Virus record (IMG/VR): IMGVR_UViG_3300026544_000001 | Location: 32,001-96,000 of that record | Length of the DNA: 64,000 nt | Origin: a virus | Reading direction: 5' to 3' (one strand) | Shown here: piece by piece, positions 1 to 64,000 of the stretch | Layout: each line of letters starts with the position of its first letter | Position numbering within the stretch: position 1 is the first letter of the stretch | Made by a program: the position numbers and the translations under genes | Notes under the pieces: model-generated | Told to the model about the DNA's origin: nothing | What the model saw: the letters and a program-made list of their open reading frames with translations, nothing else | The model's database searches: none

Positions 1-27
1 TCCTTGGTACAAATTTATTCCCGTTGG

Positions 28-576
28 TTATTTGTAGATAGTAAAATCATATATTAACGGTTGTATTGTATAGTAGTCTGTATTATTAGGATCATATGGT
101 TCAACAATACATCTACCATTACGGTAGTTACATACTACTAGTTCATCATTAGTAGGTTCCCAAATTGTTAATGAGCTAGGTCTACTTACACCCATTCCAG
201 CAGGCCATTGAACTTGGATTGTTTGATTAGTTTTAGATGGTACAAAAGCAAGAATATGTCCTATAGTACCATCATTATGGATAACCCAATCACCTACTTT
301 AAATTCAGGTTCATCTGGTTTTATACGATAGTCTTCTGCAGTAAGTTTGTTATACTTAAAAGCTTGTTGAAAACTATACTTTACTGGTAAATCAACCCAT
401 TTCATTTCTATATTTAAATATTGTACTGTTTTACTGTCTTCTATTGCTTTTCTATACTCGCTGTAACTATCGTTGATAACATATTCACATTCAATGTTCC
501 AAGTTGGTTGAGCACTTAAATTCCATTCGTTTAAACTACCTTTACACCATATCTCAGCTCCTTCTGGTTGATCCAT
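28..576 (-). CDS. Phage hypothetical protein, paralog of 14330..15136 and 852..1337
   Basis: Shares PEGAEIWCKGSLNxWNLSAQPTWNIECEYVIND and RIKPDEP motifs with 14330..15136; the 5' end looks frameshifted (see findings). Confidence 0.8.
   Translation of the reverse strand: MDQPEGAEIWCKGSLNEWNLSAQPTWNIECEYVINDSYSEYRKAIEDSKTVQYLNIEMKWVDLPVKYSFQQAFKYNKLTAEDYRIKPDEPEFKVGDWVIHNDGTIGHILAFVPSKTNQTIQVQWPAGMGVSRPSSLTIWEPTNDELVVCNYRNGRCIVEPYDPNNTDYYTIQPLIYDFTIYK
468..569. repeat. 102-bp dispersed direct repeat, copy 1
   Basis: Identical to 14902..15003 except one base (528 vs 14962). Confidence 0.9.
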
Positions 577-627
577 AAACCATATAATAGTTTCTCTATG
601 TTTAGCCCATTCTGTTTTATCATAATG

Positions 628-855
628 TTACTTCTCCTGTGTTAATATATCAAGTTCTTCTATAGAAGATATAATATCAAATTCTAGTATTTTATTACTT
701 GTAAAATCTTTTCTATGAAGATATTCTTCAGCTAATTCTTTAGTTGAAAATACTTTATCTAATACTAGTTCTCCGTTAGGTCCACTTATAAAATTATAAG
801 ATGGATATACGTGTTGGTTTCCGCTATTATAATGTGTTGGTATGTATATTTTCAT
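628..855 (-). CDS. Hypothetical protein
   Basis: Tightly packed ORF that overlaps the upstream gene's stop (ATGA). Confidence 0.7.
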   Translation of the reverse strand: MKIYIPTHYNSGNQHVYPSYNFISGPNGELVLDKVFSTKELAEEYLHRKDFTSNKILEFDIISSIEELDILTQEK

Positions 856-1337
856 AATGTTACTTCTCCTGAATTAAGTAGATTACATATTTTTTGTGCT
901 GTTATGTGGTTCATTTGTATTCCGCCTATATGTTGTGTTACAGCATTAGACAATTTGTAAGTATTATCTGCATCTAAGTATATATAACAGGTATCCTTAT
1001 ATGTTACTTCATTTTGAAATTGATACACTAGTTGCTCTAATACATTAGATTGTACCATACGTGCGTGTGAGTCTTCTGCTTGTTTTCTAGTAGAACGGAT
1101 AATACCTAAATCTACAATATCTGCTATTATATTACATTCTGCTGTTCCATAATTGTCTGCACGGTATGTAGTAGGTGGAAAACTCCATTCAAATGATGGT
1201 TTGATACGATATAGACAATCTTTCCAGTTCCATGATGGCTTAGGTGCTGAACGCCATATATTATACCTATCTATAAATTCTATTTCTCTACCATCTGCAT
1301 ATGCCTGCATAATTTCTATTTGTTCTAATATAGTCAT
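852..1337 (-). CDS. Phage hypothetical protein (MQAYADGxEIE...PSWNW...YRIKP family)
   Basis: Motif common in phage early genes; AAGGA RBS. Confidence 0.75.
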   Translation of the reverse strand: MTILEQIEIMQAYADGREIEFIDRYNIWRSAPKPSWNWKDCLYRIKPSFEWSFPPTTYRADNYGTAECNIIADIVDLGIIRSTRKQAEDSHARMVQSNVLEQLVYQFQNEVTYKDTCYIYLDADNTYKLSNAVTQHIGGIQMNHITAQKICNLLNSGEVTL

Positions 1338-1346
1338 TTAGTTTCC

Positions 1347-1883
1347 TTAGTATTCATATTTTCCATGTACTTGATCTATAGGATACTTACGTTCTCCGCC
1401 GTTATCATAGAACTTCTGAACGTAATCTTTTATCTCAGATCGTTTTAGCTTTCTATTTAGTCTACGTCTAGATTCAATAAACCAATTTCTTTCTTTAGGT
1501 TTACTGATAGCTATACCACCATCTATAATATCTGTTGTAATACCTTGTTTCTTATATTTAGTTATAAAAGACTGTCCTAATGCTATTATACATAGATCAA
1601 TAAACCCATCGTCATCTAATAGTCCTTCAGGTATTCTGTTTATATTGAATTCTTCAACATAACCTCTGTTCTCTGCCATTAGTAATACTTTTATTACATT
1701 CTTTATTTCTTGAAAATTATACCCTGCTAGTAACCTATTACGTTCATTTGCATTCTTATTTAATTCATCATAAATTCTCTTGTCTTTCTTATACTGCTCA
1801 ATGAGAGACTGCTTATGTTTTTGTAGATCTACTATTTGTTTAGATATATCATCTATTTGCTGTTGTTGTTCATGCAGATTCAT
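1347..1883 (-). CDS. Hypothetical protein with N-terminal coiled coil
   Basis: ORF in the minus-strand operon. Confidence 0.7.
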   Translation of the reverse strand: MNLHEQQQQIDDISKQIVDLQKHKQSLIEQYKKDKRIYDELNKNANERNRLLAGYNFQEIKNVIKVLLMAENRGYVEEFNINRIPEGLLDDDGFIDLCIIALGQSFITKYKKQGITTDIIDGGIAISKPKERNWFIESRRRLNRKLKRSEIKDYVQKFYDNGGERKYPIDQVHGKYEY

Positions 1884-2061
1884 TTAGTTTCCTTATTTCT
1901 ATAATAACACCATATGCTGCTAGGAATATCATAGCTGTTGTTAGTAGATAATTTTGGTTTGCTTCATTATTAGCAAATGCTGACATTATTGCAAATGCTG
2001 ACATTATTGCAAATGCAATAGATATTACAAATTCTGCTGTTATCTTATTTTTCCAATTCAT
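1870..2061 (-). CDS. Small membrane protein with an internal 6-aa duplication
   Basis: Two hydrophobic segments; AFAIMS repeated. Confidence 0.65.
   Translation of the reverse strand: MNWKNKITAEFVISIAFAIMSAFAIMSAFANNEANQNYLLTTAMIFLAAYGVIIEIRKLNESA
1973..2016. repeat. 18-bp tandem repeat (about 2.4 copies)
   Basis: gcaaatgctgacattatt twice, then gcaaatgc. Confidence 0.9.
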
Positions 2062-2392
2062 TTAGATACTCCTCTAGTGTGTCTGTTAGTCTGTATTTAC
2101 TGATACTGAATTCAATACCATATTCTTCTGCTATGTATGATAGATACTCTGCTATTTCTACTTGATCTAGTGCTACTTGATTATTGAAAGCTATTTCTAG
2201 CAGTTCATTAAAACATTCTGTGGTCATTTGGTTTACTCCTTAATGATAGTTTAGTTGAATACCCCTTGTAAAAATCATTCTTATAGAGAATACAGCCAAA
2301 AGTGTGTTTAGTTATAGATTGATCTACCTTAATAGCTTCTGTTAGAATTTGGCATGTTTCTAGTCGATTACAAGTGTTACATGTTAAGTAGG

Positions 2393-2683
2393 TCATACTT
2401 CGTCTGTATTAGGTTCAAGAAATCGTTTGACATCTTCTACTGATGTTGCTACGAATGCTGTACCACCTGATTGTATAATAGCATCTATGTTGTATTGTTG
2501 TATAGGAGTAGTAGTATGTACTGTATTAGGTTTCTTTACTTCTATACCATAGAATACTCCATTATGACATGCTATAATGTCTGGTACACCTGATCTATTA
2601 GTAGATATAGTTACAAATGTATATGCACCTATAGATGTAAGATACTTTGAGATCTGTTTCTGTATTTGTTGTTCTGTAACCAT
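2393..2683 (-). CDS. VRR-NUC domain nuclease / Holliday junction resolvase-like protein
   Basis: E..IQ..I, GVPDIIAC, GIEVKKP and Q...I..I...GG motifs. Confidence 0.9.
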   Translation of the reverse strand: MVTEQQIQKQISKYLTSIGAYTFVTISTNRSGVPDIIACHNGVFYGIEVKKPNTVHTTTPIQQYNIDAIIQSGGTAFVATSVEDVKRFLEPNTDEV

Positions 2684-2685
2684 TT

Positions 2686-3114
2686 TTAATCCTTTACGTC
2701 TGGTAGTACTTCTGGTTTATTAGGTAATTTACCGTATTTGTAATAATGTTCTATTACATCCGTACCCATTAGTACTCTATAGTACTTAGTACCATCTTTA
2801 CCTGTATCACTTAAAACTAGTAGATACTTTTTATCTTTTAGTTCTTTACGTATACGTTTAACTTTAGCTACTGACCAATGTAGCTTTTTAGCTATGTACT
2901 CATTGTCATTAGGTTTAAAGTAATTAAATGTAGCTTTTCTATAATAAAAATGGTATAGTTTATATGCACTGTCTGTTAGTTCTGTATTTAGTTCATCTAG
3001 GTATTTATCTGTAAACATGTATACTCCTCGTTCGTATTTAGTATTTTCTGACAAAGGCTTATATACCTTTGTAGAAATATTAAGATAATTTTCGCTATAC
3101 TTATCCATAAGCAA
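2686..3114 (-). CDS. Winged-HTH DNA-binding protein (replication-initiator-like)
   Basis: AYKLY...NEYIAKKLHWSVAKVKRIRKELKDKKYL HTH pattern; paralogous to 23067..23528. Confidence 0.7.
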   Translation of the reverse strand: MLMDKYSENYLNISTKVYKPLSENTKYERGVYMFTDKYLDELNTELTDSAYKLYHFYYRKATFNYFKPNDNEYIAKKLHWSVAKVKRIRKELKDKKYLLVLSDTGKDGTKYYRVLMGTDVIEHYYKYGKLPNKPEVLPDVKD

Positions 3115-3139
3115 TCCTTGTAATTTATTGTGGTGATAA

Positions 3140-3161
3140 AATTATAGCTCATATTTGCTTA
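3140..3161 (-). promoter_or_regulatory. Host sigma70-type promoter (Campylobacterota-like)
   Basis: Minus strand reads TTAAGcaaatatgagcTATAAT just upstream of 2686..3114. Confidence 0.6.
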
Positions 3162-3388
3162 AACTAACTTAATAAAAGCTCAGATTTGAGCTTTATCTTA
3201 CTAGAATAGATCAAATATATACCTGATATTAAATAGAATCCCAATGTTTAAAGCATTTATACTTAATTTAGTATAGTACTACTTACATATATAATATATT
3301 AGTGAACTGGTATAACTTTGTGATCAAAAATCTGTCAAAGGAATAACAATAATATGTGTGTGTTTAGTTATACCAGCTCGCTAATATA

Positions 3389-3700
3389 TTACTGTATTAG
3401 ATCTTTATAGTAGATACATTTACTATGTTTAGAGGATGCTATATGACATGTAAGTAGTTTAGAAGGTTCAGGATCATCTAGATGAGTGAAAATAAATAGA
3501 GGAGTACCTTTAGATATTTTAAGGAACCTGTTATCTTTTGACCATCTATATAAGTCCTCTAGTATATTAGTTATAGAACCCTTTAGGCATGGATCCCAGT
3601 AAAAACCAAGATTACGTAATTTAGCTATAAGACTATTAGCTTCATCTATAGATTCACATAAGATAGCATCATGTGATTTAAGTAGAAATGGGTTTAGCAT
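3389..3700 (-). CDS. Hypothetical protein
   Basis: ORF directly downstream of the ligase. Confidence 0.65.
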   Translation of the reverse strand: MLNPFLLKSHDAILCESIDEANSLIAKLRNLGFYWDPCLKGSITNILEDLYRWSKDNRFLKISKGTPLFIFTHLDDPEPSKLLTCHIASSKHSKCIYYKDLIQ

Positions 3701-3703
3701 AGT

Positions 3704-4792
3704 TTACTCCAAGGGTTCTCCAGTATTGTCACATTTACGTAAAGATATAAAAATTGGCTTTGTAGGAATTCCTCCATCTGAAAGCATTTCATACTCTATT
3801 GTACCATAGTTGTTACGGTATAGTTTGTCGAAGTCTTTTACTATCTGTTTACGTTCTACGTCAGTACCTTTAGGTTTAGTTTTGAATTGTTTATCGTTAT
3901 ATTCTACTATAAATACTGGATGATCATTCTTATCTAAGTTATAATCTAGTATCTTTACTTCTGTAGATTGTACTGGTTTAAGTTTCCACATTTGATTAGA
4001 TCTAACACCGTGCCTATATTCTGCTTCTGGGTGTTTAATAACTATACCTTCATAATCATCACGTATAGTACTATAGTAAAATTCTGCTAATTCTGTTTCA
4101 TTGTTTACTATTTTAGTATATGCTGGAAGTATATGTGTATATGCAAATATAACATTATCTGTTAAATATTTCCATCTATTTTGGAAATTCATAATAGGCA
4201 AGTCCCCTATATCAAATAACATAAATCTAATAATGTTAGAAAATTCCTTTGGTTTTTTAACATAAGATACTATTTCTTGTAAAGAAAGACTATCAGCCCA
4301 TAGCTCACCTACTAATTCATTACATTGTAGTTTATCCATTAAATCTAACACTTCTTGTTTATTCTCAGGAAGTATAGGATATTCTTCACCTGTCCTAGAT
4401 AGTAGTTGTAGAGTGTTGTTTGTTCTCTTATATGTAGCATTAAGTCCATTGTATTTAATCTGTACGTATAGAGGATAATCTGGCATTTTCTTAGGAGGCC
4501 ATTTGCTTATCTTCATAGCTTGATGTCTAGTAGAAGTTGTATCCTGTGATGTAGTATATCCTAGTTTGATCTTCTTAGCATGTAGTGCCTTAGCTTCTAG
4601 TAAGGCTTGTTCTTCATCTGTAGTAGCATTAGATCTACCTATATTCTTTGGTAAGGCTGTTGTAGTTTTAGATTGCTCTTTACCGTCTACATACCCCCAA
4701 GTTACTGTATATGTATTTGAAGTAACTTGTATATCAAATAATTGTAGTTTACCTGCTTTAGATCGTTTGTATAGTGTAGGTAGATTTAACAT
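3704..4792 (-). CDS. lig: ATP-dependent DNA ligase
   Basis: Motif I KYNG, SRTG, motif III LVGEL, FMLFDI, motif IV EGIVIK, motif V KLK. Confidence 0.93.
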   Translation of the reverse strand: MLNLPTLYKRSKAGKLQLFDIQVTSNTYTVTWGYVDGKEQSKTTTALPKNIGRSNATTDEEQALLEAKALHAKKIKLGYTTSQDTTSTRHQAMKISKWPPKKMPDYPLYVQIKYNGLNATYKRTNNTLQLLSRTGEEYPILPENKQEVLDLMDKLQCNELVGELWADSLSLQEIVSYVKKPKEFSNIIRFMLFDIGDLPIMNFQNRWKYLTDNVIFAYTHILPAYTKIVNNETELAEFYYSTIRDDYEGIVIKHPEAEYRHGVRSNQMWKLKPVQSTEVKILDYNLDKNDHPVFIVEYNDKQFKTKPKGTDVERKQIVKDFDKLYRNNYGTIEYEMLSDGGIPTKPIFISLRKCDNTGEPLE

Positions 4793-4998
4793 TTAAGTTC
4801 CTCTAGTAGTTTAGCATTGAATTTGATTGCTTTATGTATATCATGTATCCGTATATCATCTCTGATTGGATGAGATACTTCATACAACTCCTCTATAAGA
4901 ATAGATGCTTTACCTATTTTATATTGTAAAGCTATAGAATAAGGTAAATCACTAAACTCAGTAGGAGATACTCCATATAGGTATTGTGTAGTTTTCAT
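4786..4998 (-). CDS. Hypothetical protein
   Basis: ORF with AAGGA RBS. Confidence 0.65.
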   Translation of the reverse strand: MKTTQYLYGVSPTEFSDLPYSIALQYKIGKASILIEELYEVSHPIRDDIRIHDIHKAIKFNAKLLEELKC

Positions 4999-5068
4999 AT
5001 AGGTCCTTTAGAATGTATGATTAGCTAAGTACATAATAGTTACTACAGCTGCGAAGTATGCTAGTAGA

Positions 5069-5728
5069 TCAGCTTCGTTGAATTGTATCATTATATAGTT
5101 CCTTAGTTGCTTGTAATATGTATGTTTGTTCTTGTATAAGTTCTTCAGTTACAGGGTCATTTTCTGATTCCCGGTCATTTGGTTTGTTTCTGTAGTAGTT
5201 GTATAGCTGAGTAAGAACTGTATATTTACCTGTATTAGGTAAAGATAAATCTAGTGACTTAATAGCTATAGGCAGTCTAACTCTATCATCAAGTGTTACA
5301 TGATATTTATGTGCTATAGATAATACATATATATTTAGATTTGGAAATGGTTTATCTTGAGCTATTTCAGCAAATAGTTTAACAGTTTCTAAGTTTGTAT
5401 AACTTATATAGATATTATAGAATTCAAATAGGTTAACTATTGTACTATAATCTACTATATGTTTTTTAAGGTAATCTACTATTCTATTTGAAATACTATT
5501 AAGATCTTTTTCATAGAATAGAGGATAATTATCTGTTTTAGTTTGTATTAATTTAAAAGCTTTAGTAGCTACTCTGAAATGATAGATTGTTCCTTGTTTA
5601 AGTTCTTTAGATATACGTTGTCTACTAATATAATCTAGTGAAGATCTAATAGTAGCATGTAAATACTTTAGTGTAAGTTTAGGTTTATTTAGTTCATTCA
5701 TTATTAATGTATGTTCTAGTTCATTCAT
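5069..5728 (-). CDS. Hypothetical protein
   Basis: 219-aa ORF, translationally coupled (TAATG). Confidence 0.7.
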   Translation of the reverse strand: MNELEHTLIMNELNKPKLTLKYLHATIRSSLDYISRQRISKELKQGTIYHFRVATKAFKLIQTKTDNYPLFYEKDLNSISNRIVDYLKKHIVDYSTIVNLFEFYNIYISYTNLETVKLFAEIAQDKPFPNLNIYVLSIAHKYHVTLDDRVRLPIAIKSLDLSLPNTGKYTVLTQLYNYYRNKPNDRESENDPVTEELIQEQTYILQATKELYNDTIQRS

Positions 5729-6234
5729 TAGTTAGCTCCTAGTTGTAATTTAGCTTCAAATATATGCTTATGTAGTTCTTCCATTCTATCTGGTATATTG
5801 AATTGAATGTAATTTGGATGTAAAGCTAGAATAGATACAAAATCATGTGCTTCTGTTATAAGTTGTTCTAGTTCTCTTCTACGATTTTGTTTATGCTTAT
5901 ATGCTCGTTTATACTTTCCTTGTGCAGTTATTATGTTAGTTACAAAATAATCATAAGCAATTCTAGGTCTAGTGAATAAGGGAAAGACTCTATATTTATC
6001 AGGAATAAGATCTATAAGTTTTCTTATTTGTCTTGATGTTGTATTAGAATACTTATGTGAAGTAATAAACATAAAGTTATTATCTCTATCTATTTGTGCT
6101 ATACGTGTTGAGTATGAATATAGAGAGTCATTTTTATATTTCATTCTATTACAATATGTTCTACCTTCTGTGTTAGCCTTAACTAACCATGATTCGATAA
6201 GAGATATATAGTCAGAAGATTTGAATTTATACAT
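5728..6234 (-). CDS. Conserved phage early protein (LYSYxTxIA...YSxTTSRQ family)
   Basis: Recognisable motif of a common phage hypothetical family. Confidence 0.7.
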   Translation of the reverse strand: MYKFKSSDYISLIESWLVKANTEGRTYCNRMKYKNDSLYSYSTRIAQIDRDNNFMFITSHKYSNTTSRQIRKLIDLIPDKYRVFPLFTRPRIAYDYFVTNIITAQGKYKRAYKHKQNRRRELEQLITEAHDFVSILALHPNYIQFNIPDRMEELHKHIFEAKLQLGAN

Positions 6235-6499
6235 TGTTGTTCCTTAAGTTAATTTCTTTTCTGAATAAATTGAATTTGAATCTATCTTCATCCACTATAA
6301 GGGCTTCGAATACTTGATAGGTATGGTTGTCTACTAACACATGAATAGTTGACATCAGTTCTATTAACTGTAGTTCTTTACCTGATATCGCTTTTGCAGT
6401 ATTTTTAGGTACTATTATATCTTCTACTATTATATAAGTAAACTTATTATCTAACTGTGATTTACTATATTCAGATATTTGTTTAAAACGTACTGTCAT
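6227..6499 (-). CDS. Hypothetical protein
   Basis: ORF in operon. Confidence 0.6.
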   Translation of the reverse strand: MTVRFKQISEYSKSQLDNKFTYIIVEDIIVPKNTAKAISGKELQLIELMSTIHVLVDNHTYQVFEALIVDEDRFKFNLFRKEINLRNNNV

Positions 6500-6503
6500 T
6501 AAT

Positions 6504-6845
6504 TTACTTTAATTTGATATTATATATAGCTGAATTAGCAAATACATATAATTTATGTTGTTCATTAGTTTTTAGTATGAAATTAAATTCAAGATCACTT
6601 AATTCGTTGCCTAGTAGTTTTTCAAATAATAGTTTTGCATCACAGGTTGTAAAATAGTTATAAGGTCTGGTCTTAGTTTGTTCCGTATAAATATCATGAT
6701 ATTTATCAAAATATACATTTGCTCGTGTATGAATTCGCCCATCCAATAATGTGATAGATAGTAATCTACTTTCATGATTTATACTAATATGAGCAGCATC
6801 GAATCTAGGTTCAAATTGATTTTTAAATATTTCTGAAAATAGCAT
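6504..6845 (-). CDS. Hypothetical protein
   Basis: ORF with AAGGAG RBS. Confidence 0.65.
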   Translation of the reverse strand: MLFSEIFKNQFEPRFDAAHISINHESRLLSITLLDGRIHTRANVYFDKYHDIYTEQTKTRPYNYFTTCDAKLLFEKLLGNELSDLEFNFILKTNEQHKLYVFANSAIYNIKLK

Positions 6846-6878
6846 TAGTTCTCCTTAATAAGTAAGGAAGAACCTTAC

Positions 6879-8276
6879 TTATGGTAATTTAATATTTAGG
6901 CCATGGCAGATGTTGGTGTCTACTTCTGGGCAGTTCTGTGGAGATAGAAAGAACCAAGTGAATTTCTTCATACTTGGATAAGCTTTCCATGCTTCATTAC
7001 CATCATCATAATTGTCACTCATTTTTATACAAATATATTTAGATTTATCTTTAATACTTAGTTCATCTATATATTTTATAGTAGACATAATAGATGTACC
7101 ACCATTTGCATACCTTTTAGATAGAGCTTCTTTAAACTTAGGTGATTGTGATATATCAAAATCACTTGTAATCTTTGTAGTATAAACTAGATCAACATCA
7201 TAGATACATACTATAAGTTCGTTTATCTTATGGCTTTGCGATTCAAATATACCTAATAGTTTTTGTAGGTCATTGATTTGTATTGAGCCACTTTGATCAA
7301 TAGTTAGGATAATGTTTACTTTGTTATCTGCATATACATCTGCTGGGGCTTTGAATATATGTCTATATGTTCGTTTAAGATTCTTCCAGCTTCTGTCATG
7401 TTTGTTTGTTTTGTTATAGATAGTATTGGTGATAGTACCTTTAAGTTTATCAAACCATGCTGCATCTGTTTTGATTGATTCAAATGACTCTATCATAATA
7501 TCTGCACCATATGTACCTTTAGAGTTAGTTCTAATAACGTTAATGATAGCATTAGCTAGATTCTGTGTTTGTATATCTTGAGCTATGTTACCTGATATTA
7601 GATTCTTTGGTGTGATATATTTAAAGCCATTTATCTCTGATACTATGTATCTATCACTGTTAGTAACAGGAAGACATTTATGAGATTGCTTCTTAAGATG
7701 CTTAACTATTTCTATTTCAGATAGTTCTTTGTAATCTTCGTTAAAAGCTATATGTTCTCTGATAGTAGACCATTCTGATCTAAGGCTACTTTGTGTAAAT
7801 AAACTATCCATGATATTGTTTACTTTATAGTCACAAGCTAGTTTGATAGTAAAGTGAGGGTCAGTACGTTGTTTATACTTCTTAAGTAGCATAGATTGAA
7901 ATGGTGCTGTATAATGCTTACGTAAAATATGTTGTACTTCTTTCATATAGTGATATGCAAAGAATATAGATTGTTTCTTAGCTATCTTAGCTATATACTT
8001 AAGTTGTTTAGCATCTCTGTAAAAGAAAGTAAAGTGTACTTGTTGTTCTATTGGATCTGTATAACAAGAGAATACTTCCATTAGATCTGGTAATTGCAGC
8101 TTCTTAGATTCTGCATCATTTGGGTACTTATGTACTTCTACTGTAATAGGTAGTTTAAGAAACATACCTAATGCTGTGAATGCTACTTTATCTGAACCTA
8201 TGATTTGGTTGTTAAGATATGCTAATTCTTGTATTATATGATTTGCTGTTTGTTCAATAAAAATTGATTCTGTCAT
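6879..8276 (-). CDS. vWA-domain protein with a degenerate metallopeptidase-like N-terminus (N4 gp25-like)
   Basis: MIDAS motif IDQSGS, then GGT and SD; KEVQH at the HExxH position followed by LACDYKVN. Confidence 0.85.
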   Translation of the reverse strand: MTESIFIEQTANHIIQELAYLNNQIIGSDKVAFTALGMFLKLPITVEVHKYPNDAESKKLQLPDLMEVFSCYTDPIEQQVHFTFFYRDAKQLKYIAKIAKKQSIFFAYHYMKEVQHILRKHYTAPFQSMLLKKYKQRTDPHFTIKLACDYKVNNIMDSLFTQSSLRSEWSTIREHIAFNEDYKELSEIEIVKHLKKQSHKCLPVTNSDRYIVSEINGFKYITPKNLISGNIAQDIQTQNLANAIINVIRTNSKGTYGADIMIESFESIKTDAAWFDKLKGTITNTIYNKTNKHDRSWKNLKRTYRHIFKAPADVYADNKVNIILTIDQSGSIQINDLQKLLGIFESQSHKINELIVCIYDVDLVYTTKITSDFDISQSPKFKEALSKRYANGGTSIMSTIKYIDELSIKDKSKYICIKMSDNYDDGNEAWKAYPSMKKFTWFFLSPQNCPEVDTNICHGLNIKLP

Positions 8277-8623
8277 GTTGTTTCCTTTGTTTCATTTGAT
8301 TCATTATACCATAATACATCTTCAGGGTCTATATCGGCCTTGTTTAATATGGTTAGGAGATCTTCTGGTATATCGTCTACTGTTTTATAGTCTTCAAATA
8401 TATATGTAAATTCATCTATACCGTAATAGTTAATAGATGCAACTGAAAAGTATTTAGTATAATAGTCACATATACTTTCGTTATTATTTTCTTCGTACTC
8501 ATAGAAGAAGTCATTACCCGGTTCAGATTCAGCTATATGTATGTATACTGGGTTAAACTCATGTAGATCAGATAGAAGATTTGATTTATCTGCTTCCCAT
8601 CTACCTTCTCCTCCTATAGTCAT
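8273..8623 (-). CDS. Acidic hypothetical protein
   Basis: D/E-rich ORF between the AAA and vWA genes. Confidence 0.6.
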   Translation of the reverse strand: MTIGGEGRWEADKSNLLSDLHEFNPVYIHIAESEPGNDFFYEYEENNNESICDYYTKYFSVASINYYGIDEFTYIFEDYKTVDDIPEDLLTILNKADIDPEDVLWYNESNETKETT

Positions 8624-8778
8624 AGTGGTACCTTGTATACCTAAATAGTGTGTTTGTATATTATACTCATAACATTCATCTTTAGTAAAATGGTGTTCTC
8701 TATAATGTTTAAGTTCGAATATATTATCAAACGTAATAGTTATATCTATTTGTGTCCAATTAGCGATGAGTTATCCTT

Positions 8779-8973
8779 TCATTTAATAGGTGTTGATTTA
8801 GTTGTACGTCTATTTACTATTGTTATAAAAGTTTTTAAATAGTTTACTCTAAACCACACTTTACAGCTATTACAGTAGGCATTCTTATCTAAAGTATTTC
8901 CACATAACGGGCATAATTTAGATTTAACTGCTTTAGCATCAAACATATTGAAAGATTCTGGTAGATTCTTCAT
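8779..8973 (-). CDS. Small zinc-ribbon protein
   Basis: CPLC...CNSC. Confidence 0.6.
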   Translation of the reverse strand: MKNLPESFNMFDAKAVKSKLCPLCGNTLDKNAYCNSCKVWFRVNYLKTFITIVNRRTTKSTPIK

Positions 8974-10148
8974 TAGATAATATACTGATTCATAATAGTT
9001 AGTATAGCTGGTCTGTCTTCGAAGGTAGCTTCTTTAACTAGTTTAGTATCTTTCTTAGATAACTTATATTCAGCTATATTGTCTTTATCTAGTATCTTAT
9101 CTAGTAATATAGATTGAGCTATAGTGATAGGTTTCTTGTTAATATATTCATTTTGGTAGTATGCCCAGAATTTACCTGCACTGAATCCTATGAATGAATG
9201 ATTATCTTTGTTAAGATTCATTAGATCTATACAATATACTGCATCTTGTATAGTCTCTGCCCAATCAAGGATAAATGGATATACTATCTGATCTATTGCT
9301 GATAGCTTAGATATATCTAATGGTTTCTTGTCATCTAGTATTTTTCTGAAGTTAATCTTCTCTAAGTATGCAACATGCGATGCTAGTTCTGTAGCAGCTT
9401 CAGATGATACATATTGCTTAGCTATAGTTAGAATATTATCTTGTATGAACTGATCATCTAGATTATTAAGACAAGTAGATAAGAAATCCCAAGATCTAGG
9501 CGTACCATACGGTGTCTCTGTAGATTCTTGTTCTTGTAAGAAGTTCAGGTTAAGTTTCAAGAATGAAGATACATATCTATGTAACTGAATACCTACTGTT
9601 TCATACCATTGAGCTGGATTGAATTGTATCTTAAGTATTTGCATACGATTGATAATAGCTGAACCAAATCCATCAAACCCTGCTTCAGTAGAATCATTAG
9701 CTGTTGCTATGATAGCTACATTAGGTAGAAGTTTATATTGTTGCAGTTTACGGTTAAGTAATAGTTCATATAGAGCATCTTGTGCTGTCTTCTGCATAGC
9801 ATGTACATCATCTATAAGAATAATAGCTCCAGCTGGATTATCCATAGCCATTGAGTTAGCTTGATAGATAACTTCTGGTACAGACCATTGAGTGTATCTA
9901 TGTTCAGTAGATTTTGATAGTGCGTATTTATCTATTGCTTTGTCTTTAAGTTCACTGGGTAATCCCAACCACTGCTCTGTAGATATAGTGGCACCAGATA
10001 GATCAAGTAGACTCATACCTAGTTCTTTAGCAATAGAAGCTACTTTAGTTGATTTACCTGAACCTGGAGATCCCATAAGAACTATAGGTGCTATATATTG
10101 ACCTGTAGTTTGGGCTTTAATATTTGATTTGATTATAGTTGCTTCCAT
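8973..10148 (-). CDS. MoxR-like AAA+ ATPase (N4 gp24-like)
   Basis: Walker A GSPGSGKS, Walker B ILIDD, ATAN, AIINR and TPRSW; paired with the vWA gene. Confidence 0.9.
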   Translation of the reverse strand: MEATIIKSNIKAQTTGQYIAPIVLMGSPGSGKSTKVASIAKELGMSLLDLSGATISTEQWLGLPSELKDKAIDKYALSKSTEHRYTQWSVPEVIYQANSMAMDNPAGAIILIDDVHAMQKTAQDALYELLLNRKLQQYKLLPNVAIIATANDSTEAGFDGFGSAIINRMQILKIQFNPAQWYETVGIQLHRYVSSFLKLNLNFLQEQESTETPYGTPRSWDFLSTCLNNLDDQFIQDNILTIAKQYVSSEAATELASHVAYLEKINFRKILDDKKPLDISKLSAIDQIVYPFILDWAETIQDAVYCIDLMNLNKDNHSFIGFSAGKFWAYYQNEYINKKPITIAQSILLDKILDKDNIAEYKLSKKDTKLVKEATFEDRPAILTIMNQYII

Positions 10149-10168
10149 TTTTTGATTCCTTATATTAT

Positions 10169-10423
10169 TTAACTAGTTAATTTTTCACTTAATATTTCTT
10201 TTACTATACCTGTTAGTGATGTTGCTATTTGTTCTTCTACCTCTATTTTTATAATTTCTAACCTACTTTTCAATATACTATCTAATTCCAATTCTACAAT
10301 AGTATATACTTTATCTGCTAGACTATCAGACTCCCATATATCCAATCGTTCTATTTCATTATCTATATATTTTTCAAGTGATTGTTTTACTATATCGTTA
10401 GTTATATCTATAGTTATATTCAT
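10169..10423 (-). CDS. Hypothetical protein
   Basis: ORF with RBS. Confidence 0.6.
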   Translation of the reverse strand: MNITIDITNDIVKQSLEKYIDNEIERLDIWESDSLADKVYTIVELELDSILKSRLEIIKIEVEEQIATSLTGIVKEILSEKLTS

Positions 10424-10428
10424 TTTAT

Positions 10429-10674
10429 TTACCTCTTTATGTTATTTTCTTTCCATTCTACCCATTTACCTTTAGCTTTTAAAGCTATACTGGCAGGTCC
10501 ATTAGTTGTATAGTATGGCTCTTTACAGTAATACCATATACAATTATCGTCTTTATTAAAATAAATATATTCATCATAATCCGGAAATCCCCAATTTATA
10601 TTACATAGTTTTAGATCAGGGTTTAATTCGAATAGAAATAGTAGTTTAGTTTTTATTCTTTCCATTCTAACCAT
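10429..10674 (-). CDS. Hypothetical protein, tandem paralog of 10653..10871
   Basis: KLLFLFxxNPDLKL...EYIYFNK...GxWxEWKE present in both. Confidence 0.75.
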   Translation of the reverse strand: MVRMERIKTKLLFLFELNPDLKLCNINWGFPDYDEYIYFNKDDNCIWYYCKEPYYTTNGPASIALKAKGKWVEWKENNIKR

Positions 10675-10871
10675 TCTCCGGTATAATCTAAAGCTGTATA
10701 TGCTGGTTCATCTAATTTATCTATTTCATTGTGATTACAATAATAATGGATTTTGTTAGTTCTTTTATTAAAATATATGTATTCTATACACCCTACATCT
10801 TCCCAAGCTGTGTTATATAACTTAAGGTCAGGATTCATATTGAATAAGAATAATAGTTTATTTTTCATCAT
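10653..10871 (-). CDS. Hypothetical protein, tandem paralog of 10429..10674
   Basis: Same motifs as 10429..10674. Confidence 0.75.
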   Translation of the reverse strand: MMKNKLLFLFNMNPDLKLYNTAWEDVGCIEYIYFNKRTNKIHYYCNHNEIDKLDEPAYTALDYTGEWLEWKE

Positions 10872-11712
10872 AGTCCCAATTTAACCAAAATGCTTTAGAG
10901 TTAAAGTTGTGTGTTCTATTGTAAGTAGTACACATATCTACTTCATGTGATAATGCTCCTAGTACTAATAATATTCCTGCTATTATAATCAATGATATAG
11001 CTTTCATTACAGTTCCTTAATGAGTAAAGATGTATAGATTATTATTCCAGGATTGCCACTTGGTTGGCATACTGATACTGGTTGCTGAGTAATTACTTTT
11101 ACATTATGTGTAGTTCTAAGTTCATTTATCTTAGCTGCTGTTTTATCTAATGAGGTAGCAAAGTTAATATATTTGCCTTGTTGATATGGTTTAGTTATAC
11201 CTAGATTAGTCATTAGTTACTCCATTTTTTAACTTCTTTGATTCTATCTTCTAAAGCTTTGTATGTTTTCTTTAATAAAGTAGATGTCTTACCTATCGGG
11301 TACCTACCTTGATAGATGCGAACTATAGATTTCATATCATATAGTTTAGCTATAGGATATGTATTTAGGTTATCTAGTGTATTGTTACAACTAAATACTA
11401 CTTGTTCTTCTGTATGTTCTCTCATATTAGTTCCTTGTGTTAAATTTATTATTTATGTCATCCAGCTCCCGCATATGGATAGACTGCTATTCCCACTAAG
11501 TTTCGACACCTATTGATCAAGTAGGTCTGAATAGCTCCCAACTGTTTATTATAAATCAAATTGTTTATAGTTTAATATATCACATATATGTTGTGCATCT
11601 TCTTTTGTTTTAAAATAAATTTTACATAATGAGTATTGTAAATCATCTGTGTTACAATTAAATGCACGTGATCCTGTTAATGTATAATTAGCTAATAGTT
11701 CATCTATTGTCA

Positions 11713-12318
11713 TTACTCTATACCAAATTCAGATAAAGTATCTAATAGTCCTTGCATATCACATTCAGATAGATTTAGTTTACGATATGTTTGTTCACAT
11801 TGTTTATAGATATTTTCACCTTTACGCATAGATTCAATATTGTCTACATAACCAAAGTCCTCTAAAAAGTCGTCCATAGTGTACTGAATGAATAATAATG
11901 CATTTTCTAGTATTGCTCTAAAAGCAAATAGGAGATATTCATCTGATAACTGTTTAGGTAATAGAGGGTTAAGTATACTAATATGGTTTCCTGTATTGTA
12001 TATTTTATAGTTAAACGTTTTTCTATACTCTAGTTCAAGCTGATTATTATCGGAGCTGCAGATGGTAGTGATTTGTGACTTATCTATATCTTTTGGTATT
12101 TCAATTTTCCAATGAATATTCTTTTGGTTAAGAACATTTTCTTTTAAAAACTGAGCTGATTGATGGTATTGATATGACTCATTATCGATTAATATATTAT
12201 ACTTAGGGCATAGTATATAGTGAGTAGATTTATAATCTTGTAGTTTATAGTCTGATTTGACTACAGTATCAAATTGGGATGATATATTAAATTTATTTAT
12301 TAGTTCTTGTTTAGTCAT
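11713..12318 (-). CDS. Phage hypothetical protein (DDFxxxFGY family)
   Basis: C-terminal DDFLEDFGY...IYKQC motif. Confidence 0.7.
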   Translation of the reverse strand: MTKQELINKFNISSQFDTVVKSDYKLQDYKSTHYILCPKYNILIDNESYQYHQSAQFLKENVLNQKNIHWKIEIPKDIDKSQITTICSSDNNQLELEYRKTFNYKIYNTGNHISILNPLLPKQLSDEYLLFAFRAILENALLFIQYTMDDFLEDFGYVDNIESMRKGENIYKQCEQTYRKLNLSECDMQGLLDTLSEFGIE

Positions 12319-12639
12319 TACTATTCCTTATTTAATTTAAGGTTGTCTCTTTAGCATATTGCTTAATTAACCTAATTACATTTTTAGTATATTTATAATC
12401 ATAACCTATGTGAAGTAATACTTTTTCTAAAAATATAGTATCGTTTCTAAATATATCTAAAGCTTTTGCTATTTGATATCCTGATGTTTTATTAATATTT
12501 ACTTGCGTTCTAATAGATCCAATTATGGCATAATATAATTCTGTTTTATCTTCTTTTTCTTGTCTTGTTAATCGCATATTATCAATAAGAGATTCTGGAG
12601 GTAGAGATAATTGTATCATTATTATTCCTTATATTAAGG

Positions 12640-12718
12640 TGGTGAAGTAGGTAGATACTCGAAATCTACAATTCTCACTTAAAAGGCGAGTGTCAATTAC
12701 CGCTTAGACTACTACTTC
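12640..12718 (-). tRNA. tRNA-Lys(UUU), atypical
   Basis: Acceptor stem GAAGTAG/CTACTTC plus ACCA; D-arm GTC..GAC; anticodon arm CTCGC-CTTTTAA-GTGAG; T-loop TTCGAGT. Confidence 0.8.
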
Positions 12719-13047
12719 ATTTGTAGTTGAGCAGGCTAGGTCTCAACTGGTCTTTATAGCCAAGTACTATGTACTAAGGAGTTACCTATGAAAACATATG
12801 AATCCAAAGGATACAGGATTTCACTGCATGCACCTCCATCTTGCATATGAGGCTCTGGGTGTATTACTCTTTCCATCTCCATAGAGATGTAATTAAGAAT
12901 CTAGTGCCATTGGTATCTTCAATAGGTACTAGATGTTGTGCTGTAAGTTCTATAGTGTATCCTGAAGATACCCAAGTTCGTATTTTCTTTTGTGTATCAT
13001 GTATGGTTTCTTCCATACATACGAATTCTTTTTTCATTAGTTATCCT

Positions 13048-13482
13048 TTAATTAAAGCAATTATCTTTAAAATCTTCTATTGCTTCTTCTTTTTCAGTCT
13101 TTACATAATCTCTAATTGATTTAATTATGTTTAGTTCTTCATCAGATACTAGATTAGAAGATACTCTTCTTTTTCCTGTGTCCCAACCTTCTCGTAATCC
13201 ATTAAGGTATAGATTTAAGTCTCGTTTAGTATATGGTATTATTGTATGTACAGTACATATTGTTCTAAAATGTGGTTTACTCCATTCGCTAAATTGATTC
13301 CATTTAATATCCAGTACTCCCCATACACCTTTATCTGAAGGGTGTTTATCATTTGTACCTATATAGATATCTACTTCTGCATATAATGCTGCATATACTT
13401 CTACTTTTATGGTATCAAATAGTTTAAAGTTTTTATTGTTCGATACATCATTATAATTTGAATACTTTAGCGGTATTTTCAT
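13048..13482 (-). CDS. Hypothetical protein
   Basis: ORF preceded by AAAGGATAATTAATG. Confidence 0.7.
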   Translation of the reverse strand: MKIPLKYSNYNDVSNNKNFKLFDTIKVEVYAALYAEVDIYIGTNDKHPSDKGVWGVLDIKWNQFSEWSKPHFRTICTVHTIIPYTKRDLNLYLNGLREGWDTGKRRVSSNLVSDEELNIIKSIRDYVKTEKEEAIEDFKDNCFN

Positions 13483-14071
13483 TAATTATCCTTTGTATCG
13501 AAATATTTGCTGTTTATAATTAGATAGTAACTATCTCTTACACCTTCTATGTAATCATAACTATAACCTTGATTTCTTAAATCTGTTAAATATGCTTCCT
13601 CTTCCATTAATTATCCTTTATGTTAATATTCAATAGTTATAAAATCATTTTTCCATAGATATATTTTACCTATTGATGAAACAAATACTAAATCTTCATT
13701 AAATGTAAATACTATTTACGTACTCCGTTAGTATACCTTTTAACACTTTCTGTAGCCTTAATTAAAATACCTTTATCTGCCATAACTTCAAATACTTGTA
13801 AGTCTATCTCCATCTTTAGTTTACTGTTAGTATCTTGTAGTTGTATTTTCATTAGTTATCCTTTTGTGTTAAATTACTCTAGTAGGTATATATCAATGAT
13901 GTTGTTTAGCCTAACACCATTGAGTGTTTACTTAGTAAAACCAAACTTTAAAAGTATGGTAATTAAATCTCAATATTGCAAATCTAATAACACTTATTGT
14001 GTTTATTTTGATTAAGACTAGACATCTTATATGGCTCTGGTTTGTTTCTGATGTATACCTGCTAGAATAAT

Positions 14072-14326
14072 CTAGCTAATGTTAGCTTTTATTCTAGTTG
14101 CGAATTGTCTTAGTTCTTTCTTTAGCTGCCCTCTACCTTTAGATGATATAACCTCATCACATAGTTTGATCACAATAGATTGCTTAGTAGTCATATACTG
14201 TATAAACTGTATAGATTCTTGTATGTGTTTGTCTTTTAGTAATTCTTGTTCTTTTGTGTTACATAGCTTATTGTACTTACGGATGAGAGTTTTAAGTTGA
14301 CGCTTGTTAGTATATAGTTTAGGCAT
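14072..14326 (-). CDS. Basic hypothetical protein
   Basis: ORF with RBS. Confidence 0.65.
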   Translation of the reverse strand: MPKLYTNKRQLKTLIRKYNKLCNTKEQELLKDKHIQESIQFIQYMTTKQSIVIKLCDEVISSKGRGQLKKELRQFATRIKANIS

Positions 14327-14329
14327 TAA

Positions 14330-15058
14330 TTATCCTTTGATAATACTAGGATGTTCTCCTACAAATGGTTCACAATAGATATATCTTGTGTTTTCATCAG
14401 TATAATAGCAATCGTATTCTGTGTGACTAAATTGTCTTAAATCAGGTTCTTTTCGTTTTTTACAGTCATAGAACCAACACCACTCACCTTTAGATGGCTC
14501 CCATGGTTTTAACTCATCTGCATGAAACACTTCATTAGCAAAGCCCTTTTCTCGTATTACATATGATTCATCCCATGTTTGACTTTTTTCATTTACTATG
14601 AGTATTCTATATGGATGTTTAGATTGTGAATATCTTACTAATTTATTTCTATCTACATCTGAAAATTCTGTCATTTTATCTACTAATGGAGTAACCCAGT
14701 CACCTACTTGGTACTGTGGCTCATCTGGTTTGATACGAAATTCTATATCAGAATATTGCAAGCTACTTCTAAATTCTTTTATAGTTGTATCTATCCATTC
14801 TGTTTTGTGATTACACTCTTCTACAGTATCCCCAAAGTGATTGTATGTTCTATATTGAATTTGTTTGCCCTCTATTTCTGCCTTCTTGTATTCAGCATAT
14901 TTATCGTTGATAACATATTCACATTCAATGTTCCAAGTTGGTTGAGCACTTAAATTCCATTTGTTTAAACTACCTTTACACCATATCTCAGCTCCTTCTG
15001 GTTTATCTTTCCACCATGCAAGCGCTTCCCAATGTTTATTTAATGCTTCTTTTGTCAT
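14330..15058 (-). CDS. Phage hypothetical protein, paralog of 28..576 (probable start MTKEAL)
   Basis: AAGGAG RBS before the ATG at 15058; shared motifs with 28..576. Confidence 0.8.
   Translation of the reverse strand: MTKEALNKHWEALAWWKDKPEGAEIWCKGSLNKWNLSAQPTWNIECEYVINDKYAEYKKAEIEGKQIQYRTYNHFGDTVEECNHKTEWIDTTIKEFRSSLQYSDIEFRIKPDEPQYQVGDWVTPLVDKMTEFSDVDRNKLVRYSQSKHPYRILIVNEKSQTWDESYVIREKGFANEVFHADELKPWEPSKGEWCWFYDCKKRKEPDLRQFSHTEYDCYYTDENTRYIYCEPFVGEHPSIIKG
14902..15003. repeat. 102-bp dispersed direct repeat, copy 2
   Basis: Matches 468..569 with one mismatch. Confidence 0.9.
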
Positions 15059-15683
15059 TTTAGTTCTCCTTAATTTAATATTCTTATATGAGTAGTGAAT
15101 GGAAGAAACACTACTCATATAAAGATAAGTAGTCATACATTCCTATGTCCAGTGACAGTGAGGCAATTAAAGGTAGCTTACTCCTGTATTAATTGGTTAA
15201 CGTATGACTATATCTAGTTTCAAAATTTAGTTTATTACAATAGTTATGCCAATAATTATTGTATTAGTATGACCTACGTCAGGGACTTAGCTAACTGTAT
15301 ATGTTATATGTGCACTTGATTTATGCCATTGTATGTCTAGTATATCTACTACTGATTGTCCATCTCTAGTTACTACTTTAGCAAAATCTTTTAGTACTGC
15401 TTCAGGTTCTGATCCTTGTATTTTAATTACGTTAAAACGTAGATCACCTTTATATGTTATAGTTGTATGTTTCACTAGTTATCCTTATATTTAGTTAGTA
15501 CTTTATTAACTTCTATTGCAATTGTTGCTTCAATAAGTTCGTATAACTGTTTAGTTGTTATACTTTTATATTGATCATAGTTTATATTCATCGGTAAATG
15601 AGGATCTGACAGCTTGATATAACTAAAGTCTCCTGTATCACATACTATTGCTACTTCTGTTTCTTTATATTTAATCATAAATG

Positions 15684-16160
15684 TTATCCATGTTTAATAA
15701 GGAAAGCTATGTATTTAGCTCTGCTTTTAGTTTGTTTAGCATATAGACTATCTAGTAATCTATTAGATGCGGCCTTGTAGTATTTATTTTTAATACACCA
15801 TATCATGTCTTTAAAGGTAAGAAGTCCTGTATACCCTATATTATATGCTAAATCTATTATAGCTACTTGTCTTACAGGGTTTAGTTTATTAAACCAATCT
15901 AGGTTATCTAATCTATGCCTAAGTCTAATAAGTCTGAACTGTAGTAGGTAAAGTGCTTCTTCTTTAGATATACCATGTGTTAGATTAGTACCATACCCAA
16001 TAGATATTCCATTAATGTCTACATATGGAGTAGATACAAATCCTTCATGTTTCTGTATTAGTGTGGTTGCTGTATTAAGAACAGAGTCTGCTATTAATAG
16101 CCGGAAGGAGAATAGTAGTATAAGTAGGTATCTCATTGTTTTATACCAGTGATTGTACAA
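15684..16160 (-). CDS. GH24 (T4-type) lysozyme with N-terminal signal-like sequence
   Basis: HEGF..PYVD...IGYG, RQVAIIDLAYNIG and DSLYAKQ..RA motifs; hydrophobic MRYLLILLFSF leader. Confidence 0.88.
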   Translation of the reverse strand: MYNHWYKTMRYLLILLFSFRLLIADSVLNTATTLIQKHEGFVSTPYVDINGISIGYGTNLTHGISKEEALYLLQFRLIRLRHRLDNLDWFNKLNPVRQVAIIDLAYNIGYTGLLTFKDMIWCIKNKYYKAASNRLLDSLYAKQTKSRAKYIAFLIKHG

Positions 16161-16507
16161 TCTTTAAAATTCCAGTAATGTAGGTTCAACTTTAAGTTAA
16201 TACTATTTATCTCTTTACCAATAAAACACCCGTTTTTATTATCATATATAATATACCAACTATTTAAATCTTTTAAAATATCTCCACCTTTTCCATCTTC
16301 ACTTAAACTAGCGAATATTTTATTATTGTTAGAATCTAGCATATTAGAAAAGTGGATTGATAGGGTTGATTGATCGATTTCAGTATTGAAAGGTTCATCA
16401 ACATCATAATTAACAATATTTCTTGTATAATCATCAGCGTAGCAATATCCTTCTACCCACTCATCACTGTTTAATTTTTTTGCTCGGTATATTGGTATTT
16501 GTGTCAT
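16133..16507 (-). CDS. YopX-like protein
   Basis: YRAKK...EWVEG...IDQSTL...DSNNNKIF...GDI. Confidence 0.75.
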   Translation of the reverse strand: MTQIPIYRAKKLNSDEWVEGYCYADDYTRNIVNYDVDEPFNTEIDQSTLSIHFSNMLDSNNNKIFASLSEDGKGGDILKDLNSWYIIYDNKNGCFIGKEINSINLKLNLHYWNFKDCTITGIKQ

Positions 16508-17462
16508 AATTACTCCTTTATAGGTACTATTTGTATTATTCCTAATATTATAGCTAACACTCCTGTTGTAGTTGGGCCAAATGCTAAATAAGATCCTCCT
16601 AGTACAAGAGGTATAGCTAATATTACATTGTGATTATATATTGTTTTCATAGATATTTCCTTATTAATGTTTCTAGCTCTTGTGTAGATAATGTAGTATG
16701 AATACCAAAGCAATTACCTTCAGCTAGATTGAGAAGGTATATTAGATATGCTCTATACATAGTTTATCCTTATAAGGAAGCTAATAGTTCTTCTTTAGAG
16801 AAGAATACTTTATTATTATTACTTCTAGTGAATTGTCCATCACATAGATCATTGAAATATAGTGTTATACCTGCATCTTTAATTATACTTACTTCAACTA
16901 GTTCTGCTTCAGTTACTTTATTATTGTGCATGAAATACATAGTTTGACCTAATGTATATTCTATTGGGCTATATGTATCTTGTGTGATTGTTATTGTCAT
17001 AATTTATCCTTAATTATTTCTTCTAGTATTAATATGTTATTAGAAGGTACTGTTATGTTATAGGTTATATCTTTATAGGTTAATACAAGATTACTATCTT
17101 TATTAAAATCTATTTTAGAATTTGTAAACTTTAGTTTATTCTTAAAGAAGTATCCATGATCTTTATAAGTATTAGAATATATCTCAACTAGCTGATTATG
17201 TCTATCTTCATTTGATATAATTTCTAATTTATTCATAACTGCTCCTTAGTTTAATGTTGCTACTACTTTGCAGTGTTCGTCTCTAGTTATTACACTATTG
17301 CCTATGAGTGTGTAGTATAGTATAGAATAGTTAGTAACTGTCCCTTGTCTATGTACTGTTATATATTTCTTACTTTGTTTAATAGTCATGACTATAGTCC
17401 ATACTCTACTAGAGTAAGAAGTATATTTAGATCTAAATCTATAATTGGTGTGTAATCTAATA

Positions 17463-17846
17463 TCATTTGTTATCCTTTACTAATGAATTAAAGTGATAGT
17501 GTCCATCTAGTTTAGTTACTTTAGGATGTTCACTTTTAAGAAGTTGTTTAAGCTGTTTATTATATGTACCATTGATCTTTGTAACTACATTTAAATTAAT
17601 ATCTGATAATAGATCTTCTGTTATTTTGCCATTCTTTTCTAGTAAAGATAATGAGTCCATATCAAATATTGCGTATCTTGTTACTTTGTTATCTGTAGGA
17701 GCTAGATGTTTATATACATCTATAGTATTTGTTCTAGGAGCATACCTAACATCATACAATGTATTAGCTAAATTGTTTATATCTTCTTTAAGTTGTTGTT
17801 CTGCTTTTTTATACTGTTTGTATTGTTCTCTTAATGTTTGTTTCAT
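17463..17846 (-). CDS. Hypothetical protein
   Basis: ORF with RBS. Confidence 0.65.
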   Translation of the reverse strand: MKQTLREQYKQYKKAEQQLKEDINNLANTLYDVRYAPRTNTIDVYKHLAPTDNKVTRYAIFDMDSLSLLEKNGKITEDLLSDINLNVVTKINGTYNKQLKQLLKSEHPKVTKLDGHYHFNSLVKDNK

Positions 17847-17866
17847 TTATTATCCTTTATTTATTG

Positions 17867-18175
17867 TTATGCCCATATCTCTGTTATTCTACCTAATGAA
17901 GGAGTAGGTATACTTAGTTTATTGTATAGATCAGTAATAAGACTAGATTTGATATGTGTGTCTTTTCTTAGAGCTGAGTTATTAGCTTTAAGTAAATCTA
18001 TTTGTGTATCTTTCTCTTTGCACTGATCCAGAAGATCCTCTACTAGTTCATTTCTATGATCTAGTTGATTACGTAGCAGTGCAATAAGATCGTCTTGGTC
18101 TTGTAGTTCTTTGTTAATAGCTGCTGCATGTTCCGCTGGTAGTGTATAAGTGTTGGTTAATTTATTAAATTTCAT
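17867..18175 (-). CDS. Coiled-coil hypothetical protein
   Basis: Heptad pattern; AAGGAG RBS. Confidence 0.65.
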   Translation of the reverse strand: MKFNKLTNTYTLPAEHAAAINKELQDQDDLIALLRNQLDHRNELVEDLLDQCKEKDTQIDLLKANNSALRKDTHIKSSLITDLYNKLSIPTPSLGRITEIWA

Positions 18176-18821
18176 AATGTCTCCTTTAGTTAGATGTATA
18201 TACTGTTATAAGTTTAACGTAGAAAAAATCGTTAATACTCGTTAAAAAATCTTCTGCATGTTCTATAGATTCAAATTTATACGCTTCGCTAGTACATTCT
18301 ACATATGTTATTTCATCTGATTCTATATCTATATATCGTTCAGAACCTATGCTCTGTAAAACAAATTCTTTTTTCATAGTGTCTCCTTTATATTAAGTGA
18401 TTGTATTGCTAAGTGTAATGTTGGATAGCGTGTAGGTTCTGTAGTTTGATTAAGTTGTAGTTGTGGTCTAGTGTTAAATCTAACTACACAAAATGTGTTA
18501 GTGATTGTATCAAGTCCTATGAACTGATGGTTGTGAGTTACATAAATCTGATAGTTATATGATCTAGCTAATTCATTTAGATTATCGTACTGATGAAATG
18601 CTAACATTTTGTCTCCTTTTAGTGTATAATAGAACTTTTAGTTACTTGTTCCTTTATACCACTATCTGTTAGATGATATGCTTGTAGGCAGTAATCATTA
18701 AAAGATTCTGGTGTATAATTTTCATCTACTACAGCAGCAACTCTTAGATAATCTATATATAGTTTAAGTAACTTATCTCTGTTATTTTCTATGAATTCCT
18801 CTTGGGTATATATTCTTGTCA

Positions 18822-19133
18822 TTACTTCCTCCTGTTATATTTTCTTTTAGCTGGATTGGCATGTTCTATGAATACTAGATCAGATACATCTCGTAAAGTA
18901 TATTGATGTGTATCTTCTAGAGGTTTATAGTACTTTTTTAGTTTAGCTGTGAATTTACATCTACGTTTGTTATTACGATAGATTCCTCTTAATGCTTTCT
19001 GTAGATTGGGTGTTAGTTCAACCCAGCAATGGTCTCTATCTAGGTCTAGTGCTTTAACATGTGTTAATAGTACTAGAGTAGTAGTTGGGTTAATATAACG
19101 TAAGTTTGGTGTTAAATATGCTTTAACTTCCAT
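18822..19133 (-). CDS. Hypothetical protein, similar to 51580..52005
   Basis: LLTHV...DHCWV...FTAKLKKY versus LLTDV...EYVWV...LTGEVHKY. Confidence 0.7.
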   Translation of the reverse strand: MEVKAYLTPNLRYINPTTTLVLLTHVKALDLDRDHCWVELTPNLQKALRGIYRNNKRRCKFTAKLKKYYKPLEDTHQYTLRDVSDLVFIEHANPAKRKYNRRK

Positions 19134-19162
19134 ATGAAGATCTCCTTGATTAAAAATTGATT

Positions 19163-19193
19163 AAAAAATAAGAATACTAATTAAAGTATTCTT
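19163..19193 (-). terminator. Probable intrinsic terminator
   Basis: aagaatact-aattaa-agtattctt hairpin followed by a T-rich tract on the minus strand, just after the HNH gene. Confidence 0.55.
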
Positions 19194-19197
19194 GAGT

Positions 19198-19656
19198 TTA
19201 CACTAATGGTAAATATGTAGTTTTTCTATCATATCCATAGTGATTATGTTGTCGTTGGTGACATCCATTTATTCCACCACATAGTATACGAACATCTCGT
19301 ATATCTTCTTGTCCAAGTCTGACGTAACTTATATGATGTAAATTTAGATTATTAGTTGATCCACATATCTCACATTTATTGTTTACTATAAGCATTCTGT
19401 CTTTCTTTAATTGTTTCCAGTAATTAGATTGCATATGCTTTAGTTTAGCTTCTCTAGATATAAACATAGAAGCATGATATTCTTCATTATCTGTTCTAGC
19501 AGTATTAAGCCAATTACTTTTACTTGGATTCTTAGCTGAAAAAATAAATAATAGCGGTATGAATATTATAAAACCTATAAAAAAAGAATCTGTTAAAGAT
19601 CCTATTGTACATGCTATTATAAGTGGTACTATTTCATTAAATTGTTCTGTTGTCAT
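19198..19656 (-). CDS. HNH endonuclease with N-terminal transmembrane segment(s)
   Basis: CEICG...LNLHHISY...LC...CHQRQH; hydrophobic N-terminus. Confidence 0.8.
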   Translation of the reverse strand: MTTEQFNEIVPLIIACTIGSLTDSFFIGFIIFIPLLFIFSAKNPSKSNWLNTARTDNEEYHASMFISREAKLKHMQSNYWKQLKKDRMLIVNNKCEICGSTNNLNLHHISYVRLGQEDIRDVRILCGGINGCHQRQHNHYGYDRKTTYLPLV

Positions 19657-19690
19657 TACATCTCCTAGAGCAAAAAAAGAAATAGACTAA

Positions 19691-20026
19691 TTAAAGTCTA
19701 AATCCTGTACATCCTAATATTTTTCCATGTTCATCTTTCTGAACTTGTCCTGGTGCTACTACATCTGTTCTATCCTTATCCTTACAATTAAGAGCTAAGG
19801 CACTAATAATGTAAATAGTATTAGGCTTAGGCTCTGGCAGATAGTCAATATCTCCACTTATTGTTTTATATATAGGTAAATTAGATTGTTTACTTACTCG
19901 TTTTCTATTAGTTGTACATCTTACAACTATACCTGATTTAGGTATAGTTATTCCTGTTGATACTTCTGTTATATCGTGCTTAGTTAGATTTATATAGTTA
20001 ATTCCATTGTGTGTTGTTTGTTTCAT
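19691..20026 (-). CDS. Conserved phage protein (INLTxHxI...LPEPxxxTIYI family)
   Basis: Motifs typical of this widespread family. Confidence 0.8.
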   Translation of the reverse strand: MKQTTHNGINYINLTKHDITEVSTGITIPKSGIVVRCTTNRKRVSKQSNLPIYKTISGDIDYLPEPKPNTIYIISALALNCKDKDRTDVVAPGQVQKDEHGKILGCTGFRL

Positions 20027-20035
20027 ATTTGCTCC

Positions 20036-21814
20036 TTATTTCATTGCTGATTGTTCTATTACTGTATCATTAGCTACTTTATCTACAGATAATAGTATCT
20101 TACCAAATGCAATAGCTGCTTTAGTTGATGTAATATTCAATGTTTGTTGATATTGTTTTATTATAGTTTGTCTATTATCAAATAGATCTTGCAATTGTTT
20201 AGTATACTCTACTCTAGCTGTTGATCCTGGTAAGCATAGTATAGCATCATGTATACCTATTGCCCATTCATTAGTATTCATTAATTTAACTAATGTATTG
20301 TTAAGTAATTGACTATCTAGATTATGTACTAAACAAGTTGTATAGTATAATGAGAATCGTTTATAATCAGGTAATCTCATAGGTTTGTGTATCATAGTAG
20401 TCCTAAACTTGTTAATAGATGGATCCCAATATGTGTATACATTTAGTTTACTATCAATAGTCTTAAACTTATTCACTTCTATAGTAAACTCATCATTCCA
20501 TATATTAGCTTTATAGTTTGGTGTAGTTATATTACCAAACATAGTCCAATAGTCTTTAGATTGTCGTACTATACTAAAAGCACCTGATTTAAACTCTTGT
20601 TTTATTGCATTCATTTGCTCTTTAGATAGTTCAATATTCTTTTTAGCTAATAATTGCTTAAATGACTGATTAGAGCCATACGAAATAGGTGTACCAATAG
20701 CTTTAACACCTACTCTAGGTACATCTGCTACATCCCAAAAGTCTTTTAAACTATCTTTATTGATAAGATTAGTTTTATCCATAAGTCTACTATCTCCAAA
20801 TAGTAATCCTGTGATACCAGCTACTGAAGCTGTCATGTCTATCTCAATAGGTATATCCCATTTAACTATATCATTAGTAAATAGGGTATCTAATCTACTA
20901 TAGATTCGCTCTAACCATATATGTTCATGATCTATATGTTTAGGCAGTTCTCGTCTAAGGTATGCTGCTTTACCTGCTAATGCTTTAGTAGCCCATCTAT
21001 TAGATTTAATACCTAATAATTCAGCTATAAATCTATATATATCCTTAAGTTTACTATAGTCCTTAGTAGTAATCATAGTATACTTATTAGATATAAGTAA
21101 AGCTCTTGCATTCTTATCAGCTATAGGATTAAATACTCTTTTAAGTCCGGTATAGATAGATCTACCTCTACTATCACTAATGTTAGCTTCCATATTATAA
21201 CGAGCTTTAGGATTAGCTGTATAGTAAGCAAATAACCATTTAGATATTTCTCCATAGTTAAGTATATCATCTTCAACAAATGAAAATCGTTCCTTCATTT
21301 TAGTTATAGATTTAACTAGTTGTTCAGTGATATAGTCTTCGTACTTAATCATCATAGGTATGTCAAAGCTAAATTGTTGTTTAGCAGCATACTCAAATCC
21401 AGTACGAACTAATCCAATATCCTTAACACCAGATGGTGTACTAGTCAATAAACTAGATGACTCTTCAGTGTTACATTTAAGTGAGTATTGTCTAATCTTA
21501 ATAGATTTTCTATAGTTATCTCGTTCACTCGTAGTAGTATACTTAGCTATAGCTAATGTTGATAACTTAATAGATGCAAATTTAGCTGATCCATTAATAC
21601 TAAGCCAATTAGAATCTTTCTGAGTAAGAGCATAAGTAATCTTATTCATAAGTTCTTGACCTATCTTATCAATCCAATAAGGTATAGATAATGAGTTATT
21701 AAATACCCATGCTCGTTCAAGAGCTAAGATAAATTGTTTAGTTGGTTCCGAAGTTAGTTCAATATAATTTCGTACATTAGTTGTTGTATGTTGTGTTAAT
21801 AGGTTTAGTACCAT
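20036..21814 (-). CDS. Single-subunit T7-type DNA-dependent RNA polymerase (compact; N4 RNAPII-like)
   Basis: DSRGRSIY (DxxGR), motif A IEIDMTAS, motif B RVGVKAIGTPISYG, VHNLDS and motif C GIHDAI. Confidence 0.9.
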   Translation of the reverse strand: MVLNLLTQHTTTNVRNYIELTSEPTKQFILALERAWVFNNSLSIPYWIDKIGQELMNKITYALTQKDSNWLSINGSAKFASIKLSTLAIAKYTTTSERDNYRKSIKIRQYSLKCNTEESSSLLTSTPSGVKDIGLVRTGFEYAAKQQFSFDIPMMIKYEDYITEQLVKSITKMKERFSFVEDDILNYGEISKWLFAYYTANPKARYNMEANISDSRGRSIYTGLKRVFNPIADKNARALLISNKYTMITTKDYSKLKDIYRFIAELLGIKSNRWATKALAGKAAYLRRELPKHIDHEHIWLERIYSRLDTLFTNDIVKWDIPIEIDMTASVAGITGLLFGDSRLMDKTNLINKDSLKDFWDVADVPRVGVKAIGTPISYGSNQSFKQLLAKKNIELSKEQMNAIKQEFKSGAFSIVRQSKDYWTMFGNITTPNYKANIWNDEFTIEVNKFKTIDSKLNVYTYWDPSINKFRTTMIHKPMRLPDYKRFSLYYTTCLVHNLDSQLLNNTLVKLMNTNEWAIGIHDAILCLPGSTARVEYTKQLQDLFDNRQTIIKQYQQTLNITSTKAAIAFGKILLSVDKVANDTVIEQSAMK

Positions 21815-21887
21815 TTTATTTTCTCCTTATTAGTTAAAATAGTAACCCCATGAATAGTAGATGGGATTACTAAGTAATTGGTTAGTA

Positions 21888-22493
21888 TTATGCTGATTGT
21901 AATGCTTCACTAGCAGCTTTAGCTAGTTTAATTTCATCAAGTTCACGTTGTATCTTAGTCATAGCAATAGATTCATTCTTAGAGTAAACTTCTTCAGTCA
22001 TTTTGAAATCAACAGCAGATAGATTAGCAGCTTCAGCAAACTCAACATATGCATCATATAGTGCAACATAGTTAGGTTCTTCACCAGATACTACATTATA
22101 CTCATCATCCATAAAGCTATTGAAGCCTTTGTACTCTTTAATATCAAGCATCATATCATGAGTAATATTCCAACCTTTAGATTGTAATGTCTCTATGATT
22201 TCATCTTGTAAGTCAAGTTCCAACTGAGCATCCCATGGCTTATCAATGATAGGTGATGCATATAGAGCTACAAGCTTATTGATAGCAGCAGGTACTTTAC
22301 CATATGAGTCTTTTCTTATACCTCTTCTGAAGAATTGTTGTAAGAATTTATCATCTTTACCTAATTTAGTTGATAGTGATAAAACTATTGGTTTAAGTAC
22401 ATCTACTGATTGAGCTACTAGTCTATTGTTGATTGTTATATCACTGATTGTTCTTGTTGTTCCATCTAGTTTTGTTATTGTATTAATTTCCAT
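21888..22493 (-). CDS. Hypothetical early protein immediately upstream of the RNAP gene
   Basis: 201-aa ORF with RBS, preceded by the repeated 15-bp motif. Confidence 0.75.
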   Translation of the reverse strand: MEINTITKLDGTTRTISDITINNRLVAQSVDVLKPIVLSLSTKLGKDDKFLQQFFRRGIRKDSYGKVPAAINKLVALYASPIIDKPWDAQLELDLQDEIIETLQSKGWNITHDMMLDIKEYKGFNSFMDDEYNVVSGEEPNYVALYDAYVEFAEAANLSAVDFKMTEEVYSKNESIAMTKIQRELDEIKLAKAASEALQSA

Positions 22494-22550
22494 TATTATT
22501 CCTTTATATGGTTATTAGTGGTTGCTTACTTGAAGCTACAGTTTATGTTC

Positions 22551-22565
22551 CGTTACATTAAATTT
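22551..22565 (-). promoter_or_regulatory. Repeated early-region motif (candidate phage promoter), variant
   Basis: AAATTTAATGTAACG on the minus strand. Confidence 0.55.
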
Positions 22566-22686
22566 ATATATTGTAAATACTAGTAATGCTATAATAGTAC
22601 CTACTACTAAGATACTGAATACAGCATAGAGTAGAGATAGTATTAATGATATGACTAGGATGAGAGATGCTAAAAGTTGTAGTTGT

Positions 22687-22941
22687 TTAATCATCTATTA
22701 TCTCCTTGAAGGTTGCTTCTATACCAGATAAATCAGGTGGATATAGGTATAGGTAGAATGATATTGTGAATGATGCTACCATTGCGATAGACATACCTGT
22801 CTTAGTTCCTCCGAACATAAGGTTAAGTGCTAAGATCATTAAAAGATCTAATATAGCGTCTAGTTTATGGTTATGGTTGAACTTCCATCGTATTACGATT
22901 AGATTGAATGCTGATAGTACTCCTACTATTAGTACTTCCAT
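22687..22941 (-). CDS. Small membrane protein
   Basis: Three hydrophobic segments; RBS. Confidence 0.75.
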   Translation of the reverse strand: MEVLIVGVLSAFNLIVIRWKFNHNHKLDAILDLLMILALNLMFGGTKTGMSIAMVASFTISFYLYLYPPDLSGIEATFKEIIDD

Positions 22942-22960
22942 GTTTACTCCTTGTGTAGGT

Positions 22961-22975
22961 CACTACATTGAATTT
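22961..22975 (-). promoter_or_regulatory. Repeated early-region motif (candidate phage promoter)
   Basis: AAATTCAATGTAGTG on the minus strand, 20 nt before the ATG at 22941. Confidence 0.6.
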
Positions 22976-23066
22976 GTTTGTAGTGTGATTCAATTAATAT
23001 TATAGATGTTCTAAGATTACGTATTGTGCTATTATTGATCTTTTCGATTAGAATGTAGTGTAATAG

Positions 23067-23528
23067 TCATATTTCATTTTTAGTTGATATTTGTACATCA
23101 TAATTTGAATCTATTATAGTTTCTGCTATAACTAAATCATGATCTAATAATTTACTACCTTCTTGAAATTCAGTAACATCTTTTTTACCTAATATCCATG
23201 TAGATCTAACTATACCTTTATGAGTTTCTTGCTCAAAATGTATCCAACCTGTGTTAGATAGTTTTAATCTATAATGTTTAACTTTTCTAGATGTCCATCC
23301 TATAGATCTTCCTACTAATATATCGTCTAATAGATTAAAATGTGTTACATAAGCTTTACTTACATAATAGTTATATAGATATAGTGCCTCTGCATTTATA
23401 TCTGAAACTAACTCTCTTTGTAAAGCTAAACTAAGAGTGTAGGTACTTTTTGAATGATGTTTCTTACTCATAATGCATGTTCCTCGGTAGATAAATTTTT
23501 GTTTAAGCTTACTTTTGCTATACTTCAT
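23067..23528 (-). CDS. Winged-HTH DNA-binding protein, paralog of 2686..3114
   Basis: ALYLYNYY...VGRSIGWTSRKVKHYRLKLSNTGWI. Confidence 0.7.
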   Translation of the reverse strand: MKYSKSKLKQKFIYRGTCIMSKKHHSKSTYTLSLALQRELVSDINAEALYLYNYYVSKAYVTHFNLLDDILVGRSIGWTSRKVKHYRLKLSNTGWIHFEQETHKGIVRSTWILGKKDVTEFQEGSKLLDHDLVIAETIIDSNYDVQISTKNEI

Positions 23529-23630
23529 TTAACAATCCTTAATGGAAGAGTTAAAATTATTAACCACATCTAAAAGTTAATCTCTTCCTTCTAACCAAAA
23601 GTTTACCAAATGTTGTCTGATATATACCTT

Positions 23631-23672
23631 AACTGGACAAGATCTTGTCCAATGACCCTATAACTGGACAAT
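23631..23672. repeat. Perfect palindrome TGGACAAGATCTTGTCCA plus a third half-site
   Basis: Palindrome at 23634..23651; aactggacaa repeated at 23662. Confidence 0.85.
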
Positions 23673-23806
23673 ATTGTGTTAGTACTGAATTTAACTATAA
23701 TACCGATGTATACTAGCTTATAATCAATTTAATGGTAAATTAGAATCACTACCTTATATTATATATTATATATTATATATGTAGATTCTAATTGATAGAG
23801 TGCATA

Positions 23807-23835
23807 AGTAAAAGATATACTCTCTTTAGGATACT
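23807..23835. repeat. 29-bp direct repeat, copy 1
   Basis: agtaaaagatatactctctttaggatact, identical at 24450..24478. Confidence 0.92.
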
Positions 23836-23844
23836 AAATAATTA

Positions 23845-24270
23845 CTATAGCCTATTATCCCATTTTAGTTTATACTTATCATAATTAGATGGTAATAATA
23901 GATCAGGATTTATCATATAATTGTATCTATCTATTTTACCTATTATGTTCTTTTTACGTAAGCTACTTACTGCTGTAGATATCTTTTTCTTCTGTGACTC
24001 TGTACAAGCTATTAAACTACGTTGAAATTGTACTATAGGTACATACTCTTTCTCTATTGGACAATAGTTTATCTTGTTCTTAATATACTTAATAACTTCT
24101 TGCTCTGACTTTGTTAATTTCATTACTATGTCTACTAAATCCATTTGTATTGCTCCTCTATCTACACCTAATCGTATAAAAGGTATATGTGCTTTAACAC
24201 TATCCTCTTCAACTATGGTTACTTTTTTACCTTTTTTTAAGGTAACACTTACTATACTGTTATCATCCAT
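23845..24270 (-). CDS. RepL-like winged-HTH protein
   Basis: LTKSEQEVIKYI...ISTAVSSLRKKNII...YMINP, the plasmid RepL pattern. Confidence 0.7.
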   Translation of the reverse strand: MDDNSIVSVTLKKGKKVTIVEEDSVKAHIPFIRLGVDRGAIQMDLVDIVMKLTKSEQEVIKYIKNKINYCPIEKEYVPIVQFQRSLIACTESQKKKISTAVSSLRKKNIIGKIDRYNYMINPDLLLPSNYDKYKLKWDNRL

Positions 24271-24328
24271 TTAGCAACTCCTTGCTTAATTATTTCTTCG
24301 ACATTATTATAGTAGGTGTTAGCTTAAT

Positions 24329-24381
24329 AGTCCCTTTAAATAGGGATTTTACTAGTTATAAAGTCCCTTTAACTAGGGACT
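24329..24381. repeat. Two imperfect palindromes AGTCCCTTTAAnTAGGGA(CT)
   Basis: Copies at 24329 and 24362, directly upstream of the TTAAG..TATAAT promoter of the RepL-like gene. Confidence 0.85.
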
Positions 24382-24449
24382 CAAAATAAGTACTAATACG
24401 ATGGTTAAGCTATAGTTACATTCTAAGAGTATATAGCTAACTAGGTAAT

Positions 24450-24478
24450 AGTAAAAGATATACTCTCTTTAGGATACT
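24450..24478. repeat. 29-bp direct repeat, copy 2
   Basis: Identical to 23807..23835. Confidence 0.92.
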
Positions 24479-24505
24479 CTCATAGAAAAAGATAGTAACA
24501 ACCTA

Positions 24506-24787
24506 TTAGGCTGCTACATCTTTAGCTTGAGTTTCTGCTTTAACTTGTTCATCAGATACTTGTTTACCTGATAGTACCATAGCTATTTGATTGTTAGTTA
24601 CAACTCTTTCTAATGACTCTAATTGTTTAAGTTGCTCATTTCTAACTGAAGCATTAGAGATAAGTATTTCATTACCATAAGTTGATACTGTATCATCTAT
24701 TAGTTGAGCTGAAGTGTCTACTACATTAAGAGTTGTAGTTACTGGAGTCCATACTTGACCGATTGCTTTTTTGATTGATTTAAACAT
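24506..24787 (-). CDS. Hypothetical early protein (probable start MFKSIKK)
   Basis: AAAGGA RBS before the ATG at 24787. Confidence 0.7.
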   Translation of the reverse strand: MFKSIKKAIGQVWTPVTTTLNVVDTSAQLIDDTVSTYGNEILISNASVRNEQLKQLESLERVVTNNQIAMVLSGKQVSDEQVKAETQAKDVAA

Positions 24788-24853
24788 TATTAATCCTTTA
24801 TGATTATTTGATATATGATTGTACTGTATGTACACTAGTTGCTTGGTAATTAC

Positions 24854-24868
24854 CACTACATTAAATTT
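24854..24868 (-). promoter_or_regulatory. Repeated early-region motif (candidate phage promoter)
   Basis: AAATTTAATGTAGTG on the minus strand. Confidence 0.6.
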
Positions 24869-24993
24869 CTATAAGCTATATTCAGCACATAGTAATAGCA
24901 TCTCTAAGTCAAGATCTATTATAGAGGTATAGTCTAACATATTAACTCCTTATTTATTATGTGTATAACTATACGATAAATAGTTATACAATT

Positions 24994-25008
24994 CACTACA
25001 TTAAATTT
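24994..25008 (-). promoter_or_regulatory. Repeated early-region motif (candidate phage promoter)
   Basis: AAATTTAATGTAGTG on the minus strand. Confidence 0.6.
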
Positions 25009-25316
25009 AAAAGGGTCCCCTATAGAAGTATATGGAGACTAGTGGGGGGGTGTAATTTAAATAATAGGCATAGAAACGGAGATACTACCCCTCTTGCTAC
25101 ATAATATAATTTCCTCAAATCTACAAAATTATAAAATTAAGTTGCTTATTAATAGCTCTAAACAGCTCATAGTCGGTCTACAAACAACAAACGTATAGAT
25201 TAAATACCATAAAGTAGGGCAAAAATATTATAGGTTATTTGCTAACTACTAGCTCAATAATATTGACATTATAGTTAAATATGTGTATACTATGATAAAC
25301 AGTATAGGAGATTAAT

Positions 25317-26120
25317 ATGAATAATGAGTATGAAAAAGATAATAGTACTAAACAACCATTAATTGATGGGATGACCCCTACTATCAAGGAACAATATTTA
25401 GATAGAGATAAGTTAATGAGATTTCTACCTAAAGGTAGTAGAAGAACTGTTACTGATGAGTTGATGAAAAAGATAAAGAGTATTGAGGAAGATGCAGGGA
25501 TACTACAAGAGTATGCTGAAGAACAAATACTTACACATATAGGTGTGTTGAAGGAAGTTAAGTGTAGTGTTGGTGAGTACATTGATGCTGTTAAGTTTGT
25601 ATCCTTGACTAATAGTGGTATGAGTAATAGTAAGGCTTATGAGATAGTATTTCCTGAGCGAGTTAAGAAGATCATGGATAGAACTGGTGAGATGAATACT
25701 AGTTGGAGTACACAGTATAACCAGAATGCGATAGTTACTAAGTTAAGAGTTGCTATGTATGTACCTGTGCAGATTACACATAAGCCTATTGAAGCGCATG
25801 CTATTAATACATTGTTTGCTTTGAGTAGAGGCGAGAGTCCTGTTGAAGGTATGAGAGTTAGTGCTAATGTTGTTAAAGACAGTGCTATTGGATTATTGAA
25901 TTATTTCAAGGAAGAGAAGGATAAAGGTACCACTATTAACATAGGTGTTGGTGAGAGTGATGAAGCATTAAAGGTTAAGAAACAGATGGCTGATAGTATA
26001 GAGAAGATGATTGAGTTACAAAGAGAAGCTTTTCAAAAAGGTATTCCCGTTGAGGATATACAGAAAATGTATATAGATGTTGAAGTATCTGAAGGAGGCG
26101 ATGAAGATGCTTACTGTTGA
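25317..26120 (+). CDS. N4 gp69-like protein, putative terminase small subunit
   Basis: FLPK...VLKE...EYIDAVKFVS...AYEIVFPER resembles N4 gp69; lies directly upstream of terL. Confidence 0.75.
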   Translation: MNNEYEKDNSTKQPLIDGMTPTIKEQYLDRDKLMRFLPKGSRRTVTDELMKKIKSIEEDAGILQEYAEEQILTHIGVLKEVKCSVGEYIDAVKFVSLTNSGMSNSKAYEIVFPERVKKIMDRTGEMNTSWSTQYNQNAIVTKLRVAMYVPVQITHKPIEAHAINTLFALSRGESPVEGMRVSANVVKDSAIGLLNYFKEEKDKGTTINIGVGESDEALKVKKQMADSIEKMIELQREAFQKGIPVEDIQKMYIDVEVSEGGDEDAYC

Positions 26121-28017
26121 TATGTTAGATGAGGAGTTAGCTAAGATATACCCTAATGGTGTTGATTGTCACAAAGGCTTAGCTGTAGGCTCTGATGGTA
26201 TTGTGTTTAAGCACTTGGAAGGTAAAAGACCTACAGTAGATGAGTTATTAGATTGTGTAGATGTAGAACTTACTTGGTATGTTCCTAGTGATTTTGCTAT
26301 AGAGTTTGTTATGTTTATTAGTTTAGTGTTAGGTGAAAGTCCTCAGAATAAGAATAGTAAACCACAGTATTTTATGATAGATTGCATGTTTCAACAGTTA
26401 AATGTTAAACCTTACTTTATGGTAAGAAACATAAACTTTGATGACATGGTTGGAGAGACTGTTATACTATGTTCAAGGGAATTCGGGAAATCTGCACTTG
26501 TTACCTACTTTATATTGTATATGGCGTACAAGCAGTTTGTGCCCGGGTTTGGTAGAGTTAATTATGGGTTATATGTTAGTGATAGTATGCGTAATAATGT
26601 TAAAAAAATGATGGGTAGATTGAAAGGTATTTATAATGAGAGTAGATTTCTACAGGATAAGTTTGAAGAAGTAGCTATAACGCAAGAAGAAGCTGTGTTT
26701 GTTAGAAAACCGGAAACTAAAAAAGAACTAGAGTCTTACAGGCATACAGTAGAGATTGAGAAGAAACCTGCTAATCAAGTTCCTGGTAGAATGAAAAGAA
26801 TATTTAAAGTTGATGGTCTTGGCGCTAGCACTAGTTCTAGAGGGGCCAGTAACTTATTAAGTAGACCTGACTTTTTTATATGTGATGATATGATAGCTAA
26901 TGAGAAGGATGCTAGAAGTGATGCTGTATTAGATAGTATAGAGAGTACTATAGAAAGTGATGTTAGAGGGGGTATGAGCGGTAATGGGTACTTTGGTGTA
27001 TTGATAGGTACGCCTTATAATAAAAGTGATCCTATTTATAGTAGAATAGAGAGTGCTGCAGCATTACCTGTTGTATTTCCTAGAGCGGAACAAATGCCTA
27101 CTGATGACTTAGATAAAAGTGTATTTAAGAGTGTATGGCCTGATAGACACACCTATAAGAACTGTAGAAAGGAGTATGTAGCTGCTAGAATGGCTAAGCA
27201 GATGACAGGTAATAATCAGAAGATGCGAAGTTTACTGCAAGAGCATTACTTACGAATTAGTGATCAGGATGAAAGAATGATACCTGATAGTATGCTGCAG
27301 TGGTATAGTAGGAAGAGTTTAGGCAGGTATTTAGAAGGTTATAAGTTATACATGACTACCGACTTTACCGCTAGTAATACTATTGATAACGGAGACTATA
27401 GTGTAATAGCTATGTGGGCATGTACTAATAATAAGGACTGGTTTATGTTGGACTTAGTGTGCAGAAGGATGACTATACAGCAACAGTTTACTGAATGTGT
27501 TAATATGGTGCAGAAATGGAGTGTTAGTTCTGGTCAGCATATAACAGTAGGTGTAGAGATAGATGGGCAGCAGCAAACTAATATCTATAGTTTACAAGAG
27601 CTACAAAGGAAGCATCAAGTATGGTTTAGTTTTGCTAGTCAGATAGGTCAAGGTACTGATAAGTTTGGTATAAGTCGTAGAAGAAGCGGTAACGATAAGC
27701 ATGGTAACTTTATGCAGATACAGCACTTATTTTTTGATAGAAAGATATTCTTTCCTGAGGAGTTAGCTGAGTCTCCTGATATGCTGGAGTTGATGGATGA
27801 GTTGAAATATATTACTTATACATCTATTAATAGTAAGCATGATGATGCACTTGACGTTATTAGTATGTTAGGACTGGTTAATGTAATATACCCTAATGTA
27901 GACGTAGTTACACATAAGGTAATTGATACAGTAGACAGTAGTTGGAATGTATATAAAAGCAAAGAGAATTTTATGGAAGATGAGTATGAAGACGCTGGTT
28001 GGGCAAGCTATATTTAA
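26101..28017 (+). CDS. terL: Terminase large subunit (N4-like)
   Basis: YVPSDFAIEF, Walker A SREFGKS, RPDFFICDD, IGTP, nuclease TTDF and HDDALD; exact start uncertain. Confidence 0.92.
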   Translation: MKMLTVDMLDEELAKIYPNGVDCHKGLAVGSDGIVFKHLEGKRPTVDELLDCVDVELTWYVPSDFAIEFVMFISLVLGESPQNKNSKPQYFMIDCMFQQLNVKPYFMVRNINFDDMVGETVILCSREFGKSALVTYFILYMAYKQFVPGFGRVNYGLYVSDSMRNNVKKMMGRLKGIYNESRFLQDKFEEVAITQEEAVFVRKPETKKELESYRHTVEIEKKPANQVPGRMKRIFKVDGLGASTSSRGASNLLSRPDFFICDDMIANEKDARSDAVLDSIESTIESDVRGGMSGNGYFGVLIGTPYNKSDPIYSRIESAAALPVVFPRAEQMPTDDLDKSVFKSVWPDRHTYKNCRKEYVAARMAKQMTGNNQKMRSLLQEHYLRISDQDERMIPDSMLQWYSRKSLGRYLEGYKLYMTTDFTASNTIDNGDYSVIAMWACTNNKDWFMLDLVCRRMTIQQQFTECVNMVQKWSVSSGQHITVGVEIDGQQQTNIYSLQELQRKHQVWFSFASQIGQGTDKFGISRRRSGNDKHGNFMQIQHLFFDRKIFFPEELAESPDMLELMDELKYITYTSINSKHDDALDVISMLGLVNVIYPNVDVVTHKVIDTVDSSWNVYKSKENFMEDEYEDAGWASYI

Positions 28018-28063
28018 GTAAAATATTGATATAATAGGTTTAAAATAAATAAGGAAATGTACA

Positions 28064-28525
28064 ATGACATATGGTGAAGTATTAGATTTAGTTTCTGTTT
28101 ACACTACTGGAGATCTTAAAATGCCTCAGGAAGATAGTAAGAAACTAGTTGCATTAAAATCTGCATTCTATTTTGCTGCTGACCATTGTACCGCTCTTAA
28201 ACTACTGACTGCTAATAAAGCCTCATCTATTATACGTATGGGTCCTGGTGGTACTTACGTACGTATGCCAAACTTGCCTAGAGACCTAACTGATGAACTT
28301 GACATAGATAGTGAGTTATGTCCAGCTATTGCTAGGGTAATGGCGTCGTATTTTACTAAAGATATTAGTACTAGGAATTACCATAAAAAAGAAGCTATAG
28401 AAGTATTTCATGCTTATAATGATAAAGTATCAGAGTTTATGGAAGAACAGAACTCTTTAGGGGTATATGATGAAGTAACTGGTGACAGTGCCCAAGCAGT
28501 GTATGGGAATATCTATGCTGTTTAA
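28064..28525 (+). CDS. Putative virion head-tail/adaptor protein
   Basis: Position after terL; host-type promoter and RBS upstream; function inferred from context. Confidence 0.55.
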   Translation: MTYGEVLDLVSVYTTGDLKMPQEDSKKLVALKSAFYFAADHCTALKLLTANKASSIIRMGPGGTYVRMPNLPRDLTDELDIDSELCPAIARVMASYFTKDISTRNYHKKEAIEVFHAYNDKVSEFMEEQNSLGVYDEVTGDSAQAVYGNIYAV

Positions 28526-28877
28526 TAATGTAGAATTTTATAGAGACTATAATAAGATTAATAAAGCTGTTACAGATGCTACTAACTTATTTGGTGAAAA
28601 TGTTCCTTATGTAAAAGACAGAAGAATAGAAGGTAAAGTTGTTATATTTGATAAACACTTTATTGATGGGGTAATACTTGCATTAACCAATGGCTGTATG
28701 GCTATGTTCAATGATACTGAAGCTGCGTTATTTGAGGATTTCCTCAGATCACAAGATAACTATTCATTTAGAGATATTACGTATGATAATGATGATATAC
28801 TTGTAGCACTAGATAAGTGGTTATTAAATTTAACATTAGAACTAGATAACCCGGTTATAAATAGTTGTATTAAGTAA
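28515..28877 (+). CDS. Hypothetical protein
   Basis: Coupled ORF, probable start MLFNN. Confidence 0.6.
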   Translation: MLFNNVEFYRDYNKINKAVTDATNLFGENVPYVKDRRIEGKVVIFDKHFIDGVILALTNGCMAMFNDTEAALFEDFLRSQDNYSFRDITYDNDDILVALDKWLLNLTLELDNPVINSCIK

Positions 28878-28895
28878 TAGATAAAAGGTAAATAA

Positions 28896-31800
28896 ATGGC
28901 TGATAATTTTATAGATATATTAAAGGATATTAGAGGTACAGGTACAGACATAAATGCTGTGGGTAATGCTGACAGAGCTGGGGAATTAGTTAGTCAAGAT
29001 GGTGGTGGTATATGGCAAAGGTTTAAAGATAAAGAAGCAGCTGTAACTATAACACATGCTAATGTGGTTACAATGAGTGAAACTGTTGCAACTACTCTAT
29101 ATGGTACTGAGGGAAATAACGGAGAACTTGCTAAGATAGCCACACAAGTAGCTGCAGTTAATGAGGTAAATGAAGTATTAGTAGCAGGAGACAATAATCT
29201 GTTTGATGACTTTAATACTAAGTATAGTACATTCACTAATGATGATCCGGATAACCCAGGGCTATATGAAAGACTAGTTGAGTATACAGATGTGCTTACA
29301 CATGATGGTGAAAATAAGAATATTAATCATTTAGATATAAGTGAGACTCCTGGTTCAGTTGTAGCTGTAGCTAGAGATTTAGAGGCTACTGATATAGATG
29401 GTACAGTTAGATCTGGTGATATGGCTGGGGTATCTTACATAGAGACTGTGTCTATTGATATGAATAGTGATTCTGGTATGCTTCCTACTATAGCTAATGA
29501 TATGCTAAGTACTGATAGTAAGATAGGTATTGTTAGTACTGATTTAAGTACTAATCATTATATAGAAGTAGTACATAATGATTTAACTAGCGTAGATGAA
29601 GATGGTGTAAATATTAGTAAGATAGTTAGTATAGGTACTAATATACAGAAAGGTAGTAGTTACTCTGAATTGTTAGCTACTGGTTCAGATTTACTATTAG
29701 GAGATACAAGCCATATAGTTACAGTTAGTAATGATATTGCAAATGTTGGTTATGTTAGTCAAGATTTACAAGGTAAGAAGTATGATGGTAGTGACTATGA
29801 AAGTAACATCGGAGAATCTAGAATAGAAGTACTTGGTAGCAACATACTTAAAGGTACTAATAGTGAAATGCTTATAGTTGGTGATGACTTACTTAAAGAA
29901 GAGAATAGTAACGTAGTTAAAGTATCTGATATAGTTGATGATGTTACAACAGTAGCTGGTAAAACTACAGAGATAACTGACTTAAGTCAAAATATGTACA
30001 AGATTACTAGTATATATGAAGATTTAGAAGATACACTTAAAGTAGCTGATGAATTAGATGATGTTACTATAGTAGGTAAAGATTTAGATAATAGAGATGC
30101 TAATGGCGATGTATATGAGAATGGTGAAACTTCTAGAGTAATGACAGTTAGTAGAAACTTAGCTAAAAGTACTGAAAGTGAAGTATTACTAGTTGGTACA
30201 GATTTATATAAAGATACTGATAGTAGTATTAAAATAGTAAGTAATAATATAGATAATATAAATGCTGTTAAAGATGATCTAGATAATGATGATAGTTATG
30301 TAGTAGCTGTTGGTACTGATTTAGTTAGTGATGAAAGTGAGATACGTAGATTATATACTATTAGTGATGAAGTAGTAGCTGTTAGTGGTAATAGTACTAA
30401 TATCAATATAATATCAAATGACCTACAAGATAAAGATAAAGACGGTAATGATTATGAAGAAGGTACTAGTAGGATAAAAGTTGTAGGACTTAATATTAGT
30501 AAAACGGATAGCGAGACTATAGCAGTAGGTGAAGATTTACTTAGTACTACTAGTAAGATAGTTAGTGTATATACTAATCAAGATAATATAATAAGTATAG
30601 CTGATAACTTGGCTAAAGGAGATGATAGTACTATATCAATAGTAGCTACTGACTTAAATAGAGATGATAGTAGAATATACCAAGTAGGTGTACATATTGA
30701 TAATGTTATAGTAACTTCTGATAATATTGATTCTATTGTCTCTGTAGCTACAGATTTAGATTTAGGTGATGACTCAACTGTTAAAGCGGTTAGTGATAAT
30801 ATGGAGAATGTTGTAAACGTTGGTCAAGATATTATTAGAGTTGAGAGAGTAGCACAATCTGCCGATAATGTTGATAATGTATCTGATAATATAGGTAATG
30901 TTAATATTGTTGGAGATGACTTAGCACTAGGTAACGATAGTTTAATTAAACAAGCATCTGATGCTGTTGACGATTTACAAGAAATTAAAGATAATATAGA
31001 TGACATAACTACTATCGCTGATGATCTTAATAGCAAAGATGATGATGGTAATAGTACGAGTAAGATTATAACTGTATCAGATAATATTACTAATGTAATA
31101 GCTGTAGGTAATAGTATTGGTAATATAGATACTGTTACTAAAGATCTTGATAAAATCAATAGAGTGTACGATAGTGTTGATAACGTTGATAGGGTAGAAG
31201 ATAGTATAGCTAATATAGATAGAGTATATACTAGTGCCGATGCTATTGATAGAGTTAAGCTATCTGCTGATAATGTTGATACTATTGCTGAAGATATTGA
31301 TAATATTGATGCAGTATCTGATAATGTAACTAAAATTAATACAGTAGCTGATGATATTACTAAAGTTGGTACTGTAGCAGATAGCATAGATAATGTTAAC
31401 ACTGTAAGTGATAACTTAGCTAAAGATGATAGCGAGATTAAATCTGTAGCTGGTAGTATAGATAGTGTAGAAGCTGTTGGTGCTAAGATAAGTCAAGTAA
31501 ACACTGTAAGTGATAACTTAGATGATGGTGATGATAGCACTATAAAAATAGTTAGTGACAATATTACATATGTTCAAGATGTTAGCGCACATATGGATAA
31601 TGTTAGAGACGTTAGTGATAGTACCGATAATATAGACAGTGTTGCAGCTGATGTTAACTTGGGAGATGATTCAACGATTAAAATTACAGCTAATAATATT
31701 ACTGATGTAAATACTGTAGGTACAAATATAGCTGATGTAAGTACAGTTAGCACAGATATAGCTAGTGTGAATACAACTGCTACAGATATAGGGAGTATAA

Positions 31801-34800
31801 AAACTGTTGCTAGTAATTTAGATGATGGGGATACAAGTACGGTTAAGATAGTTAGTGATAATATCTCTAACGTTGACTATGTAGGTGGAAGTATTGATAA
31901 CGTAAATATTGTAGCTGAAAATGTTGATGATGGCGATACTAGTACTATTAAGATTACTGCTGATAATATTGGTAGTGTAGCTACTGTTGGAAGTGCTATA
32001 GACAATGTGAATACTGTAGCAGATAGAGATGCAGATATAGCTACAATTGCAGATGATCTAAATGCTGATACATCTACAATAAAGACAGTATCTGATAATA
32101 TAACTAATGTAAATTCTGTATCTGACATATCTTCAGATGTTAGTATAGTTGCTTCTAGAGATGCTGATATAGGTACAGTAGCGGATGATGTAGAGCTAGG
32201 TGATGATAGTACAATTAAGATAGTAGCTGATAATATAGTAGATGTTCAGAATGCTGAAGAGAACGCCATACTAGCTAAAGGGTATGCTACTGCTGATGAA
32301 GATGTAGAAGTAGAAGATGGTACATACAGTGCTAAGAACTACAGCATAAAAGCAAATGCTAGTAAAGTAGCTAGTGCTAACAGCGAATCTATGTCAGCTG
32401 AGTGGGCAGATAAAGATGAAGATGTAGAGATAACCGATAATGCTGGTAAATATAGTGCTAAACATCATGCTATAAAAGCTGACGCTAGTGCAGTTGCTGC
32501 TAAAAGTAGTGAAGATACTACTAAGGATTACTTAGATCAAGTTAGCACTATTTATGATAACTTTGATGATAGATACTTAGGAGCATTTGATACAGATCCT
32601 ACTGAGGATAACGATGGTGATGCACTTGTAATGGGTATGATGTACTACAATACAGATGCTAAAGAGATTAGATTCTATGACAGTGAGAATTGGGATAGAC
32701 CAGAATTTAGTGCAAGTCAATCTGCATTAGCTGCTGCTGATAGTCAAGATGCTGCAAAGGTTAGTGAAGATAATGCTAAAATATCTGAGGACAATTCAGC
32801 TACAAGTGAGACCAATGCTAAGACTAGTGAGGACAACGCTAAGACATCTGAAGATAACTCAAAAGTTAGTGAAGATAATGCTGCTGCTAGTGAAAGTAAA
32901 GCTAATGAATGGGCCGAGAAAGATGGTGAAGTAGAAAGTGGAAAATACAGTTCTAAACACTGGGCTGATGCTGCAAGTTCTTCAGCTAGTAGTGCCAAAG
33001 ACAGTGAAGATGCTGCCAAAGTATCTGAAGATAACAGTAAAACATCTGAAGATAATGCCTTAAGTAGTGAGACTAAGGCAAGTAAATGGGCTTCAGAAGT
33101 TGAAGATACTGAAGTAGAAACTGATAAATACTCTGCTCTACACTATGCAGCCAAAGCTAGTGCTAGTGCTGATTCTGCAAATACAAGTGAAACTAATTCG
33201 TCTGCTAGCGAAACACTAGCCAATAAGTGGGCAGAAGAAGTAGAAGATACAGAAGTAGTTGACGGTAAGTACTCAGCGTTGCATCATGCTGCTAAAGCAG
33301 AATCAAGTGCTAGTGCAGCTAGTACTAGTGAGATTAATGCTAAAACTAGCGAAGATAATGCCAATGATAGTATGAATACAGCTGTTAGTGCAAGAGATGA
33401 AGCTGTAGCTGTATACGATAACTTTGATGACAGGTATCTTGGAGCTAAAGATACAGCGCCAGATACAGATAATGATGGAGATGATTTAATAACAGGTGCA
33501 TTATATTTTGATACAGATGCAGGAGCTATGCAAGTATATGATGGTACTGATTGGACAGCAGCATATATCAGTGACGATAAAATGTTAGATAAAACTAAAA
33601 ACTTATCAGACTTAGATGATACCAGTATAGGTAGAACTAACTTAGGAGTTGAAATAGGTGTAGATGTATTAGCTTATAGTGCTGATGTAGTTATAGATAG
33701 TGCTTATGTACATACAGATAATAACTATACTACAGAATATAAAGATAAGTTAGACGGTATTGCAGATAATGCAGAAGTTAATGTACAATCAGATTGGAAT
33801 GTAACTGATGATACACTAGATACTTATATAGCTAATAAACCTAATGTTGTAGTACAAGAATCTATAATAGATGAAGATGACATGGCTAGTGATAGTGATG
33901 TTAAGATTCCTACTCAACAATCAGTAAAGGCTTTTGCAAGTAATGCAGGAAACTTAACTAGTGGTGTTATAGATGATGCAAGATTACCTGATGAAATAAC
34001 TAGTAATACTAGCAGTGCATCTATATGGAAAACAGCTAGAAAAATAACATTAGAGGGTGATACAGACGGAGATGTTACTATAGATGGATCTGCTGATGTT
34101 ACACTAACAGTAACAGTAAAAGATGACAGCCATTCACACATCATAGATAACATAGATGGACTTGCAGATAGTTTAGATAGTAAATTAGACGATAGTCAAT
34201 TAGATACAACTAGTACACTTGGTACAGATGATACAAAGATACCTAGTCAAAAAGCTGTTAAAACTTATGTAGATACTTCAGTTAGTGTAGATACTACAAA
34301 CTTTGATGGTGTATTAGGGTCTAATGAAGATACTATACAAAAAGCATTTGATAAGTTAGATGATATTGTACTTACTAGTACTATGGAAGATCTAACTAAT
34401 GTGAGTGTTACTGATATAACAGCTAGTCAAATACTAGCATGGGATAATGATAATACCGTATGGAAAAATATAGATATACCAGAAAGTGGTGAATACAATG
34501 TTCAAGCAGATTGGAATGAAACAGATACTGCTGTAGATAGTTATATACTTAATAAGCCAGATGTTGTTACAGTAGATAGAATATTAGATGAAGATGATAT
34601 GGATAGTGACAGTAATACTAGTGTACCTACACAACAGTCTGTTCGTGCTTATGTTGAAGCTATGACTAGTCAGGCTGATGCTAATGCTAAACTTACTAAA
34701 GTATTTCAAGAAGTAGCTGCTGATGGGCAAACTGAATTTAAGTTTGCTTCAGATGAAATTAAGTACTTAGTAGATAGTATATCAGTATTTACAGATGGTG

Positions 34801-35033
34801 TGATATCTGATATAGCATACACTGCTGATGATGGTGTAAAAATAGTATTTGATCAAGGGTTAGAGGTAGATACGGAAGTTACTCTTATAGCTTATGGAGG
34901 AGCTGATGTATATACTAAGCAACAAATAGATACTAAGTTAGCATCACGTATAGTTGATTTAATACTGCATGGTGGACATGCTGACACAACATATGATGAT
35001 ACTACAACAATAATAAATGGAGGAGCAGCATAA
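28896..35033 (+). CDS. Giant acidic tail-fibre-like protein (2045 aa)
   Basis: Long V(S/A)DNI repeats, SEDNAK repeats, YSAxHxAxKA repeats, two YDNFDDRYLGA and two NVQxDWN modules. Confidence 0.8.
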   Translation: MADNFIDILKDIRGTGTDINAVGNADRAGELVSQDGGGIWQRFKDKEAAVTITHANVVTMSETVATTLYGTEGNNGELAKIATQVAAVNEVNEVLVAGDNNLFDDFNTKYSTFTNDDPDNPGLYERLVEYTDVLTHDGENKNINHLDISETPGSVVAVARDLEATDIDGTVRSGDMAGVSYIETVSIDMNSDSGMLPTIANDMLSTDSKIGIVSTDLSTNHYIEVVHNDLTSVDEDGVNISKIVSIGTNIQKGSSYSELLATGSDLLLGDTSHIVTVSNDIANVGYVSQDLQGKKYDGSDYESNIGESRIEVLGSNILKGTNSEMLIVGDDLLKEENSNVVKVSDIVDDVTTVAGKTTEITDLSQNMYKITSIYEDLEDTLKVADELDDVTIVGKDLDNRDANGDVYENGETSRVMTVSRNLAKSTESEVLLVGTDLYKDTDSSIKIVSNNIDNINAVKDDLDNDDSYVVAVGTDLVSDESEIRRLYTISDEVVAVSGNSTNINIISNDLQDKDKDGNDYEEGTSRIKVVGLNISKTDSETIAVGEDLLSTTSKIVSVYTNQDNIISIADNLAKGDDSTISIVATDLNRDDSRIYQVGVHIDNVIVTSDNIDSIVSVATDLDLGDDSTVKAVSDNMENVVNVGQDIIRVERVAQSADNVDNVSDNIGNVNIVGDDLALGNDSLIKQASDAVDDLQEIKDNIDDITTIADDLNSKDDDGNSTSKIITVSDNITNVIAVGNSIGNIDTVTKDLDKINRVYDSVDNVDRVEDSIANIDRVYTSADAIDRVKLSADNVDTIAEDIDNIDAVSDNVTKINTVADDITKVGTVADSIDNVNTVSDNLAKDDSEIKSVAGSIDSVEAVGAKISQVNTVSDNLDDGDDSTIKIVSDNITYVQDVSAHMDNVRDVSDSTDNIDSVAADVNLGDDSTIKITANNITDVNTVGTNIADVSTVSTDIASVNTTATDIGSIKTVASNLDDGDTSTVKIVSDNISNVDYVGGSIDNVNIVAENVDDGDTSTIKITADNIGSVATVGSAIDNVNTVADRDADIATIADDLNADTSTIKTVSDNITNVNSVSDISSDVSIVASRDADIGTVADDVELGDDSTIKIVADNIVDVQNAEENAILAKGYATADEDVEVEDGTYSAKNYSIKANASKVASANSESMSAEWADKDEDVEITDNAGKYSAKHHAIKADASAVAAKSSEDTTKDYLDQVSTIYDNFDDRYLGAFDTDPTEDNDGDALVMGMMYYNTDAKEIRFYDSENWDRPEFSASQSALAAADSQDAAKVSEDNAKISEDNSATSETNAKTSEDNAKTSEDNSKVSEDNAAASESKANEWAEKDGEVESGKYSSKHWADAASSSASSAKDSEDAAKVSEDNSKTSEDNALSSETKASKWASEVEDTEVETDKYSALHYAAKASASADSANTSETNSSASETLANKWAEEVEDTEVVDGKYSALHHAAKAESSASAASTSEINAKTSEDNANDSMNTAVSARDEAVAVYDNFDDRYLGAKDTAPDTDNDGDDLITGALYFDTDAGAMQVYDGTDWTAAYISDDKMLDKTKNLSDLDDTSIGRTNLGVEIGVDVLAYSADVVIDSAYVHTDNNYTTEYKDKLDGIADNAEVNVQSDWNVTDDTLDTYIANKPNVVVQESIIDEDDMASDSDVKIPTQQSVKAFASNAGNLTSGVIDDARLPDEITSNTSSASIWKTARKITLEGDTDGDVTIDGSADVTLTVTVKDDSHSHIIDNIDGLADSLDSKLDDSQLDTTSTLGTDDTKIPSQKAVKTYVDTSVSVDTTNFDGVLGSNEDTIQKAFDKLDDIVLTSTMEDLTNVSVTDITASQILAWDNDNTVWKNIDIPESGEYNVQADWNETDTAVDSYILNKPDVVTVDRILDEDDMDSDSNTSVPTQQSVRAYVEAMTSQADANAKLTKVFQEVAADGQTEFKFASDEIKYLVDSISVFTDGVISDIAYTADDGVKIVFDQGLEVDTEVTLIAYGGADVYTKQQIDTKLASRIVDLILHGGHADTTYDDTTTIINGGAA

Positions 35034-35509
35034 TGGCTACTAAAATACAATTACGAAATGATACATCTGTTAATTGGGCAGATGTAAATCCTACCTTAGC
35101 CAGTGGAGAGCATGGGTATGAAACTGATACGGGCAAACAAAAAATAGGTGATGGTACTACTGCATGGGTTGATCTACCGTATAAAATAGTAGGTGAAGCT
35201 AATACATTCACAGCTAGTCAAAGAGGAGCTATAACATCTTTAGCAGATGATACAGTAGCTTGGGATTTTAGAACAACTAATAATTACAGTGTTAGTTTAA
35301 CTGCTGATGCTGATATAACACTAGCTACTGATGGTGCTTTAGGTTGTACTGGTCAAGGTGGTATGTTTACTGTGACTACAGCTGAGCACATAACTGGATG
35401 GAGTGCTGAGTTTAAATGGAAAACTGAACCAACTGACTTAAGTGGTGTTGAGAGATTTGCTTATTTTGTAGAAGCTGAAGATACAATAGCTATTGGTAGG
35501 ATTCAATAA
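35033..35509 (+). CDS. Tail protein with Mtd/hyaluronidase-type N-terminal domain
   Basis: IQLRxDT..NW...NPTLA.GE.GYETDTGK.KIGDG.TAW.DLPY. Confidence 0.8.
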   Translation: MATKIQLRNDTSVNWADVNPTLASGEHGYETDTGKQKIGDGTTAWVDLPYKIVGEANTFTASQRGAITSLADDTVAWDFRTTNNYSVSLTADADITLATDGALGCTGQGGMFTVTTAEHITGWSAEFKWKTEPTDLSGVERFAYFVEAEDTIAIGRIQ

Positions 35510-38500
35510 TGAGTATAGTTAACGGTATGGGTGGTATGTTTGGAGGGTGTACATTTCGCCCTCAGTTAGGATGTACAACTACAAGTATAGTAGATAATAC
35601 TGATCCATTTGGTGATGGTAGTTTAATAGCTAAGTATCTATTAGATGGAGATGCTACTGATTTGTGTGGTAATTATGATAGCGATAGTGAAAATTATAGC
35701 ACCTATTTAAGTGGGGTGTATAATGATTGTATTGCATTTACTGATAAAACTGGGTATGTAAATGTTCCTAATATAGGTCCTATATGTGACTATTCAAAAT
35801 CGTGGACTGTTAGTTTTGCGTGGAAATGGGATGGCGAACAGCCTAATAGTAAATATTGGTTTCTTATCCACATAAATGATTTAGCTATAGAATGGGCTAA
35901 TAATGCTAACGACGGTGAGATATATTTTGCGTTACTAAACGGTGGTACAGGTGATGTTATAGATAGACGCTTTGATGATGATACATTATTCACTGATAAC
36001 AACTGGCATCATACAGTAATAGTACATAAAGAAGGTGTAGATGATTTATTTATTACTATAGATGGTGGTGTATTAACTGAAGAGGATGCTGGATTACACG
36101 ATAATGGTACATTTTATCGTACCGATAATATGAGGATAGGTAATACCGCAGATGATGAGGATAAAGTGAGTGATAGTGGTCTCATAGATCAAGTTGAAAT
36201 ATACAACAGAGCATTAAATCCTCAAGAAGTACAAATGCTATATACTCAAAGTAAATACATAGCTGATCCAACACAATCAATACCAGGTTTAGTAGCACAT
36301 TACCCATTAGATGGTACAGCAGAGGATATACAAGGATATGGAGCTAATGAAAGTGGTGTGGAGTACAATGGAGTAGCATTTGTAGATGAGACTAAGTTTG
36401 GCGGTAGTAAGGTAGCTGTGTTTGATGGTAGTGATGATTATGTGAAGATCCCTATAATTGGCTTATCACCAAGTAATTACACAATGACAGCTTGGGTAAA
36501 AACCACAGGTAGTGGTATATTTACGTCTATGTTATCTGATTCTTTTTGTTACGCTCAAGTAAATGATGATGGTTATTTAAGATCTTATGACCTAAATGAG
36601 GAAGTTATAGGAAGCACTATAGTAAATGATGGAAAATGGCATTTCCTTACTGTTGTTAAAGATAACGGAGTGCAATCTGTGTGGGTGGATAGTATAAAAG
36701 AAGCTGAAAAAGATAATGGAGATAATGGGGATAGTGGAGATAGAATAACATGTATAGGTTGTTATAATACTGAAAGTTCTTTTTTATCTGGTTTTATAGC
36801 AAGAGTTGGTTTTTATAATAAAGCTTTATCAGATAGTGAAATAACTGACCTATACAATCAAGAGAACGAAACAACTGATGGGTTGATTGCATATTACCCA
36901 CTAGATGGTGATGCAAGTGATTATAGTACAAGTAACAATGCTGTATTGGATGGTACAATAAATGGTGATGTAAGCTTTGCTAATGATGATGACTATGGAG
37001 ATAGTGTAGCATCATTTGATGGTGATGGGGATTATGTTAGTACTCAAATAGTACCTGCAGGAGGAGATAAAACATTATCGTGTTGGTTCAATATGAATGG
37101 AACTTCTGATACTCAAGGATTGATATCGTTTCCTACAACTGCTAACGAGTATCAAGGAACATCATTAATAATTGATGGGGATAAATTAGAGGTTAGTGGT
37201 AGAAATGGAGATGGTGCTTTTAAGTCAACTTCAGTTGATTTTACTACCACAAATGAATGGCATCATGCAGTTGGTGTATTGTCAGGTGCAGTATTAACAC
37301 TATACTTAGATGGTGAGGATGTTGCTACACTAGATATGACTGATGTATCTGATGATAAAGATGGGGTTGTTATAGGGTGTGTAAATGGAGATTCTGTAAG
37401 TTATTATACAAACGGCTCAATAGCCAATGTCCAAATATTCAACAGAGCATTAACAAGTGATGAAGTTAATAAACTATATAATAAAGAAACAATAACATCA
37501 GGATTAATAGCTCATTATCCATTAGCTGAAGATGCAACTAATAAAGCAGGATATTATGGAACTGAGAATGGTGGATTGATCTATAGTGAACAATATGGTG
37601 ATAGTGTTGGAAGCTTTGATGGTGTTGATGACTATATAGAGACTACTGAAATGTCATTAGCTTCAGAGTTCACTGTTACTGGTTGGGTTAAGGTTATTGA
37701 CTTAGATAGTGATGAAGACGTGGTTATCGCTATAAATTGGAATGCAGATGCAAGTACGAGATTTGGTATAAAGAGTGATTCTGACGACGATACATCATTA
37801 TCTATACAATGTGGTGATGATGATGCTTGGCATAGTATACCTGGTGCTATTGATAATACTTGGATGTTTATATCAGTTACGTATGATGGTACTGATACAG
37901 TATCAAAAGTATATGGCGAAACTGAAGTTGCATTTACTACGAATGTAACATTAGATAATAGTAAAGTGTGTATAGGTAATTTCAATTCTGATTCTAGTGG
38001 ATATTTCAATGGAAATGTAGCCAATGTTAGAATATACGACAAAGCACTAACAGCAGAACAAATAACAGACTTATACAATAAGAAAGATGTAACTGATGGA
38101 TTAGTAGCTCACTATCCATTGACTAAAGAATGGAGAGCTAGTGATAGATGGGTTGCATATAATGGTACTGAAGTTAGTAATGTTTATGAAGAAGACTCTA
38201 TTAGTGTAGTGTCTAAATTTCCATCAGATGTAAATTCAAGAATAGCGCTTAATCAAAAATTCAATAAAACATATACTTATGGGTTTTGGATTAAAATGCC
38301 AACAGATGATACTACTTTTGTACCTTTGTCTGTATATGAAGGTGATGATGCTAGAGGGTATTTCAACTTAAATAGAGATGATGAACAAGGTTCAATTATA
38401 ACTGCTTATAATGATGGTAGTTGGACCATATCAGATAAACTTACAGGTGCATATACCGATATAAAAGAATGGACTTATCTAGTATTTGTGTGTAAAACAG

Positions 38501-39339
38501 ATAATGTAGATGTATATGCAGATGGAATATATACAGGTAATATAACATCATTACCTATTGAAGAAAGGGATTTATATATAATGGGTGGTGGCCCTAGTAA
38601 TGATAGTTCTGATGATGATGTTTATATCAAAAATGTACGAATCTACAACAGAGCTTTAACAGAAGATGAAATATCTACTATATACAACTACGAGAAAGTA
38701 ACTAGAAATATAGTAGTAGATAGAGGATTGGTAGCTTATTATCCGCTAAAAGATAACAGTAATGATCATTGGGTTAATCAGTTAGATGGAACTGATAATG
38801 GTGATGTAAGTTATGATGGAGTTAGTGCTAGTTTTGATGGAGATGGTGATTATATAAAACTCCCTAATATCACACAGGATACCAGTAGAAGTATGTGCTG
38901 TTGGTTAAAAACTGTAGATACTAATACCCATTATTTTATAACAAATAAAGATAACTCAAGCACTAGTGATGATATAGGAGAGTCTATACAGATGTCTGGA
39001 GATAATTTAGTTGCTAGTGCTAGATGGGCTGTTCAAGGAGAATCTGCTACTATTGATTCAGGTATCTCACCAGCATCAGATATTTGGTATTTTGCTTGTG
39101 TGGTTGTAGACGCTGATGCTTCAACAATGACATTTTATGTTGGTGATACTTATTCAGATACTGCGGATGTAACTTTTAAAGCTACAGATGAAGACAAATG
39201 TATGATAGGTGCTATAGATGACAGTGGTGCTACAGGTTTCGCTAACGGAAAGATATCAAACGTACGTATTTACAATAGAGTACTAAGTCCAGAAGAAATT
39301 ACAACAATATACAATACAGAAAAGGGAGAATTTGAATAA
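35509..39339 (+). CDS. Receptor-binding protein with six tandem LamG/concanavalin-A-like domains
   Basis: Six L(I/V)AxYxL starts; repeats include FDGxxDY, WHH/WHF/WYF and V.IYNRAL...EI..LY motifs. Confidence 0.88.
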   Translation: MSIVNGMGGMFGGCTFRPQLGCTTTSIVDNTDPFGDGSLIAKYLLDGDATDLCGNYDSDSENYSTYLSGVYNDCIAFTDKTGYVNVPNIGPICDYSKSWTVSFAWKWDGEQPNSKYWFLIHINDLAIEWANNANDGEIYFALLNGGTGDVIDRRFDDDTLFTDNNWHHTVIVHKEGVDDLFITIDGGVLTEEDAGLHDNGTFYRTDNMRIGNTADDEDKVSDSGLIDQVEIYNRALNPQEVQMLYTQSKYIADPTQSIPGLVAHYPLDGTAEDIQGYGANESGVEYNGVAFVDETKFGGSKVAVFDGSDDYVKIPIIGLSPSNYTMTAWVKTTGSGIFTSMLSDSFCYAQVNDDGYLRSYDLNEEVIGSTIVNDGKWHFLTVVKDNGVQSVWVDSIKEAEKDNGDNGDSGDRITCIGCYNTESSFLSGFIARVGFYNKALSDSEITDLYNQENETTDGLIAYYPLDGDASDYSTSNNAVLDGTINGDVSFANDDDYGDSVASFDGDGDYVSTQIVPAGGDKTLSCWFNMNGTSDTQGLISFPTTANEYQGTSLIIDGDKLEVSGRNGDGAFKSTSVDFTTTNEWHHAVGVLSGAVLTLYLDGEDVATLDMTDVSDDKDGVVIGCVNGDSVSYYTNGSIANVQIFNRALTSDEVNKLYNKETITSGLIAHYPLAEDATNKAGYYGTENGGLIYSEQYGDSVGSFDGVDDYIETTEMSLASEFTVTGWVKVIDLDSDEDVVIAINWNADASTRFGIKSDSDDDTSLSIQCGDDDAWHSIPGAIDNTWMFISVTYDGTDTVSKVYGETEVAFTTNVTLDNSKVCIGNFNSDSSGYFNGNVANVRIYDKALTAEQITDLYNKKDVTDGLVAHYPLTKEWRASDRWVAYNGTEVSNVYEEDSISVVSKFPSDVNSRIALNQKFNKTYTYGFWIKMPTDDTTFVPLSVYEGDDARGYFNLNRDDEQGSIITAYNDGSWTISDKLTGAYTDIKEWTYLVFVCKTDNVDVYADGIYTGNITSLPIEERDLYIMGGGPSNDSSDDDVYIKNVRIYNRALTEDEISTIYNYEKVTRNIVVDRGLVAYYPLKDNSNDHWVNQLDGTDNGDVSYDGVSASFDGDGDYIKLPNITQDTSRSMCCWLKTVDTNTHYFITNKDNSSTSDDIGESIQMSGDNLVASARWAVQGESATIDSGISPASDIWYFACVVVDADASTMTFYVGDTYSDTADVTFKATDEDKCMIGAIDDSGATGFANGKISNVRIYNRVLSPEEITTIYNTEKGEFE

Positions 39340-40016
39340 TGAAATTATATAACAACGGAACAGGTAAGATAGAAGAAGTACCATCTATGATTAGAGTAGA
39401 TGGTATCAATAGATACTCAAAGAAGATGAGTGAGAGTCAACTAAATCAAGCAGGATACTATAGAGTAACTAGTAGTCCAGCAATAGATAAGAAATACTAT
39501 AAAGAAGGTCCAGTAAGTTGGGAGATAGTAGATGGTAAAGCAGTTAAAACAATAGAAAAGATAGAATTACCATTGGATAATATAAAGAAAAGAATGTTAT
39601 CTAGTATAAGTGAATCGTTCAAGAAGTTTGGTGAAAGACCAGTGGTAGATACAGGGCTAGGATATAAAGTAGATGGTGGGTTAGCTGACCTACAAAGATT
39701 CCAAATAGGTGCAGAGTTAGGTATAGAGTTCATAAAAGATATAGATGGTAATACTAACAGTATAGATACTGATGGATATGCAATAGTAATACAGAAGATT
39801 AAAGAGTATGGTTTAGCTATGTACCAAACTAAGTGGACTAGAGAAGCGGAAGTACAAGCTATAGATAATATAGAAGATTGTATAGCTTATGAGAAATTTC
39901 CATATGAAGTAGAACAGTTAATAGTGGATGAAAATGGTGATGCTATACTAGATGATGATGGTAATGAACAATATGAAACAGTAACTAAGTATAAAAATAA
40001 ATGCACTGAATGGTAG
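39339..40016 (+). CDS. Tail fibre assembly/chaperone-like protein
   Basis: Position after the fibre gene; C-terminal YQTKW...I.A pattern. Confidence 0.6.
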   Translation: MKLYNNGTGKIEEVPSMIRVDGINRYSKKMSESQLNQAGYYRVTSSPAIDKKYYKEGPVSWEIVDGKAVKTIEKIELPLDNIKKRMLSSISESFKKFGERPVVDTGLGYKVDGGLADLQRFQIGAELGIEFIKDIDGNTNSIDTDGYAIVIQKIKEYGLAMYQTKWTREAEVQAIDNIEDCIAYEKFPYEVEQLIVDENGDAILDDDGNEQYETVTKYKNKCTEW

Positions 40017-40026
40017 GAGATAGATT

Positions 40027-40776
40027 ATGAGCTATAGACGTAAATTATTATATGAATTTAAAACAAAAGATAGCACTGGGTTAGACCTTATACCTACGAG
40101 TGCTATGGTAGTAGTTATTGACTATAATGGTAAATATACTCAATTTATAAAAACAGGAGCTATAGAAGCTGATACAACTATAGAAAATGCTATTTCTGAT
40201 AATAACTTAGTACGTTTATTAAGTGTTAAAGATGGTGAATTAAGTGAAATCAACTTTACTCAAACTAAGAGTGACAAGTTAGATAGCACAGACAACCCTC
40301 ATGGTGTTACTAAAGCTCAAGTAGGATTAGATGCTGTAGACAATACTGCGGATGTAGATAAACCAGTAAGTACAGCACAACAAGACGCTTTAGACCTAAA
40401 AGTAGATATAGCTAATGTAATAGATGACCTAACTCATACAGATACAGATAAACCATTAAGTGCTAACCAAGGTAAAATATTAAATGAAGCTATTGTTACG
40501 CTGAACGGTGATGATACTATTTCAGGATCAGTAGATACTAAAGTAAAAGTAGTAAATGATAGAGTAACAGAGTTAAAAACTACATCTGTATTAGTTGTAG
40601 CTACAGAAGATGGAGATCTAGAAGTTACTATAGGTAATACTGATGGTGAGCCATTAACAGTTATGTTAGAAGGATATCCATTAGATACAGATGGTTATAC
40701 TAGAACTGATACTACAGTAACAGTACAAGATGTAAAAGAAAATGAACAAGTATACGTTATAGCTCATAACGGATAA
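40027..40776 (+). CDS. Tail-fibre-related protein
   Basis: NPHGVTKAQVGL..VDNTAD.DKPVSTAQ and LSANQGK.L fibre motifs. Confidence 0.75.
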   Translation: MSYRRKLLYEFKTKDSTGLDLIPTSAMVVVIDYNGKYTQFIKTGAIEADTTIENAISDNNLVRLLSVKDGELSEINFTQTKSDKLDSTDNPHGVTKAQVGLDAVDNTADVDKPVSTAQQDALDLKVDIANVIDDLTHTDTDKPLSANQGKILNEAIVTLNGDDTISGSVDTKVKVVNDRVTELKTTSVLVVATEDGDLEVTIGNTDGEPLTVMLEGYPLDTDGYTRTDTTVTVQDVKENEQVYVIAHNG

Positions 40777-40799
40777 GCTAAACCCTTCCTGGGTTCAGC
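40777..40799 (+). terminator. Hairpin after the stop codon (possible terminator or processing site)
   Basis: gctaaaccc-ttcct-gggttcagc; no U-tract follows. Confidence 0.4.
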
Positions 40800-40881
40800 A
40801 ATAATCAATCAATAATTAGATACAATACAACCAACTAAGGAAACTTGGAAATAAACTGGGAGATAGTCCCGACAAGGAGAC

Positions 40882-43800
40882 ATGATGGCATATCGTAGAA
40901 AACCTATATATGAGTTCGAAGATGAGAACTCAGTAGGATTAGCAAATATACCAAATGGAAGTAAAGTAATAGTTAAGAACTATGAAGGTAAACCAAAGGA
41001 ATTCACTAAGAGGGATGATAGTGGAATAATAGGTGCTACAGATACAGTAAAAGCAGTATTAGAAAGTAGTGCTACACCAACAGGAGTAACAGAAGCTACA
41101 GAAGATAGAGACATGATACTGGATGCACAGTTCAATGGTTATGGGTATACTAAAAGAGTACCAAAGAAAGGTAGATGGGAATCAACTGATATACCAAATA
41201 CGCTTATAGATAAGACTTTAGATCCAATAAGATTTAGTGATGGGTTAATAGAAAGAACTGATGGTACAATAAGATTGCCTGATGCACCATTTGCTCCTCA
41301 ACTAGAAACAACATTGACTTTAGACCAAGATGTATTTACAGCAACAGCTAATAAAGGTGAAGTGATACAAGCGGTTGAGGGTAGTGAGTTGGTTGTTAAT
41401 GGTACGTTTGATGATGATAGTGCTTGGGCCCTAGGGGCTGATTGGGAAATTACTGATGGTGTACTTAGTTGTACGGATTCTACACATGATACCCTCCAGG
41501 ATATAGGACTACAGTTAGGGGTTAGTTATGTGCTATCGATAAACGTTACCTCATTTACTAAAGGTAGTTTCTACATCAAAGAAGGGGCTAGTGGGGCATA
41601 TGTACTATCGAACATTAAGTCGGTAGGTACCTATACTACAGTATTCACTGCCTCATCTACGGGGGACATACTACTGAGTATGGGTGGTGAGAGTACCTTT
41701 AGCTTAGACAACATCTCAGTCAAAGCTGTACCACAAAGGCTACAAGCACTGGAAGATGTAACAGATGAATTTGTGTTTAGTGATAAGTTCACTATATATG
41801 GTAATGATGAGTTATTAGACTATTCAGTTAATGGAGTAACTACACAAGAGTCACATAAGAGTGGGGATATCATTCATGTAGGTAATGGTGCTGAGTTGGT
41901 GACAGGTGATAGTGCCACATTCACTGATGGTATAGGTGACTGGGAATTATTATCAGGTGATGCTATGACTCACGATGATACAGCTAAAGTAGGTGTACTT
42001 GCGGCAGATACTTCTGTAACCCTCAAAGCCATCCCTGGTAAGGACCAAATTGATGTGGGATTTGGTTATATAGTGTCATTCACTCTAGGAAATATGACTA
42101 ACCAGAGTGTGCAGTTATTTGCAGATGGGTCTGTTTCAAAGACTGTTACTACTAATGGAGTGCACACAGTAGCTACCCATACCAATAATAATAGTAACAT
42201 CTATATAATAGTAACAGCAGGTGATGCAGGGGCTACAGTAGACAACATCTCAGTAACACCAATAGAACAAACATATCAAGCTTTAACAGATACAACAGCA
42301 GGTGATAAACTGAACACATCTAAATTCCAAAAGATAGATTATATCACTAGAACAGATGTTATACTACTTACTAAAACTGGTTACAAAACATTCAAAGGTA
42401 CACATTCGTTCGCTCCTCAAACAAGTAACAAAGAGATAGCTGAAGCATATGGGTTTAGTTGGAATAAAGGATTGAGTCAAGCTAGTAACTTAGAGGTTAT
42501 TAATAGTAATGGTGAGTTAGAAGTAATAAGTGGTGAAGTTATTGTGAGTGGGTTAGTGTCGAGACTTGGAAATTATGCATACCATCCAGTCTTTGGGGTT
42601 ACTGGTGGGACACTTACATATGCTGAAAAATTAGATGGTAGTGGTGATAAAGATAATAGATATTGGTATAATACTTCATTAGTTAATACTGCTGAATCTA
42701 TTTATGACTCAATATTATATACGGATACATATGCTAATCCAAGTATTGTAAATGGATTAAATAATGGTAGACCAGACAGCAAATTCTACGACAAAATTTA
42801 CTTCGATGGATTAGGTGGTATTAGATCAAAACTACCATATGCAATCAAACCAAATCTTACTGACTTACTAAAAGAGCAAGAGCAGTTACTGATAGGTGTT
42901 GATGATGATGCTGAGAGTAGTGGGGTGGAGTGTCTTGCCGTGGGTGATCTTGTTTACTCAGGAAACTATAATGATATTAATTGCTCAGGACTGTATGTTG
43001 CTATTGGTGTTGATGATTATATAGTCGTATTAAACAAAAACTATATGTATTTCCCAGAAGGTACAATTATAGAATTTTCTAATATCAACGGTAAAGCCAT
43101 ACTTATTGCCAAAGCAAATGGAAGACTTAAGCGATTATATACATCTTCTGAATCTGGTGATTATGGTTTGCCTTGGGTAGGAAATACAAACCTTGGCAAT
43201 ACTAGTAAAATCACAAAAACAAACAAAGCACTCACAACAGCTGGAACAAATTTAACTATAGATTGTATAGGTGACCCATCACGTTATAAATCAATAGATA
43301 CCACAACAGCACTACAGTCAGATTCAACAGATTCAGGTACAGAACTTAGACAAAATGCTCTAGTATGGGATATAGACAATTCTAAGATGTATCAATACTT
43401 AGATACTGACGATAGGGATAATGTAGATATGACTGCTGAAGATTTTACTGATACAGCTAAGTATGAGTATGTTATAGGTAGGTATCCAAATTCGTGGATG
43501 AATAGACTAGATAGAGGATTGAGTTTAGGGTTTAATCCGTTGTTGATTTCGGATACTGGTGGCAACCTAATACCAGATGGTATAAAAGATGATTTCAAAT
43601 TAAGCACTAAAACAGTAGATATCTATGATGCGGTATATACAGATACTAGCGGTCTTACTTTTTCTAATACAGTAGTTGCGGGTAGCAATATTCAAAACAC
43701 TATAGCATGGTCTAATTTAAGCCCTAAGCGAGTTGCAATTATACCTTACACCTCACTAAACCAACCACTACAACAATCAACACCAAAACCTATAATAGTA

Positions 43801-44658
43801 CCACCTACAAAGGTTATAGCAAACAGTAGTCACTCTTGGTATCAAGGTGGAGGATTAACTAACTGCGTAACTGGTAAAGTAGCTACAAATGATGGTAAAG
43901 GATTAGTGAGTAAAGTGGTTGAGGATTGTGAGGTGGGTATGTACACATATAAAGTATCTGATATTAAAAATGGTACTGATTATACATTGATTCCTGGTGA
44001 TATCCTACTAATAGATGTACCAATATCAGAAGTTAGTAATAGTAATACACCCTCTAGTATATACAAAGAATGGGTATATGGTGATACTTATACTGTTAAC
44101 TGGTTGTATATACAAAGTACTCAATGGGAGAATAGTATCTTATGGAAAAACGTGTCAACACCACAGCACGACACAATCAACCTATCATCTTCAAACTCAC
44201 CAGCTTCTAAGTCGTTAATATCACTTGGATTAGATGGTGATGAGTATGTTGTTCAGGTTATGGGTGAGGAGATGGTTTGGGATTTTGATGCTGATAGTGG
44301 AGGTGACGTGTTAGCTCTAGCTATTGACACGGATACGCTACTTACTACTGGTAAACTATTTATGGCGACCGGTTTTGACAACGCTGAGTTCAATAATAGA
44401 GTATTCAAATACCTTAATACAGATAATACTGTAAACTGGGATGCGGGGGAATGGGCTGATTACCACATAGCCGTTGATGGTACAATCAAGCACTTTACAG
44501 GGAGTGACTACCCTGAATTTGAGCTATGGGATGGAAACGGATTTGGAGAATCAAGTCAATTCGAACAACTCACATCAGGTACGCGACTTGACGACAACGG
44601 AAACACAGTAAGAACATATTGTGGAATTAAAAGAACCGGAATAATGGTAGGAGAATAA
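40882..44658 (+). CDS. Tail fibre / receptor-binding protein with carbohydrate-binding-like modules
   Basis: N-terminus shared with 40027 (YRRKxxYEF); two ELV...DNISV modules; GRPDSKFYD.IY fibre motif. Confidence 0.78.
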   Translation: MMAYRRKPIYEFEDENSVGLANIPNGSKVIVKNYEGKPKEFTKRDDSGIIGATDTVKAVLESSATPTGVTEATEDRDMILDAQFNGYGYTKRVPKKGRWESTDIPNTLIDKTLDPIRFSDGLIERTDGTIRLPDAPFAPQLETTLTLDQDVFTATANKGEVIQAVEGSELVVNGTFDDDSAWALGADWEITDGVLSCTDSTHDTLQDIGLQLGVSYVLSINVTSFTKGSFYIKEGASGAYVLSNIKSVGTYTTVFTASSTGDILLSMGGESTFSLDNISVKAVPQRLQALEDVTDEFVFSDKFTIYGNDELLDYSVNGVTTQESHKSGDIIHVGNGAELVTGDSATFTDGIGDWELLSGDAMTHDDTAKVGVLAADTSVTLKAIPGKDQIDVGFGYIVSFTLGNMTNQSVQLFADGSVSKTVTTNGVHTVATHTNNNSNIYIIVTAGDAGATVDNISVTPIEQTYQALTDTTAGDKLNTSKFQKIDYITRTDVILLTKTGYKTFKGTHSFAPQTSNKEIAEAYGFSWNKGLSQASNLEVINSNGELEVISGEVIVSGLVSRLGNYAYHPVFGVTGGTLTYAEKLDGSGDKDNRYWYNTSLVNTAESIYDSILYTDTYANPSIVNGLNNGRPDSKFYDKIYFDGLGGIRSKLPYAIKPNLTDLLKEQEQLLIGVDDDAESSGVECLAVGDLVYSGNYNDINCSGLYVAIGVDDYIVVLNKNYMYFPEGTIIEFSNINGKAILIAKANGRLKRLYTSSESGDYGLPWVGNTNLGNTSKITKTNKALTTAGTNLTIDCIGDPSRYKSIDTTTALQSDSTDSGTELRQNALVWDIDNSKMYQYLDTDDRDNVDMTAEDFTDTAKYEYVIGRYPNSWMNRLDRGLSLGFNPLLISDTGGNLIPDGIKDDFKLSTKTVDIYDAVYTDTSGLTFSNTVVAGSNIQNTIAWSNLSPKRVAIIPYTSLNQPLQQSTPKPIIVPPTKVIANSSHSWYQGGGLTNCVTGKVATNDGKGLVSKVVEDCEVGMYTYKVSDIKNGTDYTLIPGDILLIDVPISEVSNSNTPSSIYKEWVYGDTYTVNWLYIQSTQWENSILWKNVSTPQHDTINLSSSNSPASKSLISLGLDGDEYVVQVMGEEMVWDFDADSGGDVLALAIDTDTLLTTGKLFMATGFDNAEFNNRVFKYLNTDNTVNWDAGEWADYHIAVDGTIKHFTGSDYPEFELWDGNGFGESSQFEQLTSGTRLDDNGNTVRTYCGIKRTGIMVGE

Positions 44659-44659
44659 G

Positions 44660-45430
44660 ATGACACAAATAACAAGAGTAATCAATAAGGGTAACCTGAA
44701 GGCAGCTGAGAAGCTTCTAAAGGTTGAGCTAGAGAAGCAAAACAGAACTAAGTTCAATAAGGAACTAAGAGAGGCATATGAGTTAGCAGTACCCCAAACA
44801 AGAGTAGCTAACGATGAAGAGAAAGAGGCACAGTATGCTGATTACACTGAGATGTGTGAAGCAGCTGGAATTGAAGCAGAGATAGCTGCAGAGGACTATG
44901 AGTACTCAGAAGTAACTACAGAGCTAGATGAGGACTACATACCATACAGCACTTGGTCAACAGCTAAGGTACAGAGAGAGATGACAACTGAAGAAGAGGA
45001 TAGCTACTACGAAGCTGATGAGTCAGAAGATAAACCAGCTAGAGCAGACTACGAGTTCCCAACAGTAGATACAGAAGAGCTAGTACACCCATATACAGGA
45101 TTAACTACTGATGAACTAGAAGCTGGAGTAGTGGGGTATGGTCCACTAGCAGCTAAGAAGAAAGAACTAGAACTAGCTAAGGTAAATAAACAAGCTGAAG
45201 CCCTGTTAACTGAGTATCCTCAATATGAGAGAGATAGTTGGGATATACAAGAAGCAGAGGCGATAGCATACAAGGCTGATGATACAGCTAGTACTCCATT
45301 AATAGATGGAATAGTTGCAGCTAGAGGGTGTGACAAGTCTGAACTAGTAGATAAGATACTAGAGAAAGCTGGCTTGTTCAAACAAGCAATAGGTTATACT
45401 ATAGGTCAAAGACAGGTGGTAGCAGGGTGA
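44660..45430 (+). CDS. Tail fibre assembly protein
   Basis: YP..ERDSW..QE.EA.AY...TPLI..I..ARG...LV.KI..KA. Confidence 0.75.
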   Translation: MTQITRVINKGNLKAAEKLLKVELEKQNRTKFNKELREAYELAVPQTRVANDEEKEAQYADYTEMCEAAGIEAEIAAEDYEYSEVTTELDEDYIPYSTWSTAKVQREMTTEEEDSYYEADESEDKPARADYEFPTVDTEELVHPYTGLTTDELEAGVVGYGPLAAKKKELELAKVNKQAEALLTEYPQYERDSWDIQEAEAIAYKADDTASTPLIDGIVAARGCDKSELVDKILEKAGLFKQAIGYTIGQRQVVAG

Positions 45431-45678
45431 TAGAATATATACTAGCTAAATTAAATATAGGTTTAAATGATAAAGTAATGCATGCTATGTATGGAACTAT
45501 CATTTATTTAATGTTATTGTTAGTTATTTCACCTCTACAAGCATTAATAGGTATAACCATCATAGCAGTAGGTAAGGAAGTATATGACTACTTCAATAGT
45601 AGTATACATACACCAGATATGTATGATGCATTAGCTACAATAGTTGTACCATTGGTGCTAACAATTATTATAATATAA
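45427..45678 (+). CDS. VanZ-like small membrane protein
   Basis: DKVMH...GKEVYD...D..DALAT. Confidence 0.7.
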   Translation: MIEYILAKLNIGLNDKVMHAMYGTIIYLMLLLVISPLQALIGITIIAVGKEVYDYFNSSIHTPDMYDALATIVVPLVLTIIII

Positions 45679-45689
45679 AAGGATAAGAC

Positions 45690-45914
45690 ATGGGTTTTTG
45701 GCATGACATAGAAGAGAGTTTCAGTTTAAAGAGTGAGTTAAAAGATATACTAGCTAAGACTAGTACAGATACAATAGATGAAGATTATAATACATTTATA
45801 TCTATGATGTATAGTGCTGGATTAACAGAAGGTACAGCTAATAACATATTAGAAGATGTAAATAAGACATTCATAGCTAAGGCAGAGGAATTAGGTTGTG
45901 TCTTCCCGAAGTAG
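45690..45914 (+). CDS. Hypothetical protein
   Basis: ORF with RBS. Confidence 0.65.
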   Translation: MGFWHDIEESFSLKSELKDILAKTSTDTIDEDYNTFISMMYSAGLTEGTANNILEDVNKTFIAKAEELGCVFPK

Positions 45915-46203
45915 AGATAGAGAGTACAGACAGTGGAGAGCTGCAGTAATACGTAGAGATAAAAGATGTGCGATATGTGGTAGTAGAGCAGGTAGAACTG
46001 CTCATCACATAGACTGCTGGAGCTATCATCCTGATAAAAGATATGATGTAGATAACGGGGTTACACTATGTTCACATCACCATGTTCTATTCCACTGTAG
46101 CTATAAGAATAGTTATAGAGAGGAGTGTACAAGAAAAGACTATGATAACTTCATAGAACTACTAACTAAAGAAAAACTATATAATAACTTACTACAACAA
46201 TAG
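45898..46203 (+). CDS. HNH endonuclease
   Basis: WR..V..RD..C.ICG...AHHI...NGVTLC..HH..FH. Confidence 0.88.
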   Translation: MSSRSRDREYRQWRAAVIRRDKRCAICGSRAGRTAHHIDCWSYHPDKRYDVDNGVTLCSHHHVLFHCSYKNSYREECTRKDYDNFIELLTKEKLYNNLLQQ

Positions 46204-46270
46204 CGATAGTCGAACAGGCCCGCAAAGTGAGGCAAATAGGATGACTAAAGTAGTCATCTTCTAGTATACC

Positions 46271-46450
46271 AAATAGTTAAATAGTTCAGTGTTTAAAGTA
46301 GATTCATATTAAATAGTTGTTAAATATTACTGCTGACGTTAAATAGTTTAGTATTTAAGGGACTATTTAGACTATTTGGTTTTATCTCTAACTATTTAAC
46401 AACTATTTGATTTTTATTTCCCTTATTTACTTAACTATTTAAACTATTTA
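46271..46450. repeat. Iteron-like array (candidate origin)
   Basis: Four AAATAGTT followed by six inverted (A/G)ACTATTT copies in non-coding DNA. Confidence 0.8.
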
Positions 46451-46535
46451 ATAAATTGTATATGCATACATATGTATAAGGTACATATAAGTATACATAT
46501 GTTATAATACAACATAACAAATTAAGGAGTTTAAT

Positions 46536-46688
46536 ATGGAACAAGGTAAGAAGAAGGTATTATGGTTTAATGATTCACAGTTAGAATTATTAGAAATGAT
46601 AAAAGAAATAACAAATGAATCTAATAGTCTAATAGTTAGAAAAAGTATGTCATTATATTATGATACTATAAAAAATAAAAAGAAGTAG
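46536..46688 (+). CDS. Small CopG/ribbon-helix-helix-like protein (50 aa, not in the ORF track)
   Basis: MEQGKKKVLWFNDSQLELLEMIKEITNESNSLIVRKSMSLYY...; AAGGAG RBS and TGTTATAAT promoter upstream. Confidence 0.65.
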   Translation: MEQGKKKVLWFNDSQLELLEMIKEITNESNSLIVRKSMSLYYDTIKNKKK

Positions 46689-46690
46689 CC

Positions 46691-47650
46691 ATGATGAATG
46701 ACCTAACTACATTAGTAGAGGATAAATTAGAAGTAATAACATTAGACTACCTAGAGTCTTTAGGAGATATAGAAATGTTAACAAATTTAGTACCTGATGG
46801 AATGTTAACTTGCATACATTCAGTAGGTGGACAAGGTAAAAGTACACTAATAGCTGCACATGTTGATACTATACTAAAAAGTAACAATAGTATAAAAGAA
46901 GCTATATGGTTAGATTATGATGCTGCTGTAAGACGTAATACTACATTATTTAAAACATTATTAACAGAACATAAGGAAAATATTAAAGTAGTTCCTGTAT
47001 ATACAGAAAACAGTATGAACAAACTAGATACTTATTTAAGTAAAAAAGATTTACACAGTACTGTTATTGTAGTAGATGCTTTACAAGGTATGTGTAATAG
47101 AATGTCAGCAGATATCAATAAAGCTACGGATATGGGAACTGTTATGGATAAACTACGTGGTTACTGTGATAATGGTGCTACAGTTATTGTAATACATCAT
47201 AGTAATAAACAGGATAAAGAAGGTTGGTCTAATTTTAGAGGTAGTGCAGTTATACAGGATTCTGTAGATAACCTATACCAACTAAGACAAGTTAAAAGAA
47301 CAAATAATAAACTAACTGTTGAAGTTGATATATCACCAAAGTTTAGCTTCTCACTAGATGAATCAGGTGATATCATAAAGGAGTATACTATAGCTAAAGA
47401 TTTAAGCTATAATGGATCTTATAAACCTTGTAAATGGACAGACAACCAAATACAATTAGCTAAAGCTATAGTAACAAATTCAGAGATGACATCATTACTT
47501 AAAGCAGAAATAGAAGTTAAATCTAAATTGAAATTTGGATTAAATAAAACAAAAGAATTGATTAAGTATATGCTTGAAACTAAAATAATAGATAAAGTAA
47601 AAGTAGATACTAATAGATATATTTACATACTACCAGGAGAAATAGCATGA
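46691..47650 (+). CDS. RecA-family/SF4 (RSF1010 RepA-like, AAA_25) ATPase with a possible C-terminal wHTH
   Basis: GGQGKST, VIVVDAL, VIHHSNK and FRGSAVIQDSVD. Confidence 0.82.
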   Translation: MMNDLTTLVEDKLEVITLDYLESLGDIEMLTNLVPDGMLTCIHSVGGQGKSTLIAAHVDTILKSNNSIKEAIWLDYDAAVRRNTTLFKTLLTEHKENIKVVPVYTENSMNKLDTYLSKKDLHSTVIVVDALQGMCNRMSADINKATDMGTVMDKLRGYCDNGATVIVIHHSNKQDKEGWSNFRGSAVIQDSVDNLYQLRQVKRTNNKLTVEVDISPKFSFSLDESGDIIKEYTIAKDLSYNGSYKPCKWTDNQIQLAKAIVTNSEMTSLLKAEIEVKSKLKFGLNKTKELIKYMLETKIIDKVKVDTNRYIYILPGEIA

Positions 47651-48300
47651 ATCAGATAAAAGTGACAGTTAGTGGTATACTAGATTACTTAGGTATAGTA
47701 GGGATTAATCGTAGAATGTTTAGCGAAATGCTAAGTAAATACAATCTACCAGAAGAACGTCACTGTGGGTTTACTGTATATACAATTCCAGATGACCTAC
47801 TGTTCAATCTATGTGTAGATAATAACCTATATTGTATGCTTTCTAAGAAGGATCAAGTTGATATGAATTATAAACTTAAAGACTACAGTGACGATATTGA
47901 ACGAAGTGTTTCTAGACGTAATAGAAGTAAAAATCAAACTAGTTCTTACTACCACCCTAAATATTTATACATATTTGGTCTTATGCGTAATAACCAACAA
48001 ACAGATCTAATTAAAGTAGGAATAAGTAATGCAGTTGAACATAGAATGATCTCTCTTAGTAATAGTTGGAGTCCTATAGGAGTTAGTTTTTACCTTAAAT
48101 ACAAGACAACAGTAAAGGTAAATAAAGCAGAACCTATAGAAAAAAGTATACATAGGATATTAGAGTCGTTCGGTTATAAATATGAAGCAAAACATAAATA
48201 TACAGGATACTCTGAATTATTTAGAGATAATGATCTTGTGTACGATATTGTTAGAAGCATAAACAAACAGGCTACTATTAATATTAATAGTAGCATATAA
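47647..48300 (+). CDS. T5orf172/GIY-YIG-like protein
   Basis: YLYI...IKVGIS...HRM..L...IEKSIH...GYSELF. Confidence 0.8.
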   Translation: MNQIKVTVSGILDYLGIVGINRRMFSEMLSKYNLPEERHCGFTVYTIPDDLLFNLCVDNNLYCMLSKKDQVDMNYKLKDYSDDIERSVSRRNRSKNQTSSYYHPKYLYIFGLMRNNQQTDLIKVGISNAVEHRMISLSNSWSPIGVSFYLKYKTTVKVNKAEPIEKSIHRILESFGYKYEAKHKYTGYSELFRDNDLVYDIVRSINKQATININSSI

Positions 48301-48458
48301 ATTCTAGGAATATCAGATGATAACAACTATAAAATAAGCGATATCCTGATAGAGATGTTAAGTAATGAACCAGGAGGTAGTCTACTATGTAGCGATGATG
48401 TTGTATACATAATTAAAATGGTAGAAAAAGATTATATAATAGTAGATAAGGAGAAATA

Positions 48459-48782
48459 ATGAAAAAGTATATAGATGTATTTAATAACTATGGAGTAGAG
48501 ATTACTGATAAGATAAAAACGTACAATAAGATAATCAAAGAGTATGATTGGATAGGTTGTGCAGGTCAAGTAGATGGTACTAACAGCAGAGGTAGAACCA
48601 CAAAGATAGAAACCCCAGATGGACAAATAAGGATAGTTATATACTACAATGGTGAAGTATCTGTATTAGCTCATGAAGCATACCATGCAATGATGTATAT
48701 AGCAAATCTGCATGATATACAGGATGAAGAGTTTATAGCGTATGGGGTACAAAAAATAATAAAAGAAGTAATGGAGAAATAA
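48459..48782 (+). CDS. HExxH zinc-metallopeptidase-like protein
   Basis: LAHEAYHA...DEEFIAY. Confidence 0.7.
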   Translation: MKKYIDVFNNYGVEITDKIKTYNKIIKEYDWIGCAGQVDGTNSRGRTTKIETPDGQIRIVIYYNGEVSVLAHEAYHAMMYIANLHDIQDEEFIAYGVQKIIKEVMEK

Positions 48783-49081
48783 TGAAAAGACCAGTAGGAA
48801 GACCAAGAAAAGATAGAGTTAAAATAGGCTTGTCAATATATAAAGAAGCTAATAATCAGTTAACAGAGTTAGCTGATAAAGAAGGTAAGACTAAGAGTGC
48901 ATACATAGAAGATCTGATAAGCAATGCATATGAGATGGAAAAGATTGCAGTACTTACACAGGAAGAACTTATTAGGTTCTGGGAAGAAGAGAAAGAAGTA
49001 TGTGAAGCTAGAATAGGTAAGATGGAAGAAGTAGGTACAGATCAGTACTTCGATCTAGATGCGATAGGAGAAAATAGATGA
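48782..49081 (+). CDS. Ribbon-helix-helix DNA-binding protein
   Basis: RPVGRPRK, then IGLSI...LTELADKEGKTKSAYIEDLI. Confidence 0.75.
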   Translation: MKRPVGRPRKDRVKIGLSIYKEANNQLTELADKEGKTKSAYIEDLISNAYEMEKIAVLTQEELIRFWEEEKEVCEARIGKMEEVGTDQYFDLDAIGENR

Positions 49082-49362
49082 ATATAGAACTAAAATTAAA
49101 ATTTGCTTGGTTACCAAAAATAACTAGTAATGATGAAAAGATATGGCTAGGTTGGTATGTGTCAGCAGTACAAACAAGAATTAGTTATACATATGAAGAT
49201 AACATAGGTGCTTTACCTGAAGAGGTATCAGAAGAAATATACTCATGGTACAATCCAGATTCAATAGGTTATGACTATGATATTATAGATGCAGAAAATT
49301 GGGGTGTAGCTAACCTAAACAGATCAGTTAGATTTACTTACCCTTGGAGTACCTCATGTTAG
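49078..49362 (+). CDS. Hypothetical protein
   Basis: Overlapping (ATGA-coupled) ORF. Confidence 0.6.
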   Translation: MNIELKLKFAWLPKITSNDEKIWLGWYVSAVQTRISYTYEDNIGALPEEVSEEIYSWYNPDSIGYDYDIIDAENWGVANLNRSVRFTYPWSTSC

Positions 49363-49742
49363 AACGTTTACCCGATTGGTGCTATAATGAAGAAGAGATA
49401 GCTGAGTATAATGCTGAGCTACTTGCCACTAGGTATATACCAATGACACATGAGAAAGGACATATAGTAGCATACAAGTTGTATGGTAGTAAAGGTTACA
49501 CTGGAAAAGTGATGCTGATGCATACAGAAGATATAGATGGATTGCAGACAGCGGCAGACAATGAGTGGAAGGATACTAGGATTAGATGCATAGTAGGATG
49601 TAGTAGAGAAGCATACATAGATGAATACTGGGCAGTAATGAAAGTACTAGATAGATGGAAGTATAAACCAAAGTATGATAGAATAGGTAGTGATAGAGTA
49701 TTCAGTTGGGAAGACTGGATGGATAAACTAATAGGAGAATAG
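49344..49742 (+). CDS. Hypothetical protein
   Basis: ORF in operon. Confidence 0.6.
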   Translation: MEYLMLERLPDWCYNEEEIAEYNAELLATRYIPMTHEKGHIVAYKLYGSKGYTGKVMLMHTEDIDGLQTAADNEWKDTRIRCIVGCSREAYIDEYWAVMKVLDRWKYKPKYDRIGSDRVFSWEDWMDKLIGE

Positions 49743-50060
49743 ATGTCACTAGAACAAGATGAAATAGATGAACTGCTGAGAGTTAAAGAGCAGATAGACA
49801 GTAAACTAAGCTTGGCACAAGAAGCTAAGAATAAGATAGCTATAATATATCAAGATGTGTGTGGTATGACACTAGATTCAGAACTCTAGATAGTAGAGAT
49901 GAAGTAATATCCGTGATAACACTAATCGAGTCATTTATACGGGGTGATAATCAATATAAAGTATGTATACAGAGAATAAAATCCAGTATGAAGAAGAGGG
50001 ATGGGGTATATAAGCTGTATGTAAGGTACATGCAGTTATAATACGTGTAATTTAAATAAA

Positions 50061-50136
50061 GGGCCATTAACTCATTTGGTAGAGTATCTGCCTTGCACGT
50101 AGAAAGCGATCAGTTCGACTCTGATATGGTCCACCA
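50061..50136 (+). tRNA. tRNA-Ala(UGC)
   Basis: GGGCCAT/ATGGTCC acceptor with G3:U70, anticodon loop CTTGCAC, T-loop TTCGACT, encoded CCA. Confidence 0.93.
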
Positions 50137-50149
50137 TTTAAATAATATA

Positions 50150-50190
50150 CGAGGTAGTAGCTCAATTGGTAGGGCACCACTCCATATAGG
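50150..50190 (+). pseudogene. tRNA 5'-half remnant
   Basis: TAGCTCAATTGGTAGGGCA D-arm with no T-arm or 3' acceptor strand. Confidence 0.6.
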
Positions 50191-50199
50191 CTAATACAT

Positions 50200-50275
50200 A
50201 CAGCTGTAGCTCAATCGGAAGAGCGTTCGCCTGTCACGCGAAAGGTAGCGGGATCATAACCCGTCAGCTGTGCCA
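50200..50275 (+). tRNA. tRNA-Asp(GUC)
   Basis: ACAGCTG/CAGCTGT acceptor plus GCCA; TTCGC-CTGTCAC-GCGAA anticodon arm; non-canonical T-loop ATCATAA. Confidence 0.88.
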
Positions 50276-50340
50276 GCTCAAAAGTTTACATTAAGCGCCA
50301 TTAAGATATACTTATACAAATAAACTAAAAGGTATATAAG

Positions 50341-51189
50341 ATGGAATTCGCAGAAGACGAAAAAGGAATATGGTTAATTCAGCCAAATGGACGAAGAAGA
50401 AGGGCAATCAAAACAAGTTGCAAACACTGCAATAAAGAATTCTTTACACCCAAGAGAACACAGATTGCTAAATTCTGTTCAAGAGAGTGTGTAATAAACT
50501 CAAAATCGCATAAACGAAGAATAACACAGTGTGTTAATTGTGGTAAAGATACTAAAAACGATAAATTTTGCAGTCATAGTTGTAGTGCTGCTTTTAATAA
50601 TAAAAGAAGAAAATTAAGTAAAGAGACGAAAGCTAAAATTAGTATTGCCGCAGTATCAAATATGAGTCATCTTAATTTTATAGGAAATAAAAGTACCAAG
50701 CGTAGACCAAAGTATTGCAAATTGTATTTATGCAAATGTAAAAAATGTGGAAAAGATTTTCTATACAAAAGAAAAGATAAAAAATGCTGTTCGGATAAAT
50801 GCTACCATGAAACAGTAGGAGGGTATAGAGAAAACTCTGTAAGATCAAATGGTGCATATGTTACAGACTCGTTTGGTAATAATGTTTATCTGCAATCTTC
50901 CTATGAACTTGAATGTGCAAAAGTTCTTGATCGTAATAACATAAAATGGGTCAGGCCATCTTATTTAAAGTATAGAGATTCTTTAGGTAAAAATAGAAAG
51001 TATTATCCAGATTTTTACTTACCTAGTATAGATGTGTATCTTGATCCTAAAAATAAATTACTTATAGGTAGAGATACTGAGAAAATACATTTAGCGTCTA
51101 TTCAAAATAATGTAAAGATACTTATTCTTGGGAAAGATATAATATATAATGAAAAACTACTTTTAAAAACAGTATTAATCAAAACTTAA
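50341..51189 (+). CDS. Putative homing endonuclease: Cys repeats plus TnsA-like PD-(D/E)xK nuclease
   Basis: Three CxxC..CSxxC repeats; SSYE...YYPDFYLP...YLDPK; next to the tRNA genes. Confidence 0.8.
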   Translation: MEFAEDEKGIWLIQPNGRRRRAIKTSCKHCNKEFFTPKRTQIAKFCSRECVINSKSHKRRITQCVNCGKDTKNDKFCSHSCSAAFNNKRRKLSKETKAKISIAAVSNMSHLNFIGNKSTKRRPKYCKLYLCKCKKCGKDFLYKRKDKKCCSDKCYHETVGGYRENSVRSNGAYVTDSFGNNVYLQSSYELECAKVLDRNNIKWVRPSYLKYRDSLGKNRKYYPDFYLPSIDVYLDPKNKLLIGRDTEKIHLASIQNNVKILILGKDIIYNEKLLLKTVLIKT

Positions 51190-51370
51190 AACTTATTGTT
51201 ATATAATTATTAAAAATTTAAAAGGATAATTTAATGGATGAAATAGCTGATGAATGTGCAGATATAATTGATAATGTGTTAGAACGTAAGGGTATAACAC
51301 TATCACCTATGGAAATAGATGAAGTAAGAGATATAATACAAACTATATTAGAAGATGGTGGTTATTAATA

Positions 51371-51583
51371 ATGGATCTTATGGGTAATATACTGATAATA
51401 GTATCTATGATAATTGTATTTATAGGTATAAGTAGTATGCTTATAAGAAGCACTAAACCTTGTCCTGAGTGTGGTGGTACAATGACTACAGTAGGTTACA
51501 TAGGCGATAGAAACGGTCCAGCTGTAGATAACATACTTTGGGAATGTAAAGATTGTAACTATAATGAACAGGAGTTGGTGTGA
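51371..51583 (+). CDS. Small membrane-anchored zinc-ribbon protein
   Basis: TM segment, then CPECG...CKDC. Confidence 0.65.
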   Translation: MDLMGNILIIVSMIIVFIGISSMLIRSTKPCPECGGTMTTVGYIGDRNGPAVDNILWECKDCNYNEQELV

Positions 51584-52005
51584 AGGTACATAGTAGAAGA
51601 AACTCTAACAAACGTAATAAGAAGATGGAAAGTCAACGTAGATATAGAGGTAAAGACTTTGCTAAAAGAGATAAACAAATAGCAGATAAGTTCTCTAGTA
51701 TTAAAAGAGTTGAGTTATATAGTAAAGTATATAAAGAAGTTAATTTCAATGGAGAAACTACTTTTAGAGGTAGCGTAAAGACAGAACCAAAACCTATACT
51801 ACTTACTGATGTAGTAGTAGATGGCACATACATTGAATATGTATGGGTTACTATAGGACAAGAAGATTGGGCGAAATTAGCTATGTTACCAAAAGATAGA
51901 GACTCTTACAGAATATATCTAACTGGTGAAGTTCATAAGTATATGACAGATAAATGCTCTACTGAGAAGATAGGTATAAGAAAAGCAAGGTTAATACATG
52001 AGTAA
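51580..52005 (+). CDS. Hypothetical protein, similar to 18822..19133
   Basis: Shared motifs with 18822..19133. Confidence 0.7.
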   Translation: MKVHSRRNSNKRNKKMESQRRYRGKDFAKRDKQIADKFSSIKRVELYSKVYKEVNFNGETTFRGSVKTEPKPILLTDVVVDGTYIEYVWVTIGQEDWAKLAMLPKDRDSYRIYLTGEVHKYMTDKCSTEKIGIRKARLIHE

Positions 52006-52261
52006 TATAATTAAGTATAGTAAAGCTATTAGAGCTTATAGTAATGAGATAGGAACTCCTATTGTAGCTGATATGGATATAGGCGAAATAGCTATGTACT
52101 GGTATGACAAGTACTGCGAGTTAAAAGAAGTAGAAATAAATAACTTTGCACAAGGTATGGAGTATATGGCTAGAGCTACTGCAGCTGAAAGTAAAGCTAA
52201 TGCCTATGCAGAAGCACTGGAAAGTGTACTACTTGTTAGCAGACCTAAGAGGTTATCATGA
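51998..52261 (+). CDS. Hypothetical protein
   Basis: Coupled ORF. Confidence 0.6.
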   Translation: MSNIIKYSKAIRAYSNEIGTPIVADMDIGEIAMYWYDKYCELKEVEINNFAQGMEYMARATAAESKANAYAEALESVLLVSRPKRLS

Positions 52262-52512
52262 ATACAGTAATACTATACGGATTAGTTATTTCTATTATGA
52301 GTTTCTTATATATAGATGTACAAGCTAAGGATAAAGAGATAGCTGATCTTGAGAATAAACTAGTCAACCAGAAAGCTTATCTAGAAGATAAAGTTAAGAA
52401 AGTTGCATTTAATGTAAAGATGCTTACTAAGAAACAATCTATAGAGGAGAAGATTAACTATGACAAGAATAGCTCTAGTGTTAATATCAATAGCTTACGT
52501 ATTTACTATTAG
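52258..52512 (+). CDS. Putative i-spanin (Rz-like)
   Basis: N-terminal TM plus coiled coil; overlaps a lipoprotein gene. Confidence 0.6.
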   Translation: MNTVILYGLVISIMSFLYIDVQAKDKEIADLENKLVNQKAYLEDKVKKVAFNVKMLTKKQSIEEKINYDKNSSSVNINSLRIYY

Positions 52513-52738
52513 TGGATGTGGTACTGAAGCAACTCCTGCAGTACGTCAAAGATTTGAAATGCAGAAAATAGATCTACCAGAAGGTAGTGTGTATGTAGAA
52601 GTAGATAGTGTGGAAACTAGAACTAAATGTACACCAGTTGTGTTAGAAGTAAGTAAAGTACTTAGAGGGGTAATAGGTTTCTATGAGTATCAAGTAGATG
52701 AGTATAATAAGGCAGACAATAATGAAAGTCATAAATAA
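52460..52738 (+). CDS. Lipoprotein, putative o-spanin (Rz1-like)
   Basis: Signal peptide with ISG-C lipobox; overlaps the i-spanin candidate. Confidence 0.65.
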   Translation: MTRIALVLISIAYVFTISGCGTEATPAVRQRFEMQKIDLPEGSVYVEVDSVETRTKCTPVVLEVSKVLRGVIGFYEYQVDEYNKADNNESHK

Positions 52739-53300
52739 ACTTATTGAAGATAAGATGGATGAAGCAGATAAGTTACATCTACATAATGTTAATTGCATAG
52801 CTACGTTATTAGCTAGTATTATGATGTTAGATGATTATGATCTAATGGTAGTTAGTATAGCTGCAGGTATACATGACATAGGTAAGATACAACTAGATCA
52901 GGATGTACTGAATGCAGAAAGAAGGCTTACCGAGGAAGAGTATAAACACGTTAAGCAACATAGTCATAATAGCTCAGAACTATTCATACGTAATGTATCA
53001 GATAGTATGGACACTAACCTAGTGATAGCTATATCAAAAGCAATAATGTATCATCATGAAAGAGAGTCAGGAGAAGGTTACCCTGGAGGACTCAAAGGGC
53101 GTGCTATACCTATTCATGCTAAAATAATAGCTGTAGCTGATGTGTACGATGCATTAAGTAGCAAAAGATGTTATAAGGATAGTTGGGATACTGAAGAAGT
53201 AGATAAACATTTCATTGAAAACAGTGGTAAACTGTATGATAGAGATGTAGTTAAAGCATTATTAGGATGCACATACAATATAAGGAAGTTATACAAATGA
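52722..53300 (+). CDS. Stand-alone HD-GYP cyclic-dinucleotide phosphodiesterase
   Basis: HDIGK, LTEEE...KQH, HHER..G.GYP.GLKG..IP..AKIIAVADVYDAL...R.YK. Confidence 0.93.
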   Translation: MKVINKLIEDKMDEADKLHLHNVNCIATLLASIMMLDDYDLMVVSIAAGIHDIGKIQLDQDVLNAERRLTEEEYKHVKQHSHNSSELFIRNVSDSMDTNLVIAISKAIMYHHERESGEGYPGGLKGRAIPIHAKIIAVADVYDALSSKRCYKDSWDTEEVDKHFIENSGKLYDRDVVKALLGCTYNIRKLYK

Positions 53301-53503
53301 AAAAGCAAGATATAAAATTAACTGTAAGATACATAGTACTAGGTTTCATAATGTACCTAGCGTATAGAGTAACTAGTGCTGAGTATATAATTAGTTTAAA
53401 AGATGTAAACTCAACTACATTACAAGTAGTAGTAGGTGCAATCTTCGGAGCGCTTACAATGATTACTGGCAAGCATTTTTCTGAATCTATAGATAAAGAT
53501 TAA
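53297..53503 (+). CDS. Putative holin (2 TM)
   Basis: Two TM segments and a charged C-terminus; sits within the lysis cassette; probable start MKKQD. Confidence 0.55.
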   Translation: MKKQDIKLTVRYIVLGFIMYLAYRVTSAEYIISLKDVNSTTLQVVVGAIFGALTMITGKHFSESIDKD

Positions 53504-53530
53504 TATTAGTTCATACTTAGAAGGATAAAA

Positions 53531-53866
53531 ATGATTTTACATGAAGATATTTTAAATAATAAGTCACCAGGGAATGGTAAAATAATAAGTACTTTTAAAA
53601 AGTTACCTGACAGGATTAAATCTATACATGGTGATAAGCGTATTAGAGAGGTAGCTAGAAAAGCTGGACTAAAGTATAAAATACATTATATGATTAAAAC
53701 AAAAAATGCTATGGGTATTGAGAAGAAGCTTCTTACTTTTGGTAAGCCAGTAGATGCAGGTAATATAGACGGAAAAACAGAATTCAGAGAAATAGACGAT
53801 AAGTTATTCGGAAGCTTTAGTTGGGTGTTAAAAGAACACTTCAACACAACAATAGATAAGGATTAG
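53531..53866 (+). CDS. Degenerate T5orf172/GIY-YIG-like protein
   Basis: RIREV...IEKKL...DGKTEF present, N-terminal GIY-YIG motif missing. Confidence 0.45.
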   Translation: MILHEDILNNKSPGNGKIISTFKKLPDRIKSIHGDKRIREVARKAGLKYKIHYMIKTKNAMGIEKKLLTFGKPVDAGNIDGKTEFREIDDKLFGSFSWVLKEHFNTTIDKD

Positions 53867-53868
53867 AT

Positions 53869-54264
53869 ATGGGTTATAGATTTGGTAAGACTAGCTTAAG
53901 TAGGCTGGTAGGAGTAGATAATAAATTAGTTGAAGTTGCAAAGACAGCTATTAACATAAGTAAACAAGACTTTACAATAGTAGAAGGATTACGTACACCT
54001 GAGAGACAGCTAGAGTTGTATGAAAAAGGTATGAGTGAGTTAGATGGTTATAAAAATATAAGCTCACATCAATTGGGAGAAGCTATAGATATAGCTCCAT
54101 ATAAAGATGGTAAACTACTATGGTCGTTAACTAACAGTAGAGAATGGTTAGAAATAGGTAGAGCAATGCTAAGGGCAGCTAGATTGCATGATGTTGATAT
54201 AGAATGGGGAATAGGTTATAACATAGGTACTGGTTATGATGCTCCACATTTTCAACTAAAATAA
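53869..54264 (+). CDS. Endolysin, M15 L-alanyl-D-glutamate peptidase
   Basis: S..RL.GV, EGLRT.ERQ..LY, SSH..G.AID, WG and D.PHFQL. Confidence 0.92.
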   Translation: MGYRFGKTSLSRLVGVDNKLVEVAKTAINISKQDFTIVEGLRTPERQLELYEKGMSELDGYKNISSHQLGEAIDIAPYKDGKLLWSLTNSREWLEIGRAMLRAARLHDVDIEWGIGYNIGTGYDAPHFQLK

Positions 54265-54350
54265 TAAGTCTAAAGTATGTAAGCTGAATGTAATATAAAT
54301 TAGCCTATAATGATTTATAAAATAACGAATATTTAACACAGGTAGATATA

Positions 54351-54605
54351 ATGGATAAAAGAATTGCTAAATTAGAGTCTGAATTACAACAGCTGCAAAT
54401 AACAATGAAGATGATGGATGGTACCTTAGAGATACTTAATGGTACACTATCTCGTTTTAATGAATCAGTAAATCATATAAATGAAATAGAAAATATACTA
54501 TATAAGAAAGAACAAAGAAGAACCATAATATGTGCAAGTGCTATAATACTTAGCGTAGGTTCTATTGCTGGTATATTAACTGCAATTACAATGTTTAAAG
54601 GGTAG
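54351..54605 (+). CDS. Coiled-coil protein with C-terminal TM (XhlA/holin-like)
   Basis: Architecture; host-type promoter upstream. Confidence 0.6.
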   Translation: MDKRIAKLESELQQLQITMKMMDGTLEILNGTLSRFNESVNHINEIENILYKKEQRRTIICASAIILSVGSIAGILTAITMFKG

Positions 54606-54609
54606 TAAG

Positions 54610-55080
54610 ATGAGTAAGTATACTGAAATAGAAACTAAAATAAATAAGATGTCAAAAGACTTTAAAGATCAAATACGTGCACTTACAGTTGTCGGTCAGA
54701 GTGAAATAAGTGATTTTGCAATAGACATAAAAACAGATGAGAATAAAGATGTAGTTAGATTCGTTATCCATGCAAATGATGTACTTAATACAAAACAAAT
54801 ACATATAACAAACGCTATAGTAGATATACTTGAAGAGATGCTAAATATTAAAAAAGAAGTTGTTGCAGGTTTAGATGAAATAGAAAACAGAAGAATAACG
54901 CCTAAGAAAGTTGTATCTAAAGGATGGGGTATAATAGAAAAAATAACGGGGTTAAAAACCATACTAGCTTTGATTGTTATACTTGGTATACTTGGTATAT
55001 TTATTACTATGCCAGATCAGACAATAGAGTTATTTAGAAGTGGCGGTTTAAAAGAATTATTAAAAGGTATATTAAGATGA
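54610..55080 (+). CDS. Membrane-anchored protein with C-terminal TM
   Basis: ILALIVILGILGIFIT segment. Confidence 0.65.
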   Translation: MSKYTEIETKINKMSKDFKDQIRALTVVGQSEISDFAIDIKTDENKDVVRFVIHANDVLNTKQIHITNAIVDILEEMLNIKKEVVAGLDEIENRRITPKKVVSKGWGIIEKITGLKTILALIVILGILGIFITMPDQTIELFRSGGLKELLKGILR

Positions 55081-55739
55081 GTATGTTTAATTTTATAAAA
55101 AAGTTATTTAACAAAGAGGAATCTGAAAGTATAATAGAGTACAACCTTGAGGAAGAAACATTGGAACCTGATGACAAGCCTTTGATATGTGCAGATTGTA
55201 ATCTGCAGAAGATAGGTAATTGTAATCCGTGTATAATGGATAATATAGCATTTGTTAATAGTTACCATGCTAATAGAAAAACTCTAATAATTGTAGATGA
55301 TAACAGAGGTTCAGCATCATTTCTAGCAGATGACCTGTATAGAGAGATAGGTGAGGATATTAACATCATAACATTTACTAGTGAGTATGCAGGTTTTATA
55401 TTGGAAGAGATGTTAGATAAGACTGGTATAGGTGTAGACTATGCTATACTAGATATAACCCTAGGTGGAATAAGAAGACTAGGTGGAAAGAATGTTGTAT
55501 ACGATGGAGTAGATATATATAAAATACTAATGGAAAAGAATAGTGAAACAGAGTATCTATTCTATACAAGTAATAATATGAATAAACAGTTGAAAACTAT
55601 CAATGCTTTAATAGTAAAGTATAATAAAACTAATAGAGGTAATGATATAGAAAATAAGATAATCTATAAAGCTAGTAAATTTTCAAAACAAGATATAGAG
55701 AGCATCATTAGTAAATTAAATATTAAAAGGAGCAGATAA
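55077..55739 (+). CDS. Stand-alone response-regulator receiver (REC) protein with a 4-Cys motif
   Basis: LIIVDDN, AILDITL (phospho-Asp), DGVD, LFYTS, IYK; CADC-x7-CNPC upstream. Confidence 0.85.
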   Translation: MSMFNFIKKLFNKEESESIIEYNLEEETLEPDDKPLICADCNLQKIGNCNPCIMDNIAFVNSYHANRKTLIIVDDNRGSASFLADDLYREIGEDINIITFTSEYAGFILEEMLDKTGIGVDYAILDITLGGIRRLGGKNVVYDGVDIYKILMEKNSETEYLFYTSNNMNKQLKTINALIVKYNKTNRGNDIENKIIYKASKFSKQDIESIISKLNIKRSR

Positions 55740-56350
55740 TGCCAGGTAGTTTAAAAACAACGTTACTTTCACTTCTTGTTATCTTTATAATCTTTGTTGG
55801 GTACGTAACAGGTAAAATGGTAGTAGAGAATATAGCTAGTAGTCAGAATATACTAAATCTTAACAGTGTATCTAAATGTGCTAAGAAACTAACAAGATGT
55901 GATATTAGTAATGTTGACGAAAAGCAAATAGTTGAAGTTATGAATATATGTGCAAAGAATGTTAGATCAATTGGTCAAACTGGAGATATGTTTGTTATAC
56001 GTAAAAGTGATGCTAAAATAGTATGGGATGCTTCTCAAGATTGTAGTGTATCTGATAGTAATAAAGCTTTCCTTACCAAAGAAGGTGTGTGTAAGTTATT
56101 TACAAAACCAGATACGTGTAAACAAGCATCTTATATAATGAGAAATGAACCTCCTAGAGGGACATTAAAGTGGACATTTGATGATAGTGAAGAAATAGTT
56201 AATTATCTATACCTAGCTTGTTCTATAGATAATGATCATTACATACTTGGTTGTGGTGCACAAACAGATGAGATAATAACTACACTTAGGGTATTTATTA
56301 TACCTGTACTTTCTCTTCTAGTAATCTTACTTATCGTTATATCAGTATAG
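55739..56350 (+). CDS. Two-TM periplasmic Cache-like sensor without a cytoplasmic domain
   Basis: TM, IGQTGDMFVI...KIVWD, YILGCGAQTDEI, TM; Cys-rich. Confidence 0.65.
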   Translation: MPGSLKTTLLSLLVIFIIFVGYVTGKMVVENIASSQNILNLNSVSKCAKKLTRCDISNVDEKQIVEVMNICAKNVRSIGQTGDMFVIRKSDAKIVWDASQDCSVSDSNKAFLTKEGVCKLFTKPDTCKQASYIMRNEPPRGTLKWTFDDSEEIVNYLYLACSIDNDHYILGCGAQTDEIITTLRVFIIPVLSLLVILLIVISV

Positions 56351-56362
56351 AGTTCATTAGAT

Positions 56363-57547
56363 ATGTTAATACATAAGATAATAATAATTATAGCATTCAC
56401 AATTGTTATGACGCTTGTGGAGCAAGTAGTTAATAACATGTATAAACTACTTAATTCACAGAAGTACTACTATTTACAATACAATAAAGGTAAAGAGATA
56501 ACTAGGAGAGAGTGTGTAAAACTATTTAACTGTAAATATGTTATTAAGATAGATAGCTATAAATTTGTAAAAAAGACTTTTGATAAAGGTTATGTTATAT
56601 CTAAAGAAGAGGTTATTCCTACATGGAAAGCAATACTTGATAATAAAGTATACATAGATCTAAATACAATGATGGTTGGTGTTAGAGCTGGTAAGGATAG
56701 AATAATTTTTAAAAACATATTTATCATTACAGGTAATAATATAAGAACAATTATGGTTAGTAGCCCTATATATGTGTTGTTTATACTCTATATGGTTATT
56801 GTACTTAATGATGGAAAAAGAAAACATGATATAATTAAAAATAGAATGAATGAGTACAGTGTTGAGTTAAGAGGTATTATAATGTTTAGTGAAAATCTTA
56901 ATCATGAAGTTAACAATGCATTAAGTGTAATAAATAATAAAGCTCGACTTGCATTGGAAAAAGTTAATAGAACATGTATGGGTAAAGAGATAATAAACAA
57001 TGATTTTGAATATATATTTGATGCATGTGATCAGATAGAAACTATAACAAAGAAGTTACAAGGTATAAAACACTTTAAGCATAATAGCGATCATAGAACA
57101 TTATATGAGGTTATACAAAAATCATTTGATTTCGCTACACTAGGTTCACCTAATGTAAAAACTACTATAGATGAAAAACTACTTAGTTATGAAGCTAAAG
57201 GTATTAGTAATATTGACCTTCATGGTAGATTACTAAACCATATAAAGAATAGTATAGAGGCTAAAGCTAGTGAAATAAAAATAGTACTAGGTAAACTAAA
57301 AGGGGATACTATCGGGTTATATATTATAGATAATGGTAATGGTGTACCTGCAGAAGTTAGGAATACTTTATTTGATGAAAATGTAAGTAGTAAGAAAGAT
57401 AAAAACTATGTAGGTGGTAATGGTATGTATATTAACAAACACATAATGAAAGCCTATGGAGGGGATATACGTCTTGTTAGTAGTATACCTGGTAAAACCG
57501 TATTTGAATTATCATTTAAATACAGAAAGATATCAAGCAAAAATTAA
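56363..57547 (+). CDS. Membrane sensor histidine kinase (HisKA + HATPase_c)
   Basis: Two TM; H-box NHEVNNAL, N-box NHIKNSIEA, G1 DNGNG, F-box LF, G2 GGNGMYI, YGGDI. Confidence 0.93.
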   Translation: MLIHKIIIIIAFTIVMTLVEQVVNNMYKLLNSQKYYYLQYNKGKEITRRECVKLFNCKYVIKIDSYKFVKKTFDKGYVISKEEVIPTWKAILDNKVYIDLNTMMVGVRAGKDRIIFKNIFIITGNNIRTIMVSSPIYVLFILYMVIVLNDGKRKHDIIKNRMNEYSVELRGIIMFSENLNHEVNNALSVINNKARLALEKVNRTCMGKEIINNDFEYIFDACDQIETITKKLQGIKHFKHNSDHRTLYEVIQKSFDFATLGSPNVKTTIDEKLLSYEAKGISNIDLHGRLLNHIKNSIEAKASEIKIVLGKLKGDTIGLYIIDNGNGVPAEVRNTLFDENVSSKKDKNYVGGNGMYINKHIMKAYGGDIRLVSSIPGKTVFELSFKYRKISSKN

Positions 57548-57594
57548 GAAGGATTAGTATATAATTACATATAATTTATAAAAGGAGAACAACC

Positions 57595-58050
57595 TTGACT
57601 CAACAACAAGCAGAAGAACTATTTGAATCTATAGGTAAATCAGTAGATGAAAGATTAAAAAAAGATAGGTTAACTGTACTTATAGGGCAAGAGAAGTTCT
57701 ATAAACTTAAGTTAGAGACTATAGGTAAAGAAACTGATGAGTTAGTTGAATACTTTCTAAAAAAATCAAATATTACAACTAATAAGAAAAGATCTCCTTG
57801 GTTAAACAAGGTATTAACTAAACTAGGTATGGTCCCTATATTAGTAGCACTAAGTATAACTAGTGTATCATACAGCAGTACTGTGGTGGTTAATGAAGAT
57901 GTTATGATAGACTTAGCATTTGAGCCTAAACAATCTTTAACTTGTAAACTACTACATGAAGGTTGTGGTACAGATTTATACAAAAAACTTTGGGGTACAG
58001 ATAAAGGTAACTTGAAGAATAACTATGGTATACTTTCTACAATAAGTTAA
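57595..58050 (+). CDS. Hypothetical protein
   Basis: AAAGGAG RBS and TTG start; ELFESIGKSV resembles DLAESMGLSV of 58733..60391. Confidence 0.65.
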   Translation: MTQQQAEELFESIGKSVDERLKKDRLTVLIGQEKFYKLKLETIGKETDELVEYFLKKSNITTNKKRSPWLNKVLTKLGMVPILVALSITSVSYSSTVVVNEDVMIDLAFEPKQSLTCKLLHEGCGTDLYKKLWGTDKGNLKNNYGILSTIS

Positions 58051-58059
58051 GGAGTTGCC

Positions 58060-58713
58060 GTGAATATCAAAATATGTACAAAATGTAAACAAGAATTGAC
58101 ATTTGATAAATTTGCAAAAGCAAAGAAAGGTAAATTCGGTATAGAGGCTGTATGTAAAGAATGCAAAAAAATGTATACTAGAAGTGTAGATGGGTTAGTT
58201 AGAGAATTATTTAATCAACAGAAAAAATCTAGTAAACATAGAAATCAAGTAGGTACTGTAGAATATACACTTGAGGAATTACAATCTTGGTGCAAAGGTC
58301 AAAAAGAATTCAAGAATCTATATGATAATTGGGTAAAGTCTGACTATAACACTAAGTTGAGACCGTCGATAGATAGGCTTGATGACTATAAAGGTTATTC
58401 ATTTGATAATATTCAACTGATGACATGGATAGAAAACAAGCAAAAGGGCCACGACTCTCGTAAAAATGGCAGCAATAATAAAGATAGTAAGGCTGTGGTT
58501 CAACTAGATATGGATGGTAACTTTATTGCAGAGTTCTACTCTCAAAAAGAAGCTATGCGTCAAACTGGTATAAACCATGCTAGAATATCTAAAGTATGTA
58601 GAGGCGATTGTACAACCAACCCTGTTGGTAAACAATATAAAAGCTTAAGTACAGGTGGTTTTAAGTGGATGTTCAAAACAGAATATGATAGCTTAAACCC
58701 TAATAATTTATAA
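58060..58713 (+). CDS. Homing endonuclease-like protein (HNH-like core plus NUMOD1)
   Basis: CTKC..CKEC, PSIDRLD..KGY..DNIQL...EN, VVQLD..G..I..F.S..EA...GFKW. Confidence 0.85.
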   Translation: MNIKICTKCKQELTFDKFAKAKKGKFGIEAVCKECKKMYTRSVDGLVRELFNQQKKSSKHRNQVGTVEYTLEELQSWCKGQKEFKNLYDNWVKSDYNTKLRPSIDRLDDYKGYSFDNIQLMTWIENKQKGHDSRKNGSNNKDSKAVVQLDMDGNFIAEFYSQKEAMRQTGINHARISKVCRGDCTTNPVGKQYKSLSTGGFKWMFKTEYDSLNPNNL

Positions 58714-58732
58714 AACAAGAAAAGGATTTAAC

Positions 58733-60391
58733 ATGGCTGATAACGTGACTTCGGATGATTTAGAAAAGGCATTGAGTGATTTAGCAGAGTCTATGGGGCT
58801 TTCTGTAAAAGAATACGTAGAAGGTGGTTTCTTAGACCTAACAACATATAATGAGGCTCAATCAGCAGTAATTGCAAGATTAGATGCAATTGATGTAATT
58901 GATGCAGAAGATGATGTTGAAACAATAGCAGAGAAGCTTATTGCAATTAATAAAGTACTAAGTGATGATGATGGAGTATTACAAAATATTCTAAATATGA
59001 TTAATGATAATCAATCACAAATCGTTACTGAGTCAGATAGAGCAAAAGGTGTTGAAGCTGGATTAAGAACAGATGTTGATAATGCTACTTCAAAAGGTAA
59101 TGCTAATGAATCTGCAATCAATGATATCAAATCTGGTATAAGTGATTACAAAACTACTACTGAAGATAGATTCACAGCAGTAGAAGGTAGAGTTACAGAT
59201 GATGAAGCTGCTATAGCTACATTAACTGCAGATGTTGATACAGAAGGTTCTGTAGCATACTCAGTTGAACAAGAAGCTATCAGAGCTAAATCAGTAAGTG
59301 GTAAACTTGCAGACTTATCTACAGATGATAAAGATTCATTAGTTGGTGCAATCAATGAAGTTCAAGCTGAAACAATAACTGCTCAAGCTGGTGTTGATGG
59401 TTTAGTAACTAGAATGGGTTCTGCTGAAGAAGCAATCAATACAATTAATGGTGACGTAGATACTGATGGTTCTATGGCTAAAGCTATTAAAGTTGCTGAT
59501 GATGCTGTAAGAGCTGACATTGCTGCTGATATTGAATCTACAAGAAGTGGATTACAAGATGGTATAGATGCTAACACAGGTGCAATCGCTGTATTAAATG
59601 GTGATGACGAAACAGAAGGTTCTGTTGCAAAAGCTATCAAAGATGCTACTGGTGGAGATATCAGTGATTTAAGTGATAGAATGGATGCTACTGAAGCTGC
59701 TACATCTACAAATAAATCATCTATTGATTTACTAAATGCTGATGATCAAACTGAAGGTTCAGTTGACTACAAAATAGCACAAGCTGCTGGTGAGTCAAAT
59801 GAAGTTACTGATGCACTATCTGATAGAATCACAGTAAACGAAGGTGATTTAGCTACACTTAAAGGTGATGCTGAGACTGAAGGTTCAGTTGCTAAACAAG
59901 TTGCTGATGCTAAAGCTGCTACTGATGCTGTAGTTGCTGATAACAAAGCTGCTATAGAGTCTACTGTATCTGATTTAGATGATAGAGTTGTTGCTAATAA
60001 AACTGCTGCTGCAGATGCACTAGCTGCTGCTAAAACTGAGTTAAGTGATTCAATCGCTGCTGAAGTAACTAGAGCTACAGACGCTGAAGTTGCATTAGGT
60101 GATAGAGTTAAAGTTAATGAAGATATCTTAAATGATACAACAGATGAAGATGATAACCTAGTTAAAGGTATCGTTACTAGAACATCTGATTTAGAGTCTG
60201 CATTAAGTGCACAAGCTCAAAAACAAATTGATGATCTTCAAGCTGCAATTGATGATTTAAAAGCTTACTCTGATTCAAATGATTTAAAAGCTGCTTCAAT
60301 GGATATTTGTGGTGTTCACAATAAATTCAGAGGTGCTCTTGGATTAGGTGATAAAGACTGTGGTGGTGACGGAGACGGTGAGGCTGTATAG
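58733..60391 (+). CDS. Acidic coiled-coil structural (fibre-like) protein
   Basis: Repeated LNGDxxTEGSV motifs; LxTxDKxSLVGAINE; D/A-rich. Confidence 0.75.
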   Translation: MADNVTSDDLEKALSDLAESMGLSVKEYVEGGFLDLTTYNEAQSAVIARLDAIDVIDAEDDVETIAEKLIAINKVLSDDDGVLQNILNMINDNQSQIVTESDRAKGVEAGLRTDVDNATSKGNANESAINDIKSGISDYKTTTEDRFTAVEGRVTDDEAAIATLTADVDTEGSVAYSVEQEAIRAKSVSGKLADLSTDDKDSLVGAINEVQAETITAQAGVDGLVTRMGSAEEAINTINGDVDTDGSMAKAIKVADDAVRADIAADIESTRSGLQDGIDANTGAIAVLNGDDETEGSVAKAIKDATGGDISDLSDRMDATEAATSTNKSSIDLLNADDQTEGSVDYKIAQAAGESNEVTDALSDRITVNEGDLATLKGDAETEGSVAKQVADAKAATDAVVADNKAAIESTVSDLDDRVVANKTAAADALAAAKTELSDSIAAEVTRATDAEVALGDRVKVNEDILNDTTDEDDNLVKGIVTRTSDLESALSAQAQKQIDDLQAAIDDLKAYSDSNDLKAASMDICGVHNKFRGALGLGDKDCGGDGDGEAV

Positions 60392-60501
60392 TCTGACTGT
60401 TGATAATAGACTTGGGAAACCTTGTCTATTACCCACTATAGAGATACTATAGGTATTTGTATAGTGGGTTAAAACCTATTATATAACTAAAAGGATAAAT
60501 A

Positions 60502-61542
60502 ATGAAAAAAGTAAAAAAAGCATTTAATGTAGAATATGATTTAACAAGTCAAGAGTTTAAAGAAACAAAGATGGACATGGTATCAGAAAAATGTCAAACA
60601 ATGCATGGTGATAGTGTACTATGTAAAGTTATGACTTATTGTGTTCCAGATCATCAACTAGTTATTCATACTACTGCTGAGAATCAAGAGTTTATGGGTG
60701 CTCCAAGTATGGAACTAGCTATGAGACCATTAGCTGAACAATCGTTCTTAACAATGGACGATGATATGGTTAAAACATATGAGATCACAATTACAGCTAA
60801 TACAGATCTACCTGATTATGTTACAGCACTGAACATAGCCCAAGCTAAAGCTGATAAAATGTTCGAAGAAGATGATACTAAAATACCTCTTGTTACTGTT
60901 ATTGATTATAGATGGGGTAATTCTCCAGCTACAATAGGTGCTAGTATATTTACAAGTACAGATGAAGACGGTAATAGTATAAGTTTAATAGGTGCTACAG
61001 ATAGTGCTGCAGTAGTTCATGTAGGTGATGCTGAAGCTGGTGCAAAGGCTGCTGCGTGTACATTATACTGTGAAAAATGGGAAGATGGTGTTGACGATGT
61101 ATTCGTAAAAGATTATAGTGACTCGTTTGCTTATGGGTATAGAGTGGAATGCGACCTAGAAGTAACTAGTGATGATAAAAGTGGTTATATCTTTGGTGTG
61201 TACTACGCAGGAAAAGAGAGTTATGAAACAAATGGTATAACTTTATATATAGATGATGGAAAATTAACTCTTGATGCTGAAAAAGGTTCAGGGGATACTG
61301 TTCTTGTACATACTGATTTAGCTTTAGTAAAAGAGTCTACTCATTTAGTATATGATGCATACGTTACTTCAGATGGTAAGAAAAACGTATACATTAAATA
61401 CGGAGATGAAGAAGTAACTTTAGAAGATACTGGTTGGGATACTGGTTGTAGCAGATTCTACATACCTATGAATGACAACTGGTTAGAGGGTATGGTACTA
61501 TCAGACTTCCAAATGACACAACATACAGAAGCACAAGAATAA
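60502..61542 (+). CDS. Putative virion protein
   Basis: Acidic 346-aa ORF with RBS in the late region. Confidence 0.6.
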   Translation: MKKVKKAFNVEYDLTSQEFKETKMDMVSEKCQTMHGDSVLCKVMTYCVPDHQLVIHTTAENQEFMGAPSMELAMRPLAEQSFLTMDDDMVKTYEITITANTDLPDYVTALNIAQAKADKMFEEDDTKIPLVTVIDYRWGNSPATIGASIFTSTDEDGNSISLIGATDSAAVVHVGDAEAGAKAAACTLYCEKWEDGVDDVFVKDYSDSFAYGYRVECDLEVTSDDKSGYIFGVYYAGKESYETNGITLYIDDGKLTLDAEKGSGDTVLVHTDLALVKESTHLVYDAYVTSDGKKNVYIKYGDEEVTLEDTGWDTGCSRFYIPMNDNWLEGMVLSDFQMTQHTEAQE

Positions 61543-61550
61543 CCTTACCA

Positions 61551-61570
61551 ATACACTCTTCGGAGTGTAT
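61551..61570 (+). terminator. UUCG-capped hairpin
   Basis: atacactc-ttcg-gagtgtat just after the stop codon. Confidence 0.55.
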
Positions 61571-61594
61571 GAGTAAGTTTATAAAGGAAAAGAA

Positions 61595-61933
61595 ATGACA
61601 TTAACCATAGATATGTATACAGATAAAAGTATTAAAGGATCACTTGATATACAGGTAGATAATTACTTAAAAGCTAAGTTACATAGAGTATACCAACAAC
61701 CTACATTTGTATTTATAAATAAATTTTGCTATAATAAACTACCAAAAGAAAATAGAGATAGTATAACAACTATGGACAGTAATACAGAAACAGAAATGAC
61801 AGTTGAAGAGATACTAGCTACAGATGTTATGTTTATATTAACTAGTAAAGAAAACAATAATATAGATGAGTTTGTAGATTTAGTACAACAGTATACTGGT
61901 GAGGAACTTAAGTATTTGGTAGTAGATTATTAG
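61595..61933 (+). CDS. Hypothetical protein
   Basis: ORF with RBS. Confidence 0.65.
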   Translation: MTLTIDMYTDKSIKGSLDIQVDNYLKAKLHRVYQQPTFVFINKFCYNKLPKENRDSITTMDSNTETEMTVEEILATDVMFILTSKENNNIDEFVDLVQQYTGEELKYLVVDY

Positions 61934-61942
61934 GAGAGGTAT

Positions 61943-63268
61943 ATGGGTATCAGTGTAGAAGACGATATAATAATAGTAACTGACGGTACCTACTCTACTA
62001 AAGACATATGTGATGCCCTAGATAATGAGTATGCACAAGAACTAACAGACAATATATATCATATTAAAAAATCAATATTTATAGGTAACAAAGATTGTAC
62101 AGGAGAAGCTGAACTAATCGATGCTGGTGTGGTAATAAAAGCAGATGGAGAGTATTTCCAAGTACATAAAGGAAGTAAACTACAACTAGGTGAACTACGA
62201 GATAATGGTACTACTGTAAATGGGTGTACACTAATAGGTAAAAACTTAACTAAGTACTATGGTTTTGGTGGGGGTGCTGACACTGATGGTAACGGTAGAT
62301 CAACAGACATTAGTGGTGATCTATACCTATATGGGTGTACTATAGATATGTGGACATTCTGGAGTTGGTTCAGAGGTGAAGATCAAGAAGTAAAAATAGT
62401 TGATTGTATTGTAAATGGCTATGGACGTATACAAGGAGAAACTAGTATAGTTCGTAATATTACTATAGAGAAAAGTAATGGTAGATATGGAGTACTTAGT
62501 CCTAAAGGTAGATTAGCAGAGTATAGAAATATATCAGTAGGTAGTACTGATGGTACAAGTGAAGAAGCTGCCATATATTGGAACCCTCAATTAGCTCCTT
62601 ATATGAGAATAGATGGTGGTGTATTTAGTGGATATGAAAATCTAATATATACAGAAGAAGCTGGTGATGAGAAAGGATATCTTGAATTTGTTGGTAGTGA
62701 GATACTAGATGGGTTACAAAGATACACTAAAGATGATAAGAGTGATGTATATGTAAAGTATATCTATAATCCTGTACTATGTGACATCAATGGTGATGTT
62801 ATGGATGGATTAGATATACAAGTGCTAGATACTGAAGATAATGAAATCTGGTCTGGTACTAGTGATACAGATGGTAAAATTTATGTTGAACTAATGACTG
62901 CTAGACAGATAGGTGAAGATGACATAGAATACTTCACTAGGTACAAAATGAAAGGTGTAATAGATGATATAGACTTTGAATTTTGTTTTGAGATAACTAG
63001 TAACATAATAGATGTAAATGTAGTTATACCTGCCTGTGTAGCTACTAGTAGTGGAAGTGAAGCTGTAGACTACGATAGGATACAAGCTATGCTAGATAGC
63101 TGTAAGGACGATGTATGTGAATGTAATAGTGTTAGTACTGATCTATTAATAAGTAAAGTTAACACTATAAGTGAAACTCAAATGGAGCTAATGTTAGCTG
63201 TTGGTAGTGAAGTAGCTGAAACCCAGACATATGTACAATCCGTAGACAATGGAAGTATGTTAGTCTAG
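61943..63268 (+). CDS. Putative virion protein with beta-helix-like region and Ig-like domain
   Basis: Beta-rich G/I/N pattern; function inferred from context. Confidence 0.6.
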   Translation: MGISVEDDIIIVTDGTYSTKDICDALDNEYAQELTDNIYHIKKSIFIGNKDCTGEAELIDAGVVIKADGEYFQVHKGSKLQLGELRDNGTTVNGCTLIGKNLTKYYGFGGGADTDGNGRSTDISGDLYLYGCTIDMWTFWSWFRGEDQEVKIVDCIVNGYGRIQGETSIVRNITIEKSNGRYGVLSPKGRLAEYRNISVGSTDGTSEEAAIYWNPQLAPYMRIDGGVFSGYENLIYTEEAGDEKGYLEFVGSEILDGLQRYTKDDKSDVYVKYIYNPVLCDINGDVMDGLDIQVLDTEDNEIWSGTSDTDGKIYVELMTARQIGEDDIEYFTRYKMKGVIDDIDFEFCFEITSNIIDVNVVIPACVATSSGSEAVDYDRIQAMLDSCKDDVCECNSVSTDLLISKVNTISETQMELMLAVGSEVAETQTYVQSVDNGSMLV

Positions 63269-63309
63269 GCATAGACTATAAATATATGACATAAACATTG
63301 GAGAATGCT

Positions 63310-64000
63310 ATGAAAAAAGCAGGAATAGAATACCTAATAGGTAGAGATTTAAATCCGGATTTTACTGGACTAGCTGACACTTTTAGTGCTAAATATAAGT
63401 TAAAAGGTGATACAGATTGGACTGATGTAGAAGGTTCATTTGAAGAAGATGGTGCAGGTGTATATAGATTACCTATTACATACCCAAGTAAAGGTGTATA
63501 TACAGTATTAATAGAAAGTACTGATGCACGAGTTAATACTATGAGTGCATTAACAATAGTTGATGATGCAAGTATAGATGATGTAAAAGAAGTAGTTGAT
63601 GCTTTAGTTACTACATTAGATGCAGTTAAAACACAAGTAGATACATTAGATGAAGAAACAGTTAATGGTATCAGTGATAAAGTTATAGCTGTTGATGATA
63701 AATTAGTTGAATTAAAAGGTCTATTAAGTGATACTGATGATGATGCTGTTGTATCATTAAGAGAATTACTACAAGATATCACAGATGCTGGTTCTGATAG
63801 AGACGGTGTTATTAGTGCATTAACAGGATACACTGATGGTGTTGAGGCTATGCTTCAAGGTTTAGAGTATGTAGATGCTGATGGTAATACAGTTAGTGCT
63901 GATGACTCATATGGCTTAAAAGACATCTATGATGCTATTACAGCTGGTAATGATGATAGTACTGTAGCTGATAAAGTAGATGCAGTTAAAGCAGTTGTAG
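63310..64000 (+). CDS. Acidic virion protein, truncated by the window end
   Basis: GGAG RBS, then MKKAGIEYLIGRDLNPDF...; frame appears open to the end of the window. Confidence 0.75.
   Translation, partial: MKKAGIEYLIGRDLNPDFTGLADTFSAKYKLKGDTDWTDVEGSFEEDGAGVYRLPITYPSKGVYTVLIESTDARVNTMSALTIVDDASIDDVKEVVDALVTTLDAVKTQVDTLDEETVNGISDKVIAVDDKLVELKGLLSDTDDDAVVSLRELLQDITDAGSDRDGVISALTGYTDGVEAMLQGLEYVDADGNTVSADDSYGLKDIYDAITAGNDDSTVADKVDAVKAVV

Follow-up and report, generated by a model that had tools for sequence, protein, structure and literature searches.

The window analysed here (64,000 nucleotides, positions 32,001 to 96,000 of the virus record IMGVR_UViG_3300026544_000001) belongs to an uncultured phage with a genome of 124,676 bases (~125 kb), a metagenome-assembled virus whose record carries no terminal repeats. 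Its terminase is N4-like, with ~33% identity to those of N4-like Alteromonas, Vibrio and Pectobacterium phages. All eleven ORFs (11/11) that an earlier note had read from the letters of this DNA are present at their coordinates on the + strand:

52258..52512, + strand: i-spanin candidate, 84 aa, N-terminal TM segment and coiled coil (by architecture and position only)
52460..52738, + strand: o-spanin candidate, 92-aa lipoprotein with lipobox ISGC (by architecture and position only)
52698..53300, + strand: stand-alone HD-GYP phosphodiesterase, 200 aa (HD_5, PDB alignments)
53267..53503, + strand: holin candidate, two TM segments (by architecture and position only)
53531..53866, + strand: 111-aa ORF, no assigned family (ORF call only)
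53869..54264, + strand: M15 endolysin of the D-Ala-D-Ala peptidase type (Pfam, PHROG)
54351..54605, + strand: tm84, 84-aa tail-anchored coiled-coil membrane protein (TM from residue 57)
54610..55080, + strand: tm156, 156-aa tail-anchored membrane protein (family alignment/HMM)
55077..55739, + strand: stand-alone receiver (REC) protein, 220 aa (AlphaFold/Foldseek fold, catalytic residues)
55739..56350, + strand: 203-aa protein, Cys-rich extracytoplasmic Cache/PAS-like domain between two TM segments (AlphaFold, Foldseek)
56363..57547, + strand: sensor histidine kinase, 394 aa (HATPase_c, HK853 alignment)

The genes are co-oriented and tightly packed, as had been described. The lipoprotein ORF starts within the i-spanin candidate ORF by 53 nt, the holin candidate probably starts at M11 (53297), its ATG overlapping the HD-GYP stop codon as ATGA, tm156 and the REC gene overlap by ATGA at 55077-55080, and the REC and 203-aa genes meet at a TAATG junction at 55739. 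The remaining intergenic gaps are 2-27 nt, except for 86 nt 3' of the endolysin gene, and no terminator-like sites were found on the + strand in 51000-59000. The AT-rich composition is indeed common to the block and its flanks, with GC of 0.28-0.33 inside and 0.28-0.38 across the whole + strand block from ~26 kb. The proposed absence of integrase and transposase genes holds for the ORFs scanned around the block, with the qualification that two HNH/NUMOD-type homing-endonuclease-like genes border it (50341-51189 and 58060-58713).

The endolysin assignment is secure (phrog_465 endolysin, 4e-37; Peptidase_M15_4, 1.2e-6), and the protein has neither a signal nor a TM segment. Neither the i-spanin candidate nor the holin candidate matched a Pfam or PHROG family, and tm84 gave weak PHROG matches only, to families of unknown function. 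The proposed order of the eleven genes is real apart from one identification, as the 111-aa ORF had been called a degenerate GIY-YIG protein and this was rejected: its best Pfam match had an E-value of 0.14, there was no PHROG or PADLOC match, and no homologue was found in any locus, including that of the closest relative, L032. The spanin-holin-endolysin cassette looks complete without the signalling module.

In L032 the i-spanin, o-spanin and holin candidates occur in the same order at 40%, 79% and 42% identity, respectively, and a tm84 homologue is found at 53% identity. The holin candidate homologue has 67 aa and lies between the o-spanin and endolysin genes; the o-spanin gene runs straight into it, with no HD-GYP gene between, and a Phage_lysozyme-type gene replaces the M15 endolysin at the same place. 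The signalling module follows directly behind the lysis cassette as in the source phage; the suggested synteny comparison bears out the placing of signalling genes against the lysis genes.

The receiver was recognised by fold and residues rather than by family search. Its match to Pfam Response_reg is below the cut-off (E 0.054, 14.1 bits against 30.2), but the AlphaFold model (24 sequences, pLDDT 84.6) retrieved receiver domains in 40/40 of the PDB matches listed by Foldseek, with E-values from 2e-5 and probability 1.00, and the five catalytic residues are kept across homologues (D74, D75 and D126 in 27/27, T/S164 in 27/27, K198 in 25/27), which confirms a true receiver. The protein consists of an N-terminal basic-hydrophobic motif, a CxxC-x7-CxxC motif and a CheY fold (68-213) with D126 as the phospho-acceptor, and it has a ~60-residue N-terminal extension and a ~10-residue beta-hairpin insert directly after the phospho-Asp. 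The family profile matches CheY proteins best (0.002). No DNA-binding output domain was detected by Pfam or in the AlphaFold model, as had been predicted, and the 124,676-base genome has no other Response_reg match.

The kinase has a first TM segment, an extracytoplasmic domain of ~100 aa, a second TM segment, a DHp domain with H181 and a CA domain. Pfam gave a HATPase_c match (9.5e-12) and no HisKA match, and HK853 could be aligned to the family profile over the DHp and ATP-binding domains, starting at the H-box and reaching through the CA domain, at 2e-12. The H-box and the N, G1 and G2 boxes are present, and their residues are conserved: H181 and E182 in 27/27 homologues, N292, N296, D323, G352 and G354 in 26/27, and G325 and G327 in 25/27. 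The identification as a histidine kinase therefore stands, with the catalytic residues intact.

Between receiver and kinase lies the 203-aa protein, which has conserved Cys pairs and no output domain. It belongs to a small family (38 representatives among 1.84 billion proteins), and its gene occupies the same position in L003, L031 and L032. None of 34 family members (0/34) matched a Cache model in Pfam, yet the AlphaFold model (pLDDT 92.6) resembles extracellular Cache/PDC and PAS domains, with Foldseek matches to the histidine kinase sensor domain 3lib (4e-4), the dCache domains of TlpA and PctA/B, and 2qhk. The description as a Cache-like sensor with two TM segments is thus upheld, and the protein is probably a co-sensor in this lineage. 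On the other side of the receiver gene, tm156 is the first gene of a conserved trio; its product has a cytoplasmic helical N-domain and a single C-terminal TM segment, and no Pfam, PHROG or PADLOC family. A tm156 HMM matched directly upstream of the receiver gene in 22/27 receiver-kinase loci (18 of the 22 were used to build it), and four more loci have a tail-anchored ORF in this position.

The core that is conserved is accordingly a tail-anchored ~156-aa protein followed by the receiver and then the kinase. The receiver-kinase pair was found in 27 loci on large viral or metagenomic contigs. Relatives of the kinase occur in 25 viral loci from IMG/VR, in 24 of which the receiver gene is directly upstream (the 25th begins inside the kinase gene), and the same adjacency was found in L029, L031 and L032. 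Catalytic residues of both proteins are kept over 27 pairs at a median identity of 26%, and the distance matrices of kinase and receiver are correlated (Mantel r 0.80, with 0/2000 permutations as high). In a motif-limited scan that covered 185,579 species genomes of bacteria and archaea, only two small MAG fragments (1.4 and 5.8 kb) came up, and the best non-self relatives of the kinase are metagenome proteins with at most 54% identity. On these sequence comparisons the kinase, receiver and sensor form a clade almost confined to viral contigs, a question the earlier note had raised, and because of the low identity, the 25 viral loci and the two MAG fragments the module was not recently copied from a host operon. 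Neither a near-identical host operon (within the motif-limited scan) nor a chimeric join, both raised earlier as grounds for doubt, was found. Another assembler produced a contig of 14,807 bases (its run is a possible source of the same DNA) that covers 51000-58500 with one difference and no joint, the composition of the block matches that of its flanks, and three of the 25 other viral contigs with the module have terminal repeats. The reading as bacterial signalling DNA misassembled onto a phage contig, or as a host operon captured very recently, is for practical purposes refuted; nothing was found in its favour.

How closely the module is tied to lysis genes varies among the loci. An endolysin was found in 12 loci and lies <8 kb from the kinase in 7 of them; in 16 loci none of the three Pfam families searched for was found. 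The endolysin of the source phage is 2.1 kb upstream of the kinase. A GH108 lysin and a holin (phrog_3427, 1.4e-28) are directly upstream in L002 and L009, an M15 gene is 2.7 kb upstream in L018, and L014 has holin-like, spanin-like and lipoprotein genes directly upstream. The same set occurs in L026, with an M15 gene downstream of the kinase; here the spanin-like gene gave a weak Rz-like spanin match (L026 alone of these two sets was scanned). The five far endolysins (5/12) are at 18 kb (L010), 24 kb (L011), 18.5 kb (L022), ~95 kb (L020, a match below the cut-off) and ~114 kb (L025). The seven near loci represent only about four lineages, so this enrichment is a hint and carries no statistical weight. 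Downstream of the kinase, ~11 loci instead have a gene for a small secreted protein of ~90 aa, and 7-8 of these also have a ~400-aa DUF3373-like protein ending in Phe, likely an outer-membrane barrel, which points to a broader envelope role.

The HD-GYP protein, which had been identified correctly, matches HD_5 at 3.7e-24 and aligns with PDB 4mcw (6e-25) and V-cGAP3 (5z7c, 2e-19) over intact HDIGK and HHERESGEGYP motifs; gene callers start it at M9, giving 192 aa. The earlier note had drawn cyclic-dinucleotide turnover into the relay, and this part did not hold. The gene separates the o-spanin gene from the holin gene and lies 1.8 kb away from that of the receiver, and HD_5 occurs in only 2/25 of the other kinase-bearing viral records, ~32 kb and ~100 kb from the kinase, and in 1/7 of those at least 90% complete. 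Because of this and its absence from L032, the HD-GYP gene is, by gene content, not a member of the conserved module and is a separate add-on. A split RpfG-like circuit, in which the kinase would signal through the receiver to the HD-GYP protein in trans and cyclic-dinucleotide levels would set lysis or host state, is consistent with the translational coupling of the HD-GYP gene to its o-spanin and holin neighbours in a co-oriented block shared with the relay, and with its nearest relatives (at most 47% identity), of which 15/39 non-self carry REC; four of these 15 REC-HD-GYP fusions and four other relatives are labelled RpfG-type at their source. We consider such a circuit improbable, since the receiver family is co-conserved with the kinase and tm156 and not with HD-GYP, no close HD-GYP homologue was found in viral contigs, and in the otherwise syntenic L032 the o-spanin gene abuts the holin gene. 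RpfC/RpfG systems have the same intact HD and GYP motifs but fuse REC to HD-GYP, whereas here the HD-GYP protein stands alone.

It may instead be an independent insertion into the lysis cassette, a catalytically intact phosphodiesterase with no regulator domain and not a relay output, most likely degrading host cyclic di- or oligonucleotides and thereby disarming a CBASS-type defence or lowering c-di-GMP. Jumbo-phage HD-GYP enzymes are predicted to counter nucleotide-based defence by Iyer et al. 2021 (PMC7824862), and these and the V-cGAP 3'3'-cGAMP phosphodiesterases are likewise regulator-less; in contrast to them, the present gene lies inside a lysis cassette. For an anti-defence enzyme, however, tight translational coupling to the genes of what is presumably a late lysis operon is unusual.

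We favour, at a probability of roughly 45%, two separate things at this locus: a phage-owned two-component module (54351-57547) with a likely role in lysis or late envelope events, and the independent HD-GYP gene. The kinase, predicted to span the membrane twice and to expose ~100 residues outside the cytoplasm, would respond to an envelope or periplasm cue by autophosphorylation at H181 and pass the phosphate to D126 of the receiver, a transfer suggested by the intact, conserved catalytic residues. Having no DNA-binding domain, the receiver must act through protein contacts, and its targets would most likely be at the inner membrane, with tm156 as the leading candidate and tm84 and the holin as others. 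The module would most likely influence when lysis occurs or how it is carried out, or else some other late step at the envelope; lysis is suggested by position, as the genes are co-oriented, packed behind a full cassette and adjoin lysis genes in several other phage lineages too. If this is true, a phage relay may fine-tune the moment or the manner of host lysis.

A less likely explanation, though one to be taken seriously, is manipulation of the host unrelated to lysis. The receiver might stand in for CheY at the flagellar switch or act as a phosphate sink for host relays, the kinase might cross-phosphorylate host regulators, or the module might regulate phage envelope proteins such as the DUF3373-like one. 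The single-domain, CheY-type receiver would fit this, as would the remoteness of the endolysin in about half of the placed cases and the secreted and DUF3373-like neighbours, and a CheY-like gene of the cultured Alteromonas phage V22 is listed as an auxiliary signalling gene (PMC7289586). Against it, the strictly conserved partner is a tail-anchored protein found in phages alone rather than one of the host, the parallel divergence of kinase and receiver is that of a closed pair, and lysis genes adjoin the module repeatedly, in either orientation and with endolysins of three unrelated families. Unlikely, and clearly behind host manipulation, is sensing of a second phage or of the lysis products of neighbours, leading to lysis inhibition or exclusion by a T4/N4-like logic. 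Two extracytoplasmic sensor domains and the N4-like terminase would suit it, and N4 shows lysis inhibition whose signal is described as uncharacterised in a preprint (PMC12642591); yet tm84 and tm156 have no PHROG match to annotated holin or antiholin families. It is a special case of our preferred reading, inseparable from it by sequence alone.

Compared with classical HisKA pairs whose receivers stand alone (Thermotoga HK853-RR468, CheA-CheY and KinA/B-Spo0F), the phage module is alike in the H-box (ENxxHE) and the N, G1 and G2 boxes, in the (beta-alpha)5 receiver fold with acidic pair, phospho-Asp, Thr and Lys, and in the co-divergence of adjacent genes. It differs in being found almost only in viral contigs, in a receiver under the Pfam cut-off with a hairpin insert and N-terminal extension, in the phage-only tail-anchored protein encoded upstream, and in lacking a DNA-binding output as well as any flagellar or sporulation setting. 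Holin T and antiholins RI/RIII of T4 and gp62/gp63 of N4 are a parallel in that membrane proteins encoded beside the genes for holin, endolysin and spanins could fit the time of lysis to a sensed cue, and the N4 cassette, like this one, begins with its spanin genes (PMC12642591). These systems rely on direct protein-protein or protein-DNA sensing and not on His-Asp phosphotransfer, and the 'Receiver domain' named for N4 in PMC12642591 denotes a pinholin region and not a REC domain. Accessory kinase sensors, stand-alone periplasmic or membrane proteins as in QseG-QseE, offer a parallel in which a separate extracytoplasmic protein is encoded beside a kinase with a sensor loop of its own; the 203-aa protein differs from these in its two-TM Cache/PAS fold, Cys pairs and own small family, and is a candidate partner of the kinase.

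Behind its lysis cassette the phage carries a two-component module that is conserved, restricted to viruses and non-transcriptional in its output. The block at 52258-57547 on the plus strand is, as the earlier note described it, a run of eleven co-oriented ORFs: i-spanin candidate, o-spanin candidate, HD-GYP protein, holin candidate, a 111-aa ORF, M15 endolysin, two tail-anchored membrane proteins of 84 and 156 aa (tm84 and tm156), a 220-aa receiver, a 203-aa protein and a 394-aa kinase. Overlap coupling is also present, with ATGA at 55077-55080 and TAATG at 55739, and the remaining intergenic gaps are 2-27 nt long with a single 86-nt gap 3' of the endolysin gene. A scan for promoters and terminators gave promoter-like sites at no higher frequency than in shuffled sequence, and no plus-strand terminator.

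The identification of the last gene as a histidine kinase is well supported by a Pfam match to HATPase_c (9.5e-12) and by the presence of the H-box and the N, G1 and G2 boxes. Pfam HisKA gave no match at E<=1. Against Thermotoga HK853 the kinase family profile gave an alignment (2e-12) that starts at the H-box and takes in the CA domain, and because the two H-boxes are aligned and H181 and E182 are kept, the DHp domain can be assigned to the HisKA type. In the kinase alignment (A1, eleven relatives) the motifs ENxxHE, NHxKNS, DxGxG and GNG are invariant, and all 27 homologues compared keep H181 and E182, while N292, N296, D323, G352 and G354 are present in 26 and G325 and G327 in 25, with the losses including sequences cut at a contig end. 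Three positions past E182, 26 of the 27 kinases have T, S or N, which presumably fits the HisKA phosphatase motif. A tblastn search of GenBank phages with the kinase gave nothing beyond one weak match to the CA domain in the unverified record MT835706.1, which has no adjoining receiver gene and was not counted as a member of the family.

The protein called REC turned out to be a divergent receiver domain, recognised by its fold and catalytic quintet. Pfam Response_reg scored it below the gathering threshold (E 0.054, 14.1 bits vs a cut-off of 30.2), with matches at E<=0.1 for 6 of 24 family members, but the receiver family profile matches CheY (E 0.002), and the two together indicate a divergent member of the family and not a non-member. 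A sequence search of the PDB with the single sequence gave no match. The AlphaFold model, built from a 24-sequence alignment (A2), has a mean pLDDT of 84.6 (above 88 over residues 61-220) and shows the (beta-alpha)5 fold of CheY in five strand-helix units, with a short beta-hairpin inserted after strand 3. All 40 matches listed by Foldseek against the PDB contained receiver domains (probability 1.00, E from 2e-5, TM by target up to 0.73), those listed including RcsB, CheB, DesR, Spo0F, CheY and RR468. The acidic pair D74/D75, the phospho-acceptor D126 and T/S164 are kept in 27 of 27 receivers and K198 in 25. The protein is without a DNA-binding output domain, in line with the earlier note, and without an enzymatic one, and the 124,676-base genome had no second Response_reg match. 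Residues ~1-60 are poorly modelled by AlphaFold; in this N-terminus (window 55077-55260) the family alignment A2 opens with a conserved basic-hydrophobic motif with the consensus F-x-K-x-x-F, which may be a membrane-targeting amphipathic helix, and a CxxC...C...C motif in the first ~60 residues of 6 of the 27 receivers, the window's included, could bind zinc.

A motif scan of IMG/VR with A1 gave 25 kinase loci on contigs of 10-273 kb, seven of them at least 90% complete and three with terminal repeats, and over 185,579 species genomes (one each) the same motifs were matched in no more than two MAG fragments, one of 1.4 kb and one of 5.8 kb, the longer of which carries tm156, receiver and kinase. 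It seems that the two-component pair is nearly confined to viruses; short peptide patterns underlie the viral, genome and metagenome scans, in which 'absent' means 'no pattern match', and the distribution of kinase and receiver rests on these motif scans, the exhaustive HMMER search having covered the 203-aa protein. In 24 of the 25 viral loci the receiver gene is the immediate 5' neighbour of the kinase, the one remaining contig beginning inside the kinase, and this order is also found in three other loci (L029, L031 and L032, the last being the closest relative). Over 27 loci the median pairwise identity is 26% for the kinases and for the receivers, and the divergence of the two is correlated (Mantel r 0.80, reached by 0 of 2000 permutations), so both genes have been inherited together; as relatedness alone gives much of this correlation, it speaks for co-inheritance and not for co-adaptation. 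The adjacency in 27 loci and the co-divergence would indirectly favour phosphotransfer from the kinase to the receiver.

An origin from a host operon, to which the genes would be near-identical, does not agree with what was found: the best non-self relatives of the kinase are metagenome proteins of at most 54% identity, ordinary bacterial-type kinases first appear among its relatives at E 1e-6, and the species-genome scan gave the two MAG fragments. Misassembly or host contamination was rejected as well, since a contig from another assembler spans the block, in a comparison of contigs only, and the module recurs in viral contigs. A run from a second study contained three 151-base contigs with 0-1 differences at window 55801-55951, 56927-57077 and 57181-57331, in the Cache-like and kinase genes; the phage or a very close relative may be present in another sample, and the three pieces are too little for a habitat claim.

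No description of the tm156-receiver-kinase trio was found in the full-text literature, and supplementary tables might list such genes. For Alteromonas phage V22 (PMC7289586), a CheY-like gene is listed as auxiliary. PADLOC models gave 0 matches for the receiver, kinase, 203-aa, tm156, tm84 and 111-aa proteins and a 151-aa protein. On two of the other contigs, an ORF of 1437-1453 aa (L002 2768-7129 and L009 3180-7493) just 5' of the lysin-holin-relay block resembles a fused beta/beta' multisubunit RNA polymerase, with an NADYDGDQ motif recognised by eye. The L002 gene had no match in the window's 124,676-base genome, and the relay is thus common to unlike phage groups. Four loci have, transcribed in the opposite direction away from the trio, a gene for a phage-encoded ClpX-like AAA+ protein (AAA_2 1.7e-22; ClpX zinc finger 2e-4):

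L005 5146-6297, minus strand, ClpX-like gene
L006 7017-8192, minus strand, ClpX-like gene
L007 7332-8570, minus strand, ClpX-like gene
L012 7039-8217, minus strand, ClpX-like gene

The third member of the trio, tm156, belongs to a family (alignment A3) of 150-200 aa, encoded directly 5' of the receiver, in which the cytoplasmic part is helical and a single TM helix stands at the C-terminus. Its HMM matches at this site in 22 of 27 loci, 18 of these matches having served to build the HMM, and BLAST clustering had independently grouped such proteins, into several clusters. Among the loci without an HMM match, four have a tail-anchored ORF at the site and one has none. No match to tm156 was found in Pfam, PHROG or PADLOC, and the ESM Atlas gave viral clusters without an informative match and sub-threshold scores only. 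Neither tm84 nor tm156 matched a PHROG lysis family, or Pfam at cut-off, in comparison with holin and antiholin families, and unlike T4- and N4-type antiholins they have no detected sequence relation to those families. A complex prediction for receiver residues 60-220 with tm156 residues 1-106 scored 0.00, which counts neither for nor against binding. On the 3' side of the kinase, about 11 loci encode a secreted protein of ~90 aa marked by a KGW-x-R motif, and in 7-8 of them there follows a protein of ~400 aa that has a signal peptide and ends in Phe; both are absent from the window. The ~400-aa protein of L019 matches DUF3373 (5e-10), and these proteins are probably outer-membrane barrels. 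These neighbours are at the following positions, among others:

L006 10875-12421, 3' neighbours of the kinase (~90-aa/~400-aa)
L007 11119-12659, 3' neighbours of the kinase (~90-aa/~400-aa)
L019 10862-12294, 3' neighbours of the kinase (~90-aa/~400-aa)

The 203-aa protein had been proposed as a Cache-like sensor with two TM helices, and a fold of this kind was borne out. In the model (pLDDT 92.6) the PAS-like alpha/beta module stands between a TM-plus-stalk helix and a further TM helix, and its best Foldseek matches are extracellular sensor domains (3lib at 4e-4, TlpA, PctA/B, PscC and 2qhk, the last with TM 0.51/0.67), with cytoplasmic PAS/LOV domains scoring nearly as high. As 0 of 34 family members match the Cache Pfam models, we describe the protein as Cache/PAS-like by fold and not as a Cache family member. 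Exhaustive HMMER searching of 1.84 billion representatives gave 38 relatives, all but three of 170-280 aa. No relation to the kinase family was found in profile-profile comparison, and the sensor domain is unrelated to the extracytoplasmic loop of the kinase. Its gene lies between receiver and kinase only in the window, L003, L031 and L032, and this putative Cache-like co-sensor is a lineage-specific addition to the module.

In the lysis cassette the M15 endolysin was confirmed (phrog_465, 4e-37), and the holin candidate and two spanin candidates fit in topology, lipobox, overlapping genes and conservation in L032, with no Pfam or PHROG family match. The reading of the 111-aa ORF as a degenerate GIY-YIG found no support, as there was no GIY-YIG match at E<=1 and no PHROG match. 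L032, a 15.7-kb metagenome contig with ~50% protein identity, has the order i-spanin, o-spanin, holin candidate, endolysin, tm84, tm156, receiver, ABM-family insert, Cache-like protein and kinase, and its endolysin is of the Phage_lysozyme type, in contrast to M15 in the window. The insert (L032 4398-4727) encodes a 109-aa protein of the ABM (antibiotic biosynthesis monooxygenase) family (6e-12). In L002 and L009 the genes directly before tm156 are those of a divergent GH108 lysin and a holin (phrog_3427, 1.4e-28). The module of L014 directly follows holin-like, spanin-like and lipoprotein genes, identified by their homology to the same set in L026, where M15 comes after the module, and L018 has M15 at 2.7 kb on the 5' side. 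In L010, L011 and L022 the lysin is 18-24 kb from the kinase, and in L020 (a weak match) and L025 the distance is 95-114 kb. Where an endolysin was placed, it is at most 8 kb from the kinase in 7 of 12 loci, and these seven represent about four lineages, three unrelated endolysin families and both orientations. No endolysin was found in the other 16 loci with three Pfam families and BLAST of the window M15, and a Phage_lysozyme Pfam search of the 25 kinase-bearing records gave 0 matches. The recurrent proximity of endolysins is suggestive of a functional tie of the module to lysis.

In strictly lytic phages, the sensing of conditions and the burst decision are understood in few models, T4 with RI/T and N4, which is still open, and temperate phages have quorum or arbitrium systems. 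Intact catalytic residues, folds, conserved adjacency and virus-restricted distribution form the observed part of the mechanism here. As predicted from sequence, an envelope cue would reach the kinase, in the window's lineage together with the Cache-like co-sensor, H181 would be phosphorylated and then D126 of the receiver, and the phosphorylated receiver would act at the inner membrane by contact with another protein, be it tm156, tm84 or the holin, leading to altered lysis or envelope events. Control of lysis by the module is plausible. We give a probability of only about 0.3 to the full reading, that large lytic phages have a virus-only His-Asp relay in which the phosphorylated receiver acts directly on tail-anchored proteins and not on DNA, gating hole formation or an envelope step, so that an extracytoplasmic signal times bursting. 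Possible signals would be superinfection, lysis products or envelope state, and in the window's lineage the input would come through two receptors, the kinase loop and the separate Cache-like co-sensor. If true, the relay would control lysis by a new mechanism, different from the lysis-inhibition machineries of T4 and N4. With H181 and D126 the module offers concrete mutable residues for signal-controlled lysis or envelope remodelling. The module repeatedly adjoins unrelated lysis cassettes with the pair intact and conserved, and it shows that phages keep His-Asp signalling of their own over long evolutionary spans, beyond borrowing host genes. In an N4 lysis preprint (PMC12642591), 'Receiver domain' only names a region of the pinholin.

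The HD-GYP protein had been included in the circuit for cyclic-dinucleotide turnover. Its identity was upheld (HD_5 3.7e-24, 85.8 bits vs a cut-off of 27.2): the motifs HDIGK, HHERESGEGYP and DVYDAL align with PDB 4mcw, the HD and GYP motifs also with V-cGAP3, and the HD metal ligands and the HHExxDGxGYP-type motif are in place. Its part in the relay was rejected, because HD_5 occurs in only 2 of the 25 other kinase-bearing records, ~32 kb and ~100 kb from the kinase, and is absent from L032, where the o-spanin gene overlaps the holin-candidate gene directly. In RpfG-type regulators REC is fused to HD-GYP, whereas here they are separate genes 1.8 kb apart and not co-conserved. A pattern scan of IMG/VR gave no close homologue, and identity to the nearest relatives does not exceed 47%, 15 of 39 being REC-HD-GYP fusions. 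This sparse occurrence, with distant and often REC-fused relatives, points to an old lineage-specific insertion, an output domain stripped of its regulator, and judging from its distribution the protein is an add-on separate from the relay. PADLOC gave generic HD (Cas3/Cas10) matches only. Jumbo-phage HD-GYP enzymes are predicted to degrade cyclic nucleotides of defence systems by Iyer et al. (2021, PMC7824862); by analogy, degrading such nucleotides or lowering c-di-GMP would be the likelier role, which would make the protein, independently of the relay, a candidate enzyme for cyclic-nucleotide anti-defence or for lowering c-di-GMP.

The parent record is a 124,676-base IMG/VR virus with a completeness estimate of 94%, of which the window takes up bases 32001-96000, and the window DNA had no match among 50,697 GenBank phage records. 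At the large terminase, identity to N4-like Alteromonas, Vibrio and Pectobacterium phages is ~33%, and the terminase lies with three very large proteins and fibre-like proteins in a plus-strand block from ~25 kb to 64 kb. One of the three giant ORFs after the terminase (window 35509-39339, 1276 aa) contains six Laminin_G_3 (concanavalin-like lectin) repeats (1e-98), and its product is likely an adhesin or fibre. Two HNH/NUMOD-type homing-endonuclease-like genes lie one on either side of the lysis-relay block (window 50341-51189, phrog_1271 at 6e-9; 58060-58713, phrog_1035 at 1.5e-22 with NUMOD1). A 552-aa Ala/Asp-rich coiled-coil, fibre-like protein is encoded at window 58733-60391; L002 and L009 encode relatives of it just 3' of the kinase, and L026 does so at another place.
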